Part shown: piece after piece, positions 1 through 64,000 of the stretch
How the letters are laid out: every line of letters starts with the position of its first letter
How positions within the stretch are numbered: the first letter of the stretch is position 1
Origin: an uncultured Dehalococcoidales bacterium
Lineage (GTDB): Bacteria; Chloroflexota; Dehalococcoidia; Dehalococcoidales; GCA-2688105
Direction of reading: 5' to 3'
Length of the DNA: 64,000 nt
NCBI GenBank assembly: GCA_964499445.1
Contig: CAZCLE010000003.1
Span: 7,247 to 71,246, forward strand
Notes under the pieces: generated by a model
Databases searched by the model: none
What the model saw: only the letters and a program-made list of their open reading frames with translations
Told to the model about the DNA's origin: nothing
Position numbers and translations under genes: made by a program

Positions 1-6
1 AGAAAT

Positions 7-453
7 TTGAAAGGGATGTCTGTTTTGAGCCAAGAGCTGAAGCTTTCTGACCTGCACCAGGGAGACAACCTGTCTTCAGTGGTGAGGCATATTACTCAGA
101 GAGATATTAACCTGTATGCCGAAGCCAGTGGGGATTTTAACCCCATCCATATAGATGAGTCCTTTGCTGCCCAAAGTCCCTTTGGGGGTACTATTGCCCA
201 TGGTATGCTCATCCTGGCCTATGTGTCGGAAATGATGACCGCCGCTTTTGGTAAAAGCTGGCTGGCGGGGGGTAAGCTTTCAGTGCGCTTTAAGGCGCCG
301 GCTCGCCCTGAAGATATTATAACCATCACCGGTAAGATTGATTCCATTGAGCATAAAGAGAACATTCCACATATCAACTGTGGCTTGGAGAGTCACAATC
401 AGAAGGGAGAAACCATAGTTATCGGCAAGGCAACCGTTAAACTATGTTCATAA
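7..453 (+). CDS. MaoC-family (hot-dog) dehydratase
   Basis: Motifs ASGDFNPIH and IAHGM are typical of MaoC/(R)-enoyl hydratases. Alternative ATG at 16. Confidence 0.88.
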   Translation: MKGMSVLSQELKLSDLHQGDNLSSVVRHITQRDINLYAEASGDFNPIHIDESFAAQSPFGGTIAHGMLILAYVSEMMTAAFGKSWLAGGKLSVRFKAPARPEDIITITGKIDSIEHKENIPHINCGLESHNQKGETIVIGKATVKLCS

Positions 454-480
454 CCTGATGGGCAAGGAGAGAGGTATCTA

Positions 481-1500
481 ATGAGAAAAGCTAATCCGAC
501 GGTAAGAGTAGCTCTGGATGCGGTGGGTGGTGATTACGCTCCTGAAGAGATAATTAGGGGGGCGGTTCTGGCTGCCGAGAAGAACGATGTGGAGATTAGC
601 TTAGTTGGTCCCACTGATACAGTAGCTGGCGAGCTTGCCAAGCATAATACCTCTCATCTACCCCTCCATTGTGTTGGGGCTGACGGATTTATCAGTGAGG
701 GTGAGCCTTCTGCCCTGGCTATCCGCCGCCGACCTAATGCCTCCATAGCGGTAGCGGTTAAGATGGTGAAGGCAGGGGAGGCCGATGCTGTGGTTGGTGC
801 TGGTTCTACCGGAGCCATGGTTACTAGTGTCATCCGATATCTGGGCATGGTGGAAGGGATAGAGCGCCCGGTGGTTGGCGGACCCATTTTTGGTGTCGCT
901 CCCAATACGATATTGATGGATTGTGGTGCCAATGTTGACCCCAAGCCATATCATCTGTTGACCTTTGCCGTGGTTGGCTCTATCTACGCTAAAAAGTTGC
1001 TGAATATTGCTAATCCCACCGTGGCGCTGTTAAATGTTGGGTCGGAGGAGAATAAGGGCAACGAGTTAACCAGGGAAACCTATCCTCTCCTCCAAAAGAG
1101 TGGTTTGAATTTTATCGGCAATATAGAGGGCAATGAAATTCTTAGTGGTCGAGCTAATGTTATTGTTTGCGATGGCTTTGTTGGTAATATACTGTTCAAA
1201 TTCGGTGAAAGTGGAGTGGAACTGGTTAGGAATTGGCTAAAAAGCAAGGTAAAGTTTTATCCATTAGTGGGTCTTTTGAGTAGACCATTTAAGGATTTGA
1301 CCTCATTTTTGGGTGAGTCTCGTGGTATTGGTGACGGGCTTATCTGGGGGGTTAATGGCATTGCTTTGAAAATACACGGGGCTAGCCGAGCTCCAGATGT
1401 AGCTAAGAAAATAGCCCAAGCCAAACTGGTGGTGGATATGGATGTAGTTGGCTCTCTAAAATCAGAGTTAGCCACCATCAGAGGTCAGCTTAAGTTATGA
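481..1500 (+). CDS. plsX: Phosphate acyltransferase PlsX (divergent)
   Basis: VALDAVGGDYAP, DCGANVD, GNIEG, VCDGFVGN motifs. Confidence 0.9.
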   Translation: MRKANPTVRVALDAVGGDYAPEEIIRGAVLAAEKNDVEISLVGPTDTVAGELAKHNTSHLPLHCVGADGFISEGEPSALAIRRRPNASIAVAVKMVKAGEADAVVGAGSTGAMVTSVIRYLGMVEGIERPVVGGPIFGVAPNTILMDCGANVDPKPYHLLTFAVVGSIYAKKLLNIANPTVALLNVGSEENKGNELTRETYPLLQKSGLNFIGNIEGNEILSGRANVIVCDGFVGNILFKFGESGVELVRNWLKSKVKFYPLVGLLSRPFKDLTSFLGESRGIGDGLIWGVNGIALKIHGASRAPDVAKKIAQAKLVVDMDVVGSLKSELATIRGQLKL

Positions 1501-1513
1501 AAGGGGTGTTGCC

Positions 1514-1771
1514 ATGTCTATTGATGAGACTTTAAAGGATATCGTGATTAGGATTGTGCACTGTGATGAAGAGGTTCTTACTCCTACCAGTACCTGGCAG
1601 GATATGAAAGCCGACTCCCTGGACTTGGTTCAGGTGCTGGTAGCTGTGGAGGATACCTTTGATATTGAGGTTCCCGATGAGGACCTCAGCGAGCTCAAAA
1701 ATTTGGGCGAGTTTGTTAAATATATTGAAACCCGGTTAGCCGAGAAGGACACTGCGAAGGGCACGGCTTGA
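1514..1771 (+). CDS. acpP: Acyl carrier protein
   Basis: ADSLD phosphopantetheine-Ser motif; 85 aa, acidic; lies in fab cluster. Confidence 0.9.
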   Translation: MSIDETLKDIVIRIVHCDEEVLTPTSTWQDMKADSLDLVQVLVAVEDTFDIEVPDEDLSELKNLGEFVKYIETRLAEKDTAKGTA

Positions 1772-1849
1772 AGGCGAGGTAGCTCTGCTGACTGATAGCT
1801 CTCGTGGTATTAGCCGGGCTATAGTTTTGAAATTGACTGAGGAAGAAGT

Positions 1850-3085
1850 ATGGATAGACGAAGAGTAGTGATTACCGGAATAGGTGCGGTTACTCCTCTG
1901 GGCTTGGGCGTGAAGGAGTTCTGGGCAGGATTATCCGCCGGGAAGTCTGGTATTGATTATATTAGCTATTTTGATACTAGTAACTATCAGGTAAAGGTAG
2001 ATGCTGAGGTAAATGGCTTCAACCCTGCCCAGTATATGGATTTAAAAATAGTTGACCGCACTCCCAAGGCGGTTCATTTGGCTATTGTTGCGGCTAAGGA
2101 AGCGGTAGAATTGGCTCAGCTGGATATGACTAAAGAGGCAGCGGAGCGGGTAGGCGTTATCACCTCTACCATGATAGAGAATGACTATATTATTAAAGGG
2201 TTTGAGAACCTTCAGAAGCGGGGTCCGAGAAGAGGTGACCCGCTGTTTATTACTAAGGTAAGCCCGGCAGTGGTATCGTCGCAAATAGGGATGTTACTAG
2301 GCGCTAAAGGTCCCAATTCCAGTGTGAATAGCCTCTGTGCCAGCGGTGCTGATGCTATGGGGACTGCCATAAATCATATTCGCTTAGGCTATGCTGATGT
2401 GATGATAACCGGTGGTGCCGATGCTTCCCTGGAGGCAACCGCTATAGCTGGCTTGAATATGCTGGGAGCCCTGTCCCGGGAGACAGACCCGGCTAAGGCA
2501 AGCCGACCTTTCGACTTTAACCGCAATGGCTTTGTCTATGGCGAGGGGGCGGGGATAGTGATACTGGAGAGCTACGAGCATGCCAAGAAGCGGGGGGCAC
2601 CAATCCTGGCTGAGCTGGCTGGTGTTGGCTGGTCATTTGATGCTTATGATGCTACTGCTCCCCAACCTGAAACCCAGGCGATGGCGATAAGTGTCGCCCT
2701 CCAGGATGCCGGGGTAAAACCAGAAGAGGTTGATTATATTAATGCCCATGGCACCAGCACCAAGCTAAATGATGCCTGCGAGACCAAGGCGATTAAAGCC
2801 GTTTTTAATAAAAATGCCTACCGGATACCCATAAGCTCCAATAAGTCTATGTTTGGGCACATAATAGCCGCCGCTGGCGCGGTTGAGGCGGTTGCCTCGG
2901 TATTAACCATAAATAATAGCATTATCCCGCCAACTATAAATTATGAAACCCCTGACCCGGAGTGCGATTTGGATTATGTGCCTAATGTGTCTCGCCAGGC
3001 AGAGGTAAATGTCTGCCTTTCTAACAGCTTTGGCCTGGGCGGGAACAATTGCTGCCTGGTTATCAAACGCTTCAGTGAAAGATAA
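1850..3085 (+). CDS. fabF: 3-oxoacyl-ACP synthase II (divergent)
   Basis: RRVVITGIG, catalytic C (SLCASG), HGTST, GH, SNSFG motifs. Confidence 0.9.
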   Translation: MDRRRVVITGIGAVTPLGLGVKEFWAGLSAGKSGIDYISYFDTSNYQVKVDAEVNGFNPAQYMDLKIVDRTPKAVHLAIVAAKEAVELAQLDMTKEAAERVGVITSTMIENDYIIKGFENLQKRGPRRGDPLFITKVSPAVVSSQIGMLLGAKGPNSSVNSLCASGADAMGTAINHIRLGYADVMITGGADASLEATAIAGLNMLGALSRETDPAKASRPFDFNRNGFVYGEGAGIVILESYEHAKKRGAPILAELAGVGWSFDAYDATAPQPETQAMAISVALQDAGVKPEEVDYINAHGTSTKLNDACETKAIKAVFNKNAYRIPISSNKSMFGHIIAAAGAVEAVASVLTINNSIIPPTINYETPDPECDLDYVPNVSRQAEVNVCLSNSFGLGGNNCCLVIKRFSER

Positions 3086-3086
3086 T

Positions 3087-3848
3087 ATGACATCTCTGGA
3101 ATTAGACGGCAAAGTGTCTCTGGTAACTGGTGCCTCTCGGGGCTTGGGGAAAGCCCATGCTCTGAAGCTGGCTAGCCTTGGTTCCAAGGTGGCGGTCAAT
3201 TATGTGGATATAGAGGGTGAATCTAACCAGGCTGACGCTGCTGAGGTAGTAAAGGCTATAACCAGTCAGGGTGGTGAAGCTATCGCTGTGGAGGCAGACG
3301 TTAGAGATGCGGAAACGGTGAAAGCTATGGTGGGGGAGGTAGTGGAGCGGTGGGGTAAAATCGATATTCTGGTGAATAATGCTGGCATTAATAGGGATAA
3401 TTTGCTATTGAGGATGTCAGAGGAAGCCTGGGACGACGTAATTGATGTCAATTTAAAGGGTGCCTATTTGTGCACCAAGTTTGTCTTACGCTCAATGATG
3501 AAGCAAAAGTGGGGACGCATTATTAATATCGCCTCTATCTCCGGGGTAATGGGCACCGCCGGGCAGGGCAACTACTCGGCGTCTAAGGGGGGATTGATTG
3601 CCTTTACCAAGAGCATAGCTCGGGAGATGGGCTCCTTGAACATAACGGTCAATGCTATAGCCCCCGGCTTTATTATCACCGATATGACTGATAAGCTGCC
3701 TGCCGAGAGGAAAGAAGCTATCCTGTCGTTGATTTCCCTGCAGCGCTTTGGCCAGCCGGAAGATGTAGCCGAGCTGGTAGCTTTCCTGGCTAGTGACCGA
3801 GCTAGCTATATTACCGGGCAGGTTATTGGCATAGACGGCGGAATATAA
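3087..3848 (+). CDS. fabG: 3-oxoacyl-ACP reductase
   Basis: TGASRGLG, NNAGI, YSASK SDR motifs. Start moved from track 3009 to the ATG just after the fabF stop. Confidence 0.92.
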   Translation: MTSLELDGKVSLVTGASRGLGKAHALKLASLGSKVAVNYVDIEGESNQADAAEVVKAITSQGGEAIAVEADVRDAETVKAMVGEVVERWGKIDILVNNAGINRDNLLLRMSEEAWDDVIDVNLKGAYLCTKFVLRSMMKQKWGRIINIASISGVMGTAGQGNYSASKGGLIAFTKSIAREMGSLNITVNAIAPGFIITDMTDKLPAERKEAILSLISLQRFGQPEDVAELVAFLASDRASYITGQVIGIDGGI

Positions 3849-4030
3849 TTAATATGCCTCGTTATTCTTCGGCTTTTAGTCAAGTAGTAATGCTCATCAC
3901 TTAGCTCATATGATTTACCCTAACCGGTTCGTTTACTGAAAGCATCCTGTTCAGATTAGCTATGGCTGAAGGTAGCCAGTGTAGACGGGTGATGAAGAGT
4001 AGGTTATAATAGCTGAGTTGGGGAGAGACA

Positions 4031-4846
4031 ATGCCCATCCTTTATGTTGTGGCTACCCCTATTGGCAATTTAGAGGATATTTCCCTGCGTGCCATCCGTA
4101 TCCTGCGTGAAGTGAAGCTTATTGCTGCCGAGGATACACGCCGGACGAAACGATTGCTTACTGCTTACGATATTAGAACGCCGATGACGAGTTATCATGA
4201 GCGTAATAAATGGTCTAAACTGGGTTATATTTTAGACCGTCTTGAAGAAGGGGATGTGGCTCTGGTTTCTGATGCCGGGACGCCAGGTATGTCTGACCCT
4301 GGTTATGAACTGATTGTGGCGGCAAACCAGCGGGGCATTCCGGTGGTTCCCATTCCTGGTCCTTCGGTTATTATCACGGCACTGGTTGTCTCCGGACTGC
4401 CTACGGATAAATTTGTTTACCTGGGTTTTCTGCCTCATAAGGCTGGTAACCGGCGGCGTCTTCTTGAATCGGTGGCTGATGAACAGGGCACTATGGTGGT
4501 CTTGGAAGCTCCTCATCGCCTGCTAGCGGCGCTACACGATATATTACTTATTCTTGGGGATAGGGGGGTGGCAGTTTGCCGTGAACTTACCAAGATTTAT
4601 GAGGAAGTTTTCCGGGGGACGATAAGCCAGGCAATTGAGCACTTCACCCAGCCCAGGGGAGAATTTACCCTGGTTATTGAGGGTAAGGTAGGGAAGGATA
4701 AACCGTTGTTAACCGAGGATATTGAGAAGCAGTTACACCATATGCGCCGCTCCGGGGTAATGGCTAAAGAGGCGATAGCAAAAATAGCTGGAGAAACCGG
4801 TTTATCAAAGAAGGAGCTGTATCGAGCCTGGCTCAGGTTATCCTGA
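4031..4846 (+). CDS. rsmI: 16S rRNA (cytidine1402-2'-O)-methyltransferase
   Basis: LYVVATPIGNLEDIS, AEDTR, SDAGTPGMSDPG, RELTK motifs. Confidence 0.95.
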   Translation: MPILYVVATPIGNLEDISLRAIRILREVKLIAAEDTRRTKRLLTAYDIRTPMTSYHERNKWSKLGYILDRLEEGDVALVSDAGTPGMSDPGYELIVAANQRGIPVVPIPGPSVIITALVVSGLPTDKFVYLGFLPHKAGNRRRLLESVADEQGTMVVLEAPHRLLAALHDILLILGDRGVAVCRELTKIYEEVFRGTISQAIEHFTQPRGEFTLVIEGKVGKDKPLLTEDIEKQLHHMRRSGVMAKEAIAKIAGETGLSKKELYRAWLRLS

Positions 4847-4874
4847 GATTTTAGGTATGGGGAGGAGTTGATAA

Positions 4875-5093
4875 ATGCGCCGAGGATGTATATCTGTAGG
4901 AGAAGTCCAGTGTGACGGTTGCCATCGCATTATACCATATCCTGAGCGTTATTTAGCCGTTGATGAAAAGGACGGCGTTGAGGTTGAAGAAGGTGAGACT
5001 TCACGCTATTGTGTCGACTGCTGCTTGGCAAAGGGCTATGCTCAATACAAAATAGAGAAGGGAGAGAGGGTGCTGTCCTTCTTTCCTGAATAG
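4875..5093 (+). CDS. Small Cys-rich hypothetical protein (possible Zn binding)
   Basis: RBS GGAGGAG; CDGC and CVDCC motifs; fills the rsmI-metG gap. Confidence 0.7.
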   Translation: MRRGCISVGEVQCDGCHRIIPYPERYLAVDEKDGVEVEEGETSRYCVDCCLAKGYAQYKIEKGERVLSFFPE

Positions 5094-5116
5094 GCATTTA
5101 GTTAGGGAAATAGGTT

Positions 5117-6847
5117 ATGAGCGAGAGAATTCTGGTTTGTGTGGCCTGGCCTTATGCTAATGGTCCGCTGCACCTGGGACAGATTGCTGGAGCCTATCTG
5201 CCGGCGGATATCTTTGCCCGATATCATCGGACTAAGGGGAATGAAGTACTAATGGTATCGGGTTCAGACCAGCACGGCACACCAATAACTATCAAAGCTG
5301 AGCAGGAAGGGAAAAGCCCTGCCGAAATAGCCGCCAGGTATCATCAACAGTTTCTTGACTCGTGGCAGAAGCTGGGTATTTCCTTTGACTTATTTACTAC
5401 TACCGGTACTACCAACCACGCTAAGGTATCACAAGACATTTTTCTTACTCTGTGTGACAAAGGCTATATTTACCGAGCTACAGTATCTCAACCCTTTTGC
5501 CCTAAATGCCGGCGTTTCTTGCCTGACCGCTATATTGAGGGCACGTGCCCATTTTGTAATGCGACCGCAGCTCGAGGCGACCAGTGTGATGAATGTAGTA
5601 AGCCTCTTAACCCGGCTGAGCTGGTTAATCCTAGTTGTCGTATATGTGGTACTACTCCCGAGTTCAAGGATTCTGAGCACTTCTTTCTAAAATTGAGCGG
5701 GTTTCAAGATGAGCTTTCAGGTTGGGTAGAAAAACAAGGGGGAAAAGGCCAATGGAGGCCGAATGTTTATAATCTTACCCAGCGTTATCTGAAGGAGGGG
5801 TTGAAAGATAGGGCTATCACCCGTGATATAGATTGGGGAGTGCCGGTTCCGCTTGAGGGCTTTGAGAATAAGCGACTCTATGTGTGGTTTGAGGCGGTCA
5901 TTGGTTACCTCTCGGCAGCTAAGGAATGGGCCAAGTCCGGTGGCGATGAGGAGAGGTGGCGCTCTTTCTGGCAGGATAATGAAACGAGGAGCTACTATTT
6001 TATTGGTAAGGACAATATTCCTTTCCATACCCTCATCTGGCCGGCGATGCTTAAAGGTTATGGCGGGCTTAATTTACCCTATGATATTCCGGCTAATGAA
6101 TTCTTAACTATTGAAGGCAGAAAGCTTTCCACCAGCCGCAATTGGGCGGTCTGGCTGTCTGACTATCTCTCCCGCTATGACCCTGACCCGTTGCGCTATT
6201 TGCTTTCTATAAACATGCCGGAGACAGGGGATACTGATTTTTCGTGGCGTGAGTTTGTCCGCCGTAACAATGATGAGCTGGTGGCTACTTATGGCAACTT
6301 AGTCAATCGGGTACTCACCTTTGTCTATCGTAACTTCAATGGCGGTGTGCCCAGCTGTGAAGATATGGGTACTAGCGACATTAAGGTAGCTAATATTGAT
6401 GCCAGTGGCAGTGAATTAATCGAAAAGTCTGACGCAGCTTTTATTGCCATGGATAACCTTCTTTCCCAGTGCCATTTTAAACAGGCGTTAAAAATGACTA
6501 TGACAGTTGCCCACGAGGCAAACCGCTACCTTGATGAAAAATCACCCTGGAAGGTAATCAAGGAGGACCGGCAGGCTGCCGCCAAATCCTTGTACGTAGC
6601 TATTAGCGTAATTTCCCGCCTGAAAACGATGCTGTATCCCTTCTTACCCTTTAGCTCTCAGAGGCTGCATGAGCTTCTCGGTTTTAAGGGGAAAATAGAA
6701 GATTACGGCTGGCAGTTTCATACACCTGTGCCGGGACAAAAGTTATTAGAGCCCCACCCCCTATTTTCTAAATTGGATGAAGGCTTGGTAGAAGAGGAAA
6801 CGGCTCGGTTGGGGCATGCCTCCATAGTTGATTTGGCTGGTAGTTGA
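5117..6847 (+). CDS. metG: Methionyl-tRNA synthetase (no C-terminal tRNA-binding appendix)
   Basis: PYANGPLHLG (HIGH-like), Zn knuckles, KLSTS (KMSKS-like). Confidence 0.96.
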   Translation: MSERILVCVAWPYANGPLHLGQIAGAYLPADIFARYHRTKGNEVLMVSGSDQHGTPITIKAEQEGKSPAEIAARYHQQFLDSWQKLGISFDLFTTTGTTNHAKVSQDIFLTLCDKGYIYRATVSQPFCPKCRRFLPDRYIEGTCPFCNATAARGDQCDECSKPLNPAELVNPSCRICGTTPEFKDSEHFFLKLSGFQDELSGWVEKQGGKGQWRPNVYNLTQRYLKEGLKDRAITRDIDWGVPVPLEGFENKRLYVWFEAVIGYLSAAKEWAKSGGDEERWRSFWQDNETRSYYFIGKDNIPFHTLIWPAMLKGYGGLNLPYDIPANEFLTIEGRKLSTSRNWAVWLSDYLSRYDPDPLRYLLSINMPETGDTDFSWREFVRRNNDELVATYGNLVNRVLTFVYRNFNGGVPSCEDMGTSDIKVANIDASGSELIEKSDAAFIAMDNLLSQCHFKQALKMTMTVAHEANRYLDEKSPWKVIKEDRQAAAKSLYVAISVISRLKTMLYPFLPFSSQRLHELLGFKGKIEDYGWQFHTPVPGQKLLEPHPLFSKLDEGLVEEETARLGHASIVDLAGS

Positions 6848-6859
6848 GAGAGGGGAATC

Positions 6860-7825
6860 TTGCAGTTAAGCACAATTTATGAACCGGTTCGGGAAGATTT
6901 GGGCAGGGTAGAGGACGAACTAGGATTAGTCAGTAAGGTCGATTTTCCCTGGCTGGCGGAGCTACTAGGCTATAGCTTGAAGAGTGGGGGCAAGGGGATT
7001 CGCCCGGCGCTTACTCTGCTATCGGGCAAGCTTTACCACTACAATCTTGATACTCTTTTGCCTATGGCCACCGCCGTGGAGCTCTTGCACGTGGCTACCC
7101 TGGTTCATGATGACGCTATTGACAAGTCTCCGGTTCGCCGAGGCAGGCCAACGTTCTATAAGGTGTGGGGTGAGGAGAAAGCCGTGCTTCTGGGGGACTA
7201 TTTATTTGCTAAAGCGGGAGAGCTTACGGCGACTACCCAGAATATACGAGTAATAAAGCTCTTCGCTCAGACTCTCAAGACTATTTCCACGGGGGAGTTA
7301 GCCCAGACATTCAGCGCTTTTAATCTGGGGCAAACCTACCAGCAGTATATCCATAGGATTTCTTGTAAAACGGCTGCCCTCTTTGTCCTAGCTACCGAGT
7401 CTGGCGCCGTCTTGAGCGGGGCACCGGAGGCATCAGTCAGGATTATAAATGAGTATGGTTATAATTTAGGGATCGCCTTTCAAATCGTGGATGACATTCT
7501 GGACTTTATCGGAACCGAGGAGGAAATAGGAAAGCCCATAGGCTCGGATTTAGCTCAGGGCACCCTCACGCTGCCGGCAAGGCTTCTTCTGGAGCGCTAT
7601 CCCGAGGATAATCCGGTGAAGAGATTATTTCAGAACCGGGATAGTCAAGAGGACATAAAGCTGGCGATAGAACTGGTTCGTAACTCGCCGATTATCGAAG
7701 AATGCTACACTGTTGCCGCAGATTATTGTGCCAAGGCTTGCCATAACCTTAACCTATTACCCGACAATGCCAGTCGCCAGTCGTTGATAGAAATAGCTGA
7801 CTATGTTATCCGGCGAAAGCGATAA
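6860..7825 (+). CDS. Polyprenyl diphosphate synthase (HepT/IspB-like)
   Basis: GGKGIRP; two DDxxD motifs (HDDAID, VDDILD); KTA; TTG start. Confidence 0.9.
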   Translation: MQLSTIYEPVREDLGRVEDELGLVSKVDFPWLAELLGYSLKSGGKGIRPALTLLSGKLYHYNLDTLLPMATAVELLHVATLVHDDAIDKSPVRRGRPTFYKVWGEEKAVLLGDYLFAKAGELTATTQNIRVIKLFAQTLKTISTGELAQTFSAFNLGQTYQQYIHRISCKTAALFVLATESGAVLSGAPEASVRIINEYGYNLGIAFQIVDDILDFIGTEEEIGKPIGSDLAQGTLTLPARLLLERYPEDNPVKRLFQNRDSQEDIKLAIELVRNSPIIEECYTVAADYCAKACHNLNLLPDNASRQSLIEIADYVIRRKR

Positions 7826-7839
7826 TTGGCTAGTGATAG

Positions 7840-9669
7840 TTAAGAGGTTGCGGAGGCTTCTGGCAAAGGTGAGGGGACGAGTTGGTTAAATAGTGTCTCC
7901 AGCTCTTCACCCTCCAGGGTTTCTTGAGCAAGGAGCTTTTCCGCAATTTGGACTAATTTGGGCTTATTTTCGGTTAAAATCATCTTGGCTACTTCATGGG
8001 CGTGCTGGATAATGTTACGGACTTCCTCATCAATCTGCTGAGCTACCTTTTCGCTGTAGTTCCTTTGCTCAGAGATTTCACGACCGAGGAAGACCATCTC
8101 CTCCTTGTGCCCGAAGGTTAGTGGTCCTAGCTTATCGCTCATTCCATACTCGGTTACCATTTTGCGGGCAAGCTTGGTGGCTTCTTCAATATCATTTTGA
8201 GCCCCGGTTGTTTTTTCGTTGAAAATTAGTTCCTCAGCAGCATGGCCAGCTAGCAAGGTAGCTAGCATATCGTTAAATTGGGAGCGGGTTAGCAGGTATC
8301 GGTCTTCGGTAGGTAAAAGTCGGGTATAACCACCCATCATGCCCCGAGCCACTATAGAGATTTTGTGTACCGGGTCGGCATTAGGCAGCATTCTAGCCAC
8401 CAGGGCATGCCCTGACTCGTGATAGGCGGTGATTTCCTTTTCCTTAGGGCTTATCCTCCGGCTTTTCCTTTCTGGACCGGCAATTACCCGGTCTATAGAC
8501 TCCTCAAGCTCCTGCATCTCAATAGCTTTCTTGCCGCGTCTGGCGGCTAGAATGGCGGCTTCATTAACCAGATTGGCCAGGTCAGCACCGCTAAAACCGG
8601 CTGTCTGTTTAGCCAGCACCTCTAAATTAACCGACTCATCTAATGGTTTGCCATTGGAGTGAACTTTAAGGATGGCGGTTCGACCATTAATATCCGGGCG
8701 GTCAAGGATTACCCGTCGGTCAAAACGACCGGGACGAAGTAAAGCCGGGTCGAGTATATCAGGTCGGTTGGTGGCGGCGAGGATAATCACGCTGGTATTG
8801 GTGTCAAAGCCATCCATCTCCACTAGAATCTGATTAAGGGTTTGCTCCCTCTCGTCATGACTTCCCCCCAGCCCGGCACCGCGGTGGCGACCCACAGCGT
8901 CAATTTCATCAATGAAGATAATGCAAGGGGTATTGCGCTTGGCCTGTTCAAAGAGGTCGCGTACTCTTGAGGCGCCGACACCGACAAACATCTCAACGAA
9001 TTCGCTACCGCTGATGGAAAAGAAGGGCACTCCGGCTTCACCAGCTATGGCTCGAGCCAGTAGCGTTTTCCCCGTGCCCGGTGGACCTATAAGCAGCATG
9101 CCTTTGGGAATACGGGCTCCCAGGCTTTGGAACTTCTCCCGCGACTTGAGGAACTCTACTACTTCGTGCAGCTCTTGCTTGGCTTCCTCTACCCCAGCTA
9201 CATCATCAAAGGTTACCGTTGGCGTATTAGCTGGGAAAAGTCTGGCTCGACTACGACCAAAACTGATAGCCTGACTGTTAGCCCCCTGTGCCCTGCGGAA
9301 GAGGAAGAATAGCAGAGCGCCAAGGAGTATGAGGGGAAGGAAGTTTATCAGCAGACTGCCCCAGTTAAATCCTGATGGTTTAAACCCATAGTCTACTTTA
9401 CTAAGATCAAGTCCGAGTTCTTGGAGTTCAACATAATTGAGGTTAAGGATAAAGGTCTTTAATTTTGTGCCATCCATGGTAGTACTCAGTAGCTCATCAC
9501 CGTCTATTACCATGTTCTCAATCTCACCCCTTTGTGACATAGCCACAATTTCATCCAAGCCGATTTCCGCCGGTTTTTGAACTGTGGGCAGGATAAAGGA
9601 GAAGAGAGCTACCGCTGCCAGTAAGATAGCTATATATATTAAACTGTTACGCTGCCAACCCGGTTTCAT
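7840..9669 (-). CDS. ftsH: ATP-dependent zinc metalloprotease FtsH
   Basis: 2 TM segments, [19 protein letters not shown] motif, HESGH. Confidence 0.97.
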
Positions 9670-9772
9670 CCTTTACCTCAGGTAATTAATTAACTTAGAC
9701 CACTTATATATTATACCAAAACTAACTGTTAATAGGAAAACAAGTGGCTATGGTCTATATAGACACTTGGGG

Positions 9773-10612
9773 TTAGTCGGCTTTGAGCAGGGTATTATAG
9801 GTTGCTTGCAGGAGTAGGGCGTCCTCTTCTAGGTTGGGGCTTTCGCAGATTACAATACCCTTGGCATCATGGTCTTTTAATGCTTGGAGAAGCTCAACAT
9901 ACTGAAAATCTGACTCTTTTAGGTTCAGATGTTTTATTTCCCCCTTTTTACCGTAAGCAATGCCTGAGACATGGGTATGCATATCGTCCAGGGCGGCTCT
10001 GCCCAAGCGCTCTTCAACCTGTTGCAGGATAGAGGCAAACTCCGGGTAAGAGTTGAATCTTCCCGTCCGAGCGTGCCAGTGAGCAAAGTCTATACAGGGA
10101 GCTACGCCTTCAAGCTCGGTGCAGAGGTCAAATACTTCATCCGGGGTGCCAAACTGAGAGAGTTTCCCCAGAATCTCGGGTCTAATCCACACTCGATTCT
10201 TTTCCTGCCTAAGCTGGTTCATTACCTCCCCCAGGTGTTTCCTTACCGTACTATAGGTTTTTTCCGGGGGGTCACCGAGGTAATAAGCGGCGTGGAAAAC
10301 AATACTGTTAGCCCCGCACAAGGAGGCGATGCGGGCGGTTTGTAAAATCCTCTCTTGGCTAGCCCTTATCTTTTCCGACTCGTGGGCATTCAGGTTAATA
10401 AAGTACGGGGCGTGAGCTGATAGCTTTACTCCTAGCCTGGTAGCCACTTCAGCCACCTGACGGGCGCCTGCCTCCCCCATTCTTACTCCTTGGACAAATT
10501 CTATCTCCAGGCAACCCAGCCCAAGCTCAGCAATCCGTTCAATCCCCGATATGGTGGATGGTGTTTGGGCGCTGTGGGGAGTGCCGCCGGTGCCAAAAAG
10601 AAGCCCCGCCAT
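9773..10612 (-). CDS. Endonuclease IV-like TIM-barrel protein (archaeal-type AP endonuclease family)
   Basis: HAPYFINL, FHAAYY, PEILGK, DFAH, HTHVSG, ICESP motifs. Confidence 0.8.
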   Translation of the reverse strand: MAGLLFGTGGTPHSAQTPSTISGIERIAELGLGCLEIEFVQGVRMGEAGARQVAEVATRLGVKLSAHAPYFINLNAHESEKIRASQERILQTARIASLCGANSIVFHAAYYLGDPPEKTYSTVRKHLGEVMNQLRQEKNRVWIRPEILGKLSQFGTPDEVFDLCTELEGVAPCIDFAHWHARTGRFNSYPEFASILQQVEERLGRAALDDMHTHVSGIAYGKKGEIKHLNLKESDFQYVELLQALKDHDAKGIVICESPNLEEDALLLQATYNTLLKAD

Positions 10613-10763
10613 TTATTCCTATCCCTCCATCTTTTCCAATACGTTATCATACATAATATAGCATGGTAGCAGCCAATGTTAAAATTCATTCAGGTGCTTA
10701 GGCTTTAGTATTACCGCCATTGTGCTATAATATTGATAGGCTACTATACACGGAGGATAACTT

Positions 10764-11108
10764 CTGGAAGCAATTGAAGTAGCGCGCAGGGCAGTAGAGG
10801 CAGCCAGTGAAAAGCAGGCGATAGATGTTGTGCTGCTGGACGTCCAAGGGCTATGTAGCTTTGCCGATTATTTTGTGATTTGTAGCGGTGATAGTGAACG
10901 GCAGATTAAGACCATCTATGGTGAAGTGGGACACGCCTTAAAAAAGGAAGGTATTTTACCCCTCCACCACGAGGGCACCATAGATTCCGGGTGGCTCCTC
11001 ATTGATTTTAGTGGGGTTATTGTCCATATTTTTGCTACCCTTGAGCGGGAATATTACCAGCTGGATGAGCTGTGGGATAAGGCTACCACGGTAGTCAGGA
11101 TTCAATAG
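10764..11108 (+). CDS. rsfS: Ribosome silencing factor
   Basis: DYFVICSG, WLLIDF, VHIF, REYYQLDELW. Frame extends upstream of track start 10830 to a CTG 7 nt after GGAGG. Confidence 0.92.
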   Translation: MEAIEVARRAVEAASEKQAIDVVLLDVQGLCSFADYFVICSGDSERQIKTIYGEVGHALKKEGILPLHHEGTIDSGWLLIDFSGVIVHIFATLEREYYQLDELWDKATTVVRIQ

Positions 11109-11109
11109 C

Positions 11110-11547
11110 TCAACTTTCGGTTTCTCGGTGATAATCAAAGATTTCTTCCTCAGAGAAGAATAGCTTGATTTCCGTCTCGGCAGTCTCTACCGAATCGGAG
11201 CCGTGGACGGTATTGTGTTCAATATCTAATCCTAAATCGCCTCTAATCGTTCCTGCCTCAGCCTTGGCTGGGTCAGTGGCTCCCATTATTTTTCTGATTA
11301 CCTCCACGGCGCCTTCACCCTCGAAGACAGCAGCCGTAATCGGGGTAGAGCTAATATAATTTACCAGGCCTTCAAAAAAGGGTTTATCGCTATGGATGGC
11401 GTAGTGCTTTTGGGCTAAGGCTTTATCCAGATGGAGCATCTTGAGCGCCACCAACTTTAATCCTTGCCTCTCCAGGCGACTAATAATAGTGCCGGCTAAC
11501 CCCCTCTGCATAGCGTCAGGCTTGATGAGAACTAGAGACCTTTCCAT
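11110..11547 (-). CDS. ndk: Nucleoside diphosphate kinase
   Basis: ERSLVLIKPD, GTIRGD, NTVHGSDS. Confidence 0.96.
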   Translation of the reverse strand: MERSLVLIKPDAMQRGLAGTIISRLERQGLKLVALKMLHLDKALAQKHYAIHSDKPFFEGLVNYISSTPITAAVFEGEGAVEVIRKIMGATDPAKAEAGTIRGDLGLDIEHNTVHGSDSVETAETEIKLFFSEEEIFDYHRETES

Positions 11548-11575
11548 ATCTAAGCTCCCCTTCATTTATATTGAG

Positions 11576-11714
11576 TATCAACCTCACCCTCCTTAGATTA
11601 GCCTCATGTCATTGTGAGGCACAAAGTGCCGAAGCAATCTCAAGAGACAACACAGATTTTAATTAGGTAACCCCTTAACTTTACTAGGAGGGGCTTTGCC
11701 CCTTCAACCTTCCC
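11576..11714. repeat. Modular palindromic intergenic repeat, copy 1 (module A, start of B, module C)
   Basis: About 85 bp nearly identical to 21208-21292 and, for its first ~65 bp, to the reverse complement of 15578-15643; GTCATTGTGAG...GAAGCAATCTC core; GGGGC-TTT-GCCCC hairpin. Confidence 0.9.
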
Positions 11715-12381
11715 TTAAAGGACTTAGCAGCCTCTCTAAATCGTTCACGTTTACTGCTTCCAGCGTGTCAACTATAAGGTCAGCCTCCATCAGACTGGAC
11801 CGGGGGTGGCTATTGGTAACGGCCAGGCAGTGCATCCCGGCTCTCTTGGCGGCGGTAATGCCAGCGGGGGCATCCTCAATGACAACGCAGTTCTCTGGCT
11901 CAGCCCCCAATTTTTTAGCTGCCAGCAAGAAGCCTTGAGGACTTGGTTTACCCTCCTGTACCTCTCTACCGGAGACAATGGCTTGGAAGGAGTCTTCTAT
12001 GCCTAACCCCCGCATAACCAACTGGATATTTTCTATGGGGGCTGAGGAGGCCAACGCCACACCAAAGCCGTGTTCTGTAAGCGACCTTATCAGTTTTACC
12101 GCCCCGGGTAGCGGCCTTATGTTCTGCCTCACTCTCTGGCGGTAGTTCTCCTCCTTCTCACTGGCAATGACATCTACTTCGCTTTGCGAAACGCCTTCAC
12201 CTAGAGTGGTTCTAATTATAGTATCATTTCTCTGACCAAACTGACGCCTGAAATCCTCTTCGGTGAATTTCACTCCTCTCTTTTGGAATACCTCCTGCCA
12301 CGCCTTCAGGTGATAGGGAGCAGTATCAGCAATTACCCCGTCCATATCCCAAATAACCGCCCTGGTTTTACTTCTGGGCAT
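11704..12381 (-). CDS. HAD-family phosphatase (beta-phosphoglucomutase-like)
   Basis: WDMDGVI motif I, ASSA, GKPSP, IEDA. Start set at MPRSK. Confidence 0.88.
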   Translation of the reverse strand: MPRSKTRAVIWDMDGVIADTAPYHLKAWQEVFQKRGVKFTEEDFRRQFGQRNDTIIRTTLGEGVSQSEVDVIASEKEENYRQRVRQNIRPLPGAVKLIRSLTEHGFGVALASSAPIENIQLVMRGLGIEDSFQAIVSGREVQEGKPSPQGFLLAAKKLGAEPENCVVIEDAPAGITAAKRAGMHCLAVTNSHPRSSLMEADLIVDTLEAVNVNDLERLLSPLREG

Positions 12382-12844
12382 TGTTTTTCGGCTTTTCCTC
12401 ATTGTTATTGGTAGAATCCGGCATTTGTCCAAGGACAAACATGGTAGCTGTGCCTTCAGCTACCAGGGTGCCATCTGTTAAAGATACGGCGGCTTTGGTC
12501 TCAAGCAGTTTTCCTTCATTTTTGGCTACTGAACCGGTGATGATAAGAGGCTCATTGATTAAAGCCGGGCGCTTAAATTTGGCTTGCATCCTGGCGGTGA
12601 CACAACATAAGCCCTCAAATAAGGCAGCATACCCCATTGCCTCATCAAGAAGAGTGGTTATAATGCCGCCATGGACAATACCTGACCAGCCTTGGTGATG
12701 CTTATTGGGAGTAAACTCTGCCCTGACTGTTTTGCCTTCTTGCTCAACCTTTAATTTCAACCCGATGGGGTTTTCCTTCCCACAGCCAAAGCACATGTCC
12801 CATCCTTTACTAGTATCAACTGGTATTTTGGGTCGGGTGGTCAT
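12368..12844 (-). CDS. PaaI-family thioesterase
   Basis: CFGCG..NPIGL, HGGIITTLLDEAMG. Confidence 0.88.
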   Translation of the reverse strand: MTTRPKIPVDTSKGWDMCFGCGKENPIGLKLKVEQEGKTVRAEFTPNKHHQGWSGIVHGGIITTLLDEAMGYAALFEGLCCVTARMQAKFKRPALINEPLIITGSVAKNEGKLLETKAAVSLTDGTLVAEGTATMFVLGQMPDSTNNNEEKPKNNAQK

Positions 12845-13548
12845 TTTTCCTTCTCCCCTCCAATTGTTAATTGGCGTTTGGGTTTAGTAATTGGTGGTCG
12901 CCTGAGGTATAGTGGCTGTAAAGTAGCCGGGTCGCCATAATTACCTGCCTCCAGCCGTTGTTGTCCTAGCTCAGCTAGAAAACCGGCTCGCCGTAATCTG
13001 GCGGCTGGCGTAGCTATTATCGCTCTTCGCTTAAGCTGCTTTCGTAGCTGAATGGCGATGAGCGGTATGAATTCTCCACAAAATATGGTTTGGGTGGTTA
13101 TCTGTGAGCATAGGGTTTCCACAGTAGTTATGTGCTCGCTGGTAAGCTGACGCCACTTTTCGTTTTTCCTCTGGTATAGGGCAGTGGCAATCTCTCCCCT
13201 GCCGGCATTAAATATCGGGCAGATAGGCAGGCCGGTTTCAGCATGCGGGTAGGCGGCTACTTCAAGGCTGCTGATGCCGACTATGGGGACTCCCAGGCTG
13301 AAGGCTAACCCCTTGGCAGTGCTAACCCCGACTCGTAGTCCGTTAAAGCTCCCCGGTCCCCTGGCGACGATAATGCCACTGATAGACTGAAGGCTTGTCC
13401 CCGTCTGATTTAGCAGGTGAGCTAGGTTGGGTAACAGCTGGACAGAATGGTTTTGTCCGCAGTGCCAGGTTAATTCGGCCAGCACCTCGTTATCTTGAGC
13501 CAGAGCCAGGCTTGCCGTATTCGTTGACGTATCTATAGCCAATTGCAT
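12841..13548 (-). CDS. tsaB: tRNA t6A biosynthesis protein TsaB
   Basis: LAIDTST, GPGSFNGLRVG, PLYLR. Confidence 0.94.
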   Translation of the reverse strand: MQLAIDTSTNTASLALAQDNEVLAELTWHCGQNHSVQLLPNLAHLLNQTGTSLQSISGIIVARGPGSFNGLRVGVSTAKGLAFSLGVPIVGISSLEVAAYPHAETGLPICPIFNAGRGEIATALYQRKNEKWRQLTSEHITTVETLCSQITTQTIFCGEFIPLIAIQLRKQLKRRAIIATPAARLRRAGFLAELGQQRLEAGNYGDPATLQPLYLRRPPITKPKRQLTIGGEKEK

Positions 13549-13566
13549 TAGTGATTTGAGCCCTTT

Positions 13567-14061
13567 CTATGAGTCGAGGGAAAGGTGTTTCAGTTGTCCC
13601 AGTATTTCCCGGTAGCGCTTGCCACTGGGTTTGAGTTGAAAGCTGCGCTCGGTGTCGGAAAGATAGCTTATTTGAATCATCAGGTGTTCTGGCGGCAGTA
13701 CGCTTAGCCCCTTTTCTGCCCATTCCACTACACAGACACCGTTACCGTATAAATAGTCGTCCAAGCCCAGGTCCGCAATCTCTTCTATATGGTCAAGCCG
13801 ATACAGGTCTATGTGATATAACGGTAGCCGACCGTAGAGTTCTCTCATGATGACGAAGGAAGGGCTCAGTGTATATTCTTTGATGTCTAACCCCCAGGCA
13901 ATGCCCTGGGTGAGGCAGGTCTTGCCGGTTCCCAGGCTGCCGACAAGAAGGAAAATATCACCGGGCCGGGCTAACTCGCCAATACTGACTCCCAACCTCT
14001 GGGTCTGCTCTGGACTATGGCTAATTAACTTGAGTTGGCTTATAGATTTACTTGGCATCAT
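13567..14061 (-). CDS. tsaE: tRNA t6A biosynthesis ATPase TsaE
   Basis: GSLGTGKT, SPSF, HIDLYRL, VVEWAE. Confidence 0.94.
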   Translation of the reverse strand: MMPSKSISQLKLISHSPEQTQRLGVSIGELARPGDIFLLVGSLGTGKTCLTQGIAWGLDIKEYTLSPSFVIMRELYGRLPLYHIDLYRLDHIEEIADLGLDDYLYGNGVCVVEWAEKGLSVLPPEHLMIQISYLSDTERSFQLKPSGKRYREILGQLKHLSLDS

Positions 14062-15071
14062 CTCTTAGCAAAGTGCTCCCATCCTGCCTTACTGAGCTTA
14101 ACCGGATTTCCCCTGCCGTCAACTATGGTTATCCTGACTGGCTGAGCGGCGGTAATTTCACCGATTACGGTTACCGGGCAGGAGACGGCTGTTTTTACCT
14201 TATCAATGACCTCATCGCTTCCGGTAAACAAAAGCTCGTAGTCCTCTCCACCCGATAGTGCCAGCTCATGAGCTCTGTCACTGAAGTTGGCTTTGACTAT
14301 GGGCAGAATGGGCACACGCTCAACCTCTATTCGGGCGCTAACCTGACTGGACTTACATATGTGGGTTAGGTCTGAAATCAGCCCGTCGCTAATATCTATA
14401 GCCGTTTTTATACCTTGCTCTACCAGTCGTTGACCCTCAGCTATTCGAGGGTAGGGGTGAAGGAAGGCCCCTTTTAAACCAGCGGTAGCTTCAGAGTCAA
14501 ATTGGAGCTGCCTGGTAAGCATCTCCCAACCGGCGGCGGCAGTTCCTAAATAACCGGTAACGGCTACTTTCTCGCCCGGCTCGGCTCCGGAGCGGGTGAG
14601 TATCTGTTTATCCTGGCTGGCGCTACCAAGAATGGTAATCGTAATAGTAACTAAGGGGGCGCTGCTGGTATCGCCACCGACTATGGCAACATCAAACGGC
14701 TGCGCCAGTTCCATCATCCCCTGATAGAGAGCAGTAACCTCCTCCACTTCCGTGTGGTCGGGTAAGGTCAGTGATACCAGGGCATATCTGGGCACGCCGC
14801 CCATAGCGGCAATATCACTCAGGTTGGCGGCTAGCGCTTTCCATCCCAGTTCCTTCCACGAAGTTGTACCTAAGGAAAAGTGAACATCCTGGATGAAGGA
14901 ATCAACCGTAGCCAGTTGAATTGAGGTATCACCATGCCAGGCGGCGGCATCATCACTACCCATGCCGATAATGAGTTGTCGCCAGGCTTCTATCTTATTG
15001 TCCTGTGAGCTGCTGACTATTTTAGCCAGGAGGTCAATCAGTCCAAATTCCCCCAGCTCGGAGACTTTCAT
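14058..15071 (-). CDS. thiL: Thiamine-monophosphate kinase
   Basis: GEFGLI, DDAA, NLSDIAAMG, GGDT, DISDGL, GGEDYELLF. Confidence 0.95.
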   Translation of the reverse strand: MKVSELGEFGLIDLLAKIVSSSQDNKIEAWRQLIIGMGSDDAAAWHGDTSIQLATVDSFIQDVHFSLGTTSWKELGWKALAANLSDIAAMGGVPRYALVSLTLPDHTEVEEVTALYQGMMELAQPFDVAIVGGDTSSAPLVTITITILGSASQDKQILTRSGAEPGEKVAVTGYLGTAAAGWEMLTRQLQFDSEATAGLKGAFLHPYPRIAEGQRLVEQGIKTAIDISDGLISDLTHICKSSQVSARIEVERVPILPIVKANFSDRAHELALSGGEDYELLFTGSDEVIDKVKTAVSCPVTVIGEITAAQPVRITIVDGRGNPVKLSKAGWEHFAKR

Positions 15072-15189
15072 AGCTGAAATTATAGCACGCTGGTATCTGG
15101 CTCACAACTTGGCGCTGGTTGGTCATTTAATCAAGGGGAAGTTTGCCGGGGTGCTAGCCCCTTCTAATGAAGTTAAGAGGTTATTTGGT

Positions 15190-15645
15190 AACCTATCCCC
15201 CTGACTCTCCTACCTTGGTTAAGGGAGGGGGAATGCAGGTAAGAGAGAGGCTTCGCCCCTCTCTAAAATCTCTCCCCCCTCTGCCTAAGAAGAGAGTCGA
15301 AGGGAGGCGATAATAGAGGAGAGTTAAAGAGAGGCAGAGCCTCCATTGCATAACCAGTTCCCCCTCTCCTTTGTAGAAGCACACTATTGGCAATCAAGTT
15401 GTTCATCATTGGGGTGTCTAAGAGGGGGCGGAGCCCCCTCTTTAAAAATCCTTTCCCCTTCCCCTTATCAAGGGGAAGGGGATAAAGGGGATGGGGTTAC
15501 CTACAACCAGTAAGAGGCCGTTTTGCAACTCAAACTGTCATTGTGAGCGAAGCGAAGCAATCTCACGATTGCTTTCAGAGATTGCTTCGGCGCTTTGTGC
15601 CTCACAATGACATGAGGCTAATCTAAAGGGAGTGAGGTTGATAAC
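15190..15645. repeat. Modular palindromic intergenic repeat cluster, copy 2 (largest)
   Basis: Inverted arms GTCATTGTGAG..GAAGCAATCTC (15537-15564) and GAGATTGCTTC..CTCACAATGAC (15578-15611); 12-bp hairpin CCCCTTCCCCTT-ATC-AAGGGGAAGGGG (15455-15481); several GGGGC-NNN-GCCCC-like hairpins. Confidence 0.9.
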
Positions 15646-15693
15646 CAATCTCCCCCCTAGCTATATCGGGCAAAAGCTGTTATATTTTTATAG

Positions 15694-16428
15694 ATGCGTT
15701 ATGCCATTATTGCTGATATTCATGCCAATCTAGACGCTTTTACTGCGGTGCTGGGTGACATTAAGCGTCGGGGTGGGGTGGAGGAGCTGTGGTGTTTGGG
15801 GGATGTGGTCGGCTATGGTCCCGACCCCCATGAGTGCATTGAGCTTCTGCGTCAGTATAATCATGTCTGTGTGGCTGGAAATCACGATTTGGCAGCTATA
15901 GGCAAGATAAATACCTCCGATTTTAACCACGATGCCGCCATCGCCTGTCGTTGGACAACTCGGCAATTAAACCTGGAGGATGTAAAGTATCTGGAGAGCC
16001 TGCCATTGGTTATTGAGAAGGATGATTTTACATTGGTGCATGGTAGTCCAAGAGAGCCTATCTGGGAGTATATCCTATCACTCAGCAGTGCCAAGGAAAA
16101 TTTTACTTGCTTTAAGTCACCGTTTTGCCTGGTGGGTCATTCTCATGTGCCCCTAATATTTAGGTATAGTGAAACCGGTGATTGTTCCGTTAGCCTATTC
16201 TCAGTCAATGTCGGGCTTTTTCTAGGTAAAGATAGGTTTATTATCAATCCCGGTGGCGTGGGGCAGCCCCGGGATGGTGACCCTCGATCCAGTTATGCTA
16301 TCTATGATAGTGAAGCCAGGCTCGTCAGACTGTACCGGGTTTCCTATGATATTTACGCTACTCAAAACAAAATGGTGAAGCATAACCTGCCGATGCGCCT
16401 GGTGGCTCGCTTGAGCTACGGCATGTGA
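15694..16428 (+). CDS. Metallophosphoesterase (YfcE/MJ0936-like)
   Basis: ADIHAN, GDVVG, GNHD, HGSP, GHSH, NPGGVGQPRD. Confidence 0.9.
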   Translation: MRYAIIADIHANLDAFTAVLGDIKRRGGVEELWCLGDVVGYGPDPHECIELLRQYNHVCVAGNHDLAAIGKINTSDFNHDAAIACRWTTRQLNLEDVKYLESLPLVIEKDDFTLVHGSPREPIWEYILSLSSAKENFTCFKSPFCLVGHSHVPLIFRYSETGDCSVSLFSVNVGLFLGKDRFIINPGGVGQPRDGDPRSSYAIYDSEARLVRLYRVSYDIYATQNKMVKHNLPMRLVARLSYGM

Positions 16429-16442
16429 CCCGGAAATAGCCC

Positions 16443-17324
16443 GTGGGGAGGCGTTACCTGAAGACAAGGTCACTTTTAGCTCAGACTAAGGGGTGGCTGC
16501 GCCACTTTGACCTTCAAGCCAGAAAGAGCTTGGGGCAGCATTTCCTTATTGATGAGGAGGTGCTCAAGCTGGTTACTTCAGCCGCCGAGCTTACCCCTAC
16601 TGATGTTATTATGGAAATAGGACCCGGTCTTGGTGTGCTGACCAGGGAGCTAGCCCGGCGGGCCGGCTGGGTGATTACCGTTGAGCTAGATAGCAAGCTG
16701 GCTGCCATCCTGAAACAGACATTGGCTTCGGTTAATAATGTTACTATTGTCAATGAGGATATACTTAAGATTACCCCGGCAGCCCTGCTTCAGGAGCCGA
16801 AGATGGGATTTCCTTCGGCAAAAAGAGGCTACAAGGTGGTGGCTAACCTTCCTTATTATATTACCTCACCCGTCCTGCGCCATTTTCTCGAGGCTTCGGT
16901 TAAGCCGCAACTAATGGTGGTAATGGTGCAGAAGGAGGTAGCTGAGGTAATTGTGGCTGAGCCGGGTCAGATGAGTGTGCTGAGTGTCAGCGTGCAACTT
17001 TATGGGGAACCAAGAATAATCAGCTATGTGCCGGCTCGGTGTTTTTACCCGCCGCCAGAGGTTGACTCGGCGATACTGCGGGTGGCTCTATACCCTCAGC
17101 CGGCAGCGGCGGTAACCGACACCGGGAGCTTTTTTGAGCTGGTGCGGGCTGGATTTAGTGCCTCCCGCAAGCAGATAGGTAACTCTTTAGCTCAAGGTCT
17201 GCAATTGCCCAAGACTGAGGTCTTATCCCTATTGGAAAAGGCAGGTATAGTGCCCCAGCGGCGGGCAGAGACCTTGAGCCTTGACGAGTGGGCACGACTG
17301 TGGCAAATTAGGCAGGGGAATTAG
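16443..17324 (+). CDS. rsmA: 16S rRNA adenine dimethyltransferase
   Basis: KSLGQHFL, EIGPGLG, ANLPYYI, QKEVA, RRAETL. Confidence 0.95.
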   Translation: MGRRYLKTRSLLAQTKGWLRHFDLQARKSLGQHFLIDEEVLKLVTSAAELTPTDVIMEIGPGLGVLTRELARRAGWVITVELDSKLAAILKQTLASVNNVTIVNEDILKITPAALLQEPKMGFPSAKRGYKVVANLPYYITSPVLRHFLEASVKPQLMVVMVQKEVAEVIVAEPGQMSVLSVSVQLYGEPRIISYVPARCFYPPPEVDSAILRVALYPQPAAAVTDTGSFFELVRAGFSASRKQIGNSLAQGLQLPKTEVLSLLEKAGIVPQRRAETLSLDEWARLWQIRQGN

Positions 17325-17325
17325 C

Positions 17326-18201
17326 ATGCTGACAGTTCTGGCGCCAGCCAAGGTAAATTTGACCCTTGAGGTCTTGACTAAGCGCCCCGATGGTTTTCAC
17401 GAAATCCGCAGCGTTATCCAGACGCTCAATCTATGTGATAGCCTTAACTTGCAGTTAAGTGAAAGTATTGGGATTAAGTCCGGTGCGCCGAACTGGGTTC
17501 CAGGGGATAGCCTGGTATCTAAGGCGGTCGGTTTACTTCAGGAGACAACCGGGTGCCGTAGGGGGGTAACAATTGAGGTCAGGAAGCGTATCCCTTCGGT
17601 GTCAGGGCTGGGTGGCGACAGCAGTGATGCCGCCGCTGTCCTGCGCGGACTTAATCGGCTCTGGGGATTGGGTTTATCGCTGGAAGAGTTGCTCAGGTTA
17701 GCCTGGCAGTTGGGCTCGGATGTAGCCTTCTTTTTTTATGGTGGCACCGCTCTGCTTGAGGGTAGGGGAGAGAGGGTAACGCCGCTACCCCCGTTGCCTC
17801 ATCTGTGGGTGGTCCTGATGATGCCGCCGGTGCCTAAGCTTCAGCGGAAAACGGAACGACTTTATGCCAGCGTGAAGACAAGCCAATATACCGATGGGCA
17901 GATTACGGATAGATTGGTGGCATTATTAACCGGGGGAGGTTTGGAGGGGGAGAGGTTGATAAGCAATGTGTTTAATGTGTTTGACAATTTGGCTCTGGGG
18001 AGTTTTTCCGGGCTTGAGGGGTATTGGCAGCAATTTGTGAAAGCCGGAGCCGAGGAAGTTCACCTGGCTGGCTCAGGACCGGCTCTATTCACCCTGATAA
18101 AAGTTCAGGCTCAGGCGGAGGAGATATACAGAAATCTTCAACAACAAGGGCTGGAGTCTTATTTAACTGAGACATTAGCGGCTATAGAAAAGATAGAATG
18201 A
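17326..18201 (+). CDS. ispE: 4-diphosphocytidyl-2-C-methyl-D-erythritol kinase
   Basis: APAKVNLTL, GLGGDSSDAA, GSDV, AGSGP. Start moved to the ATG after the rsmA stop. Confidence 0.93.
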   Translation: MLTVLAPAKVNLTLEVLTKRPDGFHEIRSVIQTLNLCDSLNLQLSESIGIKSGAPNWVPGDSLVSKAVGLLQETTGCRRGVTIEVRKRIPSVSGLGGDSSDAAAVLRGLNRLWGLGLSLEELLRLAWQLGSDVAFFFYGGTALLEGRGERVTPLPPLPHLWVVLMMPPVPKLQRKTERLYASVKTSQYTDGQITDRLVALLTGGGLEGERLISNVFNVFDNLALGSFSGLEGYWQQFVKAGAEEVHLAGSGPALFTLIKVQAQAEEIYRNLQQQGLESYLTETLAAIEKIE

Positions 18202-18253
18202 AATGCCTATATAATTTATAATTAATTAGACAAACTGATAAGGGAGGTGTCAG

Positions 18254-18757
18254 ATGGGCAACACCCTGGAAAATCTGCAGGAGGCTTTTGCCGGAGAAAG
18301 TCAGGCTAACCGGCGATACCTTTTCTCTGCTGAAAAGGCGGAAAAGGAGGGTCATCCCCAGATAGCTAGGCTGTTTCGGGCAACGGCTGAGGCGGAGACG
18401 GTTCATGCTCGTAACCATCTTGAAGTTATGGGTGGCATTAGGTCAACCAGGGATAATCTGGGGGAAGCCATCAAAGGCGAACACCACGAATTCACCGAAA
18501 TGTACCCCGGTTTCATTGAGCAGGCGAAAGCCGAGGGTAATAATGGGGCGGAGACCAGCTTCTACTATGCCAATGCGGTTGAGAAAATCCACTACAACCT
18601 GTACCAGCAGGCGCTTGATGCCCTTGGGACGGGGCAGAAGTTAAAAGATGAGTCGTACTATGTCTGCCAGGTCTGCGGCTATACTGTCGCCGGGGAAGCT
18701 CCCAAGCACTGTCCCATGTGTGGTGCCCCCGGCGATAAGTTCAAGCGGGTAGAGTAG
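18254..18757 (+). CDS. rbr: Rubrerythrin
   Basis: AFAGESQA, EExxH diiron motifs, C-terminal CQVC/CPMC rubredoxin domain. Confidence 0.93.
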   Translation: MGNTLENLQEAFAGESQANRRYLFSAEKAEKEGHPQIARLFRATAEAETVHARNHLEVMGGIRSTRDNLGEAIKGEHHEFTEMYPGFIEQAKAEGNNGAETSFYYANAVEKIHYNLYQQALDALGTGQKLKDESYYVCQVCGYTVAGEAPKHCPMCGAPGDKFKRVE

Positions 18758-18783
18758 GGATGAGAGGTTCTTTTCCATAGGGG

Positions 18784-18866
18784 ATTAAAAGGGGCGGAGC
18801 CCCTTTAATAAATTCCCTCCCTCTCCCCTTCACAAGGGGAGAGGGATAAAGGGTGAGGGGTTGTTA
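18784..18866. repeat. Modular palindromic repeat, copy 3 (modules C and B) between convergent genes
   Basis: AAAAGGGGC-GGA-GCCCCTTT and CCCTCTCCCCTT-CAC-AAGGGGAGAGGG (18819-18845) followed by GATAAAGGG as at 15481. Confidence 0.85.
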
Positions 18867-18888
18867 AGTAATTCGGGGAGTAGGCGAC

Positions 18889-20139
18889 TCACCGATGCTT
18901 CATCCACCCCTTAACCAGTTCCACCTCCCCCTTTTTGCTGCTTACCTTGCCGTCCAGTCTGGCTTCGTGTAACTGCTCCAGGATTTCTTTGATGCGGGGG
19001 CTGGGGGGTATGCCCATTCTTAATAGGTCGTTGCCGGTAAGGGCTGGCTTGACATAACGAAGCTTACTGAGAAATAGCTGGATGTGCCGGCGGGCTACCG
19101 GGGAGTCGCTAGCTAACGAATTGACGGTAATGGCTGGTGTGGGGTAGCCGTGAAGGAGGTGGTAAATACTGCTCGGGGTAAGTTCGGGGTCAGCCAGTGA
19201 CTTAAGTTTGGTTTTGATATTAAGAGAGTCCCTGAGGGTTTGGGCTATCGGCTTAGATAGCTTGAGGTATGAAATTAGTTGCTCGCTTTCTTTGTCACTC
19301 AGATGATAAATGAGCAGAGCCAGGTAAAGTCCCATTGGTAGTGGGTTGGGGGAGGTTAGCCGCCGGGCCTGCTCAAATTTTTCCACCAGCCAGCCATTGC
19401 CCTTAAGGGCGGGGTGCAACCTCTGAAGGACAGCGAGTTCTTCAGCCCGGCGCAAGACTTTCTCCGGGCGTTCCTCCCCAAATATACATTCCAGCTCATA
19501 GCGTATTCGGTCGCCGCTGATAGTATCCAGCCTGGGTATATCCCGTTTAAGTAGTTCAAGGGTGTTTCTTTCCAGCTGGAAGTTGAGCCGTTGCTCGTAG
19601 CGGAGCCCTCGCCAAATACGGGTGGCATCATCGGTAAAGCTCTTCTCATGTAAAATGCGGATGAGTTTATGCTCAAGGTCATCCCTGCCCCCATACAGGT
19701 CAATCAGTTCGCCGTAGAGGCCGGGGTTGAGGCAAACAGCCATGGCGTTGATGGTGAAGTCGCGACGGAACAGGTCGCTGGTCAGGGAGCCGGGCTTCAC
19801 GCTGGGCAGGGCTCCGGGCCTGGCGTAGGTCTCGGAGCGGGCGGTGGTCAGGTCAACACTCCATTCATCCCACTGGAGTTTAGCCGTATTGAAGCGGGGG
19901 TGGGTGGTGATTTTCCCCTGATTAATCTGGATTAGCTGGTGTGCCAGGTCTATGGCATCGCCTTCCACCACCAGGTCGAGGTCAAAATTAGGTTTTCCCA
20001 GGAGCAGGTCACGAACCACACCGCCGACAAGGTACAGGTTCTGTCCTTGCGTAAGCTTACCGGCTGTCTGCATAAAGTTGACCAGCTCGGCGGGTAGCTG
20101 TTTTTCGATTTTATTGGCTAGGTTAATAATCTCGGTCAT
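18889..20139 (-). CDS. cca: tRNA nucleotidyltransferase (CCA/A-adding, class II)
   Basis: GGVVRDLLL, DLDL, RRDFTINA, DDATR. Confidence 0.88.
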   Translation of the reverse strand: MTEIINLANKIEKQLPAELVNFMQTAGKLTQGQNLYLVGGVVRDLLLGKPNFDLDLVVEGDAIDLAHQLIQINQGKITTHPRFNTAKLQWDEWSVDLTTARSETYARPGALPSVKPGSLTSDLFRRDFTINAMAVCLNPGLYGELIDLYGGRDDLEHKLIRILHEKSFTDDATRIWRGLRYEQRLNFQLERNTLELLKRDIPRLDTISGDRIRYELECIFGEERPEKVLRRAEELAVLQRLHPALKGNGWLVEKFEQARRLTSPNPLPMGLYLALLIYHLSDKESEQLISYLKLSKPIAQTLRDSLNIKTKLKSLADPELTPSSIYHLLHGYPTPAITVNSLASDSPVARRHIQLFLSKLRYVKPALTGNDLLRMGIPPSPRIKEILEQLHEARLDGKVSSKKGEVELVKGWMKHR

Positions 20140-20211
20140 TTTCGTCGGTTACCTGCTAGCCCGAATTATAGCACAGGTTGTTGCTGAGTTCATTGGTGGG
20201 TGGTCTGTTGT

Positions 20212-21126
20212 CTATGTCAGATAGATAATGGTTATGCCGCCGATAATCATGGCGGTAGCCACGAGCCGCAATGCCAGCATCCCTTTACCGGGCTGCCATT
20301 CTAAGAACATGGGCGAGACGCGGCTCAGGATAAGGGCGAATATAACCACGAAGATAGGGCGGCTGCCAATAATAGTCGAGACCAGAGATACTGGTCCTCT
20401 CTCTATCGCCCAGAGTAATAGTACTATTCCCCCTAGGGCTAAAGTCTCATTGAAAGCGAGCAGACCCATAGCCGAGTTCCTTCGTTTCATGTTACTCAAC
20501 TGGCTGAGGATGTGGGGACGTATTGAGATTAGCAAGAAGATACCCGACAGGCAGAATCCGCCGACCCAGGACATATTCCAGAATGAGATGTAGGCCAGGG
20601 CGTACTTACTGGCTATGTCGGCTAGGGCAAAAAACAGGCTGGAACCGAAAAGGAGGAGGAGTGGTTTGCTCAGCCAGGTGGTAGCGCCAGATGGGCTCTG
20701 TTTAACCGATATTATTACTGCCCCGGCGACCACCATAATTATTGCCAGCCACCTTAGGTAACCAAGGCTCTCCCCCAGTAACGGCACCGCCATAATGGCT
20801 ACGAAAATGGGGTAGGTATAGACTACGGGTATAACCCGTGATACCTCCTCTCTCATCATGGTGTAGAGCATGATGGTGGCGGCGGCGGTGCGGAGTATGC
20901 CTGAGGCCACCGCTGCCAGTACCGGCCATAGGGCAGTGCCCTCAGGTAATGGAAAAAGAGTAAATAGTATCCAGCTGTAAATTAGATGAACGATGCCCAC
21001 CGGCAGCAGGAATGCTCGTAAGCCTGGCATTCGTTTGGTGAGGAGGTGGCTGTCAATTATATTCACTACCCCGAGGATAGCTGCACCCAGTATTGCGGTG
21101 TTAATCCAGCTCAACAGTATTGGCAC
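20212..21126 (-). CDS. EamA/DMT-family transporter
   Basis: About 10 hydrophobic segments in two repeats; PIFVAIMAVPLLGE. Confidence 0.8.
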   Translation of the reverse strand: MPILLSWINTAILGAAILGVVNIIDSHLLTKRMPGLRAFLLPVGIVHLIYSWILFTLFPLPEGTALWPVLAAVASGILRTAAATIMLYTMMREEVSRVIPVVYTYPIFVAIMAVPLLGESLGYLRWLAIIMVVAGAVIISVKQSPSGATTWLSKPLLLLFGSSLFFALADIASKYALAYISFWNMSWVGGFCLSGIFLLISIRPHILSQLSNMKRRNSAMGLLAFNETLALGGIVLLLWAIERGPVSLVSTIIGSRPIFVVIFALILSRVSPMFLEWQPGKGMLALRLVATAMIIGGITIIYLT

Positions 21127-21206
21127 TCACTTCTAGGGAAATAATCAACACCATAGCATACAACTGTGTCGGGTTAAATGCAAAGCTTTCTGTTTGTTGA
21201 GATTGT

Positions 21207-21540
21207 TTATCAACCTCACCCCCTTTAGATTAGCCTCATGTCATTGCGAGGTACAAAGTACCGAAGCAATCTCAAGAGACAACACAGATTTTTATTAGGT
21301 AACCCCATCCCCTTTATCCCCTTCCCCTTGATAAGGGGATGGGGAAGGACATAGAAAAGAGGGGCAACGCCCCTCTAAGACTCCCCATATAAGAATATTA
21401 GGGGCAACGCCCCTCTAAGACTCCCCATTATTTGCTCTTCAAAATAAAGGAGAGGGGGAGTTTTTTGTTAAAAGGGGCTCCGCCCCCTCTTAGACTCCCC
21501 ATATAAGAATATTAGGGGCTCCGCCCCTTCAAACTTCCCT
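21207..21540. repeat. Modular palindromic repeat, copy 4 (A-B-C-C-x-C-C)
   Basis: Module A 21207-21292; module B 21298-21345 is the reverse complement of 15454-15501 with one mismatch; 40-bp unit at 21361-21400 repeated at 21401, 21474 and 21515. Confidence 0.92.
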
Positions 21541-21604
21541 TGACAAACGACCTTTGTCTATTGGTTGTTATTTGTTGGGTATTTGCCTATAATGAAGCCT
21601 ATAT

Positions 21605-22147
21605 ATGAAAGTGGTGTCAATTGTCGGCATGGCTGGCTCTGGCAAATCAGAGGTAGCCAGAGTATTTGAGGAAAGTGGCTTTATTCGAATAAGATTCGGC
21701 GATATAACTGATGAGGAAGTAAAAAAGAGGGGCTTGGAGTTAACGGAGAAGAATGAGCGCTACATTAGAGAACTCCTCAGACAAGAGAACGGGATGCCGG
21801 CTTATGCTAAACTGAATCTACCCCGAATTGATTCGGCGCGGGAACATTCGGATGTGGTAATTGATGGTCTTTATTCCTGGGAGGAATATACCTTTCTGAA
21901 AGATTATTATGGAGGAGACTTTTATGTAGTGGCAGTTTGGGCGTCGCCGAAAACAAGGTATGCTCGGCTGAGCAGTAGATTAAACCGGAGGCTGACAGAG
22001 GAAGAGGCGTCCAGTCGGGATAGGGCAGAACTAGAGAATATTAATAAGGGCGGACCGATTGCTATGGCGGACTTCACCATTATCAATGAGTCCTCCCTGG
22101 AAAGTCTAAGGGAGGAAGCCAAAAAGATTCTGGCTAAGTTAAGATGA
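21605..22147 (+). CDS. P-loop kinase, dephospho-CoA-kinase-like (archaeal UPF0200-like)
   Basis: GMAGSGKS Walker A; VIDG; RDRAE. Confidence 0.75.
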
Positions 22148-22626
22148 AGAAGGCGACCAGACCAGACATTGATGAGTATTTTCTGAAAATAGCCTCAGTG
22201 GTAGCCGAGCGCTCAACCTGTCGCCGGCACCACGTAGGGGCAGTGGCGGTAAGGAATAAACACATGCTGGCTACGGGTTACAATGGTGCCCCTTCCGGGG
22301 CTAAGGACTGCCTTGAGCTTGGTTGTCTACGGGATGAACTGAATATTCCATCAGGGGAAAGGCAGGAAATATGCCGTGGCATTCATGCTGAGCAAAATGT
22401 AATCATTCAAGCCACCCTCCACGGCGTCAGCCTTGAAGGGAGCACCATTTATGCTACCCATACGCCATGTGTACTGTGTGCCAAGATGCTGGTGAATGCC
22501 AGAATAAAGCGGTATGTCAGCTTTGGCAAGTATAACGATGATATGTTTGTTGACTTATTTAAGGAGGCTGGTGTAGAGTTTGATATGAAGAAGACGCCGC
22601 CTTCCCGAATAAGCTATCTAGAATGA
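22144..22626 (+). CDS. dCMP deaminase (ComEB family)
   Basis: RSTC, TGYNG, HAEQN, PCVLC. Confidence 0.92.
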
Positions 22627-22640
22627 TATCCTGACGGTGG

Positions 22641-23567
22641 TTGATTGGGATTATGTCGATACTGCATGCTAAGGTGATTGTTAATCCGGTGGCGGGAGCC
22701 TACGCAACGCGAAGGAAGTGGCCTCGCATTAATAAGCTGCTAAGGCATGTTGGTCTATCGTTTGATTATGAATTTACTGAAGGTGTAGGGCATGCCGTAG
22801 AGCTAGCCAGGGTTGCCGCCAGTGATGGTTATCGATATGTGGTGGCGGTAGGCGGTGATGGGACGGTGAACGAGGTGGCTAATGGCATACTTCATTCAGC
22901 GGGTTCAGTTAATACCATTCTTGGCGTAGTAAGCACCGGAACCGGGGGTGATTTTGTGCGTTCGGTAGGTATTCCTCGGGATTATACCGGTGCTTGTTCA
23001 TGCTTGACTAGCTCACGAAGGTTGTTAATTGATGTCGGCGTGGTTGAATACCAGAGTAAGGGACAATCCCGGCAACGCTTTTTTGTAAATGCGGCTGGTG
23101 TGGGCTTTGATGCGGCGGTTGTGGAGACTACCGAACGCTTGCCCAAATATTTTGGTGGCACCGTTCCTTATCTGGTAGGGTTGCTCAGGTCTCTGGTTGG
23201 CTATAGAAACAAATCTGTCGTCCTGAAGGTGGGAGGTAAGGTTGAGGCTAAGCGTATCTTGAGTGTGGTGGTAGCTAACGGGGGCTATTTGGGGGGAGGG
23301 ATGCATATAGCACCTGAAGCTGAGCTTGATGATGGTCTACTGGATTTGATAGTTATTGGTGATGTAGGTAAGTTTGAGCTGCTGAAGGCGTTGCCAATGG
23401 TATATAAGGGAACCCATATTACCCATCCTAAAGTCAGCATGGGCAAGGCAACGCATATTACCATTGAATCCTCGGAGCGATTTCTGGTGCATGCCGATGG
23501 TGAATTGTTGGGGGAAGGTCCGGCATCCTTCTGGCTGACGCCGGCGGCTTTGAGTATCGTGGCGTAA
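22641..23567 (+). CDS. Diacylglycerol/lipid kinase family protein (YegS-like)
   Basis: NPVAG, GGDGTVNEV, GTGGDF, DGE. Alternative ATG at 22653. Confidence 0.9.
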   Translation: MIGIMSILHAKVIVNPVAGAYATRRKWPRINKLLRHVGLSFDYEFTEGVGHAVELARVAASDGYRYVVAVGGDGTVNEVANGILHSAGSVNTILGVVSTGTGGDFVRSVGIPRDYTGACSCLTSSRRLLIDVGVVEYQSKGQSRQRFFVNAAGVGFDAAVVETTERLPKYFGGTVPYLVGLLRSLVGYRNKSVVLKVGGKVEAKRILSVVVANGGYLGGGMHIAPEAELDDGLLDLIVIGDVGKFELLKALPMVYKGTHITHPKVSMGKATHITIESSERFLVHADGELLGEGPASFWLTPAALSIVA

Positions 23568-23569
23568 AA

Positions 23570-24097
23570 TCAATCTATGTTTTCTCTTTGATAGGCTCCG
23601 TGGTAGCCTTCGGTTTCCTGGGTTAGCTGCAGGAAAACAATTTGCACAATTCTGGCATTCCTCTGCAGGCGAAATCCTTGAGGGTTATAGACCACCATAA
23701 GAGACTGGGAACGACCGGAGTAGCCGGCGTCCCATACCGCCGTATCTACCGTGACACCACAACGAAGCAGGCTTGACCTCGGTCTGGCTAGTGCCATAAC
23801 ATCCTTGGGTAGGTGGACAATCTCGTTAAAGGTAACAATATAGGCACCGGGTATCAGGTCAATAAAATCCAGCCCATCAAACACCAACGGAGCTAAATCA
23901 GACACCAGCCTCTGGCTGTCGTTAATGGCTATTTTACCGCCTGACTGGGGCAAGGCTATCTGGCGCAGGGTGAGGTCAATGCCATTAGGTTGAAGCTGTT
24001 GTTCAAGGTTAATGTAGCCTTCTATCAGAGGTGGCTTTTGCTGTAGTAACCGACGAATATCCGGCTGGGATAAGATGACCGCCATGGTATCAAGCAT
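23570..24097 (-). CDS. Trimeric dUTPase / dCTP-deaminase family protein (archaeal-type)
   Basis: QPNGIDL, RSSLLR, VWDAGYSG, RIVQ, YHGAYQ. Confidence 0.85.
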   Translation of the reverse strand: MLDTMAVILSQPDIRRLLQQKPPLIEGYINLEQQLQPNGIDLTLRQIALPQSGGKIAINDSQRLVSDLAPLVFDGLDFIDLIPGAYIVTFNEIVHLPKDVMALARPRSSLLRCGVTVDTAVWDAGYSGRSQSLMVVYNPQGFRLQRNARIVQIVFLQLTQETEGYHGAYQRENID

Positions 24098-24208
24098 TTT
24101 ACCATATGGTTATTGTAAAAGATAAATAAGTGCTCTATAATAACTTAACCAATTTCAGGCTTGATAAATAGAAATTAGTAATCTGGTTGAAGGAGGGAAG
24201 GAGAAATT

Positions 24209-25045
24209 ATGACCGTAAAAGTAGTTACCGATAGCAGTGCTGACCTGCCCGCCCAGTTGGTTGAGGAACTGGGGATTACCGTAGTGCCTCTGTATGTGCG
24301 CTTTGGGGAAGAGGTCTACCGTGACCGGGTGGACATCAGCGAAGACGAATTTTACCAGAGGTTATTACGTGACCCTATCCATCCCAGCACCACGCAGCCA
24401 ACTCCGCAGGATTTTGCCAATGCCTACCAGAAGCTTTCTAAAGAGGCTGACGGGATTATTTCCATTCACATCTCCGGTAAATTGAGCGGCACCTGTAGCT
24501 CAGCACTACAGGGCAGGGAACTGGTGGAGAAGGGGTGTCCCATTGAGGTGATTGACTCGCAGACGCTGACCATGGGTCTAGGGATGCTGGCTATTGAGGC
24601 GGATAACATGGCTAGGTCGGGGAAAAGTCTACCGCAGGTGGTGGAAGAGGTAAAACGGATTATTCCTGGCCTCTATTTGCTTGGTCTCCTTGATACCCTC
24701 AAGTACCTGGCTCTGGGAGGGCGTATTGGTAAGGCAAAGGCACTATTAGGCTCAGTATTGAATGTGAAGCCGGTGCTAACACTGAAGGATGGAGAAGTGG
24801 TGCCGGCTGGCCAGGCTCGCACCCGGGCTAAAGGCATAGACAAGTTATTTGACTTTGTAAAAAATGCCAAAGATATTCAGGATTTATCCGTTATATATAA
24901 CACCACTCCTGATGAAGCGGAGAGTCTGGCTGAGCGCATAAGTCCCATATTTCCTAAAGAACGGATTAGGCTGGCTAGACTGGGACCCGTGCTGGGGGTG
25001 CACTGCGGGCCAGGTATTTTATTTGTCGCCCTTTGGGAAAAGTGA
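24209..25045 (+). CDS. DegV-family fatty-acid-binding protein
   Basis: VTDSSADLP, TQPT, ISGKLSGT, GGRIG, VKP, HCGPG. Confidence 0.93.
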   Translation: MTVKVVTDSSADLPAQLVEELGITVVPLYVRFGEEVYRDRVDISEDEFYQRLLRDPIHPSTTQPTPQDFANAYQKLSKEADGIISIHISGKLSGTCSSALQGRELVEKGCPIEVIDSQTLTMGLGMLAIEADNMARSGKSLPQVVEEVKRIIPGLYLLGLLDTLKYLALGGRIGKAKALLGSVLNVKPVLTLKDGEVVPAGQARTRAKGIDKLFDFVKNAKDIQDLSVIYNTTPDEAESLAERISPIFPKERIRLARLGPVLGVHCGPGILFVALWEK

Positions 25046-25230
25046 CCAATGTAGAGCCCGATGGTGGGGAAGGCAGCGGAAGAGCCGGTTTTTTTACGGC
25101 TACCTCTCTCCACTAGGTTAAAGCCACTTTTGGTGGTACGCTAATACACCGGTTCGCACTTGGGGCAAAAGTTGCTATAATGGTTGTAAAGTGAAAGTCT
25201 ATTTGATTATTCATTGGGTGCGCTGAAGTC

Positions 25231-26004
25231 ATGGTGGTGATACTACGAAACAAAAATCTGGCAACAAGGTTTCAGATACTGGTGGAGATAGCTCATAGCG
25301 GGCCTAACATCCAGCAGCGAGACATTGCCCAGAAGTTAGATATTACCCCACAAGCGGTATCCGAGTACATCAGGCAATTGACCAAGGATGTCCTGCTTAC
25401 CTCAGATGGTCGCTCAAGGTACAAGGTAACCAATGATGGCATAAACTGGATAATAAAGGTGATGAAAGAGCTAAGAAGCTATGGCAGCTTCATTGAGCAA
25501 GCCATTGCCAATATCTCAGTCTGTGCCGCGGTAGCCGACTGCAATCTGGCTCAAGGGCAAACAGTGGGGCTGGAGATGAAGGATGGGCTGCTTTTCGCCA
25601 CTGACCAGGTGGGTGCAGAAGCCAGGGGAATAGCGGTTTCCGATGTCAGAAAGGGAGAGGATGTTGGCGTTACTAGCATAGAGGGGATAGTAGCGCTGCA
25701 AATAGGTGAAGTAACCATCCTCAAAGTACCCGGCATTCAGAAAGGCGGTTCAGGAAAGGTTGACCTGAAACGGCTGGGGGTAGAAGTTAAGGGTAGAGCA
25801 GTCATCGCGGCTATGGGCATTGAAGCCTTAGTTGCCTTGAGACAGGTGGACGCCAGCTTCTTTATGTATGGTGCCAAGGAGGCGGCAATTGAGGCCGCTC
25901 AAAGCGGTCTACGGCCGCTAGTCGTCTGTGTTGAAGATGAAACCTCCGGTCTGATTAAGAGACTGGAGGAGGAAAATATAGGCTACGAACTAGTTGACCT
26001 GTAG
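25231..26004 (+). CDS. Winged-helix transcriptional regulator with C-terminal effector-like domain (archaeal COG1497-like)
   Basis: N-terminal HTH QRDIAQKLDITPQAVSEYIRQL; family assignment from recall. Confidence 0.7.
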   Translation: MVVILRNKNLATRFQILVEIAHSGPNIQQRDIAQKLDITPQAVSEYIRQLTKDVLLTSDGRSRYKVTNDGINWIIKVMKELRSYGSFIEQAIANISVCAAVADCNLAQGQTVGLEMKDGLLFATDQVGAEARGIAVSDVRKGEDVGVTSIEGIVALQIGEVTILKVPGIQKGGSGKVDLKRLGVEVKGRAVIAAMGIEALVALRQVDASFFMYGAKEAAIEAAQSGLRPLVVCVEDETSGLIKRLEEENIGYELVDL

Positions 26005-26095
26005 AAAGACTCAGGACGATAGTGCCCTGAGGATTATTTACTGGTTTCCCTGGCCAGAGTCCCCACTAACCGTCTCAAAATGACCGCCATTGGCT

Positions 26096-26161
26096 TTGAC
26101 AGCCATAGTTTACTTTGCTATAATCAAGTAAACTTTATTATATACAAGTATACTTGTATAT
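26096..26161 (+). promoter_or_regulatory. Consensus sigma70 promoter with overlapping inverted repeat and downstream perfect 22-bp palindrome
   Basis: TTGACA(26096)-17 nt-TATAAT(26119); AGTTTACT/AGTAAACT flank the -10; ATATACAAGTA|TACTTGTATAT at 26140-26161. Confidence 0.75.
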
Positions 26162-26529
26162 GTTAGTAAGCAGGGGAAGAGGTTGATATATGGACTGCTG
26201 AAGGTAACGGAAAAAGGGACTACATTAAGGAGGCAAGAGTTGAAACTAGTCACCCGGTGAGGGTGGCACCGTACACACCAATCAAGATTATACCACAGGG
26301 ACCGCAGTAACGGTAGATATCAGCGTAGATGTGGATATGACCCTCAATATCTATACCGAGAAGGACAGCTTTATTCGCAGCAATAAGGTAAGGGTCCTGG
26401 TAGGCGCTGGCACTGGTACGGTGAGAACCGTGATGTGGGTCTCCGGGCTGAGATTATACTGGCGATAGGCTTTACCATAAGACCCGACAGCGCCTACTCT
26501 TCAGTTTTTGCTGAAGCCAGCACTCCCTC

Positions 26530-26558
26530 TTTACAAAGCTTGGTTTTGGGGCTAAAAT
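26530..26558 (+). promoter_or_regulatory. Likely tRNA promoter
   Basis: TTTACA-17 nt-TAAAAT, 13 nt before the tRNA 5' end. Confidence 0.6.
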
Positions 26559-26571
26559 AGATACGATTTTG

Positions 26572-26646
26572 GCGGGTGTAACTCAGCGGAAGAGTGCTTG
26601 CTTCCCAAGCAAGACGTCGTGGGTTCGAATCCCATCACCCGCTCCA
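26572..26646 (+). tRNA. tRNA-Gly (anticodon CCC), CCA encoded
   Basis: Acceptor GCGGGTG/CACCCGC, anticodon arm CTTGC-TTCCCAA-GCAAG, T arm GTGGG-TTCGAAT-CCCAT, 3' TCCA. Confidence 0.96.
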
Positions 26647-26690
26647 CAAAGCTAGGCGACGACTTGCCTAGGTTTAAGAGGTAAAGCTAG

Positions 26691-26894
26691 GACAAAGCTA
26701 TTGCTGATTTCACGAAGCTAATCAGAATGAAACCCAAAGCACCCTGTGGCTACTATAACCGGGGTTGGGCATATGCCAAAACAGGCAAGAAATTCGAAGC
26801 AATAGCGGAATTTACTGAGTTTATTAGCCTATCAGAAGACCCGGAAATAGTTGAAGAAGCCAGACAGGAAATAGAGAGCCTACATACAAAATGA
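26691..26894 (+). pseudogene. C-terminal fragment of a TPR protein
   Basis: Translates as DKAIADFTKLIRMKPKAPCGYYNRGWAYAKTGKKFEAIAEF...; preceded in frame by TAG; no start. Confidence 0.7.
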
Positions 26895-27049
26895 GTTTAT
26901 CACACGCTACACGTCACTGCACAAAGTGGCTGATTGTGCAGCTTTCTAGTTTGGGAATAATTGCCATAATAGGTGGAATTTTTGCTCTTAAAAGAAGAAT
27001 CTGGGGGCTAGCGCTTACCGGGGCCTATCCGTGCCCAATTCGTGTCTAG
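26891..27049 (+). pseudogene. Short membrane-protein fragment (52 aa ORF)
   Basis: LGIIAIIGGIFALKRRIWGLALTGA helix-basic-helix pattern; ATG overlaps the TPR fragment stop. Confidence 0.45.
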
Positions 27050-27327
27050 TCGCCGACATGTACCTTGCCCCAGATGGCGATAGCCCGTGCCAAAGATTCA
27101 ATATCAATACACTCAGGCGCCTTTCCACCTTCGAAGCAAATCTTCGTATAGTTTTTCAGTATAAGGCCAGCAACACCATCAATAGCGGAACGTACTGCCG
27201 CCAATTGGGTGATGACACTCTCGCATTCACGACCATTTTCAACCATCTTCTGAATGCCACGAATCTGTCCCTCAGCCCTTTTAAGACGCTTGAGTAGTGT
27301 CTCTTTAGATAACGCTTCTTCAACCAT
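27046..27327 (-). CDS. CsoR/RcnR/CstR-family repressor
   Basis: LKRLKRAEGQIRGIQKMV, C35 and C64; Tyr at the usual His ligand position. Confidence 0.9.
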   Translation of the reverse strand: MVEEALSKETLLKRLKRAEGQIRGIQKMVENGRECESVITQLAAVRSAIDGVAGLILKNYTKICFEGGKAPECIDIESLARAIAIWGKVHVGD

Positions 27328-27363
27328 TTTGCCCTCCGTAGCAAATTAGGTTTAATCTACTTA

Positions 27364-27396
27364 TTGACATACCATACCTCCATAGGGTATGATATG
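27364..27396 (+). promoter_or_regulatory. Promoter of the hdr operon overlapped by a CsoR-type operator
   Basis: TTGACA-18 nt-TATGAT; inverted repeat CATACCATACC-tccatag-GGTATGATATG (27368-27396). Confidence 0.75.
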
Positions 27397-27477
27397 TCCT
27401 TGGGTAATTCTATCAGCCTAGTCTATTTTACCACATAATATAATCAAGCTATAGTTTCGTGCCAAAAGAGTGTGATA

Positions 27478-27891
27478 ATGGATGAATTTGAGCCAAAGAT
27501 TATCGGTTTCCTGTGTAATTGGTGTTCCTATGCTGGGGCTGACTTGGCTGGTACTTCACGAACAAAATACCCGCCCAATATGAGAGTAATAAGGGTAATG
27601 TGCTCAGGCAGGGTAGACGAAAGATTAATACTGAAAGCATTTACTGCGGGCGCTGATGGTGTACTTGTTTGTGGCTGTCACCCCGGGGACTGCCACTACC
27701 AGAAAGGGAATTTGAACGCTAGAAGAAGACTTATCGGGTTAAGCCCTTTCCTGGACACCGTAGGCATTGGCAAGGACAGGCTCAGACTGGAATGGATATC
27801 AGCATCCGAGGCTCCAAAGGTAGCTGAGACGGTAAAGAGTTTTACCCAGACCATAAAGGATATCGGTCCTAATCCTATGGCTAGGAAGTAA
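27478..27891 (+). CDS. mvhD: MvhD/FlxD-like [2Fe-2S] subunit, copy 1
   Basis: FLCNWCSYAGAD, VMCSGRVD, GCHPGDCHY. Confidence 0.92.
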   Translation: MDEFEPKIIGFLCNWCSYAGADLAGTSRTKYPPNMRVIRVMCSGRVDERLILKAFTAGADGVLVCGCHPGDCHYQKGNLNARRRLIGLSPFLDTVGIGKDRLRLEWISASEAPKVAETVKSFTQTIKDIGPNPMARK

Positions 27892-27981
27892 TGTCCAGGA
27901 ATAGCGGCAGGTTGCAATAGGGGAGTGCTTGGGTATTTTGCCCAGCTACAATACAAAGATTCAAAAAAAGGGAGGTACAGT

Positions 27982-28335
27982 ATGGCTAAAACAGCAATTA
28001 CAGTGAATGGTTCTGGACCCGGTAATATTTTCCCGGCTTTCATTGTGGGTTCAGCCGCCGCGGCGTGCGGTGATGATGTGGTGCTATTTTTCACCCCTGG
28101 CGGCGCACCAGCTCTGGTGAAAGGTGAGATCGAGAAGATGTCAGCTAAGGGTATGCCGGACTTGAAGGAACTAGTTGAGGGTCTCCAGGTTTTGGGAGGC
28201 AGAATAATAGCCTGTGAGCTGGCAATAGAAGCTAAGGATATTAAAAAGGAAGACTTCAGAGAAGGGGTAGAAATCATGGGCGTAACCTCGTTCTTGGGCG
28301 AAATCAGTGATGCCCAGATAACCTTCTCTTTCTAG
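27982..28335 (+). CDS. DsrE-family sulfur-transfer / peroxiredoxin-like protein
   Basis: AAACGDDVVLFFT, GRIIACELA; RBS GGGAGG; start moved from 27925. Confidence 0.75.
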   Translation: MAKTAITVNGSGPGNIFPAFIVGSAAAACGDDVVLFFTPGGAPALVKGEIEKMSAKGMPDLKELVEGLQVLGGRIIACELAIEAKDIKKEDFREGVEIMGVTSFLGEISDAQITFSF

Positions 28336-28362
28336 AATTATGACATTAAAAAGGAGGCGAAC

Positions 28363-28587
28363 ATGGCAGTACGCATTTTGGATGTCCTGGGGCTTAAGTG
28401 CCCCCAGCCAGTGCTTAAACTAGCAGCAATGGCTAAAGAGATTCCCCCGGGAGACACCGTAGAGGTGTTGGCTGATTGCGAGTCTTTCCCTAAAGATGTA
28501 CAGGTATGGTGTTCTAAGTCGGGTAAGACGCTACTTTTCTGTGTGGATGAAGGCGGGGGAAAGCACAAGGCACAAATCCAGTTCTAA
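28363..28587 (+). CDS. tusA: TusA/SirA-family sulfur carrier
   Basis: LDVLGLKCPQP (CPxP motif), GDTVEVLAD, DVQVWC. Confidence 0.9.
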   Translation: MAVRILDVLGLKCPQPVLKLAAMAKEIPPGDTVEVLADCESFPKDVQVWCSKSGKTLLFCVDEGGGKHKAQIQF

Positions 28588-28600
28588 CCTGGAGGTATTT

Positions 28601-29026
28601 ATGGAGGAAGGATTCACCCCCAAGATAGTTGGGTTCCTTTGTAATTGGTGTTCATATGCTGGTGCTGACCTTGCCGGGGCAGCAAAGTTAGAAATTCCAT
28701 CATCCCTCTCAGTTATCAGGGTGATGTGTTCAGGTAGAGTGGACCCAGTTCTTGTTGCCACTGCGCTTCTGCATGGAGCAGACGGTGTGCTTATTGCCGG
28801 ATGTCACCCAGGTGATTGCCACTATAGAGAAGGGAATTACTATGCCCGCCGAAGATTTGCCCTTTTGAAGAAGACACTTGAGACCTTGGGGCTGGATTCG
28901 GACAGGCTCATGCTTGCCTGGGTATCGGCATCGGAGGGACAAAGGTTCGGTGAGGTAACTAACGAATTTGCCGAGCAGATTAAGGAAATGGGCCCCAACC
29001 CCATGAAGAAAAAGAGTGCGCTATGA
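28601..29026 (+). CDS. mvhD: MvhD/FlxD-like [2Fe-2S] subunit, copy 2
   Basis: Same Cys motifs as copy 1; RBS GGAGG; start moved from 28496. Confidence 0.92.
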   Translation: MEEGFTPKIVGFLCNWCSYAGADLAGAAKLEIPSSLSVIRVMCSGRVDPVLVATALLHGADGVLIAGCHPGDCHYREGNYYARRRFALLKKTLETLGLDSDRLMLAWVSASEGQRFGEVTNEFAEQIKEMGPNPMKKKSAL

Positions 29027-29040
29027 ATGGTGGAGGTGAG

Positions 29041-30321
29041 ATGAACGACAAAGGACAAAACACCCCGGTGCTGGTTATCGGGGCTGGTATTGCCGGTATT
29101 GAGGCAAGCCTGCTGTTAGCCAACTCGGGGAGAAAGGTGTACCTCGTTGAAAAGACTTCGTATACCGGTGGTAATGTAATAAAGTTTGAAGAGGTATTCC
29201 CCAACATGGATTGTGCCACCTGTATGATAGCCCCAAAGCAACAGGAGCTATTAGCCAATGAAAACATTGAGCTTCTGACACTTAGCGAAGTTGAAGCTGT
29301 ACAGGGGTCTGTTGGAGATTTTAGTGTAAAGGTAAGAAAAAAGGCTAGTTATGTTGACTCAGAGAATTGCATTGGATGCGATGCCTGCTTTGACCCCTGT
29401 CCGGTAGAGGTAGACAATGAATTTGAAGAAAGACTCTCAAAGAGAAAGGCAATATATATTCCTTGCGCCGGTGCCCTTCCTAATGTCCCTGCCATTGACA
29501 CAGAGAACTGTCTGCGCTTCAAAGGGCAGGAATGTCAAGCCTGCCAGGAAGCTTGCATATTCGAGGCTATCGACTATACCCAGCAGGATGAGGAGCTCGA
29601 GCTTAAAGTTGGAGCAATCATCGTAGCTACTGGTTTTAAATCATTTGACCCCAGTAAAATCACCCGATATGGATATAAAAAATTAGATAATGTCTACTCT
29701 GCCATGGAGGTTGAACGAATATGTGCCTCTAATGGACCCACTCAGGGGCAGATTCTTACTAAAAGCGGTGAGCCGCCAAAGTCGGTGGCTATTATTCACT
29801 GCGTAGGACGTGAAGAGAAAGGCTATTGCTCCTCAGTATGCTGCATGGCCTCCCTCAAGCTTTCGCACTTCTTTAAGCACAAGTTGCCCGAAGTGAAGAT
29901 AACTCAATTCTACTCTGAACTCTGTATTCCGGGTAAAGCCTATCAGAAGTTCTACGAAGAGGTAAGAGAAAGCGGGGTTGATTTCATTCGGGCTACAGTA
30001 ACCGAAGTTTCACAGTCAGGTAAGGAACTAGCTATCAAGTATAAAACTGAAGACGGCAAGGAAAATACCCTAAATGCGGACATGGTTATCCTTAATCCGG
30101 CGCTTGAACCTGGAGCCGACTCATCAAAACTGGCAGAGACTCTGGGTATTCCCCAAAGCGAGGATGGATTTTTCAGTGAAAAGGCGCCGGACCTTACTCC
30201 TGTAGCTACAGCGCAAGAAGGCATATTTATTGCCGGCTGTGCCCAAGGTCCTAAAGATGTTGCCGAGACGGTGGCTGAGGCAGAAGCGGCAGCAGGAAGA
30301 ATACTCGCATTATCAAGATAG
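29041..30321 (+). CDS. hdrA: HdrA-like flavoprotein 1 (FAD + central 2x[4Fe-4S]; no N-terminal domain or C-terminal ferredoxin)
   Basis: GAGIAG, DCATC, CIGCDACFDPCP, CQACQEAC, HCVG..CSSVCC, GCAQGPKD. Confidence 0.85.
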   Translation: MNDKGQNTPVLVIGAGIAGIEASLLLANSGRKVYLVEKTSYTGGNVIKFEEVFPNMDCATCMIAPKQQELLANENIELLTLSEVEAVQGSVGDFSVKVRKKASYVDSENCIGCDACFDPCPVEVDNEFEERLSKRKAIYIPCAGALPNVPAIDTENCLRFKGQECQACQEACIFEAIDYTQQDEELELKVGAIIVATGFKSFDPSKITRYGYKKLDNVYSAMEVERICASNGPTQGQILTKSGEPPKSVAIIHCVGREEKGYCSSVCCMASLKLSHFFKHKLPEVKITQFYSELCIPGKAYQKFYEEVRESGVDFIRATVTEVSQSGKELAIKYKTEDGKENTLNADMVILNPALEPGADSSKLAETLGIPQSEDGFFSEKAPDLTPVATAQEGIFIAGCAQGPKDVAETVAEAEAAAGRILALSR

Positions 30322-30331
30322 AGGATATCAT

Positions 30332-32029
30332 ATGGCAAAGAAGATAGGTGTATATGTATGCGAATGCGGCGCTAACATAGCCGAGAAGGTGGATATTGAC
30401 AAAGTAATCGCTGCGGTTTCTCCCCTGAAGGATGTAGAAGTTACTGAGAGACACAAACTTCTATGTTCCGAGGGCGGGAAGGAATTCCTAAAGCAAAGCA
30501 TCGAAGAGCACGGCTTAACGCATGTGGTAGTTGCTGCTTGTTCACCAAAGCAGCACGAACTCACCTTCATGAATGTATGTGGACAGGCAGGTCTCAATCC
30601 GCAACTTTTCCAACTTGCCAATATACGTGAGCAATGTGCCTGGGTTACACCGGATGGAGAAGAAGCCACTGACAAGGCAATAAGACAAATAAGAGCCGCT
30701 ATCAGTAGGGTGCTCTACCATGCTCCTCTCGAGAAGAAAGAAGTAGAGGTCTCTCCCGACGTGCTAGTAATCGGTGGTGGTATTGCCGGGATTAAAGCCA
30801 GCCAGTTACTGGCTGCACCAGATAGAAAGGTCTATCTGGTAGAGAAAACCTCCTCCCTGGGAGGCAAAGTAAAAAACTTTAGCAAGCTGTTCACCAATAT
30901 GGAATCTGGCTTGGACCTGATAGCACAGGAGCTACAGAGCCTTGTGGAAAATGAGAATATCGAGGTGCTCACTGATAGTGAGGTTGAGCAGATTTTAGGA
31001 TTCCTTGGAAATTTCGAAGTCAAGGTAGTAAAGAAGGTAGAAGACAAAGAGCTAAACTTCAATGTCGGGGCAGTGATACTGGCTACCGGATTTGAGCTGT
31101 TTGACCCCAAGGGGCTTCCTCAATATGGATACGGAAAGTTAGACAATATCTACACAAGTCTAGAATTCGAAGAGATGAATATCCCTGACGGACCTACTGG
31201 CGGGAAAATCCTCCTTAAAAACGGTAAACCTCCTGAGTCGGTTGCCATTATCCATTGCGTGGGACGGAAAGAAAAGGACTATTGTTCCAAGGTATGTTGC
31301 CTGTATTCACTCAAATTTGACCGGATGCTGAAGTCCCAGCTTCCAGCAGTCAAGGTGTCTCATTTATACTCTGACCTGTGTATTCCAGGGAAATCCTTCC
31401 AGAAGTTTTATGAAGATACGAGGAAGATGGAAATAGAGTTTGTTCGCTCGTCAAGAACTGAGGTTACTGGCAACGGAAAAGGTACGACTATCAAATATGA
31501 AACCGAGACCGGCTCAAAAGGTGATTTGGCTGCAGATATGGTAATCCTCATCCCGGCGATGGAAAGCAGCAGTGATGCCCAGAAATTTGCTGAAATGCTT
31601 AACATCCCTCAAGACGAAAGGGGATTCCTTGCCGAAGAGCACCAATTACTTGGCCCAGTGGCATCCGCTGTGGAGGGAGTATTTGTTATTGGCTGCGCTC
31701 AAGGACCCCAAAGTATTTCAGAGTCGATAGTTCAAGCGGAGGCGGCAGCCGGGAAGATACTGTCTGCACTCGTTCCGGGCAGAAAATTAGAACTGGAAGT
31801 TAGAACCTCCGAGATATCTGAAAACTTCTGTCTTGGATGTAAAATCTGTATTGATGTTTGCCCGTATGGCGCTATTACCTTTGATGAGATGAGAAGAATC
31901 TCAGTGGTAAATGAGGTCTTGTGCCATGGCTGTGGAAGCTGTGCCGCCGCCTGTCCTTCCGGTGCAGCCAAGCTGAGGCATTCTACCTTTCCACAGATTT
32001 ATCAAGAGCTTAAAGAGGTGTTGCGATAA
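30332..32029 (+). CDS. hdrA: HdrA-like flavoprotein 2 (N-terminal domain + FAD + C-terminal 2x[4Fe-4S]; no central ferredoxin)
   Basis: KIGVYVCECG, ACSP, IREQCAW, GGGIAG, CSKVCC, CLGCKICIDVCP, CHGCGSCAAACP; start moved from 30230. Confidence 0.88.
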   Translation: MAKKIGVYVCECGANIAEKVDIDKVIAAVSPLKDVEVTERHKLLCSEGGKEFLKQSIEEHGLTHVVVAACSPKQHELTFMNVCGQAGLNPQLFQLANIREQCAWVTPDGEEATDKAIRQIRAAISRVLYHAPLEKKEVEVSPDVLVIGGGIAGIKASQLLAAPDRKVYLVEKTSSLGGKVKNFSKLFTNMESGLDLIAQELQSLVENENIEVLTDSEVEQILGFLGNFEVKVVKKVEDKELNFNVGAVILATGFELFDPKGLPQYGYGKLDNIYTSLEFEEMNIPDGPTGGKILLKNGKPPESVAIIHCVGRKEKDYCSKVCCLYSLKFDRMLKSQLPAVKVSHLYSDLCIPGKSFQKFYEDTRKMEIEFVRSSRTEVTGNGKGTTIKYETETGSKGDLAADMVILIPAMESSSDAQKFAEMLNIPQDERGFLAEEHQLLGPVASAVEGVFVIGCAQGPQSISESIVQAEAAAGKILSALVPGRKLELEVRTSEISENFCLGCKICIDVCPYGAITFDEMRRISVVNEVLCHGCGSCAAACPSGAAKLRHSTFPQIYQELKEVLR

Positions 32030-32171
32030 GCAAAGCTCTATTTTTGAGGTAGTCCTATCGAAACCGGTGCCGGTGAAGAGGTACCGACAGCCCCGGCTGA
32101 CGATGGAGGACCGTGCGGCTAAGAAAATAAGGGAGATATAAGAGGGAATCTTAATCCTGCAAGGAGTTAAT

Positions 32172-33332
32172 ATGGCTTCTACTCAGAGAGGTGCAGTTTT
32201 CCCGGCTAATGAGGGAACGCGAGAGGGAATTCTTGACTTTATGAAACAGGCTCTGGGCAAAGGTTGCTTTGATGCCGTCCTCATTCCAGCCAGAGTGCCG
32301 GGGAGTGATTCATTTACTTACTTGTTAATTCAGGATGAAGCGCTCCTGAAAAATGCCTATCCCCTATGCCCGGTTATGCCGGTTCAGGGAGCTAAAGCCC
32401 TATCCAGTCTTACCGGACGCGGCAAAGGCAAGAAAAGAATAGCTGCTCTGGTACGACCCTGTGAGGCGAGAGCAACAATTGAGCTAGCTAAACTTGGGCA
32501 AGTAGACTTAGAGAATATATTTCTTATCAGTCTTGATTGTCCTGGGGCACTGCCACTGGCCGACTGGGTCAAGGACCCAAAGAAAACTGAAGATGTATTC
32601 TCGGAAGTCCTCAAGGGAGGGACTAGCGAGAGCTTGCGTCCAGTTTGCCAGATATGTGACAAATTCTCTACAACTGGTGGGGAAGACTTGCATATCGGAA
32701 TACTAGGGACAGAGAGTGGCAGGATTTTCCTCGTTCCTCGCAGCCCAAAAGGCGAAGACATCCTTGACAAGCTCGGTCTTCCAGCCACAGAGGATATATC
32801 AAGCTGGGAACACGTGGTGAATTCCCTGACCGAGAAGAGAAAAGAGAAGCGCAAGCAGTTTCTGGAGGAATTTTCTTCAAGGGCTACTGGCCTGGACAAT
32901 TTACTTGATATCTTCAGCAAATGTATAAACTGCCACAATTGTATGAGGGTATGCCCCATATGTTACTGCCGACAGTGTTTCTTCGATTCGGATAATATGA
33001 AATTCACTTGTGAAGACTATCTCAGGAGAGCAGAAATTACGGGCGGGCTCAGACTCCCCCCCGAGACACTGCTCTTTCATATTGGACGTATGCTGCATAT
33101 GTCCCTCTCCTGCGTATCATGCGGAGTATGTGAAGATGCTTGCCCCATGTCAATCCCGGTAGCACAGGTCTTCAGCTTGGTAGGTGACAAAAATCAGAAG
33201 GAATTTGACTATATTCCTGGTAAGAGCCTGGATGAACCCAGCCCGCTGAGGGTTTATGAGGAGAAGGAATTTGAAGAAGTGGAGCAGTCTTATGTAGAGA
33301 CCTCCGCCAAACAGGAGGCGCGAGATGCCTAA
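32172..33332 (+). CDS. FlxC/FdhB-like (FrhB family) iron-sulfur subunit 1
   Basis: VRPCEARA, CINCHNCMRVCPICYCRQC, CVSCGVCEDACP. Confidence 0.8.
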   Translation: MASTQRGAVFPANEGTREGILDFMKQALGKGCFDAVLIPARVPGSDSFTYLLIQDEALLKNAYPLCPVMPVQGAKALSSLTGRGKGKKRIAALVRPCEARATIELAKLGQVDLENIFLISLDCPGALPLADWVKDPKKTEDVFSEVLKGGTSESLRPVCQICDKFSTTGGEDLHIGILGTESGRIFLVPRSPKGEDILDKLGLPATEDISSWEHVVNSLTEKRKEKRKQFLEEFSSRATGLDNLLDIFSKCINCHNCMRVCPICYCRQCFFDSDNMKFTCEDYLRRAEITGGLRLPPETLLFHIGRMLHMSLSCVSCGVCEDACPMSIPVAQVFSLVGDKNQKEFDYIPGKSLDEPSPLRVYEEKEFEEVEQSYVETSAKQEARDA

Positions 33333-34419
33333 AATACTGAAGGTAAATAAAGGCGCAGAGGAATGTGTGCGAGAACTTCTCAGGTTTCTCTTAGAGAATG
33401 GCAGGGTAGATGGAGTTTTCACTCTCAGCAAGGTGGATGGTGGGGTAGCTTATTCGCTCATTACTGACCCGAATGCGCTCGAAGATATCTTGCCCCTTTT
33501 CCCTTTGATGCCGGCAAACGCAGCTAAGTTACTTTCCCGTCTTACATTAGTGGAACCTGCTGATAAACCTATCGCCGTAGTTATAAGACCTTGCGAATTG
33601 AGAGCACTCATAGAACTTATAAAGCGAAGCCAGGGAAGTTGGGAAAACCTCTTATTCATAAGTTCAACCTGTAGTGGAGCCTATCCACTTGAAATGGCTG
33701 TCAATGGGAATATTGAAGAGAGGCTCCCCCAATATTGGGATGCAGTTAAAAAGGGTGAGATTGCCTCTGATATAAGGCCCGCCTGTGCCGCCTGTAAGCA
33801 TTTCGTGCCTTACAATGCAGACATGACTGTCGCTTTGATTGGAAACAAGGATGTGGATAAACAGTGTGTAATACATCTGAATACTGACAAAGGAGAGCAG
33901 TTTGCGGCTGGTATAGGTGGAGAGCTTGCCGAAGGAGAAGTTGAGTCAGAAGTAATTGAAGGTCTTCGGAGCAAAAGGGAAGCCCAAAAGAAAAAACTAT
34001 TTGATGAACTCGGAATTGAAGATTTTGATATACAGAAAGTTTTTGAGAAGTGCATAGGTTGTCATGGGTGCAGCAAAATCTGCCCTGCTTGCTACTGCCA
34101 TGTATGCTTCTTCGACTCTGGGGGCGATGAGCATGAGTCAAATTATTATGAAGCAGAACTAGATAAAATGGGATATGTGCGAGTTCTTCCTGCCCCGATA
34201 TTTTACCAGCTAGTAAGGTTATTCCACGTAAGCATGTCCTGCGTAGGATGCGGCTTATGTGCCGATGTGTGCCCGGTTGATATCCCACTGTGGGCTGTCT
34301 CTTTGAAAACAGGAGAGGCAGTTCAGAATGCGTTTGATTATCTACCAGGGAGGGATATAGAGGAGGAGATCCCCCTTACTACATTCAAACCGGAAGAATT
34401 TGCTGGAGTTGCAGAATAA
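33325..34419 (+). CDS. FlxC/FdhB-like iron-sulfur subunit 2 (paralog)
   Basis: IRPCELRA, CIGCHGCSKICPACYCHVC, CVGCGLCADVCP. Confidence 0.8.
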   Translation: MPKILKVNKGAEECVRELLRFLLENGRVDGVFTLSKVDGGVAYSLITDPNALEDILPLFPLMPANAAKLLSRLTLVEPADKPIAVVIRPCELRALIELIKRSQGSWENLLFISSTCSGAYPLEMAVNGNIEERLPQYWDAVKKGEIASDIRPACAACKHFVPYNADMTVALIGNKDVDKQCVIHLNTDKGEQFAAGIGGELAEGEVESEVIEGLRSKREAQKKKLFDELGIEDFDIQKVFEKCIGCHGCSKICPACYCHVCFFDSGGDEHESNYYEAELDKMGYVRVLPAPIFYQLVRLFHVSMSCVGCGLCADVCPVDIPLWAVSLKTGEAVQNAFDYLPGRDIEEEIPLTTFKPEEFAGVAE

Positions 34420-34457
34420 AGGTGATAGTATAAAACAATACTCTGGGTCAAGTTAGA

Positions 34458-34593
34458 ATGAAACTAACCAATTCTTTTGCCCTGTATCTGCACTGCGGCA
34501 GGGTATGTCCTCCCCAAAAGCAATCGGTAGAGCCTCCCATTACACATTAGTCCAGAATGTGCAGTCGAGGCAACAGTTGCTTATTTAGTGTGA
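34458..34593 (+). pseudogene. Possible degraded 2[4Fe-4S] ferredoxin
   Basis: Across frameshifts reads MKLTN..LHCGRVCPP-KAIGRASHYT..PECAVEA, resembling CxxCxxxCP..AI...Y.I.PEC. Confidence 0.35.
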
Positions 34594-34605
34594 TTGAGGA
34601 TAAAA

Positions 34606-34640
34606 AAACAGGATCGAGAAACTAGCTCTCGATCCTGTTT
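34606..34640. terminator. Bidirectional intrinsic terminator
   Basis: 14-bp stem AAACAGGATCGAGA/TCTCGATCCTGTTT with A and T tails, between convergent units. Confidence 0.85.
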
Positions 34641-34656
34641 AATTTAAGAATCAGCC

Positions 34657-34797
34657 TTAGCTCTTTCCTATTCTGAACATCTTAGTGCCACATGTGGGGC
34701 ATACACCTTGGGTTGCTGGCCTCCCGTTCTTCATAGTTATAGCTTTAGCATCCTTCATTTCTCTCTTAGCACGGCACTTCACGCAATATGCTTGCAT
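34657..34797 (-). CDS. 46-aa zinc-ribbon protein (DUF5679-like), missed by the ORF track
   Basis: MQAYCVKCRAKREMKDAKAITMKNGRPATQGVCPTCGTKMFRIGKS; RBS AGGAGGTG. Confidence 0.85.
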   Translation of the reverse strand: MQAYCVKCRAKREMKDAKAITMKNGRPATQGVCPTCGTKMFRIGKS

Positions 34798-34856
34798 CTC
34801 TTCACCTCCTTTCTTGCTATGTAGGGTAATCTATATGCTCGTAAAATGTCAATAGC

Positions 34857-35114
34857 CTAATAGTCAGTCACACAACATTGATTAGGGGATAACTGGACTA
34901 CCTCGCCGCTCTCAAATCGAAATTGACCCTCACCCCCACCACCGCTGTGCCTTACGTGTCCCCCCTCAGACGGTTCTATCTCCACGGTTAAAATACATAA
35001 CTCCGACTCCGGTCTCACCGGCGGCTGCAACTCTGTCGGGACAGCACAGGCCGTAACCAAAGCCATAGCTATAGCTATAGATAGCACCAGTGATGTTAGC
35101 ATTAACCTTTTCAT
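34857..35114 (-). pseudogene. Truncated lipoprotein with partial bacterial-repeat (InlB B-repeat-like) domain
   Basis: Lipobox LVTAC; LTVEIEPSEGGHV...ESGEVVQL breaks off mid-domain. Confidence 0.5.
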
Positions 35115-35265
35115 GGTAAACACCCCATTGACTATGTCCAACCATATTGTTGGCTGTTTCCTGGGCTTTGTCAAGGGCTTCAGGTTTGTCGGGCATTATA
35201 TACGGATTTTTAGCTGTTCCTTATTCAGTATGGTAGAATATGTTAAAACAAAGTAAGCAAGGCTG

Positions 35266-36255
35266 GTGAGCAAAATGAACACAAAATTAGTAACAGGACT
35301 ACGCGGCATCCTTTGCGTTTTGGTTATAGCTACTTTGATTATCAGTGTGGGGTGTCAGGGGGAGGGGGGACAGCTCCCGGCACCGTCATCTTCCAGTGAA
35401 CTCTCGTCAACGCTTGTACCCAATATGGCTCTGGATGTGTATGTTTATGCCAAGCAGGATAGCCCGACTATGATACCAGCAGAGATGGTTGATGCGCCTT
35501 ATGATGTAGGGGTTGAATCGTTGGCTGTCTGGGGTGTATTCGCAGAGGATAAGTTCGCCTTTGGCGTAGGTCTTACTCTGACCAGTGCCAGTGATGCCTC
35601 TAGATTGTATGATGAAATAGACCTGGGGGAAGAAGGCTGGAAGACGCTCGATGGCAACACTATATTTTTTGTGTATGGTTCAGGCACTGCCGCTGAATCT
35701 CTGACAACAGCTATCTCAAATCGAGTTTTCAAATACTATGACGACAGTGAGTCCCTCGAAGCTGTAGCAAGTCTGCCTAGCCAAGATACAACCAAGCTTG
35801 CTGCCATTGCTCTCGCCAAACCTAGTGAAGAGCTTATAGGTTTCCTAACCAAGGATACCGACTTTGAAGACTTGGGACCGATTAATACGATGCTGGAGCT
35901 GGCGAACCTTAAGGTGGTAGCCGCCGGACTATATTCACCGCACCAGATAGATTTGGCCCAGGCGGCAGCGGTGATGGAGAGCGACGGCGATATCTCCAAC
36001 CTTGACATAGGTCTGCTTGTTTTAGTTAAGTCGGGACTTCCCGGATTCTTAGTCGAGCCAGCTGTGGAGAAGTTCCTGTCGGAGTCTGATTTTACTGAAA
36101 CAAATCTTGGTGAACTTACTATATATAAGGGCTTATGGGATAGTGGTGGAGGAGCAATTCCTGTTCTGGTCAGGATTGAGGGTAACTGCATATTCGCTGC
36201 CGTAGCCGGGCAGGAATCCTATGCGGAAACCTTGATAACAAGCACCAATAAGTAG
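35266..36255 (+). CDS. Hypothetical lipoprotein
   Basis: Signal peptide with lipobox SVGC; acidic soluble domain; alternative ATG at 35275. Confidence 0.7.
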   Translation: MSKMNTKLVTGLRGILCVLVIATLIISVGCQGEGGQLPAPSSSSELSSTLVPNMALDVYVYAKQDSPTMIPAEMVDAPYDVGVESLAVWGVFAEDKFAFGVGLTLTSASDASRLYDEIDLGEEGWKTLDGNTIFFVYGSGTAAESLTTAISNRVFKYYDDSESLEAVASLPSQDTTKLAAIALAKPSEELIGFLTKDTDFEDLGPINTMLELANLKVVAAGLYSPHQIDLAQAAAVMESDGDISNLDIGLLVLVKSGLPGFLVEPAVEKFLSESDFTETNLGELTIYKGLWDSGGGAIPVLVRIEGNCIFAAVAGQESYAETLITSTNK

Positions 36256-36364
36256 TCGGTAAGAACTTGAATCAACAGGTTCAGGTAACAAAAAGCCGTC
36301 CCTGAAAGCGCTGACTTTGTCAATATCAATAGGTAAATTGAGCAGAACCGGCGCTTTTAGTCAC

Positions 36365-36393
36365 TTGACAAAAACTAGCCGCTAGTTTATATT
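36365..36393 (+). promoter_or_regulatory. trp operon promoter with a palindromic spacer
   Basis: TTGACA-17 nt-TATATT; AAACTAGC-C-GCTAGTTT at 36372-36388. Confidence 0.7.
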
Positions 36394-36410
36394 GTTGAAA
36401 ATAGAAAAAG

Positions 36411-36694
36411 TAAAGGCTGGGAACGAGACTAGTAAGCCCCCAGCGAGGCTCAGAGAGCCGGGGAAGGTGAGAGCCGGCGCTAGCGCAGGGGTTGAATGGA
36501 TTCGGGAGTTGCTGACTGAAAGGGATTTTCCCAAGTAGGTTTTGACGGAGAGGGCACCGTTACTAAAGCCCAGGGTATCGCTTCAAAATAGTGAAGCCGT
36601 ACCTGAAAGAGATGGTTGCCTAAATTAGCTGGCAATCAAGTAGAGTGGCACCGCGAAGGATTGACCTCTTGCCTCTATGGCGAGAGGTTTTTTT
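36411..36694 (+). ncRNA. T-box riboswitch with Trp (UGG) specifier and terminator
   Basis: AGTA, AGAGA, GGTGAGA stem-I motifs; GAA-TGG specifier 36497-36499; CCGTTA; T-box AAGTAGAGTGGCACCGCG 36638-36655; terminator CCTCTTGCC/GGCGAGAGG + T7. Confidence 0.92.
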
Positions 36695-36720
36695 AATTGT
36701 TAGATGGGAGTTATGCTCCA

Positions 36721-38193
36721 ATGTATTATCCAACATTAGAGGAAGTTAAGAAACATAAGCGGGATGGTAATCTGGTACCGGTTTACCGGGAGATTGTCGC
36801 TGACCTGGAGACGCCGGTGTCTGCCTTCTTGAAGGTTAACCGTGGTGGCTATTCTTTTCTTCTGGAAAGCGTCGAGGGCGGTCAGCAGCTGGCTCGTTAC
36901 AGCTTCATCGGCACCGAGCCGTACCGGATACTGACCACCAGGGCAAAGGATAAGACCGACCCACTTCATCTTATTGCCGAGGAACTGAATAAGTATAAGG
37001 TAGTGTCGGTTAGTGACCTTCCCCGGTTCTGTGGCGGTGCCGTGGGCTACCTGTCTTACGAAACAGTAACTCGCTTCGAGGAGTTACCATCACCTGATGC
37101 CGACCCTTTAAGCTTACCGGAATCGCTATTTATGTTGGTGGATACCATGCTTGTCTTTGACCATGTCACGCATAAAATTAAGGTCTTGAGCCATGTTCAT
37201 CTCGATGGAGACATAGCAGCCGCCTATCAAAAAGCGGTGGGCAAGATTGATGACCTGGTAGATAGGTTAAGCCAACCGCTCACGCCGAGCCAGCGCCAGA
37301 AGGCATCCACCCGTCCTATGAATAGCTACAAGCTCTCGTCAAACTTCTCTAAGGAAGAGTTCGAAGCCAGTGTTCTTAAGATAAAGCGGTATATTACCGA
37401 TGGCGAAGCTATTCAGGTGGTGCTATCCCAGCGCCTAACCCAACCGACCGACGTCGCTCCTTTCGAAATCTATCGAGCCCTGCGCACTATCAATCCCTCC
37501 CCTTATATGTTCTTTCTCGATTTTACCGACTTTCATATTATCGGGGCTTCCCCTGAGATTCTGGTCAGAGTAGAGGATGGTATGGTAATGACCCGTCCTC
37601 TGGCGGGAACCAGGCCGCGGGGAAAAAGCCCGGCGGAGGATGCCAGGCTGGAGCAGGAACTCCGTAGTGACGAGAAGGAGCGAGCGGAGCATATTATGCT
37701 GGTGGACTTGGGGCGCAATGACATCGGGCGCGTTAGCGAGCCAGGCAGTGTTGAGGTTAGTGACCTGATGGATGTGGAGCGTTACTCCCATGTTATGCAC
37801 CTGGTGACTCATGTGCAGGGTAAGCTGCGGCGTGACCTGACTGCCTTCGATGCGCTGCGGGCTTGCTTCCCGGCCGGAACTGTATCCGGTGCGCCTAAAA
37901 TCAGGGCGATGGAAATAATCGCTGAGCTTGAGCCAGAGAAAAGGGGGCCCTACGCCGGGGCTGCCGGCTACTTCTCTTTCGCGGGCAATATGGACATGGC
38001 CATAGCCATAAGAACTATGGTGGTAAAGAATGGCATTGCTTATACTCAGGCAGGGTGTGGCATCGTTTACGATAGCGTGCCTGAGCGTGAGCATAAAGAG
38101 ACTATGAATAAAGCCCGGGCGCTGCTTAAAGCTATTAGCCAGGCTGAGAGCGCCGGCTTAATACCTAGGGGAAGCCATGCTGTTACTGATTGA
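36721..38193 (+). CDS. trpE: Anthranilate synthase component I
   Basis: LETPVSAF, LLESVEGG, NPSPYM, DLGRND, FPAGTVSGAPK. Confidence 0.96.
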   Translation: MYYPTLEEVKKHKRDGNLVPVYREIVADLETPVSAFLKVNRGGYSFLLESVEGGQQLARYSFIGTEPYRILTTRAKDKTDPLHLIAEELNKYKVVSVSDLPRFCGGAVGYLSYETVTRFEELPSPDADPLSLPESLFMLVDTMLVFDHVTHKIKVLSHVHLDGDIAAAYQKAVGKIDDLVDRLSQPLTPSQRQKASTRPMNSYKLSSNFSKEEFEASVLKIKRYITDGEAIQVVLSQRLTQPTDVAPFEIYRALRTINPSPYMFFLDFTDFHIIGASPEILVRVEDGMVMTRPLAGTRPRGKSPAEDARLEQELRSDEKERAEHIMLVDLGRNDIGRVSEPGSVEVSDLMDVERYSHVMHLVTHVQGKLRRDLTAFDALRACFPAGTVSGAPKIRAMEIIAELEPEKRGPYAGAAGYFSFAGNMDMAIAIRTMVVKNGIAYTQAGCGIVYDSVPEREHKETMNKARALLKAISQAESAGLIPRGSHAVTD

Positions 38194-38779
38194 TAATTAC
38201 GACAGTTTCACCTATAACCTGTTTCAGTATTTGAGCGAGCTGGGTGAGGAAGTAGTGGTGGTACGCAATGATAAGACCACCCTTGAGGAAATTGATAAGA
38301 TGAAGCCTCAACGGATAGTTATTTCCCCCGGCCCGTCCACACCGCTACAGGCTGGCATCTCCAATGATGTCATCCGATATTTTGGTTCCAGGTTGCCGAT
38401 ACTCGGCGTCTGTCTGGGGCACCAGTGTATCGGTTACAGCTATGGCGGCTTAATCGGGCAGGCTGAGAAGATAATGCATGGCAAGTCGTCGTTGATATAC
38501 CATAACCGCCAGGGGGTGCTGACTGGGCTACCCAACCCCTTCTCCGCCATTCGCTACCATTCACTGGTAGTGCAGCGTGAAAGACTCCCCGACTGCCTTG
38601 AAGTGACGGCGTGGACAGATGACGATACTATTATGGGACTGCGGCACCGCCAGTACCCGGTAGAGGGCATCCAGTTTCACCCCGAATCGTTTATGACTGA
38701 GGTGGGGAAGGAATTACTTAAGAATTTCCTCCAGATGTCTTATACTAGGGGCAAAAGCTCGGAGGTGGAGAAATGGTAA
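38177..38779 (+). CDS. trpG: Anthranilate synthase component II
   Basis: IDNYDSFTYN, SPGP, GVCLGHQ, QFHPES. Confidence 0.95.
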   Translation: MLLLIDNYDSFTYNLFQYLSELGEEVVVVRNDKTTLEEIDKMKPQRIVISPGPSTPLQAGISNDVIRYFGSRLPILGVCLGHQCIGYSYGGLIGQAEKIMHGKSSLIYHNRQGVLTGLPNPFSAIRYHSLVVQRERLPDCLEVTAWTDDDTIMGLRHRQYPVEGIQFHPESFMTEVGKELLKNFLQMSYTRGKSSEVEKW

Positions 38780-39543
38780 TAGCTGATTGGATTCAAGCAA
38801 ATTCAGTATGGATTGCCTTTGTCATCACCATTCTGGTACTGGTGTCTTACATTGTTGTAGCAATCAAGACTTTTAAAAAACGTCGTCGTATCATTACGCC
38901 ACTTACCATTATTTTAACTGTCTGGGGTCTCCTATTTTTTTACTATGTCGCGTTTGTGGGTAGTCGTATAGAGCCAACTGGTTGGGGGGAAATAATACTT
39001 TTAGGTGGGCTAGTGTCAATTACGGCAGCCTATGCTTATTCTACTGGGAAAATGGCTGAGGAGATGAAGGAGCAACGTTTGGGTGAAGCACGGCCTTATT
39101 TACTAATGAGGTTAGAAGACCTAGTAAAGTTAGAAGGTGATTTCGATAAATTAATTAATGCTGAAAAATATGAATTACCTGGTAACTTTAAGATAAAAAT
39201 AAGGAATGAAGGTACAGGTCCGGCAATAAATATAATAGCAGCTTTTTGGCGCTCTGATAATGTTTACCCTTTTCAGCCTAAAGGCTACTTGGCACCGCAA
39301 GAAGAATGGCAGACTACTATAAGCACACTTAGAATAGATGTCGAAGAAATAGAGATGTGGTTGCCAAAATTGGGTGAAATTGTTAAGCGTGATTATCCAG
39401 GTACTATTGCTATTGAGTATCGTGATATTCATGGGCGTACTTGGGTCACGTATCTTCAGCTTCAAAAATATTTCATTGAAGAAAACTACATTCATATTGG
39501 GGAGGGGGAACAAAATATAGTGGAGTTAAAGAGCAATGATTAG
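38773..39543 (+). CDS. AT-rich hypothetical membrane protein inserted in the trp operon
   Basis: 3 N-terminal TM segments; overlaps the trpG stop and trpD start; line 39181 is 19/60 GC versus 32/60 for trpD line 39601. Confidence 0.75.
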   Translation: MVIADWIQANSVWIAFVITILVLVSYIVVAIKTFKKRRRIITPLTIILTVWGLLFFYYVAFVGSRIEPTGWGEIILLGGLVSITAAYAYSTGKMAEEMKEQRLGEARPYLLMRLEDLVKLEGDFDKLINAEKYELPGNFKIKIRNEGTGPAINIIAAFWRSDNVYPFQPKGYLAPQEEWQTTISTLRIDVEEIEMWLPKLGEIVKRDYPGTIAIEYRDIHGRTWVTYLQLQKYFIEENYIHIGEGEQNIVELKSND

Positions 39544-40549
39544 GGAGGCTATCGCCTTAATAGTATCGGGGCGTTCACTGACTATGGAGGAAGCCGCCTC
39601 GGTTATGGAGGAGATAATGAGGGGTGAGACTACCCCGGCTCAGATTGGTGCCTTCGTTACCGCACTCAGGCTCAAGGGGGAAACGGTTGATGAAATCGTC
39701 GGGTTGGCCAAGACGATGAGGGCTAAGTCTATACCGGTGACCATTGCCGAGCCGGTAGTAGATACCTGCGGCACTGGTGGTGATGGTTTGCGTACCTTTA
39801 ATATCTCTACGGCGGCTGCTTTTGTCGCTGCCGGAGCCGGGCTCAAGGTGGCCAAACACGGCAACCGCGCCATGAGCAGCCAGTGTGGCAGTGCCGATGT
39901 TTTGGAAGCCTTAGGCGTCAGGATTGACCTTAATGCCGAGCTGGTGCAGAGATGCCTTAAGGAAGTGGGGATAGGCTTCATGTTCGCTCCATCATTCCAT
40001 CCGGCTATGAAATATGCCGCGGCTCCCCGGCGTGAGATTGGCATTCGTACCGTGTTCAATATCCTCGGTCCGCTTATTAGTCCAGCTGGCGCCAAGGCTC
40101 AAGTGCTGGGTGTAGCCGATGAGTTACTGGTGGAGAAGCTGGCGATAGTACTGCAAAGGCTGGGCAGTCATCATGCCCTGCTCGTCCACGGTGAGGATGG
40201 CTTAGATGAAATCACCATTACCGGGAAAACCCGGGTGTGTGAACTCGAAGACGATGGTATTAACCGCTATTCCCTCAGTCCTGAAGACTTTGGTTTACCT
40301 CGGGCTAGTCTGAACAGCTTGAGGGGTGGCACGGTTAAGGAAAATGCTGCCATGTTGCGTAGCATCCTGGCTGGTGCTCCCGGCCCTCAGCGTGATGTGG
40401 TACTGGTGAATACTGCCGCTGTGCTTCTGGTTGGAGACAGGGTGGAAACACTTGAGCAGGGGGTAGCCTTAGCCAGGGAAGTAATAGACAGCGGTCAGGC
40501 CCTGGCGAAGCTAGAACAGCTAATCGGGTTTAGTCAAAGTTTGACATAG
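39536..40549 (+). CDS. trpD: Anthranilate phosphoribosyltransferase
   Basis: DTCGTGGD, NIST, KHGNR, GSADVLE, RTVFNILGP, DGLDE. Confidence 0.96.
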   Translation: MIREAIALIVSGRSLTMEEAASVMEEIMRGETTPAQIGAFVTALRLKGETVDEIVGLAKTMRAKSIPVTIAEPVVDTCGTGGDGLRTFNISTAAAFVAAGAGLKVAKHGNRAMSSQCGSADVLEALGVRIDLNAELVQRCLKEVGIGFMFAPSFHPAMKYAAAPRREIGIRTVFNILGPLISPAGAKAQVLGVADELLVEKLAIVLQRLGSHHALLVHGEDGLDEITITGKTRVCELEDDGINRYSLSPEDFGLPRASLNSLRGGTVKENAAMLRSILAGAPGPQRDVVLVNTAAVLLVGDRVETLEQGVALAREVIDSGQALAKLEQLIGFSQSLT

Positions 40550-40559
40550 GGAGTATTTA

Positions 40560-41336
40560 ATGATTCTGGACAAGATAGTATCCGATAATCTACCAGAACT
40601 GGAAACCAGAAAACGCGACTTACCGCTGGAGGAGCTGAAAAGGGTGGTGTTGGCGCAGCCTCCGCCTCTTGACTTTGCCTCGGCTCTGCGCGGCGATGGT
40701 ATTCAACTCATTGCTGAGGTTAAGAAAGCGTCGCCATCCCGGGGTGTTATCTGTCATAGCTTCAACCCGGTGGAAATAGCCCAGACCTACGCCAGTAACG
40801 GCGCTTCGACTATATCGGTACTGACTGAGACCATGTACTTCCAGGGTAGCCTCAACCATCTGAAAGACATCAGAGATGCGCTGGGGAATAACAGACTGCC
40901 CCTGCTCAGGAAGGACTTCATTTATGACCCCTATCAGGCCTATGAATCGCGGGCTTACGGTGCTGATAGCCTGCTGCTCATCGTGGCTATGTTGACACCC
41001 GAGAAGCTGGCGGCGCTACTGGGACTAAGTCATGAATTGGAAATGGACTGTCTGGTGGAGGTGCATAATGAAGCCGAGCTGGAAATCGCCGTGAGGAGTG
41101 GAGCTAAGATTATCGGCATCAATAATCGGGATCTGAAGACCTTTAATGTTGACCTTACCACTACCAAGCGTCTGCGGGCGCTTATCCCGCCAGATAGAAT
41201 CGTGGTCAGCGAAAGTGGCATAAAGGACCGTAACGATATGAAAAAGCTGAAAAGGTGGGGTGTTGACGCTGTTCTCATTGGTGAGTCGCTAATGTCGGCG
41301 CCAGACATCGCCGCCAGGATGAAGGAGCTACTTTGA
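40560..41336 (+). CDS. trpC: Indole-3-glycerol phosphate synthase
   Basis: [34 protein letters not shown]. Confidence 0.96.
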
Positions 41337-42004
41337 CCAAGGTAAAGATTTGCGGGCTAACTGAGACAGAGCCGGCTCTGGTGGCTGGTAAAGCTGGTGC
41401 CGATTTTTTGGGACTGGTCTTTGCCCCCAGCCGGCGTCAGGTCTCTCCCGAAAAAGCCTTGCCGATAGTTGAGGCGGTTCATAGTTTGAGACCTCGCCCG
41501 GCAGTAGTTGGCGTTTTTGTCAATTTGACGGCTCAGGAAGTTAACCGAATTGCCGACTACTGCCAATTGGACTGGGTTCAGCTCAGTGGCGACGAAAGCT
41601 GGCAGTACTGTCGGGAAATCGAGCGCCCCGTAATCAAGGTTATCCATATAGCCGCCGATAAGAAAATTGAGCAAATCCTGACTGAGATAGAGACGGGCTA
41701 CCGGTTACGCTTACCACATGACCTTGTCTGCCTTCTTGACTCCAGGGTCAGGGACGCTTATGGTGGCACGGGGCAAACATTTGACTGGCAACTAGCCGGG
41801 GAGGTATCAGCCAGGTTCCCGGTGATTATTGCTGGCGGGCTTACCCCGGCGAATGTTGAGCAACTGGTCAAGGAGGCTAATCCTTGGGGGGTTGATGTCT
41901 CCACTGGTGTAGAGGTCAATGGCCAAAAGGATGCCTCAAAAATCAGGGACTTCATCGAGTCGGTGAGGAATGCCGAGGAGGTCAATCAATCTTTAGAGAC
42001 CTAG
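41333..42004 (+). CDS. trpF: Phosphoribosylanthranilate isomerase
   Basis: [38 protein letters not shown]; TTG start. Confidence 0.95.
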
Positions 42005-42017
42005 AAGGAGGTGGCTA

Positions 42018-43205
42018 TTGCTGCCGGATAATAGAGGATACTTTGGAAATTATGGAGGGCGGTTTGTTCCTGAGACTCTGGTGCCAGCCCTGGAGGAATT
42101 GACCGCAGCCTATGAGAAGATGAAGGCTGACGCCACCTTCTGGACTGAGTTTGAATCACTGTCTGGCGACTATTCGGGAAGACCAACGCCACTCTACCTG
42201 GCGGAAAGGCTAAGCCGGCATTGCGGAGGTGCCCGGATTTTGCTTAAAAGGGAAGACCTGGCTCATACCGGGGCTCATAAGATTAATAATGCCTTGGGAC
42301 AGGGACTTCTTGCCCGGAGAATGGGTAAACGCAGGGTCATCGCCGAAACCGGCGCCGGACAGCATGGGGTGGCTACTGCCGCCGTATGCGCTATGCTGGG
42401 GCTGGAGTGCATCATCTACATGGGTGAAGAGGATATGCGCCGCCAGTCACTAAATGTCTTCCGGATGAAGCTAATGGGCGCCGAAGTAAGGTCGGTCTCT
42501 GGCGGCAGCCGGACGCTAAAGGACGCTATCAACGAGGCAATCAGAGACTGGGTAACCAATGTTACAGATACCTATTATCTTCTGGGTTCAGTAGTAGGTC
42601 CCTATCCTTACCCCTCAATGGTGCGTGACTTCCAGACGGTAATCGGCAAGGAAACGAGGCAGCAGATTATGGCTGAATTGGGTCGTCTGCCCGACTATAT
42701 AATCGCCTGTGTCGGCGGGGGTAGCAACGCCATTGGCATTTTCTATCCCTTTTTGCCCGACAGGGATGTCAGGCTTGTCGGCGTAGAGGCAGCGGGGAGG
42801 GGGCTTAAGACCGGGGAGCATGCGGCTTCACTGGTGGCGGGAAGGGTAGGGGTGCTCCACGGAGCAAAATCCTATGTCCTCCAGGATAATGCCGGTCAGA
42901 TTCGTGAGACCCATAGTATCTCTGCTGGACTTGACTATCCGGGTGTAGGCCCCGAACACAGTTACCTCAAAGACATCGGTCGTGTTACCTATGTCGCCGT
43001 AAGCGATGAGGAAGCGCTTGAGGGCTTTCAATTGCTATGCAAAACCGAGGGCATTACTCCGGCACTGGAACCGGCTCATGCCATATTCCACGCCGCCAAG
43101 ATGGCAAGCTCGTTGAATAAGGAGCAGATTATCGTGGTCAACCTCTCTGGACGCGGCGATAAGGACATAGACATAGTTGCTGAAGCACTGGGGGTGAAGT
43201 CTTGA
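42018..43205 (+). CDS. trpB: Tryptophan synthase beta chain
   Basis: [45 protein letters not shown]. Confidence 0.97.
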
Positions 43206-43990
43206 GTCGCATTGGTACTGTTTTTAGCCGGCCGGAGCACAAGGCTCTTATCGCCTATATTACGGTAGGTTATCCCAGTCTTGAAGCCACCTTGAGCGCG
43301 GTCCCCCTTCTTGCCGGCAGTGGGTGCGACATAGTGGAGCTGGGGATACCCTTCTCCGACCCTTTGGCTGACGGCGCCACCATACAGAAGGCGAGCTTCT
43401 CTGCTTTACAGAATGGGGTTACTCCTCAGCTTTGCCTTGAGGTCGCCAAGCAGTTGCGTCAGGAGGTCGATATTCCGCTGGTGTTTATGACTTACTTGAA
43501 TCCGGTCTTTAGTTATGGACTTAAAGAATTCTGCGCAGCCTGCGCTAAGTGCGGTGTTGATGGCTTAATCATCCCGGACTTACTTCCAGAGGAGGGCTCG
43601 GAACTGGAAGCCGTCACCCAGAAGCAAGGCCTTGACCTCATTTACCTCCTGGCTCCCTCCAGTACTGAAGAGCGCATCAGGCTGGTAGCTCAGAGGTCTC
43701 GGGGGTTTATATACTTGGTTTCGGTAACCGGGGTTACCGGGGTTAGAGACAGACTACCGGCGGATTTAGAGGCGTTTGTATCCAGAGTGAGGAAAGTAGC
43801 CACCCAACCGCTCTGTGTTGGTTTCGGAATATCCGTCCCGGAGCAGGCAAGGCAGGTGGCCCGGATAGCCGACGGTGTGATTGTGGGCAGTCGGATAATT
43901 CAGCTTATGGAAGCTGAGAATAACCTCAAATCGGTTGGCAATTTTATCAAAGAGTTAAGGCGTGCTCTGGATGAACCAGATAGGATTTAG
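43202..43990 (+). CDS. trpA: Tryptophan synthase alpha chain
   Basis: [31 protein letters not shown]. Confidence 0.96.
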
Positions 43991-44280
43991 ATTTACCAAC
44001 CAAAAACTTTCCTTTAGAGTCGATTCCAAATTGAAACCTGTGCACTTAACACTCCGCTGACTTGGAGTAATGCCAAGCAGTTACCCATTGTGACCTTCCA
44101 GCCTCACAAAAATGTGGCCTTTTGGCTCACGATATTTTTTCTTCTAAGTGAATGTACCATCGAAGCCAGGTTGTTTCTTTGTCTGTGGCTTCTAGGCTGA
44201 AGTTCATTTTGCTGTCAAGCCTGGCTGTCCTTGAGTGACCCCGGCAAACTAGTACGGCGTAGCCTAAAATACGGAACGGG

Positions 44281-44586
44281 CTACCAGGGGGTCTCCTTCT
44301 TTTCCTTCAAGGTACTAATGAGGTCATCGAGGGTAATTGCCGCCAGGGTCAAGGTTTGAGTGGTCCCCTTGGCACTCAATCGTATTGCCAGTTTAGCCAT
44401 GACTTCATTACTGGGGGCTTCCAGTATATTGACGAAGTCGTACTGACCCAAGAGGGCATATTGAGTCAGGATTTTAACCCCCGTATACTCTACCTCTTTA
44501 TTGATTTCCTTGAGTCTTTCCGGGTCTTCTTGAATAGCGTTCCTCCCTTGGTCAGTGAGAGTGGTGAGCATAAGATAGACAGACAT
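44281..44586 (-). CDS. GYD-domain protein
   Basis: T..G...I...PER, YALLGQYDFV. Confidence 0.8.
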   Translation of the reverse strand: MSVYLMLTTLTDQGRNAIQEDPERLKEINKEVEYTGVKILTQYALLGQYDFVNILEAPSNEVMAKLAIRLSAKGTTQTLTLAAITLDDLISTLKEKKETPW

Positions 44587-44717
44587 AGCTACCTCCTAGT
44601 ATTCAGAATCTTTTACCCTATTATGGCATTCCTTGCCCGTTTGTCAATACGGCAATAAGACTATCCCCGCCCTTTCTGTGTTTAAGACAGGGTAGGTTAT
44701 GATATAATGTGGCGAAA

Positions 44718-44807
44718 ATGATAAAACTACTGTCCGGGAATGAAGCTCTGGACTTTGGTGCCTACCATACTGATGTCAGAGCGGTTGATGCCTATCCCGG
44801 CACGCCA
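44718..44807 (+). pseudogene. iorA: N-terminal remnant of indolepyruvate:ferredoxin oxidoreductase alpha subunit
   Basis: MIKLLSGNEALDFGAYHTDVRAVDAYPGTP matches the IorA start LLxGNEAxAxGA..AGV....AYPGTP; homology stops after residue 30. Confidence 0.7.
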
Positions 44808-44821
44808 GGCAAGGGAGAATT

Positions 44822-45253
44822 ATGGATAAGATGTCGGAGAAGGCAAAGGCTACTTCTGATAATGTGGCAAGGCTGAAGGATGGAGAGGAGCGGGAGCCAA
44901 TCGCTTCCTTCCTAAAAATGAGGCTGCTGGAGCTTACCCCGGGCTATGCCAGGATAGCCATGAAGCTGGTACCCGAATACCAAAACTTTAACGGTCTAAT
45001 CTTCGGCGGTATTATTATGGCAATGGCCGACCAGGCATTTGCCTATGCCTCCAATTCTTTAGCCCACCCCAGTATAGCCTCCCAGTTCAACATCCACTTC
45101 ATCAGCGGCGCCGGGGTAAATGACGAACTTACCGCGGAGTGTCGGGTAGTAAAGAGTGGCAAGCGGGTTGGTGTCTCCGAGATAATAGTGACCAACCAAG
45201 ACAACAAGCTTATCGCTAAAGCCACCGGCACGACTATTCCCGTGACTAAATAG
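44822..45253 (+). CDS. PaaI-family thioesterase
   Basis: NFNGLIFGGIIMAMADQAFAYASNS. Confidence 0.88.
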   Translation: MDKMSEKAKATSDNVARLKDGEEREPIASFLKMRLLELTPGYARIAMKLVPEYQNFNGLIFGGIIMAMADQAFAYASNSLAHPSIASQFNIHFISGAGVNDELTAECRVVKSGKRVGVSEIIVTNQDNKLIAKATGTTIPVTK

Positions 45254-45611
45254 CTGAGCATGCCTTCTTGGTATATATCAATTCCAGATGGTAAGTAGCA
45301 TCTGGTAGTGAGGAAGTCCCTCGGTATTGACAGGGCAATCTCCATTATGATAAACTACGCCACTATTAAGCTAGGAGGCAGATAAGTTTCAGTGGTGATG
45401 TCCATAACTGTGATTCACCAGTTGGAGGGAACTAAATTCGTCTTTACCAAGCGCATTTAGGTGCGCTTGGGGGATTTGGTACGCACATTTAGCTCAATAA
45501 ATATATTTAACCAAAGGAATCTAATCAAATTACCTCCCCAAGCGGGGGGTAATATTTTTTATATAGATATAGCGTTCTCTAATTATAGTTGAGGGTCAAT
45601 CAGGTGGGAAA

Positions 45612-47546
45612 GTGGTTAATATAGCGCCAATCGAATACTGTGATACCCTGCCTAAATTTGTTGTGCGCAACTCCGAAAACAGGGGCTGCCAGACGGCAAT
45701 GTGCATGAAAAAATTCGGCGTCTGGGAGAGGTATAGCTGGAAGGACTGCTGTGAAAAGGTAAAATACCTGTCATTGGGTCTGGTGAGCCTTGGCCTGGAA
45801 CCGAGGGATGTGGTTTGTATCATTGGGGATAATGAACCGGAATGGTTTTGGGGCGAGTTCGCCACGCAGGCGGCCGGAGGCATCGCTACCGGGATTTTCG
45901 TTGACTCTATTCCCTCTGAGGTGCAGTACATAGCCGACCACTCTGGCGTCAAATTTGCTATAGTAAATGACCAGGAGCAGACGGACAAGTTTCTGGAAAT
46001 CAAGGACAAGCTACCTTTACTAAAGAAGGTCATCTACTGGGACCCCAAAGGCCTGAAAAATTACGACGACCCCATCCTTATCAGCTTTACCGAGGTTATA
46101 AAGCTGGGCAAAGAATATGAAAACACACACCCCGGCGTGTTTGAGCAGAATATAGAGAAGAGCGAGGGGGATGATATTGCCTTTATTTACTACACATCAG
46201 GAACTACCGGACTACCTAAGGGGGCTCAGCTTACCCATCAAGCCCTGATAAATACGGCTCGGCAGTTCGTCAGTCGTTTTCCATTGGATGAGAACGATGA
46301 TTTGATTTCCAACTTTCCAGCGGCCTGGGTAGGAGATACTTTTTTCGCTACTATTCCCCATCTACTGACCGGTGCCAGTTTGAATTTTCCTGAGGAGCCG
46401 GAGACCATTACTGAAGATACCCGAGAAACTGGTCCCAACCTGGTAATATATGGTCCGCGGCAATGGGAAGGCGTGGTCAGTGAAATTCAGGTCAAGATGA
46501 TTGATGCTAATCCCTTAAAACGCTTCGTCTATAAACTATTCCTGCCGGTAGGTCACAAAATTGCTGATATGAACTTCCGGGGAGAAAAACCAAGTCTATC
46601 CTGGCGGGTTCTTCACCGGATTGCCTATTTAGTTTTATTCAGACCTCTCAAGGACCGGCTAGGACTGAATAGAGTCAAGTTTGCCGTTACCGGAAGTTCC
46701 GTATTGAGTCTGGATACCTTCCGGTTAATACATGCCATGGGTGTTGAGCTTAGACAGAACTATGGCAGTACTGAAGCTGGCCTTATTTCCTCCCACAGTA
46801 AGGGGGAAATAAAATTTGAAAGTGTGGGGCGCCCGACATGTGGTACCGAGGTGAGGGTGACTGACAAGGGAGAACTCCTGGTTAGGAGTGATTCTATGTT
46901 TAGCGGATACTACAAGGACCCCTCAAAAACCGCCGAAACTCTGATAAATGGCTGGTGTCACACTGGGGATGCGGTCACTATTAATGAGGACGGACACCTG
47001 ATATTCATGGACCGATTGGAGCATATGGGTGAACTAAGTTCGGGTATCAAATATGCCCCTCAGTACGTTGAGGGCAGACTAAGGTTCAGCCCGTATATAA
47101 AGGATGCTATGGTCGTTGGAGGTAAGGATAAAGACTTTGTCTCAGCGATAATAAACATAGACTTTGCCATGGTAGCCAAATGGGCAGAACGCAACCGATT
47201 GCCCTACACTACCTTTGTTGACCTGTCTCAGAAAAAGGAGGTTGCTGATTTAGTGCAGAAGGACTTGATTCGAGTAAACAGCTACCTACCTGAGCCAGCC
47301 AGGGTAAGGAAATTTGTCCTGCTACACAAAGAGTTTGACCCTGACGAGGCTGAACTTACCCGGACCAGAAAATTAAGAAGGTCATTTATGGAGGACCGGT
47401 ATCAAGAGTTAATCAACACCATACATACTGGTGGGGAAGAGATAAAGGTTAAGGCACCGGTAACCTATAGAGATGGCAGGAAGGGTATAGTAACCACCAG
47501 TGTTAAAGTAAGGACTGTAGTGGGCGGAATTATAGATAATGGCTGA
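45612..47546 (+). CDS. Long-chain acyl-CoA synthetase (AMP-binding)
   Basis: YTSGTTGLPKG, YGSTE, WCHTGD, DPDEAELTRTRKLRR; GTG start. Confidence 0.9.
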   Translation: MVNIAPIEYCDTLPKFVVRNSENRGCQTAMCMKKFGVWERYSWKDCCEKVKYLSLGLVSLGLEPRDVVCIIGDNEPEWFWGEFATQAAGGIATGIFVDSIPSEVQYIADHSGVKFAIVNDQEQTDKFLEIKDKLPLLKKVIYWDPKGLKNYDDPILISFTEVIKLGKEYENTHPGVFEQNIEKSEGDDIAFIYYTSGTTGLPKGAQLTHQALINTARQFVSRFPLDENDDLISNFPAAWVGDTFFATIPHLLTGASLNFPEEPETITEDTRETGPNLVIYGPRQWEGVVSEIQVKMIDANPLKRFVYKLFLPVGHKIADMNFRGEKPSLSWRVLHRIAYLVLFRPLKDRLGLNRVKFAVTGSSVLSLDTFRLIHAMGVELRQNYGSTEAGLISSHSKGEIKFESVGRPTCGTEVRVTDKGELLVRSDSMFSGYYKDPSKTAETLINGWCHTGDAVTINEDGHLIFMDRLEHMGELSSGIKYAPQYVEGRLRFSPYIKDAMVVGGKDKDFVSAIINIDFAMVAKWAERNRLPYTTFVDLSQKKEVADLVQKDLIRVNSYLPEPARVRKFVLLHKEFDPDEAELTRTRKLRRSFMEDRYQELINTIHTGGEEIKVKAPVTYRDGRKGIVTTSVKVRTVVGGIIDNG

Positions 47547-48423
47547 ACTTCTTCAATTCGTGATTACCGGGATAACTGTGGGCATGGTTTATGCCCTCGT
47601 TGCTCTGGGCTTCGTTTTAATCTGGAAATCGAGCGGCGTCGCCAACCTTGCCCTAGGACAACTGGTACTGATTTCTTCATGGTTCACCTATGGCATGCTG
47701 GTTCAGGCGGATCTCCCCATCTGGCTCGGCCTTCCGCTCGTTGTCCTCTTCGCTCTGGCTCTGGGCTGGATGATTGAGAGGCTTGCCCTGCGCCCACTCA
47801 TTGCTCAGCCTATCCTGTCTTTAATCACGGTTACACTGGGGGTGGCCTTTTTTATTCAAGGTGCCGTGAGCTTCATCTGGCCAAAAAGTGTGGCGGCTTT
47901 ACCTCGGCTTTTCCCTCAAGAGCCCGTCCACATTGGTACAGCGGTCGTATCCCAGGAATACCTGTGGGGAGCAGCTATATCCCTAGCCCTATTCGGTCTT
48001 TTATCCCTGTACTTTAAGTACAACAAGATGGGTATTGTCATGAGGGCAGTTGCTGATGACCAGCTGGCAGTCCAGGCCTGTGGCGTTCCGGTAACAAAAA
48101 TCTTTTCAATATCATGGATGTTCGCCTGCGTTGTAGCTGCTGTCGGTGGCATTCTTATGTCTAGCATTGGTGGCATTACCTTTGGTTTAGTTGAGACCGG
48201 GCTCAAGTCTTTCTCGGTGGTAATACTCGGCGGTCTTAATTCCTTTCTCGGTGCCATAATTGCTGGTCCCATAATTGGCCTGGCTGAAAACCTTGGCGGC
48301 GGCTATCTAACCCCGTTAACCTGGCCGGGGGTCAGGGAGGTTATCCCGTTTATTATTATCATAGTCGTTATGTTCCTGAAGCCCTATGGGCTATTCGGAG
48401 AAGAGCGTATAGAGAGGATTTAG
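47539..48423 (+). CDS. livH: Branched-chain-type ABC permease (LivH family)
   Basis: GMVYALVALGF, NLALG, MRAVADD, VILGG. Confidence 0.88.
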   Translation: MAELLQFVITGITVGMVYALVALGFVLIWKSSGVANLALGQLVLISSWFTYGMLVQADLPIWLGLPLVVLFALALGWMIERLALRPLIAQPILSLITVTLGVAFFIQGAVSFIWPKSVAALPRLFPQEPVHIGTAVVSQEYLWGAAISLALFGLLSLYFKYNKMGIVMRAVADDQLAVQACGVPVTKIFSISWMFACVVAAVGGILMSSIGGITFGLVETGLKSFSVVILGGLNSFLGAIIAGPIIGLAENLGGGYLTPLTWPGVREVIPFIIIIVVMFLKPYGLFGEERIERI

Positions 48424-48427
48424 TCAG

Positions 48428-49477
48428 TTGGATTTACCAAGCGGTACCCGCAATTATACCTATGCCCAGGATATGGCCATCTTTCGGACTAAAACCCAGT
48501 GGGCATTACTGGCTGCTCTCATGGTTTTTCTGTTCACCGCGCCACTGTACTGGGGGAATTACTGGTTGGGTGTTGCCAACCTTATCGGCATTACTATAAT
48601 TGCTGTAACCGGGCTAAATATCCTGACCGGATACTGCGGACAGTTATCTATTGGTCACGCCGGCTTCATTGCCGTAGGCGCATATACCGCCGCCGTGCTA
48701 ACTAACCGATTTGAGCTTCCCTTCCTGATAGGACTAATCTCGGCTGGGCTTACCGCCGGGGTGGTAGGGATGATTTTTGGTATCCCCTCCCTTCGTGTTA
48801 AGGGATTCTACCTGGCGATTAGCACCATTGCCGCCCAATTTATCATTCTCTGGGTTATCAATCACTGGTCTAGCCTAACCGGGGGTTTTACTGGTATAAG
48901 TGTGCCGCCAGCTTCCATCGGTGGTATCTCCTTCGTCAGCCAGGGCAGTCAGTTCTATCTAATTATGATAATTACGGTACTGGTAATCTTCTTTGCTAAG
49001 AATCTGGCCAGAACCAGGCCGGGTAGAGCCTTTGTTGCCATCAGGGATAATGACCTCGCTGCCCAGGTTATGGGGATTAATCTCTTTCGGTATAAACTTA
49101 TCGCCTTCTTTATTGGTTGTTTTCTGGCTGGAATCGCCGGGTCATTACTCGCCCACTGGGTTGGCTTTATGAGTGGTGAGCATTTCACCTTAATGGACTC
49201 AATATTATATATCGGCATGATAATCATCGGAGGTGCCGGCACTACCCTCGGGCCTATTTTCGGCGTCATTTTTATCAGGATGCTGCAACAGGGGATAACA
49301 TTCATTTCACCCGTTATGGAACAGACCTTCGCCCTCCCCGCCGGATTTACCACCGGCATCGGGCCGATGGTATTTGGCCTGGCAATTGTTCTGTTCCTGA
49401 TACTGGAGCCCCGGGGGCTGGCCCACCGATGGGCGTTATTTAAAGCTTCTTATAGGCTCTGGCCTTTCTCATACTAG
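48428..49477 (+). CDS. livM: Branched-chain-type ABC permease (LivM family)
   Basis: GLNILTGYCGQLSIGH, LRVKGFYLAI, GRAFVAIRDN; TTG start. Confidence 0.88.
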   Translation: MDLPSGTRNYTYAQDMAIFRTKTQWALLAALMVFLFTAPLYWGNYWLGVANLIGITIIAVTGLNILTGYCGQLSIGHAGFIAVGAYTAAVLTNRFELPFLIGLISAGLTAGVVGMIFGIPSLRVKGFYLAISTIAAQFIILWVINHWSSLTGGFTGISVPPASIGGISFVSQGSQFYLIMIITVLVIFFAKNLARTRPGRAFVAIRDNDLAAQVMGINLFRYKLIAFFIGCFLAGIAGSLLAHWVGFMSGEHFTLMDSILYIGMIIIGGAGTTLGPIFGVIFIRMLQQGITFISPVMEQTFALPAGFTTGIGPMVFGLAIVLFLILEPRGLAHRWALFKASYRLWPFSY

Positions 49478-49557
49478 TTTTTAATTAAGGAGGGGAGTAC
49501 AATGTGGGCTATCTAAAGACCTTGTCGATTAAACTTAAGTATTAGGAGGAATAAAAA

Positions 49558-50802
49558 ATGAATTTAAAAAAGCCGTTAAAAATGGCAGTGGTCGTAGGTA
49601 TGGCCTTAATCATAGCCATAGTGCCCTTGGTGAGTGGCGGTTGTGCTGGTGATGGCGGTAAGGTAAAGGTAGGCTTCAGTATTTGCTACACCGGTCCTGC
49701 CGCTGAAAAGGGACGCCCGATGGGTGATGGCAAGCTGGACTGCATTAAGTATATCAATGAGGAGATGGGTGGCGTTGCCGGACACCAGATTGAGGTGATA
49801 TGGCGCGACAATGGATATGACGCTGCTAAAGCACCTACCATAGTTAACGAACTGATGGCTAAGGATTGCCTGCTCTTTACCACCTGCTCATCAGGGATGA
49901 TGACGGCGTCTATGGAGATTGCCAACCGCGCCGAGTTCCCTGGCTTTGCTGTGTTTAGCGCTCCGGCACTCACTCATCCGCCACAGCATATCTATGGTCA
50001 GATGCCCGATTATGGTGATGACTGGGCAGCCTTTGCCGAATACTATTTAGAGAATATCTGGCAGGGGACAGGAAAGCCCAAGATGGCGATGCATCTACTT
50101 AATAACTCCACCGGTTATGGTGCCCGGGATGCGTCTAAGGCTCTGGCTGACGAACTGGGTATTGAGATTGTGGCTACTGAGGAGCATACCCCTACCACCA
50201 TATCTGAAATAGAAAGTCTCACCCGGGTTAAGGCATTAGAGCCTGATATCCTTTATATCTCCAGCACACCACAGCCGACTTCTATCATTGTCAAGAATGC
50301 AGTTGAACTTGGCCTGTATCCCGGTATCACCATTGGTTGTGGCCACGCCAGCTTCACCAGCGCCCTCGTTGAGCTGGCTGGTGATGATGTTACCGAGGGT
50401 GTATACGGTGTCTTTCCAACGGTGAATTGGGGTGATAATGTGCCGGCTATGGACAAGATGACCGAGTACTGCCAGAAATATCATCCTGATGACTACGGTA
50501 ACATGGACTATATCACCTGTTGGGCAGAGGGATTAATCGTGGCTGAGATTCTGCGGCTAGCCATTGAGAATGTCGGAGTTGATAATCTCACCCCACAGGC
50601 GGTAGAGGAATATGGCTTCAAGAAGCTGAACAACTTTGATGCTGGTGGACTGCATGGCCCGGTAACCTACTCTCCCGGTGACAACCGACTTTCCAAATCG
50701 GTCAGGGTGTTCCAGGTACAAAGCGGTGAAATCACGCCAGTGAGCGACTGGGTAGAAGCACCACTGATAAAGTACGAAGATTTTGACTGGTTCGGCAGAT
50801 AA
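49558..50802 (+). CDS. ABC substrate-binding lipoprotein (LivK/Peripla_BP_6 family)
   Basis: Lipoprotein signal (SGGC); GGVAGHQIE..DNGYD. Confidence 0.85.
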   Translation: MNLKKPLKMAVVVGMALIIAIVPLVSGGCAGDGGKVKVGFSICYTGPAAEKGRPMGDGKLDCIKYINEEMGGVAGHQIEVIWRDNGYDAAKAPTIVNELMAKDCLLFTTCSSGMMTASMEIANRAEFPGFAVFSAPALTHPPQHIYGQMPDYGDDWAAFAEYYLENIWQGTGKPKMAMHLLNNSTGYGARDASKALADELGIEIVATEEHTPTTISEIESLTRVKALEPDILYISSTPQPTSIIVKNAVELGLYPGITIGCGHASFTSALVELAGDDVTEGVYGVFPTVNWGDNVPAMDKMTEYCQKYHPDDYGNMDYITCWAEGLIVAEILRLAIENVGVDNLTPQAVEEYGFKKLNNFDAGGLHGPVTYSPGDNRLSKSVRVFQVQSGEITPVSDWVEAPLIKYEDFDWFGR

Positions 50803-50859
50803 CTATTTTTGTAAGAGCCCTTGCCTCAGGTAGGGGCTCTTACTGCTAGAAGGTTTGAT

Positions 50860-51651
50860 ATGCTTAAACTGAATAACATTGAGGTTACCTATCTCAATGT
50901 TATACGGGTACTTCATGGCGTTTCTCTGAATGTAGAAGATGGCTCAATTGTTGCCCTTCTCGGGGCTAATGGCGCCGGTAAGAGCACCACTCTTAAGGCA
51001 ATATCGGGACTACTACATGTGGAGGAGGGAGAAGTAACCGATGGTAGTATTGAGTGGCGTGGTGAAAGAATAGATAAAAAAAGTGCCGAGGAAATAGGCA
51101 AGCTGGGCATTATTCAGGCGCTGGAGGGGCGCCGGGTCTTTGAGCACCTCAGTACCGAGGAAAATCTGCTGGTTGGGGCTTTCCACCGTAGCGACCGTCG
51201 TGCCGTAAAACAAGACCTGGAGATGGTTTACGAATACTTTCCACGACTTAAGGAGCTTCGGCGTAATACCGCTGGCTACCTCTCTGGAGGTGAGCAGCAA
51301 ATGCTGGTCATCGGCCGGGCCATGATGGCTACCCCTAAGCTCATGATGCTGGACGAGCCGTCACTGGGTCTGTCACCAATGTTAGTTGAGGAAATATACA
51401 ATATTATCCAGCGGTTCAACACCGAACAGAAAACATCAGTCCTCCTCGTGGAGCAGAATGTCAGAATTGCCTTAAGCATTGCTCACTACGGCTATGTTAT
51501 GGAAAATGGTCGGATTGTTCTTGATGGTAGTGCCGATTTCCTGAAGAATAACGAGGATGTGAAGGAATTTTACATGGGGCTATCGGCTATGGGGACCAAG
51601 AAGAGCTACCGAGAAGTAAAACACTATAAGAGGCGAAAGCGATGGCTGTAA
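50860..51651 (+). CDS. livF: ABC ATP-binding protein (LivF family)
   Basis: GANGAGKST, LSGGEQQML, DEPSLGL, VEQN. Confidence 0.9.
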   Translation: MLKLNNIEVTYLNVIRVLHGVSLNVEDGSIVALLGANGAGKSTTLKAISGLLHVEEGEVTDGSIEWRGERIDKKSAEEIGKLGIIQALEGRRVFEHLSTEENLLVGAFHRSDRRAVKQDLEMVYEYFPRLKELRRNTAGYLSGGEQQMLVIGRAMMATPKLMMLDEPSLGLSPMLVEEIYNIIQRFNTEQKTSVLLVEQNVRIALSIAHYGYVMENGRIVLDGSADFLKNNEDVKEFYMGLSAMGTKKSYREVKHYKRRKRWL

Positions 51652-52928
51652 AAGATAAACAGGATGAATTCTTTGATGAATTGGAGGTAATGCCTGCTGA
51701 GACAAGAGAAAAATACCTAAACCAGAGATTGTCTCAGGCTGTAGACCATGCTTACCGCAATGCTCCTGCTGCTAAGGAAATATTTGACAAGACTAAAGTC
51801 AAGCCCACCCAGATACGCACTATAAGAGACCTGGAAAGCATACCCATCATCAGGAAGACTGACCTGATAGATTGGCAACGGGCAAATCCACCCTATGGAG
51901 GCTTCCTCGCCGTTCCACCTGAAGATGTTGACCGTGTATTTATTTCACCCGGCCCGATATATGAGCCGCTTCACACCGGGAATATTAAATGGTTTGCCAA
52001 GTCATTCTATGCCGCCGGATTTCGCAGGGGAGACGTGGTTATTAACACGTTCACTTACCATATGTCCCCGGCCGGTATCCTGTTTCACGAAGCCCTGAAG
52101 GATTGTGGGGCTACCGTTGTCGTCACCGGCACGGGCAATACGGACATCCAGGTTCAAACTATGTATGATTTGAAGGTTACTGGTTTCGTGGGAACGCCTA
52201 GCTTTCTCATGACCCTCATTAAAAAGGCGGAGGAATTAGGGCATGATTTTCGTCGGAATTTCTCTCTTAAGCGTGCTTGGTTTACCGGAGAGATGCTCCC
52301 GGCTTCGCTACGGAAAACTCTAGAGGAAGACTACCAGATTGCTACCGCACAAGCTTATGCGGTTACCGAGCCAGGTGGTGCCATCGCCTATGAGTGTCGC
52401 CAGAAATCGGGACTCCACCTTATGGACGAATATGTGGTAGAAATAGTCGACCCCGAGACAGGAAAACAGCTAGGACCTGGGGAAATAGGCGAAATAGTGG
52501 TAACACCAGTTCACAATGAAGCCTGGGGCCTTATCCGCTTTGGCACCGGTGATATGTCCTCATACACCACTGAACCCTGTCCCTGTGGCCGGACAGCTAA
52601 CCGGCTGGTCGCCATCGTGGGTAGAACCAGCGATGCAGTCAAGGTGAGAGGGATGTTTGTCGTGGCTAAGCAAGCCGAACAGGTAGTAACTAGCTTTGAG
52701 CCAGTTTCCAGATTCCAGATAGTGGTTGGGCGTAGCGGACAGCGGGATGAAATGACCCTCAAGATTGAGTTAAAGGACGAAGCCATAGACAAAGGAAAAT
52801 TAGCTGAAGATTTGAATAGAAGATTCCAGGAATTGTGCCGGGTTAAGATAGATAGTATTGAATTTGTGGAGAAGGGAACTATACCTGAAGAGCATCAAAA
52901 AATAGTTGATGAAAGAACCTGGAAGTGA
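51642..52928 (+). CDS. Phenylacetate-CoA-ligase-like (PaaK/PaaF family) protein
   Basis: PIIRKTDL, GTPSF, TGEML, IRFGTGD, KVRGMFV. Confidence 0.82.
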   Translation: MAVKDKQDEFFDELEVMPAETREKYLNQRLSQAVDHAYRNAPAAKEIFDKTKVKPTQIRTIRDLESIPIIRKTDLIDWQRANPPYGGFLAVPPEDVDRVFISPGPIYEPLHTGNIKWFAKSFYAAGFRRGDVVINTFTYHMSPAGILFHEALKDCGATVVVTGTGNTDIQVQTMYDLKVTGFVGTPSFLMTLIKKAEELGHDFRRNFSLKRAWFTGEMLPASLRKTLEEDYQIATAQAYAVTEPGGAIAYECRQKSGLHLMDEYVVEIVDPETGKQLGPGEIGEIVVTPVHNEAWGLIRFGTGDMSSYTTEPCPCGRTANRLVAIVGRTSDAVKVRGMFVVAKQAEQVVTSFEPVSRFQIVVGRSGQRDEMTLKIELKDEAIDKGKLAEDLNRRFQELCRVKIDSIEFVEKGTIPEEHQKIVDERTWK

Positions 52929-52945
52929 GATGGTTACCTCGGCAG

Positions 52946-53821
52946 CTATTCCTTCTCTCCCAGGTAGGCTGAAATAACCTGCGGGTTGGTTCTTATTTCA
53001 TCCGGGGTGCCCTCAGCAATTTTCCGTCCAAAATCGAGGACTACAATCCTGTCGGCTAAATCCATGACTACTCCCATATCATGCTCAACGAGGACGATAC
53101 AGCTAACTCCATCCCTCAGAACCGGCGTTTCGGGATAGGTATCTCCCTGTCCTTCAAATATATCAATGATGAACCTGGCAATGTCCTCTTTCTCTTCTAA
53201 GTTCATTCCCGCCATAGGTTCATCGAGGAGTAGAACCTTTGGTTCCAGAGCCAGAGCTCTACCCAGTTCGACCCTCTTGCGCATTCCGTAGGGGAGGGCA
53301 CCGACCACCTTCTTTCTAATTGGCTCTATTTCCAGGAAATCGATGATGTTCTCCACCGTTTTACGGTGTTCAATTTCCTCCCGGTGAGCCCAGCCGAAAT
53401 ACTGCGCACTACTCAGGAAGTTCTGTTTCATAAGGACGTGTCTAGCCGCCATAATATTATCCAGAGTGCTCAGCCCGGTAAATAGCTCAATATTCTGGAA
53501 TGTTCTGGCTAGACCTAGCTGAGCTGCCTTATCGGGACGGATTCGGGTGATTCTCTTGCCTTCATAATATATCTCACCCTCTTGCGGCTTATAGAAGCCG
53601 TTGATACAGTTTAGGAGGCAGGTCTTACCAGCGCCATTTGGCCCTATAATCGCCAGAATCTCGTTTTCCCTAATATCAAGGCTAACTTCGCTAAGCGACT
53701 TGACACCGCCAAAAGAGAGGAAAAGATTCTCAATTCGTATCTTTACCTGGTAACCGCTTCTCTCCTCGGGCAACTTGTGTTCTCCTGATTGGACACAATC
53801 ATTCTCTGGCTTTGCTCTCAC
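52946..53821 (-). CDS. livG: ABC ATP-binding protein (LivG family), opposite strand to its partners
   Basis: GPNGAGKT, RTFQN, LPYGMRKRVEL, LDEP, GTPDEIRTNPQVISAYLG; true start uncertain. Confidence 0.88.
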   Translation of the reverse strand: MRAKPENDCVQSGEHKLPEERSGYQVKIRIENLFLSFGGVKSLSEVSLDIRENEILAIIGPNGAGKTCLLNCINGFYKPQEGEIYYEGKRITRIRPDKAAQLGLARTFQNIELFTGLSTLDNIMAARHVLMKQNFLSSAQYFGWAHREEIEHRKTVENIIDFLEIEPIRKKVVGALPYGMRKRVELGRALALEPKVLLLDEPMAGMNLEEKEDIARFIIDIFEGQGDTYPETPVLRDGVSCIVLVEHDMGVVMDLADRIVVLDFGRKIAEGTPDEIRTNPQVISAYLGEKE

Positions 53822-54078
53822 TGTCCCTTCTTGGTCTCCTCAGCAAGCAAATTTTCCTTATATTGAATTAGGCGGCGGCATTCTGGACCGGTACATTCCA
53901 GCTGCCGTCCTAATTGATTACTTTTCTTCTTGAGTAGACTAAGTATTTCCTTACCAGGTTCACCATACTCGCTGTAGCCAGTACACTTTGTCGACAAATC
54001 CTTGTAGATTATCAGGGTTACTTCGTCATCCACCGCATCACAGTAAATAGTAGTTGCTGTTACTTCCCAATCAACCAT
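53818..54078 (-). CDS. Hypothetical protein with 4 Cys
   Basis: WEVTATTIYCD...CTG...CTGPEC; translationally coupled to livG. Confidence 0.7.
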   Translation of the reverse strand: MVDWEVTATTIYCDAVDDEVTLIIYKDLSTKCTGYSEYGEPGKEILSLLKKKSNQLGRQLECTGPECRRLIQYKENLLAEETKKGQ

Positions 54079-54205
54079 GTTTGTCTTAGTCTGCTCCTTA
54101 TCTAACCTACCATATTATCATCGCTCAACCTGAAATTCAACGACGCTTCATCAAGAGTTATAAGCTAGCAAACAACATGGCGCTCTCTCCACAAGTCGTC
54201 TTAGC

Positions 54206-55420
54206 TCAACATGTTTCCTCTAAGACCTCAGCTACCCTCCCGGCCACGCTTTCCCAGCTTCGGTTCTCAACCGCATATTTCCGACCATTCTTACCCATCT
54301 GCTCTCTAAGTTCCTTACTGTGAAGGAGTCTCAAAATCGCTTGAGCCAGCTCTGGAGGAGATTCCGGCTCCACTAGGATTCCAGCATTATTGTCTTCTAA
54401 TATCTCCAGACCGCTTACCCGGCTTGCTACCACTGGTTTTTCACAAGCCATATATTCGTGTATCTTCAAGGGTGAAAGCCCAACTTTCTCACCGCGATGG
54501 GCTACAAACGGAGCTACACAGACAACGCTAGCATTGATATATAGAGGGACTTGGTGATAAGGAACCATCCCGGTAAAAATTGCCTTATCAGATACACCAA
54601 CCTGCCGGCCAAGTTCAACTAACTCTTGCCTCATCATACCGTCGCCAACAATTAAAAAGCTGGTCGATGGACATTCTTTCACTACATAGGGGATGCTTTT
54701 TATCAGGTGGTCAACGCCGTGCCAGGCAACAAGGTCACCGACAAAAATTACCAGATGACCAGCCTTGGTAAGTTTTAATTGCTTTCTTGCCTGCTTGGTA
54801 TTCATTGGCTTAAACAACTCTGTGTTTGCCCCATTCGGAATCACGACAATTTTATCCCTAGGCACCCCGTAATCTTTTTGAAGAGTTTCTTTCAGCTTTG
54901 AGGTAACGACAATAATCTTATCCGCCCTCGGCATATTGAATCTCTCTATCCGGTCAATAATCTTCAATGAGAAGTTATCGGTGAATCCAGTGATTCTGGC
55001 ATTAGCGCTCTCTATTCCGTCCACTTCTTTCACCAGAGGGAGCCTAAATAACCTGGCTAAGAGGTAGTCACTGTTAAATAAACTGTGCCTCCGGTAAATA
55101 ATGTCAAAATTTCTCCTCTTGCCTATTATGAGGACAAAAGCGGAAAGAAAAAGAGAGACATCACGTCCAAAAGACCACAGGATACCGATTTCACCCCTAA
55201 AGCGCCGGACTACTCTTAATGAAAGTAGCTTACCTCTTATGCCCTTGGCTACTGAGGGTGGGTTGCTGCAAACGATTTCCTCTGCCTTTTTGGGATAATC
55301 TGCGTTAAGGAGGGCTACATTGTGGCCCAGCTTGGATAGATTGCTTATAAGCTCATATTTATGAGTTGATACAGTAATTAACCGCCCGATTTTCAAGCGG
55401 TCATAAAATAGTATATTCAC
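54206..55420 (-). CDS. Glycosyltransferase family 4
   Basis: VIPNG, FVGDL..WHGV, SPLKIHEYMAC, GILVEP; start set at GTG 55420. Confidence 0.9.
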   Translation of the reverse strand: MNILFYDRLKIGRLITVSTHKYELISNLSKLGHNVALLNADYPKKAEEIVCSNPPSVAKGIRGKLLSLRVVRRFRGEIGILWSFGRDVSLFLSAFVLIIGKRRNFDIIYRRHSLFNSDYLLARLFRLPLVKEVDGIESANARITGFTDNFSLKIIDRIERFNMPRADKIIVVTSKLKETLQKDYGVPRDKIVVIPNGANTELFKPMNTKQARKQLKLTKAGHLVIFVGDLVAWHGVDHLIKSIPYVVKECPSTSFLIVGDGMMRQELVELGRQVGVSDKAIFTGMVPYHQVPLYINASVVCVAPFVAHRGEKVGLSPLKIHEYMACEKPVVASRVSGLEILEDNNAGILVEPESPPELAQAILRLLHSKELREQMGKNGRKYAVENRSWESVAGRVAEVLEETC

Positions 55421-55582
55421 CCCACCCCCCAAATAGCTACAGTAAATCAGCTTTAAACTTTTATGGCAGTTACCAGCTCCACTTTCTGCTCCGGGCTCAG
55501 TCCACTCTTTCCCATAATTACCTCGTTTGTAGGCTGTCCCATTATGGCTTATAAATGCCACTCATTTTTTGAGATGAAAAAA

Positions 55583-56593
55583 TCACCAATGTTTTTGGCA
55601 CAGTTTGTCATAATCGGGTTCAATATTCTCAGAAAACTCGACAAACCCTATTTCCCGGGCAATGTCAAGTATGGAGCAAATTTGCTCCTTGGTGAAGAAT
55701 TCCTTATATACGCCAAGTTTCTTTTTGCCTTTTGAATCAAATTGAGACCACTCTCTTGCCTCACGACCCTTTTTCTTTATTTGCAAAAGAGAATCTAAAG
55801 GAGGTTCCAGGCCCCATTCAGAATAGAGTCTTTTCAAAACTGTGTAACTGTCAAGAACGAGTTCTTCATAGGACAAGATGCTCCACTTCTCAGGTTGCCA
55901 GTAGTGAAAGGGAATAAAATTGTCGAGGCCCCAGGTAAGTGCCCTGATTTCTTCTTCAGTATGTATGTTCTTGAGTAGGGCTTGGAATTTTGGGAAGTGT
56001 TTTTCGACCAGTTCTACATCATAGTGTGGTATATGCTCAATTGGTGGGAACTGGGGATGTTTCATCTGAGAGTATACAACCTCACAAGGATGCCTTATTA
56101 TAAGCACAGGTTTATATTTAAAGTTAAAATTTTCAACTAGCCACGGTAGAAGTCTGTTTGCTCTTGCAAATTTTATCACCCACATTTTTGTTTTTGGTAT
56201 TTTAAGAAAAGGTGTATCCCTCGTATTGACACCATTTGCAATTTTCCCAGAAAAGACTGCTTTAAAGTATTCCCTAACATCCGGTCTCTTTTCATCAGGA
56301 GGGATAAAATTTCTCCAGGTAAAACCCAATTGCTTCACTTCTCTAAATGCAAGATGCAATGGCTCAACAATTGAAGTAAATCCCGAAGGAGCAGAGACGA
56401 TATCCATTAACCAGGTGGTGCCTGATCTTGGACTTCCTGTTATAACCAGGGCGTTCTCGGCAGAGAATTCTTGTGCTCCCAGTTTAATATATGTTCTTAC
56501 ACCTACATTCCTTAAGTTAACATATGTTCTTACACCCGCATTCCTTAAGACGTGGTGATAACCCTTTTTCAAGTAATTATTGGCGAGTTCCAT
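55583..56593 (-). CDS. PAPS-dependent sulfotransferase family protein (AT-rich)
   Basis: 5'-PSB ITGSPRSGTTWL, 3'-PB LIIRHP..VVYS, SYEEL; line 56101 is 19/60 GC. Confidence 0.85.
   Translation of the reverse strand: MELANNYLKKGYHHVLRNAGVRTYVNLRNVGVRTYIKLGAQEFSAENALVITGSPRSGTTWLMDIVSAPSGFTSIVEPLHLAFREVKQLGFTWRNFIPPDEKRPDVREYFKAVFSGKIANGVNTRDTPFLKIPKTKMWVIKFARANRLLPWLVENFNFKYKPVLIIRHPCEVVYSQMKHPQFPPIEHIPHYDVELVEKHFPKFQALLKNIHTEEEIRALTWGLDNFIPFHYWQPEKWSILSYEELVLDSYTVLKRLYSEWGLEPPLDSLLQIKKKGREAREWSQFDSKGKKKLGVYKEFFTKEQICSILDIAREIGFVEFSENIEPDYDKLCQKHW
56489..56549. repeat. 33-bp in-frame tandem duplication
   Basis: ATATGTTCTTACACC(TA/CG)CATTCCTTAAG at 56489 and 56522. Confidence 0.85.
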
Positions 56594-56633
56594 TATGCCG
56601 TACCTCTTAAAGTCTCACAAAGTCCAAACAGTC

Positions 56634-57758
56634 CTATGCTAGCTCTTTAAACTCCTCCAAATATCTCCCGGTTAGTGTCTCCCAGCTAACGTTATCTATG
56701 GCGTATTGTCGGGCGTTTTGGGAGTGGTTTGAGTTATCTCCTGTTAAGTAGTCAATTATCTTCCTGGCTGCCTTCTTTTCGTCTTTATAATCAACGATAA
56801 TGCCACAGTTGGCCTCCTCAATGATTTTAAAATGCGGGATATCTGACGCGATGCTAGGTAAGCCAGATGCCATTGCCTCAGCCAGGGTTAATATCGGCTC
56901 TCCCCCTTCATACTTTGATGATACTGCAAAATAATCGGAACCGGCATAGAGGTCAGGGGCATCCTGTTCATGGTCCACATAGCCCAGGAATCTGACGTTG
57001 TTTAATCCCTGTTGCTGAGCAAGTTTTTGTGCCCCTGATAAGAGTTCCCCCACTCCAGCAATAACCACGGTTATATCTTTAATCTCCTTCTCAACCAGTG
57101 AAAATACCCGAATCAATCTATACGGCTCTTTCTGCTCGGTCAATCTGCCCAGACTTAAGACTATAATGTCATTCTCAGAAAGGTTGAATTTCCCCCGCAG
57201 CCTTTTCTTATCATCAGCCGGTTTAAATCTCTCAACATTTACTCCATTGGGTATGTAGGTTATTTTTTCGCGGTCTATGCCCCTCGCTTCCAACTCAGTG
57301 GCTGCCTGATTACTGACGGCGGTAAATTTAACATTGCCAGGACTGAGCTTGTGCCAGCTGTTTTGCTCAAACTGGGATGAGATTTTGTAGAGAAGATGAT
57401 AGTACCACGAGTATATCCGGCGAACACTCATCCCGTAGTAAGTGCCATGTATGGTAATCAGGCTTTTCTTGAAGGGGCTACTTCTGATAAAGAAGGGGTT
57501 ATTAAGCCAGACCATGTCATAATCCTCAGCCCTTTGTTTAAAATACCTGACGACCTGATACCAATAGTAGAGTAAACCCAGTATGCCAAACTTCTGAATC
57601 ATCCAAGTATTGCCCAGCGTTATATCGGGGCCGGTTGGCGAGCAGATGGTGCAGTCAACCCCCATTGCCTGGAGTCGAGTGACGACATTATAGACAACGT
57701 TGCCAATACCTGATGAATACCGAGGGGGATATTCCTGGGTACAAACTAATAGCTTCAT
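56634..57758 (-). CDS. Glycosyltransferase family 4
   Basis: QEYPP, IPNGVN, LGRL..QK, EGG..LTLAEAMASG. Confidence 0.9.
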   Translation of the reverse strand: MKLLVCTQEYPPRYSSGIGNVVYNVVTRLQAMGVDCTICSPTGPDITLGNTWMIQKFGILGLLYYWYQVVRYFKQRAEDYDMVWLNNPFFIRSSPFKKSLITIHGTYYGMSVRRIYSWYYHLLYKISSQFEQNSWHKLSPGNVKFTAVSNQAATELEARGIDREKITYIPNGVNVERFKPADDKKRLRGKFNLSENDIIVLSLGRLTEQKEPYRLIRVFSLVEKEIKDITVVIAGVGELLSGAQKLAQQQGLNNVRFLGYVDHEQDAPDLYAGSDYFAVSSKYEGGEPILTLAEAMASGLPSIASDIPHFKIIEEANCGIIVDYKDEKKAARKIIDYLTGDNSNHSQNARQYAIDNVSWETLTGRYLEEFKELA

Positions 57759-59614
57759 CTAAATTCCTGCCCCATTATACCACTCGCTTTTTGATTTTCA
57801 ATAAATAGGCGGTGCCAGATTTCGAATATAAGAATACTCCATAGCTTTTGAGCATTGAGGAAATTCATATTGTAACTACCTCTGGACTTCTGGAACCTGG
57901 TTAGTAGATTTGAAATATACTCCTGGTTATAGTAATCATGTTTTGACTGGTGAAGTAATTGGTCTAAGGTATCCCTTAACGAGTGCCTGAACCAGTAATC
58001 GGCGGGCACATTAAAGCCGTGTTTTCTTCGGTTTATTATCCGGTCAGGCACTAATCCGGCCATTGCTTTCCTGAAGATATACTTGCCCGTCAGTCCTTTC
58101 AATTTCAGCCGTGTTGGAATGGTAAAGGCAAACTCGGCGATGTTGTGGTCCAGGATAGGCACCCTTTCTTCTACAGCATGCGCCATCGTCATCTTATCGG
58201 CTTTAATAAAGAAGTCGTTGGGAAGCCAGGTTTTTATGCCGAAGCAAAGCAATTTATTTAATAGCTTAGCGTCATCAGGGAAGTAATTATTCAGATTGCT
58301 GTCCGGCTTGAAATTACCTAGTTTCCTTAGTTCGTCTTCATTAAACAGGGATATCACACTTAAATACTGTTCAGCCTCGCTATTGGCAGCGAGCAGATTT
58401 AAGGCACGTCTCACATTGCTACTCTCGGGGAAGTAGTTGCCGATAAAGGGAAAAAGGTGATGGTTGAGGAAGCCGGGGAGTAACTTGGAAAGATTATGCC
58501 CCACCATCATAATCTTATAATTATCATATCCGGCAAATAGCTCATCGCCACCCTCTCCCGCCAGGACTACGGTTACTTCCTTTTTGGCGAACCTGGAGAG
58601 GACATAGGTGGGCAGGGTAGCGGCATCACCTATCGGTTCATCCATGTGCCAGACCATTTCCGGCAGCAGGTTCAGGTCTTTTTCGCCAACATTAAATTCA
58701 TGATGTTCAGTTCCGAAGTATCGGGACACAAATCTAGCATACTCCAGTTCATCTTCACCCTCAGCGCCAAAGCCGACCGAGAATGTCTTTATGTGGTCGG
58801 TCAATTCGCTCATTAAAGCTACGACGCAGGTCGAGTCCAGACCACCGCTCAGGTAGACGCCCAAGGGGACATCGCTCATTAAGCGCTGTTTCACTGAGCT
58901 TCTAAGTAACTCTCGCAGTTTTTCAATATAATACTCCTCAGGTTCATCAGTAATATTCTCTACCAAGTCCCAGTATTTAGAGGTCTGAATTTTCCCATCT
59001 TTAAGGAGCAAGATATGTCCGGGTAGCAGCTTATAAATGTTCTCCATCAATGTTCTCTGGCTGGGAACATACCTATAGGTAAAGAACTCGTTTAATGCGG
59101 TTAAGTTTATATTTCTGGTAATGCCTTCATATTCCAGGATTGCTTTCAGTTCCGAGGCGAAGACAAACTTATTACCTTTGATGTAATAATACAGGGGCTT
59201 TATTCCCAACCTATCCCTGGCTAGGAAGAGTCGCTTTTGGTTAAGGTCCCAGATGGCGAAGGCAAATATACCCTCGAGGTGGTCAACACAGCCAGTATCG
59301 TATTCTTCGTAGGCATGTACGATGACCTCGGTATCACTATTGGTATAGAAGCGATGACCCCTCTGAATCAGGCTTGCTTTCAATTCCAGGTAGTTGTATA
59401 TGGCACCATCAAATACTATCTGAATGGAACCGTCTTGGTTGTGGATAGGCTGTTTCCCGGTAAGCAGGTCAATTACCTTCAGCCTTTGATGACCTAATGA
59501 TACATGCTCGTCTAAATAACAGCCCGATTCATCAGGACCCCTATGTTTAACCGCAGCCATCATTTTGCTAAGCAATTTCTCATCCTGCCAGTTAAAGCCA
59601 ACAATGCCACACAT
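57755..59614 (-). CDS. asnB: Asparagine synthase (glutamine-hydrolysing)-like amidotransferase
   Basis: N-terminal MCGIVG, HRGPD, LSGGLDS, GEGGDELFAGY, ERVPILD. Confidence 0.92.
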   Translation of the reverse strand: MCGIVGFNWQDEKLLSKMMAAVKHRGPDESGCYLDEHVSLGHQRLKVIDLLTGKQPIHNQDGSIQIVFDGAIYNYLELKASLIQRGHRFYTNSDTEVIVHAYEEYDTGCVDHLEGIFAFAIWDLNQKRLFLARDRLGIKPLYYYIKGNKFVFASELKAILEYEGITRNINLTALNEFFTYRYVPSQRTLMENIYKLLPGHILLLKDGKIQTSKYWDLVENITDEPEEYYIEKLRELLRSSVKQRLMSDVPLGVYLSGGLDSTCVVALMSELTDHIKTFSVGFGAEGEDELEYARFVSRYFGTEHHEFNVGEKDLNLLPEMVWHMDEPIGDAATLPTYVLSRFAKKEVTVVLAGEGGDELFAGYDNYKIMMVGHNLSKLLPGFLNHHLFPFIGNYFPESSNVRRALNLLAANSEAEQYLSVISLFNEDELRKLGNFKPDSNLNNYFPDDAKLLNKLLCFGIKTWLPNDFFIKADKMTMAHAVEERVPILDHNIAEFAFTIPTRLKLKGLTGKYIFRKAMAGLVPDRIINRRKHGFNVPADYWFRHSLRDTLDQLLHQSKHDYYNQEYISNLLTRFQKSRGSYNMNFLNAQKLWSILIFEIWHRLFIENQKASGIMGQEFR

Positions 59615-59631
59615 ATCTACCTTCCCACCAG

Positions 59632-61713
59632 CTATTTGATAAAGCCACTGACTGAGCCACAATCATAGACTTTATGAAATCCTTGCTCGGTAAGCTCTTG
59701 CCGAGGGTCATAATTCAGCTTGTAGTAACTCCCTGAGCCGGTTCCAAAGGGATGGTTCACAATTTCATCCCTGATGAGAAGCATGCGGGAGGAACACTGA
59801 CCGAAATCCCTGTTTAGCAGACAGGATTGTATCCATTCCAGCTTATTTTTCAACTCAATAGACAACTCCGGCGTGAGCTGGATCCTGGTGTAAAAGCCGT
59901 CGACGCCTATAGTCCCCTCATAATTAGCCGAGACAGTCTGCACCGCCTGCGATTCAGAAGTGGTAAGGGCAAAACGAACAATCTGATTCTTAGAAAAAGT
60001 CCGATTGGTCTGGTTAGAGGGAAAACCTATAATAGACAGGAAGGTCAGGACGAAAACTAAAACTATCACCAAGCTAGCCGTTAAATATCTCTTGTTAAAC
60101 AGCCCAAGTAAGAGAGAAAAAGTTACCGCCAGTGGGATAGATAATAAAATCTCTGCCATATACCACCACCTGTGTTCAATAACGGAACGCCCGATTAGCA
60201 TGGGAAAGTAGCCGATGCCCAAAATCAATATCCCAGCTACGGCTATAAAAAAAGTATAATGATTACCAAATCTCCTGGAGAGCATATAAAAGACACCGAT
60301 AAAAGACACGGCGAAAAATAGAAGCATACCCAAACTATTAAATAAGAATTCAAATGGGGCGCTGGAAAGCGTCTCAGTTGCTGGCGGTGCCGTCTCTGGA
60401 GGCGCAGTCTCTGGAGGCGCAGTCTCTGGAGGTGCAGTCTCTGGTGGTGCAGTCTCCGGCGGTGCAGGCTCTGGAGGCGCAGGCTCCGGCGGCGCAGTCT
60501 CTGGTGGTGTAGGCTCTGGAGGCGTAGGCTCTGGTGGTGTAATTCCTGATGGTGCCGAGCCCGGGGCATAGGTAAGCCCTGCGCTGGGCTCAAAACCACG
60601 CTCTACAAACCTGGCTAAACCCTGCATATGTCCGGTACCAAAAGTCCACCAGCCGAGCATAGCAACAATAAAAAGGAGAGCTACAGCTAAAAGGGGAAGA
60701 GTAGCCAATCTCTGTTTAAAGAACTTATTGTAAAATACGAAGCTTAGCCAGAAAGCAAAAAGCAATATAGCCAGCCAGAGCGTAGCTATGGCATGAGTCA
60801 GGAGCAGAGCCACCATGAGCAGCCCGCAAAAGGGGATGACCACGGTTGCCCGGTCTTTGTGGAGCTTGAGGACCAGATAGATGATGATGACTACCAAAGT
60901 AGCCCCTAGCGCATTGGGGATAGTCCAATAGCCGAAGAAAATATACCAGTTGGCTACTCCCATCAATAAGGCAGCTAGCATACCAATCTTGGCATTAAAC
61001 AGGAGCCTGCCGATGAGGAAGATAAAAAGTGCGTTACAGACCGTCTGCAACAAAGAAATAGAAAACATGGCAGCTAACTTGTAACTCAGTCCGGTTATTA
61101 GTGAGGTTGCCCCGATGGTAAGGTGCATAATCGGTAACTGCTGGTAAACACCGCCTTCAATGTGTCCTGCATTTATCCACCCCACTGTAGTTAGCCGATG
61201 TATCCAGGTGTCCATTCCGACTATGTCGGGGAAGAGAAGAAGGACTGACCATTGCAAGCTTAAGGCAATAAGGATTATTTGCAACAAAGTAAACGGTGTC
61301 CGTGAGTTTTTAGACGGTAGAAACAATATCTTAGCTGCCAAAATGGCACTCATAGCGGCTATTAAGATGAAGTATTCCAGGGGTCTTACGTACGGCTCAG
61401 GTCTGAAAGTAAAAGACCACAAGCTATAGGTAAAAAGGGCAAAGAATACGATGTCTAAGAGCAATAGGATAGATGGCGTAGCTTCAAAATTTAGGATGGA
61501 AGGAATATCTGATAACCTCCGGCGCTGTTTCAAGACCAAGTAAGTAGCACAAGCGACAAAGGCGAGGATAGCAGTGATGGTGTAGGTAGGGCTTCCTATA
61601 TGTATTTGGAGATAGGCGATTAAAACGAGGGAGAAAATAGCGCCGATTAAAGCTAGAACGCTATCTAGATTGTCTCTGATGAAGGGTAACACTTTACTTC
61701 TAGAGTTCACCAT
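59632..61713 (-). CDS. Multi-pass membrane protein (possible GT-C-like / glycan-related) with internal Pro-rich repeat
   Basis: More than 12 hydrophobic segments; GMDTWIH loop; first gene of the glycan cluster; family not confirmed. Confidence 0.65.
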   Translation of the reverse strand: MVNSRSKVLPFIRDNLDSVLALIGAIFSLVLIAYLQIHIGSPTYTITAILAFVACATYLVLKQRRRLSDIPSILNFEATPSILLLLDIVFFALFTYSLWSFTFRPEPYVRPLEYFILIAAMSAILAAKILFLPSKNSRTPFTLLQIILIALSLQWSVLLLFPDIVGMDTWIHRLTTVGWINAGHIEGGVYQQLPIMHLTIGATSLITGLSYKLAAMFSISLLQTVCNALFIFLIGRLLFNAKIGMLAALLMGVANWYIFFGYWTIPNALGATLVVIIIYLVLKLHKDRATVVIPFCGLLMVALLLTHAIATLWLAILLFAFWLSFVFYNKFFKQRLATLPLLAVALLFIVAMLGWWTFGTGHMQGLARFVERGFEPSAGLTYAPGSAPSGITPPEPTPPEPTPPETAPPEPAPPEPAPPETAPPETAPPETAPPETAPPETAPPATETLSSAPFEFLFNSLGMLLFFAVSFIGVFYMLSRRFGNHYTFFIAVAGILILGIGYFPMLIGRSVIEHRWWYMAEILLSIPLAVTFSLLLGLFNKRYLTASLVIVLVFVLTFLSIIGFPSNQTNRTFSKNQIVRFALTTSESQAVQTVSANYEGTIGVDGFYTRIQLTPELSIELKNKLEWIQSCLLNRDFGQCSSRMLLIRDEIVNHPFGTGSGSYYKLNYDPRQELTEQGFHKVYDCGSVSGFIK
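60376..60540 (-). repeat. 11 x 15-bp coding tandem repeat, (T/A)PP(E/A)(P/T)
   Basis: TPPEP TPPEP TPPET APPEP APPEP APPET x5 APPAT. Confidence 0.92.
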
Positions 61714-61921
61714 GTCTCCTGGTTATCTTCCGTGTATAGGTTTAGGCTGCCTCTAACCGGTATTAGCTGGAATTATGAACCATGCGTGGGTTAGTGTCAA
61801 CAATTAGCGCTAGGAGCCATCTACCTGTGTTTTACTTGAAAGGGGGTAGTAGGTGTCAGAGGGATGGCTCTGGGTTTGTGGTAAAACCACGCCTTCTTCT
61901 TGATTCTCTTTTGAGCTCGTC

Positions 61922-63379
61922 CTAGCCTTTTATCACCCCTATGGGTCTACTCCGGGCGACGATTCGGGAGATGCCCACATTATGCGCCACATTGACCACA
62001 GTGCTTACATCCTTATAAGCCTGGGAGGCTTCCTCAGCCAGGCCTTTTAGGCTGCCGGCCCTGATGGTTATGCCTCGAGATTCAAGGTCCCTGCGTACCT
62101 CGTCACCCCTAAGCTCACGCTTGGCGGCAGCGCGGCTCTTGACTCTACCGGCGCCGTGACAGGTGGAACCGAAGCTCTCTTTCATTGCCTGCTCTGTCCC
62201 CACCAGTATATAGGAGAATCGCCCCATGTCCCCGGGGATGAATACCGGCTGGCCAATGCGAGCGTATTTGCGGGGGATATCGGGATGGCCGGCAGGGAAA
62301 GCCCGGGTTGCCCCTTTACGATGAACACAAAGCATCTCCTTCTTACCGTCCACTTCGTGCTCTTCTATCTTGGCAATATTGTGGGTAACATCATAGATAA
62401 GCTCCAGCCCAGCCTCTTCTTGGCTCATCCCCATCACCTCGCTGAAGGACTCTCTTACCCAGTGGGCGATGCACTGGCGGTTGGTCCAGGCGTAGTTGGC
62501 GGCACATCTCATTGCTGTCAGGTAGTCCTGCCCCTCCCGAGAATCAAGGGGTGCGCAGGCTAGTTGGCGGTCAGGTAATTCAATTTTATACTTCTTCATG
62601 GCGGTAACCATCTGCTCTATGTAGTCACCGGCAGTCTGATGACCCAACCCTCGGGAGCCGGTATGGACAAGTAGCACAACCTGTCCTATCTGGTCGATAC
62701 CCATATCCTTGGCGATAGCCTTCTCCTGTATTTGGTCAACCACGGCTACCTCGAGAAAGTGATTCCCTGAGCCTAATGTACCTAGCTGAGGTATACCGCG
62801 CTCTTTGGCTTTACTACTGACACAGGCAGGGTCAGCCCCGGCCATCTCGCCGCCTTCTTCGGTAGTCTCCAGGTCATCGGGTCGGCCGTATCCTTTCTCT
62901 ATTGCCCAGCGCGAGCCTTTGACCAATACCTCGTCGATTTCCCCGTGACGCAGCCTAATCTTGCCCTTTGAGCCAAGCCCCGAAGGAACGTTTCTATACA
63001 GAGCGTCGGTAAGCTCCCTTATCTTGGGGCGAACCTCAGCCTCCAGCAAATTTGTCCGCAGCACCCGGACGCCACAGTTAATGTCAAAGCCGACGCCTCC
63101 CGGTGATATTACTCCATCGCTCATTCTCATCGCTGCTACGCCTCCGATGGGGAAACCATAGCCCCAGTGAATGTCGGGCATAGCCAGAGAATAGCCTACA
63201 ATCCCAGGCAGGAAGGCAACATTAGCCACCTGCTCTAGTGACTGCTCCTTTAGTATGTCATTGAGCATTTCCTGATTGGCAAACACTAACCCGTCAACTC
63301 GCATCCCGGGCTTATAGCTTTTTGGTATTCGCCACCGGTAATCGTCTACTTTTTCCAACGGCCCTGTCCACGGACTCAT
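61922..63379 (-). CDS. rtcB: RNA-splicing ligase RtcB
   Basis: PDIHWGYGFPIGG, DINCG, GSGNHF, HTGSRG, HRKGAT, HGAGR; start set at ATG 63379. Confidence 0.95.
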   Translation of the reverse strand: MSPWTGPLEKVDDYRWRIPKSYKPGMRVDGLVFANQEMLNDILKEQSLEQVANVAFLPGIVGYSLAMPDIHWGYGFPIGGVAAMRMSDGVISPGGVGFDINCGVRVLRTNLLEAEVRPKIRELTDALYRNVPSGLGSKGKIRLRHGEIDEVLVKGSRWAIEKGYGRPDDLETTEEGGEMAGADPACVSSKAKERGIPQLGTLGSGNHFLEVAVVDQIQEKAIAKDMGIDQIGQVVLLVHTGSRGLGHQTAGDYIEQMVTAMKKYKIELPDRQLACAPLDSREGQDYLTAMRCAANYAWTNRQCIAHWVRESFSEVMGMSQEEAGLELIYDVTHNIAKIEEHEVDGKKEMLCVHRKGATRAFPAGHPDIPRKYARIGQPVFIPGDMGRFSYILVGTEQAMKESFGSTCHGAGRVKSRAAAKRELRGDEVRRDLESRGITIRAGSLKGLAEEASQAYKDVSTVVNVAHNVGISRIVARSRPIGVIKG

Positions 63380-63391
63380 ATTCCTCACCTC

Positions 63392-63802
63392 CTAGACATC
63401 AAAGATAACCTGAACCCGGTTTCTCTCTCTGTCTACCTTGAGCATATAATAGGTAGCTGACTTCACCCCTAGCTTCAGCTGGTGCCGGGAGGGATTATAT
63501 GTTTCTCCCCAGCAGGTAGCCTTAAGATTGTGCTCCGTAAATTCAGTGATGTCAAATCTTTTGAATAGAAGATACTCCACTTCAAAGATATAAATGAGGT
63601 GATTAAGCCAATTAAACAGCAGGCCCTCAACGTCTTCGGCGCTTACTGCCACCGGGCGTGATTCGCTTCCTCTCACCTTATTAAGTTCGGCAATAATTGA
63701 GAAAAGGCCATAAGCCGCATTGGCAAACGCCTCAGCCAAGCTACTGCCGTGAGCCACTAGCCCGGTATCAGCGGTGTGTTCTATTAGTTGAAACCGTTTC
63801 AT
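63392..63802 (-). CDS. Archease
   Basis: EHTAD N-terminus, LLFNWL.., VKSATYY; adjacent to rtcB. Confidence 0.92.
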   Translation of the reverse strand: MKRFQLIEHTADTGLVAHGSSLAEAFANAAYGLFSIIAELNKVRGSESRPVAVSAEDVEGLLFNWLNHLIYIFEVEYLLFKRFDITEFTEHNLKATCWGETYNPSRHQLKLGVKSATYYMLKVDRERNRVQVIFDV

Positions 63803-63808
63803 TCAAGT

Positions 63809-64000
63809 TCACCCGAGTCCGACTTTTTTCTTGACGATAGTCAAAGTTTTCTCGGCGAGTGGTCGGGCTCTGGATGCTCCTTCGGCAAGCAAGGAGTCGA
63901 TGTATGTTGGGTCGGCGGTAAATTCTCGATAGCGAGACTGCAAGGGGCGTAGGCTGTCAATGATTACCTCTGCCAGTTCTTGCTTGAAATCGGCATAACC
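63809..64000 (-). CDS. trpS: Tryptophanyl-tRNA synthetase, C-terminal part (runs off the window)
   Basis: GYADFKQELAEVII..LRPLQSRY...LAEGASRARPLAEKTL..VKKKVGL*; missed by the ORF track. Confidence 0.88.
   Translation of the reverse strand, partial: GYADFKQELAEVIIDSLRPLQSRYREFTADPTYIDSLLAEGASRARPLAEKTLTIVKKKVGLG

Follow-up and report, generated by a model that had tools for sequence, protein, structure and literature searches.

A split HdrA-type flavoprotein core, two sulfur carriers and a persulfide-sensor-type repressor form a nine-gene unit in the genome of an uncultured member of the Dehalococcoidia, and this unit may represent a new way of reducing protein-bound sulfur. All coordinates (Table 1) are positions in the 64-kb stretch of DNA that was analysed, here called the window. 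Pfam and NCBIfam searches recovered all nine genes on the strands and with the domains that an earlier note, made from the sequence alone, had assigned, including DsrE and TusA encoded inside the flavin/Fe-S operon. The intergenic gaps range from -8 to 90 nt, except behind hdrA2, where 142 nt precede fdhB-like 1, and a clear Shine-Dalgarno sequence precedes most of the starts. For dsrE, the start is MAKTA at 27982 and not the GTG at 27925; hdrA1 begins with the ATG at 29041, which is preceded by a GGAGG ribosome-binding site and gives a length in agreement with most homologues. The eight genes, predicted to be co-transcribed, most likely encode one soluble complex.

Table 1. Features of the nine-gene unit and its control regions (positions in the 64-kb window)
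Feature	Position	Strand	Remarks
cstR-like repressor (CsoR/RcnR family)	27046..27327	-	PF02583, E=4e-25; divergent from operon
Promoter, sigma-70-type	27364..27393	+	11/12 consensus match
cst-type operator palindrome	27374..27390	.	ATACCT-CCATA-GGGTAT; overlaps -10 box
5'-leader motif TTTTACCACAT	27426..27436	+	recurs in most of 13 loci
mvhD1, MvhD/FlpD [2Fe-2S] electron-transfer protein	27472..27891	+	PF02662, E=3e-53
dsrE, DsrE2-like sulfur carrier (tentative), 117 aa	27982..28335	+	PF13686 + PF02635
tusA, multi-cysteine variant	28363..28587	+	PF01206, E=1.3e-16; CPQP motif
mvhD2, second MvhD/FlpD	28601..29026	+	PF02662, E=3.5e-53
hdrA1, 426 aa	29041..30321	+	aligns to solved HdrA chains, E ~1e-105
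hdrA2, 565 aa	30332..32029	+	phmmer vs 8RVU, 5ODC, 7BKB
fdhB-like 1, FrhB/FdhB-family Fe-S protein	32172..33332	+	PF04432 above cutoff; FdhB chain matches
fdhB-like 2, paralogue of fdhB-like 1	33325..34419	+	PF04432, E=3.7e-8
Terminator hairpin, bidirectional (best reading), 15-bp stem	34606..34640	.	3' region fold z-score -4.45

Two HdrA copies had been noted, and both are present, but they are not equivalent: they are complementary halves of one canonical HdrA. HdrA1, whose alignment covers residues 142-568 of the solved chains, consists of the thioredoxin-reductase-like FAD domain with the inserted 2x[4Fe-4S] ferredoxin domain and lacks the N- and C-terminal domains; it keeps the DCxxC and CxGR...YCSxVCC cluster motifs. 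HdrA2 comprises the N-terminal 4-Cys domain, the FAD domain and the C-terminal 2x[4Fe-4S] domain; the inserted ferredoxin domain is missing and DCxxC is lost, so that the phmmer alignments fall into two blocks that skip chain residues ~240-316. Through this reciprocal loss the pair has one N-terminal, one inserted and one C-terminal Fe-S domain, and the canonical domain set (FAD, the cluster of the thioredoxin-reductase domain and the three Fe-S domains) is complete, although divided over two polypeptides. Both halves retain counterparts of E356 and K409, which are associated with flavin-based bifurcation (criteria in PMC12054007). The two MvhD proteins are 58% identical, and MvhD1 has five conserved cysteines.

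The last two proteins of the operon had been described as FlxC-like. Judged by their best solved relatives, the FdhB chains of Fdh/Elp-Hdr supercomplexes, they are FdhB/FrhB-family Fe-S proteins instead (for fdhB-like 1: 9T1S_M, 5.6e-34; 8RVU_E, 1.6e-27; 7BKB_E, 1.2e-21). Their PF04432 scores are 24.6 and 33.8 bits (cutoff 23.3), and the C-terminal domain, the overall fold, a [4Fe-4S] motif and a C-terminal ferredoxin-type domain place them in this family; the N-terminal Pfam domain PF04422 was not detected in either by Pfam. With an AF2 model of fdhB-like 1, of which the Fe-S half is poor, Foldseek returned FdhB at the top, followed by FrhB, Fsr, HCAR and SHI-beta. The paralogues are 33% identical and share one cysteine pattern: in fdhB-like 1, 15 cysteines are invariant among the 47 orthologues, 45 of which also have Cys123. 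Possibly, fdhB-like 1 is also a flavoprotein.

DsrE has a single invariant cysteine, Cys78 (54/54 sequences), which is aligned with that of 2QS7 and of 3PNX, as expected for the DsrE family. Its nearest solved relative, 2QS7, is of the DsrE2B type (PMC11094781), and we tentatively assign the protein as DsrE2-like. TusA has the PF01206 fold with the CPxP cysteine: Cys13, found in 58/59 sequences, aligns to Cys19 of E. coli TusA. Two further cysteines occur in 59/59 sequences, Cys60 and Cys39 (ADC), the latter aligned to E. coli Asp45. Considering the beta-alpha-beta topology, Cys39 probably adjoins the persulfide-carrying Cys13.

The linkage of tusA and dsrE to hdrA1, named beforehand as one of the points on which the proposal could fail, is conserved. 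With HdrA1 as the seed (each species represented by a single genome, to which the window and three metagenome/SAG loci were added), TusA was adjacent in 56/56 and DsrE in 50/54 cases; HdrA2 followed in 50/50, both FdhB-like genes, always paired, in 47/47, and the gene immediately preceding hdrA1 encoded MvhD in 59/59 loci. In 80 metagenome loci collected from TusA, we found DsrE in 72/72, MvhD in 67/68, HdrA1 in 58/58 and HdrA2 in 42/42. The HdrA1-seeded loci are labelled Dehalococcoidia, Aminicenantes, WOR-3/TA06, Cloacimonadota and Thermoplasmata; all carriers are uncultured, and from lineage names and sample types we take them to be anaerobes. A 2:2:2 gene parity is kept, with the second mvhD following the second fdhB-like gene outside the Dehalococcoidia. 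As the gene order is repeated in dozens of species, the unit is not a product of chance, and the near-perfect synteny across phyla from either seed, together with the invariant cysteines, makes TusA and DsrE integral members rather than passengers. In the searchable literature we found no description of this conserved core.

In relatives the unit is extended by a gene resembling thiosulfate transporters (TsuA model, 267 bits), by a rhodanese and by a second TusA; three lineages have acquired these genes, each at a different position. A sister system, mvhG-mvhA-hycI-hdrA-mvhD-tusA, occurs in ~16 loci and has a TusA of the same GLKCPQP...ADC type; no HdrBC-like gene was detected in the sequenced stretches of these loci that were examined.

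As had been proposed, the eight co-oriented genes lie behind a single operator-covered promoter and diverge from the repressor. The promoter (TTGACA, 27364-27369; 18-nt spacer; TATGAT, 27388-27393) keeps its position in 13 loci, and the palindrome lying on it is preserved in 13/13 distinct Dehalococcoidia-type loci having the divergent repressor. Between the -35 and -10 regions these 13 loci share ATACC(C/T)-N5-(A/G)GGGTAT, an inverted repeat of the cst type with the consensus ATACCCC-N-TAGGGTAT; the window operator resembles the published cst operator of S. mitis, ATACCCTTATGGGGTAT (PMC8643695). The leader motif TTTTACCACAT is found, in a corresponding position, in most of these 13 loci.

The repressor itself appears to be of the CstR, i.e. 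persulfide-sensor, type, in line with the persulfide regulation that the earlier note had suggested. It has the PF02583 fold with Cys at positions X and Z and no His at Y, which is the CstR-subgroup fingerprint: all 14 orthologues have Cys35 and Cys64, and in place of the Cu(I)-binding His they have Tyr60. In the alignment this position is Asn in S. pneumoniae CstR (7MQ1), the best solved relative (E=1.5e-12), and His in CsoR (4M1P) and InrS. Tyr60 and the CstR fingerprint rule out a copper sensor. This repressor is confined to the Dehalococcoidia; Aminicenantes-type loci use a 2-Cys ArsR-type regulator whose best specific model is BigR. In the Dehalococcoidia, the CstR-type repressor sitting over the -10 box would leave the operator once Cys35/Cys64 are persulfidated.

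At the other end, a strong hairpin with a 15-bp stem does lie at the expected position, but it was assigned by the scan to the minus strand, as the end of a convergent gene of 46 aa. The T tail on the plus strand is weaker (TTT-AA-TTT), and a shared bidirectional terminator, ~190 nt past the last stop codon, is therefore the best reading.

The claim that the cluster lacks HdrB/C, hydrogenase large subunit, formate dehydrogenase alpha and FlxA was borne out: neither HdrB/C (CCG domain) nor any of the others was found in the operon or the 64-kb window by tblastn with an HdrBC-fusion query and by Pfam on 40 of the longer remaining ORFs outside the trp operon. FdhA, FrhA and MvhAG were likewise not detected in the window. 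Among the scanned ORFs there was no aprBA or sat, and a general Pfam scan (no LbpA-specific query) revealed no lipoate-binding protein; the qmoC NCBIfam model had no match among the nine proteins.

We favour, with somewhat less than an even chance of being correct, a complex that does without HdrBC, is probably electron-bifurcating and uses sulfane sulfur bound to TusA/DsrE as acceptor, the chemistry being inferred. Its core would be a pseudo-symmetric HdrA1-HdrA2 heterodimer, as suggested by homology. Following the wiring of solved Fdh/Mvh-Hdr supercomplexes, each HdrA protomer would connect to one MvhD [2Fe-2S] protein and this to one FdhB/FrhB-like Fe-S subunit, possibly with a flavin; one MvhD and one FdhB-like subunit per protomer give a 2:2:2 scaffold. 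HdrBC would be replaced by a sulfur relay of the DsrE2-like carrier and the TusA variant. Sulfane sulfur may enter as persulfide or, in relatives with TsuA/YeeE, a second TusA and a rhodanese, as thiosulfonate from imported thiosulfate; DsrE and TusA would then carry it, perhaps with resolution to a Cys13-S(n)-Cys39 bridge, and as the high-potential acceptor it would be reduced to H2S by the complex. F420H2 or NAD(P)H could donate hydride at one FdhB-like subunit, H2 could take this role in lineages with linked mvhGA, and the second electron would probably pass to ferredoxin via the inserted ferredoxin domain of HdrA1. Physiologically, such a complex could be an energy-conserving electron sink, or strict anaerobes could use it to clear reactive sulfur by reduction or to assimilate it. 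With greater reserve we put forward the general proposal that TusA-bound sulfane sulfur, be it a persulfide or the DsrE-fed Cys13-S(n)-Cys39 bridge, might physiologically serve HdrBC-less, electron-bifurcating HdrA/MvhD complexes as their high-potential acceptor.

Several findings count against an HdrBC-less sulfur-reducing complex. No recognisable site for S-S reduction was found, there being no CCG-domain protein and the conserved cysteines of the HdrA and FdhB-like proteins all being plausible Fe-S ligands. In addition, canonical hdrCB(A)-mvhD clusters adjoin the module in 6 of the 22 long-flank loci, i.e. those with 6 kb or more upstream and 9 kb or more downstream. The undetected PF04422 domain and the poor Fe-S half of the AF2 model weaken the case for a flavin in the FdhB-like proteins. 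The module may be one piece of a conventional Hdr, feeding an HdrBC or HdrD (CCG) encoded elsewhere that reduces a disulfide or trisulfide of the two-Cys TusA, comparable to DsrC in sulfate reducers. HdrB is the sole established Hdr-type site for S-S reduction, and hdrC/hdrB or an hdrBC fusion plus hdrA and mvhD are neighbours of the module in seven loci (L003, L017, L018, L042, L046, L051 and L053), in the first three of which only a remnant of the module's 5' mvhD, or none at all, is left. Nevertheless, we consider this arrangement unlikely: a CCG-domain gene lies within ~10 kb in only those 6 long-flank loci and in none of the other 16, the window and the examined stretches of the sister mvhGA-hdrA-mvhD-tusA clusters have yielded none either, and the gene parity suits a self-contained 2:2:2 complex. 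Less likely still is a hydride-carrier/ferredoxin oxidoreductase, either an Nfn-like transhydrogenase or an F420H2/NAD(P)H:ferredoxin enzyme, whose FdhB-like subunits bind two different hydride carriers while TusA and DsrE are accessory, supplying sulfur for Fe-S clusters or cofactors or acting in regulation. The missing S-S site would then be expected, the FrhB/FdhB family normally links Fe-S chains to a hydride carrier, two diverged FdhB-like paralogues are present, and module paralogues without TusA/DsrE lie directly downstream in six loci (L044, L050, L056, L059, L060 and L072). What such an enzyme leaves unexplained are the invariant carrier cysteines, an ADC-type TusA specific to HdrA/MvhD, the repeated independent recruitment of thiosulfate transporter and rhodanese, and the CstR-type control.

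That the system runs oxidatively, with TusA/DsrE sulfane sulfur being oxidised as in sHdr and electrons passing to ferredoxin or a hydride carrier, appears very improbable. The HdrA proteins match bifurcating HdrA of the methanogen type (E ~1e-105 to 1e-120) far better than sHdrA (6TJR, ~1e-33), sHdrB and sHdrC were not detected in the window nor a lipoate-binding protein among its scanned ORFs, and the hosts, judging by their lineages and sample types, are presumably anaerobes. In favour of this direction, TusA/DsrE sets are characteristic of sulfur oxidisers with sHdr or rDsr (PMC11094781).

The unit had been said to match neither sHdr, Qmo nor Flx-Hdr, and indeed none of these agrees with it in the defining subunits. 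Six of the eight operon proteins have their best solved relatives in the methanogen Fdh/Elp/Mvh-MvhD-HdrABC supercomplexes (7BKB, 8RVU, 9T1S, 5ODC), whose logic of one MvhD per HdrA and one input module per MvhD fits the 2:2:2 parity. In contrast to these, no HdrB, HdrC, FdhA or MvhAG was detected in the window, the unit includes DsrE and TusA, its hosts do not belong to the methanogens, and two complementary paralogues take the place of the HdrA homodimer. Desulfovibrio FlxABCD-HdrABC also feeds HdrA through an MvhD-type subunit (FlxD) and Fe-S subunits, and its acceptor DsrC is a small two-Cys sulfur-handling protein, as proposed here for TusA; FlxA (the NAD(P)H module) and HdrBC, however, were not detected in the window, and FdhB is the best solved match of the supposed FlxC. 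QmoB carries a fused MvhD module. QmoABC resembles the unit in its HdrA paralogue pair of unequal length without HdrB, its MvhD module and its link to sulfur metabolism, and 'type II QmoAB' pairs have been described as closer to HdrA (PMC10504309). The unit is set apart by a separate MvhD present twice, by the additional FdhB-like subunits and sulfur carriers, and by the lack of a QmoC match and of aprBA/sat in the scanned ORFs.

With sHdr the unit shares a TusA and a DsrE2-type carrier (and, in relatives, a rhodanese) genetically tied to an Hdr-type flavoprotein; sHdr has a TusA/DsrE2/DsrE3/rhodanese relay, and sulfur oxidisers possess a rhd-tusA-dsrE2 unit (PMC11094781). Unlike sHdr (sHdrC1B1-A-H-C2B2 or B3-Etf, with LbpA), the window showed no detectable sHdrB1/B2/C1/C2, its HdrA is of the methanogen (bifurcating) type, and its TusA has extra invariant cysteines. 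The likeness to cst operons concerns a 2-Cys, His-less CsoR-family repressor, an ATACCC...GGGTAT operator, and sulfurtransferases combined with a persulfide-removing flavoprotein. Such operons are known from S. aureus, and in E. faecalis and S. mitis cstR-rhdA-coaP-rhdB provides a precedent for a CstR-controlled CoA persulfide reductase with rhodaneses (PMC8643695). Here the host is a presumed strict anaerobe of the Chloroflexota, and the sink would be a multi-subunit Fe-S flavoprotein complex of the HdrA/MvhD/FdhB-like kind and not CoAPR, CstB or SQR.

HdrA/MvhD modules are widespread outside methanogens. To our knowledge, what they reduce in the absence of CoM-S-S-CoB or HdrBC is largely unknown. 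The unit offers a concrete and testable acceptor candidate in the form of a dedicated TusA with several cysteines, which DsrE would feed, based on its conservation across the sampled lineages of bacteria and archaea, the independent recruitment of thiosulfate import and rhodanese, and regulators of the sulfur-sensor type. If this is true, the acceptor of many bacterial Mvh-HdrA systems, long unknown, would be identified, and a new class of cytoplasmic sulfur reductase would emerge with interchangeable inputs: FdhB-like subunits in this unit, and the Mvh [NiFe] hydrogenase in sister clusters of the Nitrospirota type. The split HdrA would be a natural experiment, in which the heterodimer could reveal which HdrA electron path serves which partner. 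We know of no recognised sulfur respiration in these sediment lineages of Dehalococcoidia, Aminicenantes, WOR-3, Cloacimonadota and Thermoplasmata. Abundant as they are, they would then be capable of a cytoplasmic, possibly energy-conserving reduction of sulfane sulfur or thiosulfate, and the CstR paradigm would reach beyond aerobic detoxification into strict anaerobes.

The unit, between positions 27046 and 34640, consists of eight genes in a single orientation and a divergently transcribed repressor gene. Pfam and NCBIfam domains confirmed the nine genes described in the earlier note, with corrected start codons. Intergenic distances within the operon range from -8 to 90 nt, with a single exception, the 142 nt that separate hdrA2 from fdhB-like 1, and a clear Shine-Dalgarno sequence precedes most starts. 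The 142-nt gap shows no significant folding (z = -0.5), and no terminator was found in it by our scan. A 15-bp hairpin is the common end of the operon and of a convergent zinc-ribbon gene. Homologues of HdrA1 (the short HdrA; HdrA2 is the long one) at 76-98% identity stem from MAGs named Dehalococcoidia.

Features of the repressor-operon unit and its surroundings (window positions; genes of the unit assigned by Pfam and NCBIfam)
Feature	Position	Strand or orientation	Remark
Winged-helix HTH + DUF7839 regulator	25231-26004		upstream of tRNA-Gly(CCC)
tRNA-Gly(CCC)	26572-26646		just past the repressor gene
CsoR-family repressor	27046-27327	(-)
TTTTACCACAT motif	27426-27436		operon leader
MvhD/FlpD	27472-27891	co-oriented operon gene
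DsrE	27982-28335	co-oriented operon gene
TusA with CPQP motif	28363-28587	co-oriented operon gene
Second MvhD	28601-29026	co-oriented operon gene
Short HdrA (HdrA1)	29041-30321	co-oriented operon gene
Longer HdrA (HdrA2)	30332-32029	co-oriented operon gene
Two paralogous Fe-S proteins (FdhB-like 1 and 2)	32172-33332, 33325-34419	co-oriented operon genes
Hairpin	34606-34640
46-aa zinc-ribbon-like ORF	34657-34797	(-)	two CxxC pairs (MQAYCVKC...CPTCGTK); converges on operon
Low-GC stretch	54000-58000		GC 0.42-0.44 vs ~0.48
Asparagine synthase	57755-59662		just past the low-GC stretch
693-aa ORF	59632-61713		beside asparagine synthase; no Pfam match

The remaining ORFs scanned in the 64-kb window are of housekeeping type (fatty-acid synthesis, FtsH, tRNA modification, an ABC transporter, glycosyltransferases), and we infer a trp operon from ORF order and a TrpE-like translation. 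The cluster had been described as devoid of HdrB/C, hydrogenase large subunit, Fdh alpha and FlxA; the scanned window ORFs likewise revealed no gene of the CCG-domain (HdrB/D), hydrogenase, Fdh alpha or FlxA type. The low-GC stretch encodes two glycosyltransferases and a sulfotransferase-like protein; it is possibly an island for cell-surface glycans gained by horizontal transfer.

A scan with an HdrA1 alignment, using one genome per GTDB species, yielded 77 loci, which were mapped with tblastn. A locus enters the following counts only if its contig extends far enough for the gene in question; the window and three separately fetched metagenome or SAG loci (L001-L003) are counted too. TusA is located directly upstream in 56/56 loci and DsrE upstream of TusA in 50 of 54, so that the tusA/dsrE linkage, on which the earlier note had made its reading depend, is conserved. 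MvhD lies between TusA and HdrA1 (59/59), HdrA2 follows HdrA1 (50/50), and both FdhB-like genes follow HdrA2 (47/47). DsrE is missing from this position in locus L023 and in three Cloacimonadota loci; in at least two of the latter (L059 and L072), dsrE is found a few kb upstream, together with yeeE and rhodanese genes. The loci are labelled Dehalococcoidia, Aminicenantes, WOR-3/TA06/Stahlbacteria, Cloacimonadota, Desulfobacterales (one MAG) and Thermoplasmata/Methanomassiliicoccaceae archaea, MAG labels that may be imperfect. Outside the Dehalococcoidia, the second mvhD follows the last gene instead of being the first, preserving the parity of two HdrA, two MvhD and two FdhB-like proteins. The reverse test was seeded on TusA in JGI metagenome contigs: among the best 80 of 589 confirmed matches, DsrE immediately precedes TusA in 72/72 loci and MvhD comes next in 67 of 68, with HdrA1 (58/58) and HdrA2 (42/42) likewise in place. 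All named homologues of TusA, HdrA1 and the FdhB-like proteins belong to MAGs or SAGs of uncultured organisms.

The borders of the module vary. In some Dehalococcoidia the 5' mvhD is a remnant (L003:4386-4688) or missing (L017 and L018, about 8600-8950); the same three loci carry an hdr(BC-fusion)-hdrA (653 aa)-mvhD operon just past the repressor gene. Directly downstream of the module in L044, L050, L056, L059, L060 and L072 we found a paralogous hdrA-hdrA-mvhD-fdhB-like-fdhB-like module without TusA/DsrE, which may represent a sibling complex with a different acceptor. Several Dehalococcoidia have a FlpD-ferredoxin-FlpD fusion gene downstream, followed by a gene of PF12225 (DUF5981), which we take to be the former MTHFR_C/MetV-like family (L001:15709-17396, L003:13765-15578, L018, L024, L126, L132 and L139); L001 adds a thioredoxin gene after the latter. 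Fusion, PF12225 and thioredoxin genes are all absent from the window.

The operon promoter consists of TTGACA, an 18-nt spacer and TATGAT, and a palindrome (ATACCT-N5-AGGGTAT) overlaps the -10 box. This operator is kept in 13/13 distinct loci with a divergent repressor (consensus TTGACAT-ATACCCC-N-TAGGGTAT-AAT), and is similar to the cst operator of S. mitis, ATACCCTTATGGGGTAT. The leader motif TTTTACCACAT, about 35 nt past the -10 box and kept in most Dehalococcoidia-type loci, is possibly a binding site or a further promoter element. The repressor bears the fingerprint of CstR: Cys35 and Cys64 are invariant, Tyr60 occupies the position of the copper sensors' His, and an N-terminal His or Pro is lacking. 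Among solved structures the repressor is closest to S. pneumoniae CstR (7MQ1), with CsoR, InrS and FrmR ranking behind; a copper or nickel sensor was ruled out because the His ligands are missing. In one Dehalococcoidia lineage (L001:5762-8239, minus strand) the repressor gene is followed on the same strand by genes for a methyltransferase, a TrmO-like protein and a TauE/SafE-family (sulfite-exporter-type) membrane protein. Aminicenantes-type loci lack the CstR-like gene and instead encode, directly upstream of dsrE, a co-oriented ArsR-family protein in which two cysteines are conserved (GERCVNDI...NLRCYF; 50-80 nt upstream in L025-L037 and L136, e.g. L026:1181-1471). The best specific NCBIfam model for this regulator is BigR (E=1.3e-14, below cutoff), a likeness that is only suggestive since BigR has its second Cys at another position.

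Both HdrA proteins match methanogen-type HdrA (8RVU, 5ODC and 7BKB; E about 1e-105 and 1e-120) much better than sHdrA of sulfur oxidisers (6TJR; about 1e-33). HdrA1 consists only of the thioredoxin-reductase-like FAD domain with an inserted 2x[4Fe-4S] ferredoxin domain and retains the canonical DCxxC; its DCATC is this ordinary motif, and a special redox CxxC was rejected. HdrA2 combines an N-terminal 4-Cys domain, the FAD domain and a C-terminal ferredoxin domain, without the inserted domain and with DCxxC lost. Judged from these predicted architectures, the two domain sets are complementary. The CxGR...YCSxVCC cluster motif is present in both proteins, as are the equivalents of E356 and K409, described in PMC12054007 as markers of bifurcating HdrA. 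The common cores are 55-59% identical, more than either shares with full-length HdrA of a related genome, which points to a duplication followed by reciprocal domain loss.

The two Fe-S proteins at the end of the operon, previously named FlxC-like, turned out to be members of the FdhB/FrhB family. Full-length phmmer matches are FdhB subunits of Fdh/Elp-Hdr supercomplexes (9T1S_M, 5.6e-34; 8RVU_E, 1.6e-27; 7BKB_E, 1.2e-21), PF04432 scores above the gathering cutoff, and the homologues are annotated in JGI as 'formate dehydrogenase subunit beta'. Fold neighbours of the FdhB-like 1 AF2 model, which is reliable for residues 1-240 only (pLDDT below 50 in the Fe-S half), are FdhB, FrhB, Fsr, HCAR and P. 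furiosus SHI-beta. The 15-16 conserved cysteines fit several Fe-S clusters. A reading as AsrA/HydB 'sulfur reductase' was discarded: these model matches cover Fe-S motifs only, and SHI-beta is a distant fold match.

As to the sulfur carriers, DsrE has a single invariant cysteine (Cys78, 54/54), which corresponds in the alignment to the active-site Cys in 2QS7 and 3PNX. In TusA, Cys13 of CPQP (58/59) is accompanied by Cys39 and Cys60 (59/59 each); Cys39 sits in an 'ADC' motif and aligns with Asp45 of E. coli TusA. Such extra cysteines are lacking in the second, YeeE-linked TusA of the same genomes. In several Dehalococcoidia relatives, this second TusA, a multi-domain rhodanese and a YeeE/TsuA-type thiosulfate transporter (NCBIfam TsuA, 267 bits) are inserted exactly in the hdrA2/fdhB-like 1 gap. 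The trio is found 2-5 kb upstream in a group at 62-63% identity; Cloacimonadota likewise have it upstream, in L059 and L072 at least, which amounts to three independent placements.

Nitrospirota, Riflebacteria, Myxococcia, Acidobacteria and unclassified MAGs supply the more distant HdrA matches. Among the loci concerned, about 16 (within L061-L080; e.g. L064:6491-12267) share the order mvhG-mvhA-hycI-hdrA (655 aa, full length)-mvhD-tusA, and their TusA carries the same GLKCPQP...ADC signature. Within the sequence stretches searched, tblastn with HdrBC and HdrC queries gave no match in these sister loci. Downstream of the set, L064 encodes a group-1-like hydrogenase with cytochrome b. A few main-type loci (e.g. 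L020 and L022) have mvhG directly downstream. With the same signature accompanying either mvhGA or FdhB-like inputs, this TusA appears to be a partner dedicated to HdrA/MvhD, the electron-input modules being exchangeable.

How might such a complex work? We tentatively favour an HdrBC-less complex reducing the sulfane sulfur of TusA/DsrE, with ferredoxin as second acceptor. By analogy to the solved Fdh/Mvh-Hdr supercomplexes, a 2:2:2 scaffold would be formed in which each HdrA protomer connects via MvhD to an FdhB-like arm. Gene context suggests that TusA/DsrE sulfane sulfur would replace the HdrBC/heterodisulfide branch and be reduced to H2S, that ferredoxin would probably be served via the inserted domain of HdrA1, and that the electrons would come from a hydride carrier at an FdhB-like subunit or, in loci with linked mvhGA, from H2. 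The S0 or polysulfide/HS- couple has a standard potential near -260 to -270 mV and shifts by about +30 mV per tenfold drop in sulfide. At micromolar sulfide it approaches the CoM-S-S-CoB couple, making bifurcation thermodynamically conceivable. The main gap of this model is that the complex contains no recognisable S-S-reducing site. TusA possibly supplies its own resolving cysteine, Cys39, leaving to the complex only the reduction of a protein di- or trisulfide; topologically, Cys39 should be near Cys13, as each comes after one of the parallel strands in a beta-alpha-beta unit.

The same gap could be filled by HdrBC or HdrD encoded in trans, which we regard as unlikely; hdrCB(A)-mvhD clusters adjoining the module in 6 of 22 well-flanked loci and the degenerate 5' mvhD of L003, L017 and L018 speak for it. 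It is less probable still that the complex is a hydride-carrier/ferredoxin oxidoreductase to which TusA and DsrE are accessory, and an oxidative, sHdr-like system appears highly improbable. Judged by their defining subunits, the module fits none of HdrABC, sHdr, QmoABC and Flx-Hdr.

Closest in working to the favoured HdrBC-less complex are the Fdh/Mvh-MvhD-Hdr supercomplexes and QmoAB, the latter likewise a pair of unequal HdrA paralogues; according to PMC10504309, 'type II QmoAB' pairs closer to HdrA occur in organisms without Dsr or Apr. The sulfur relay resembles the rhd-tusA-dsrE2 and sHdr systems, and the regulation that of cst operons, which in E. faecalis and S. mitis control a flavoprotein persulfide reductase. 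In the searchable full-text literature we found no description of a dsrE-tusA-mvhD-hdrA-hdrA-fdhB-fdhB or mvh-hdrA-tusA unit, subscription reviews possibly mentioning either, and the four papers that name both 'TusA' and 'MvhD' do so in unrelated contexts. The chemistry is a proposal. Sequence and homology show the parts: HdrA as a split pair, MvhD and the FdhB-like Fe-S protein each present twice, the DsrE2-like carrier, TusA with its several cysteines, and the CstR-type repressor together with an operator. That the module is real, conserved and sulfur-linked is well supported, and we rate it as a flavin-Fe-S complex of the HdrA/MvhD kind whose set of partners is new.
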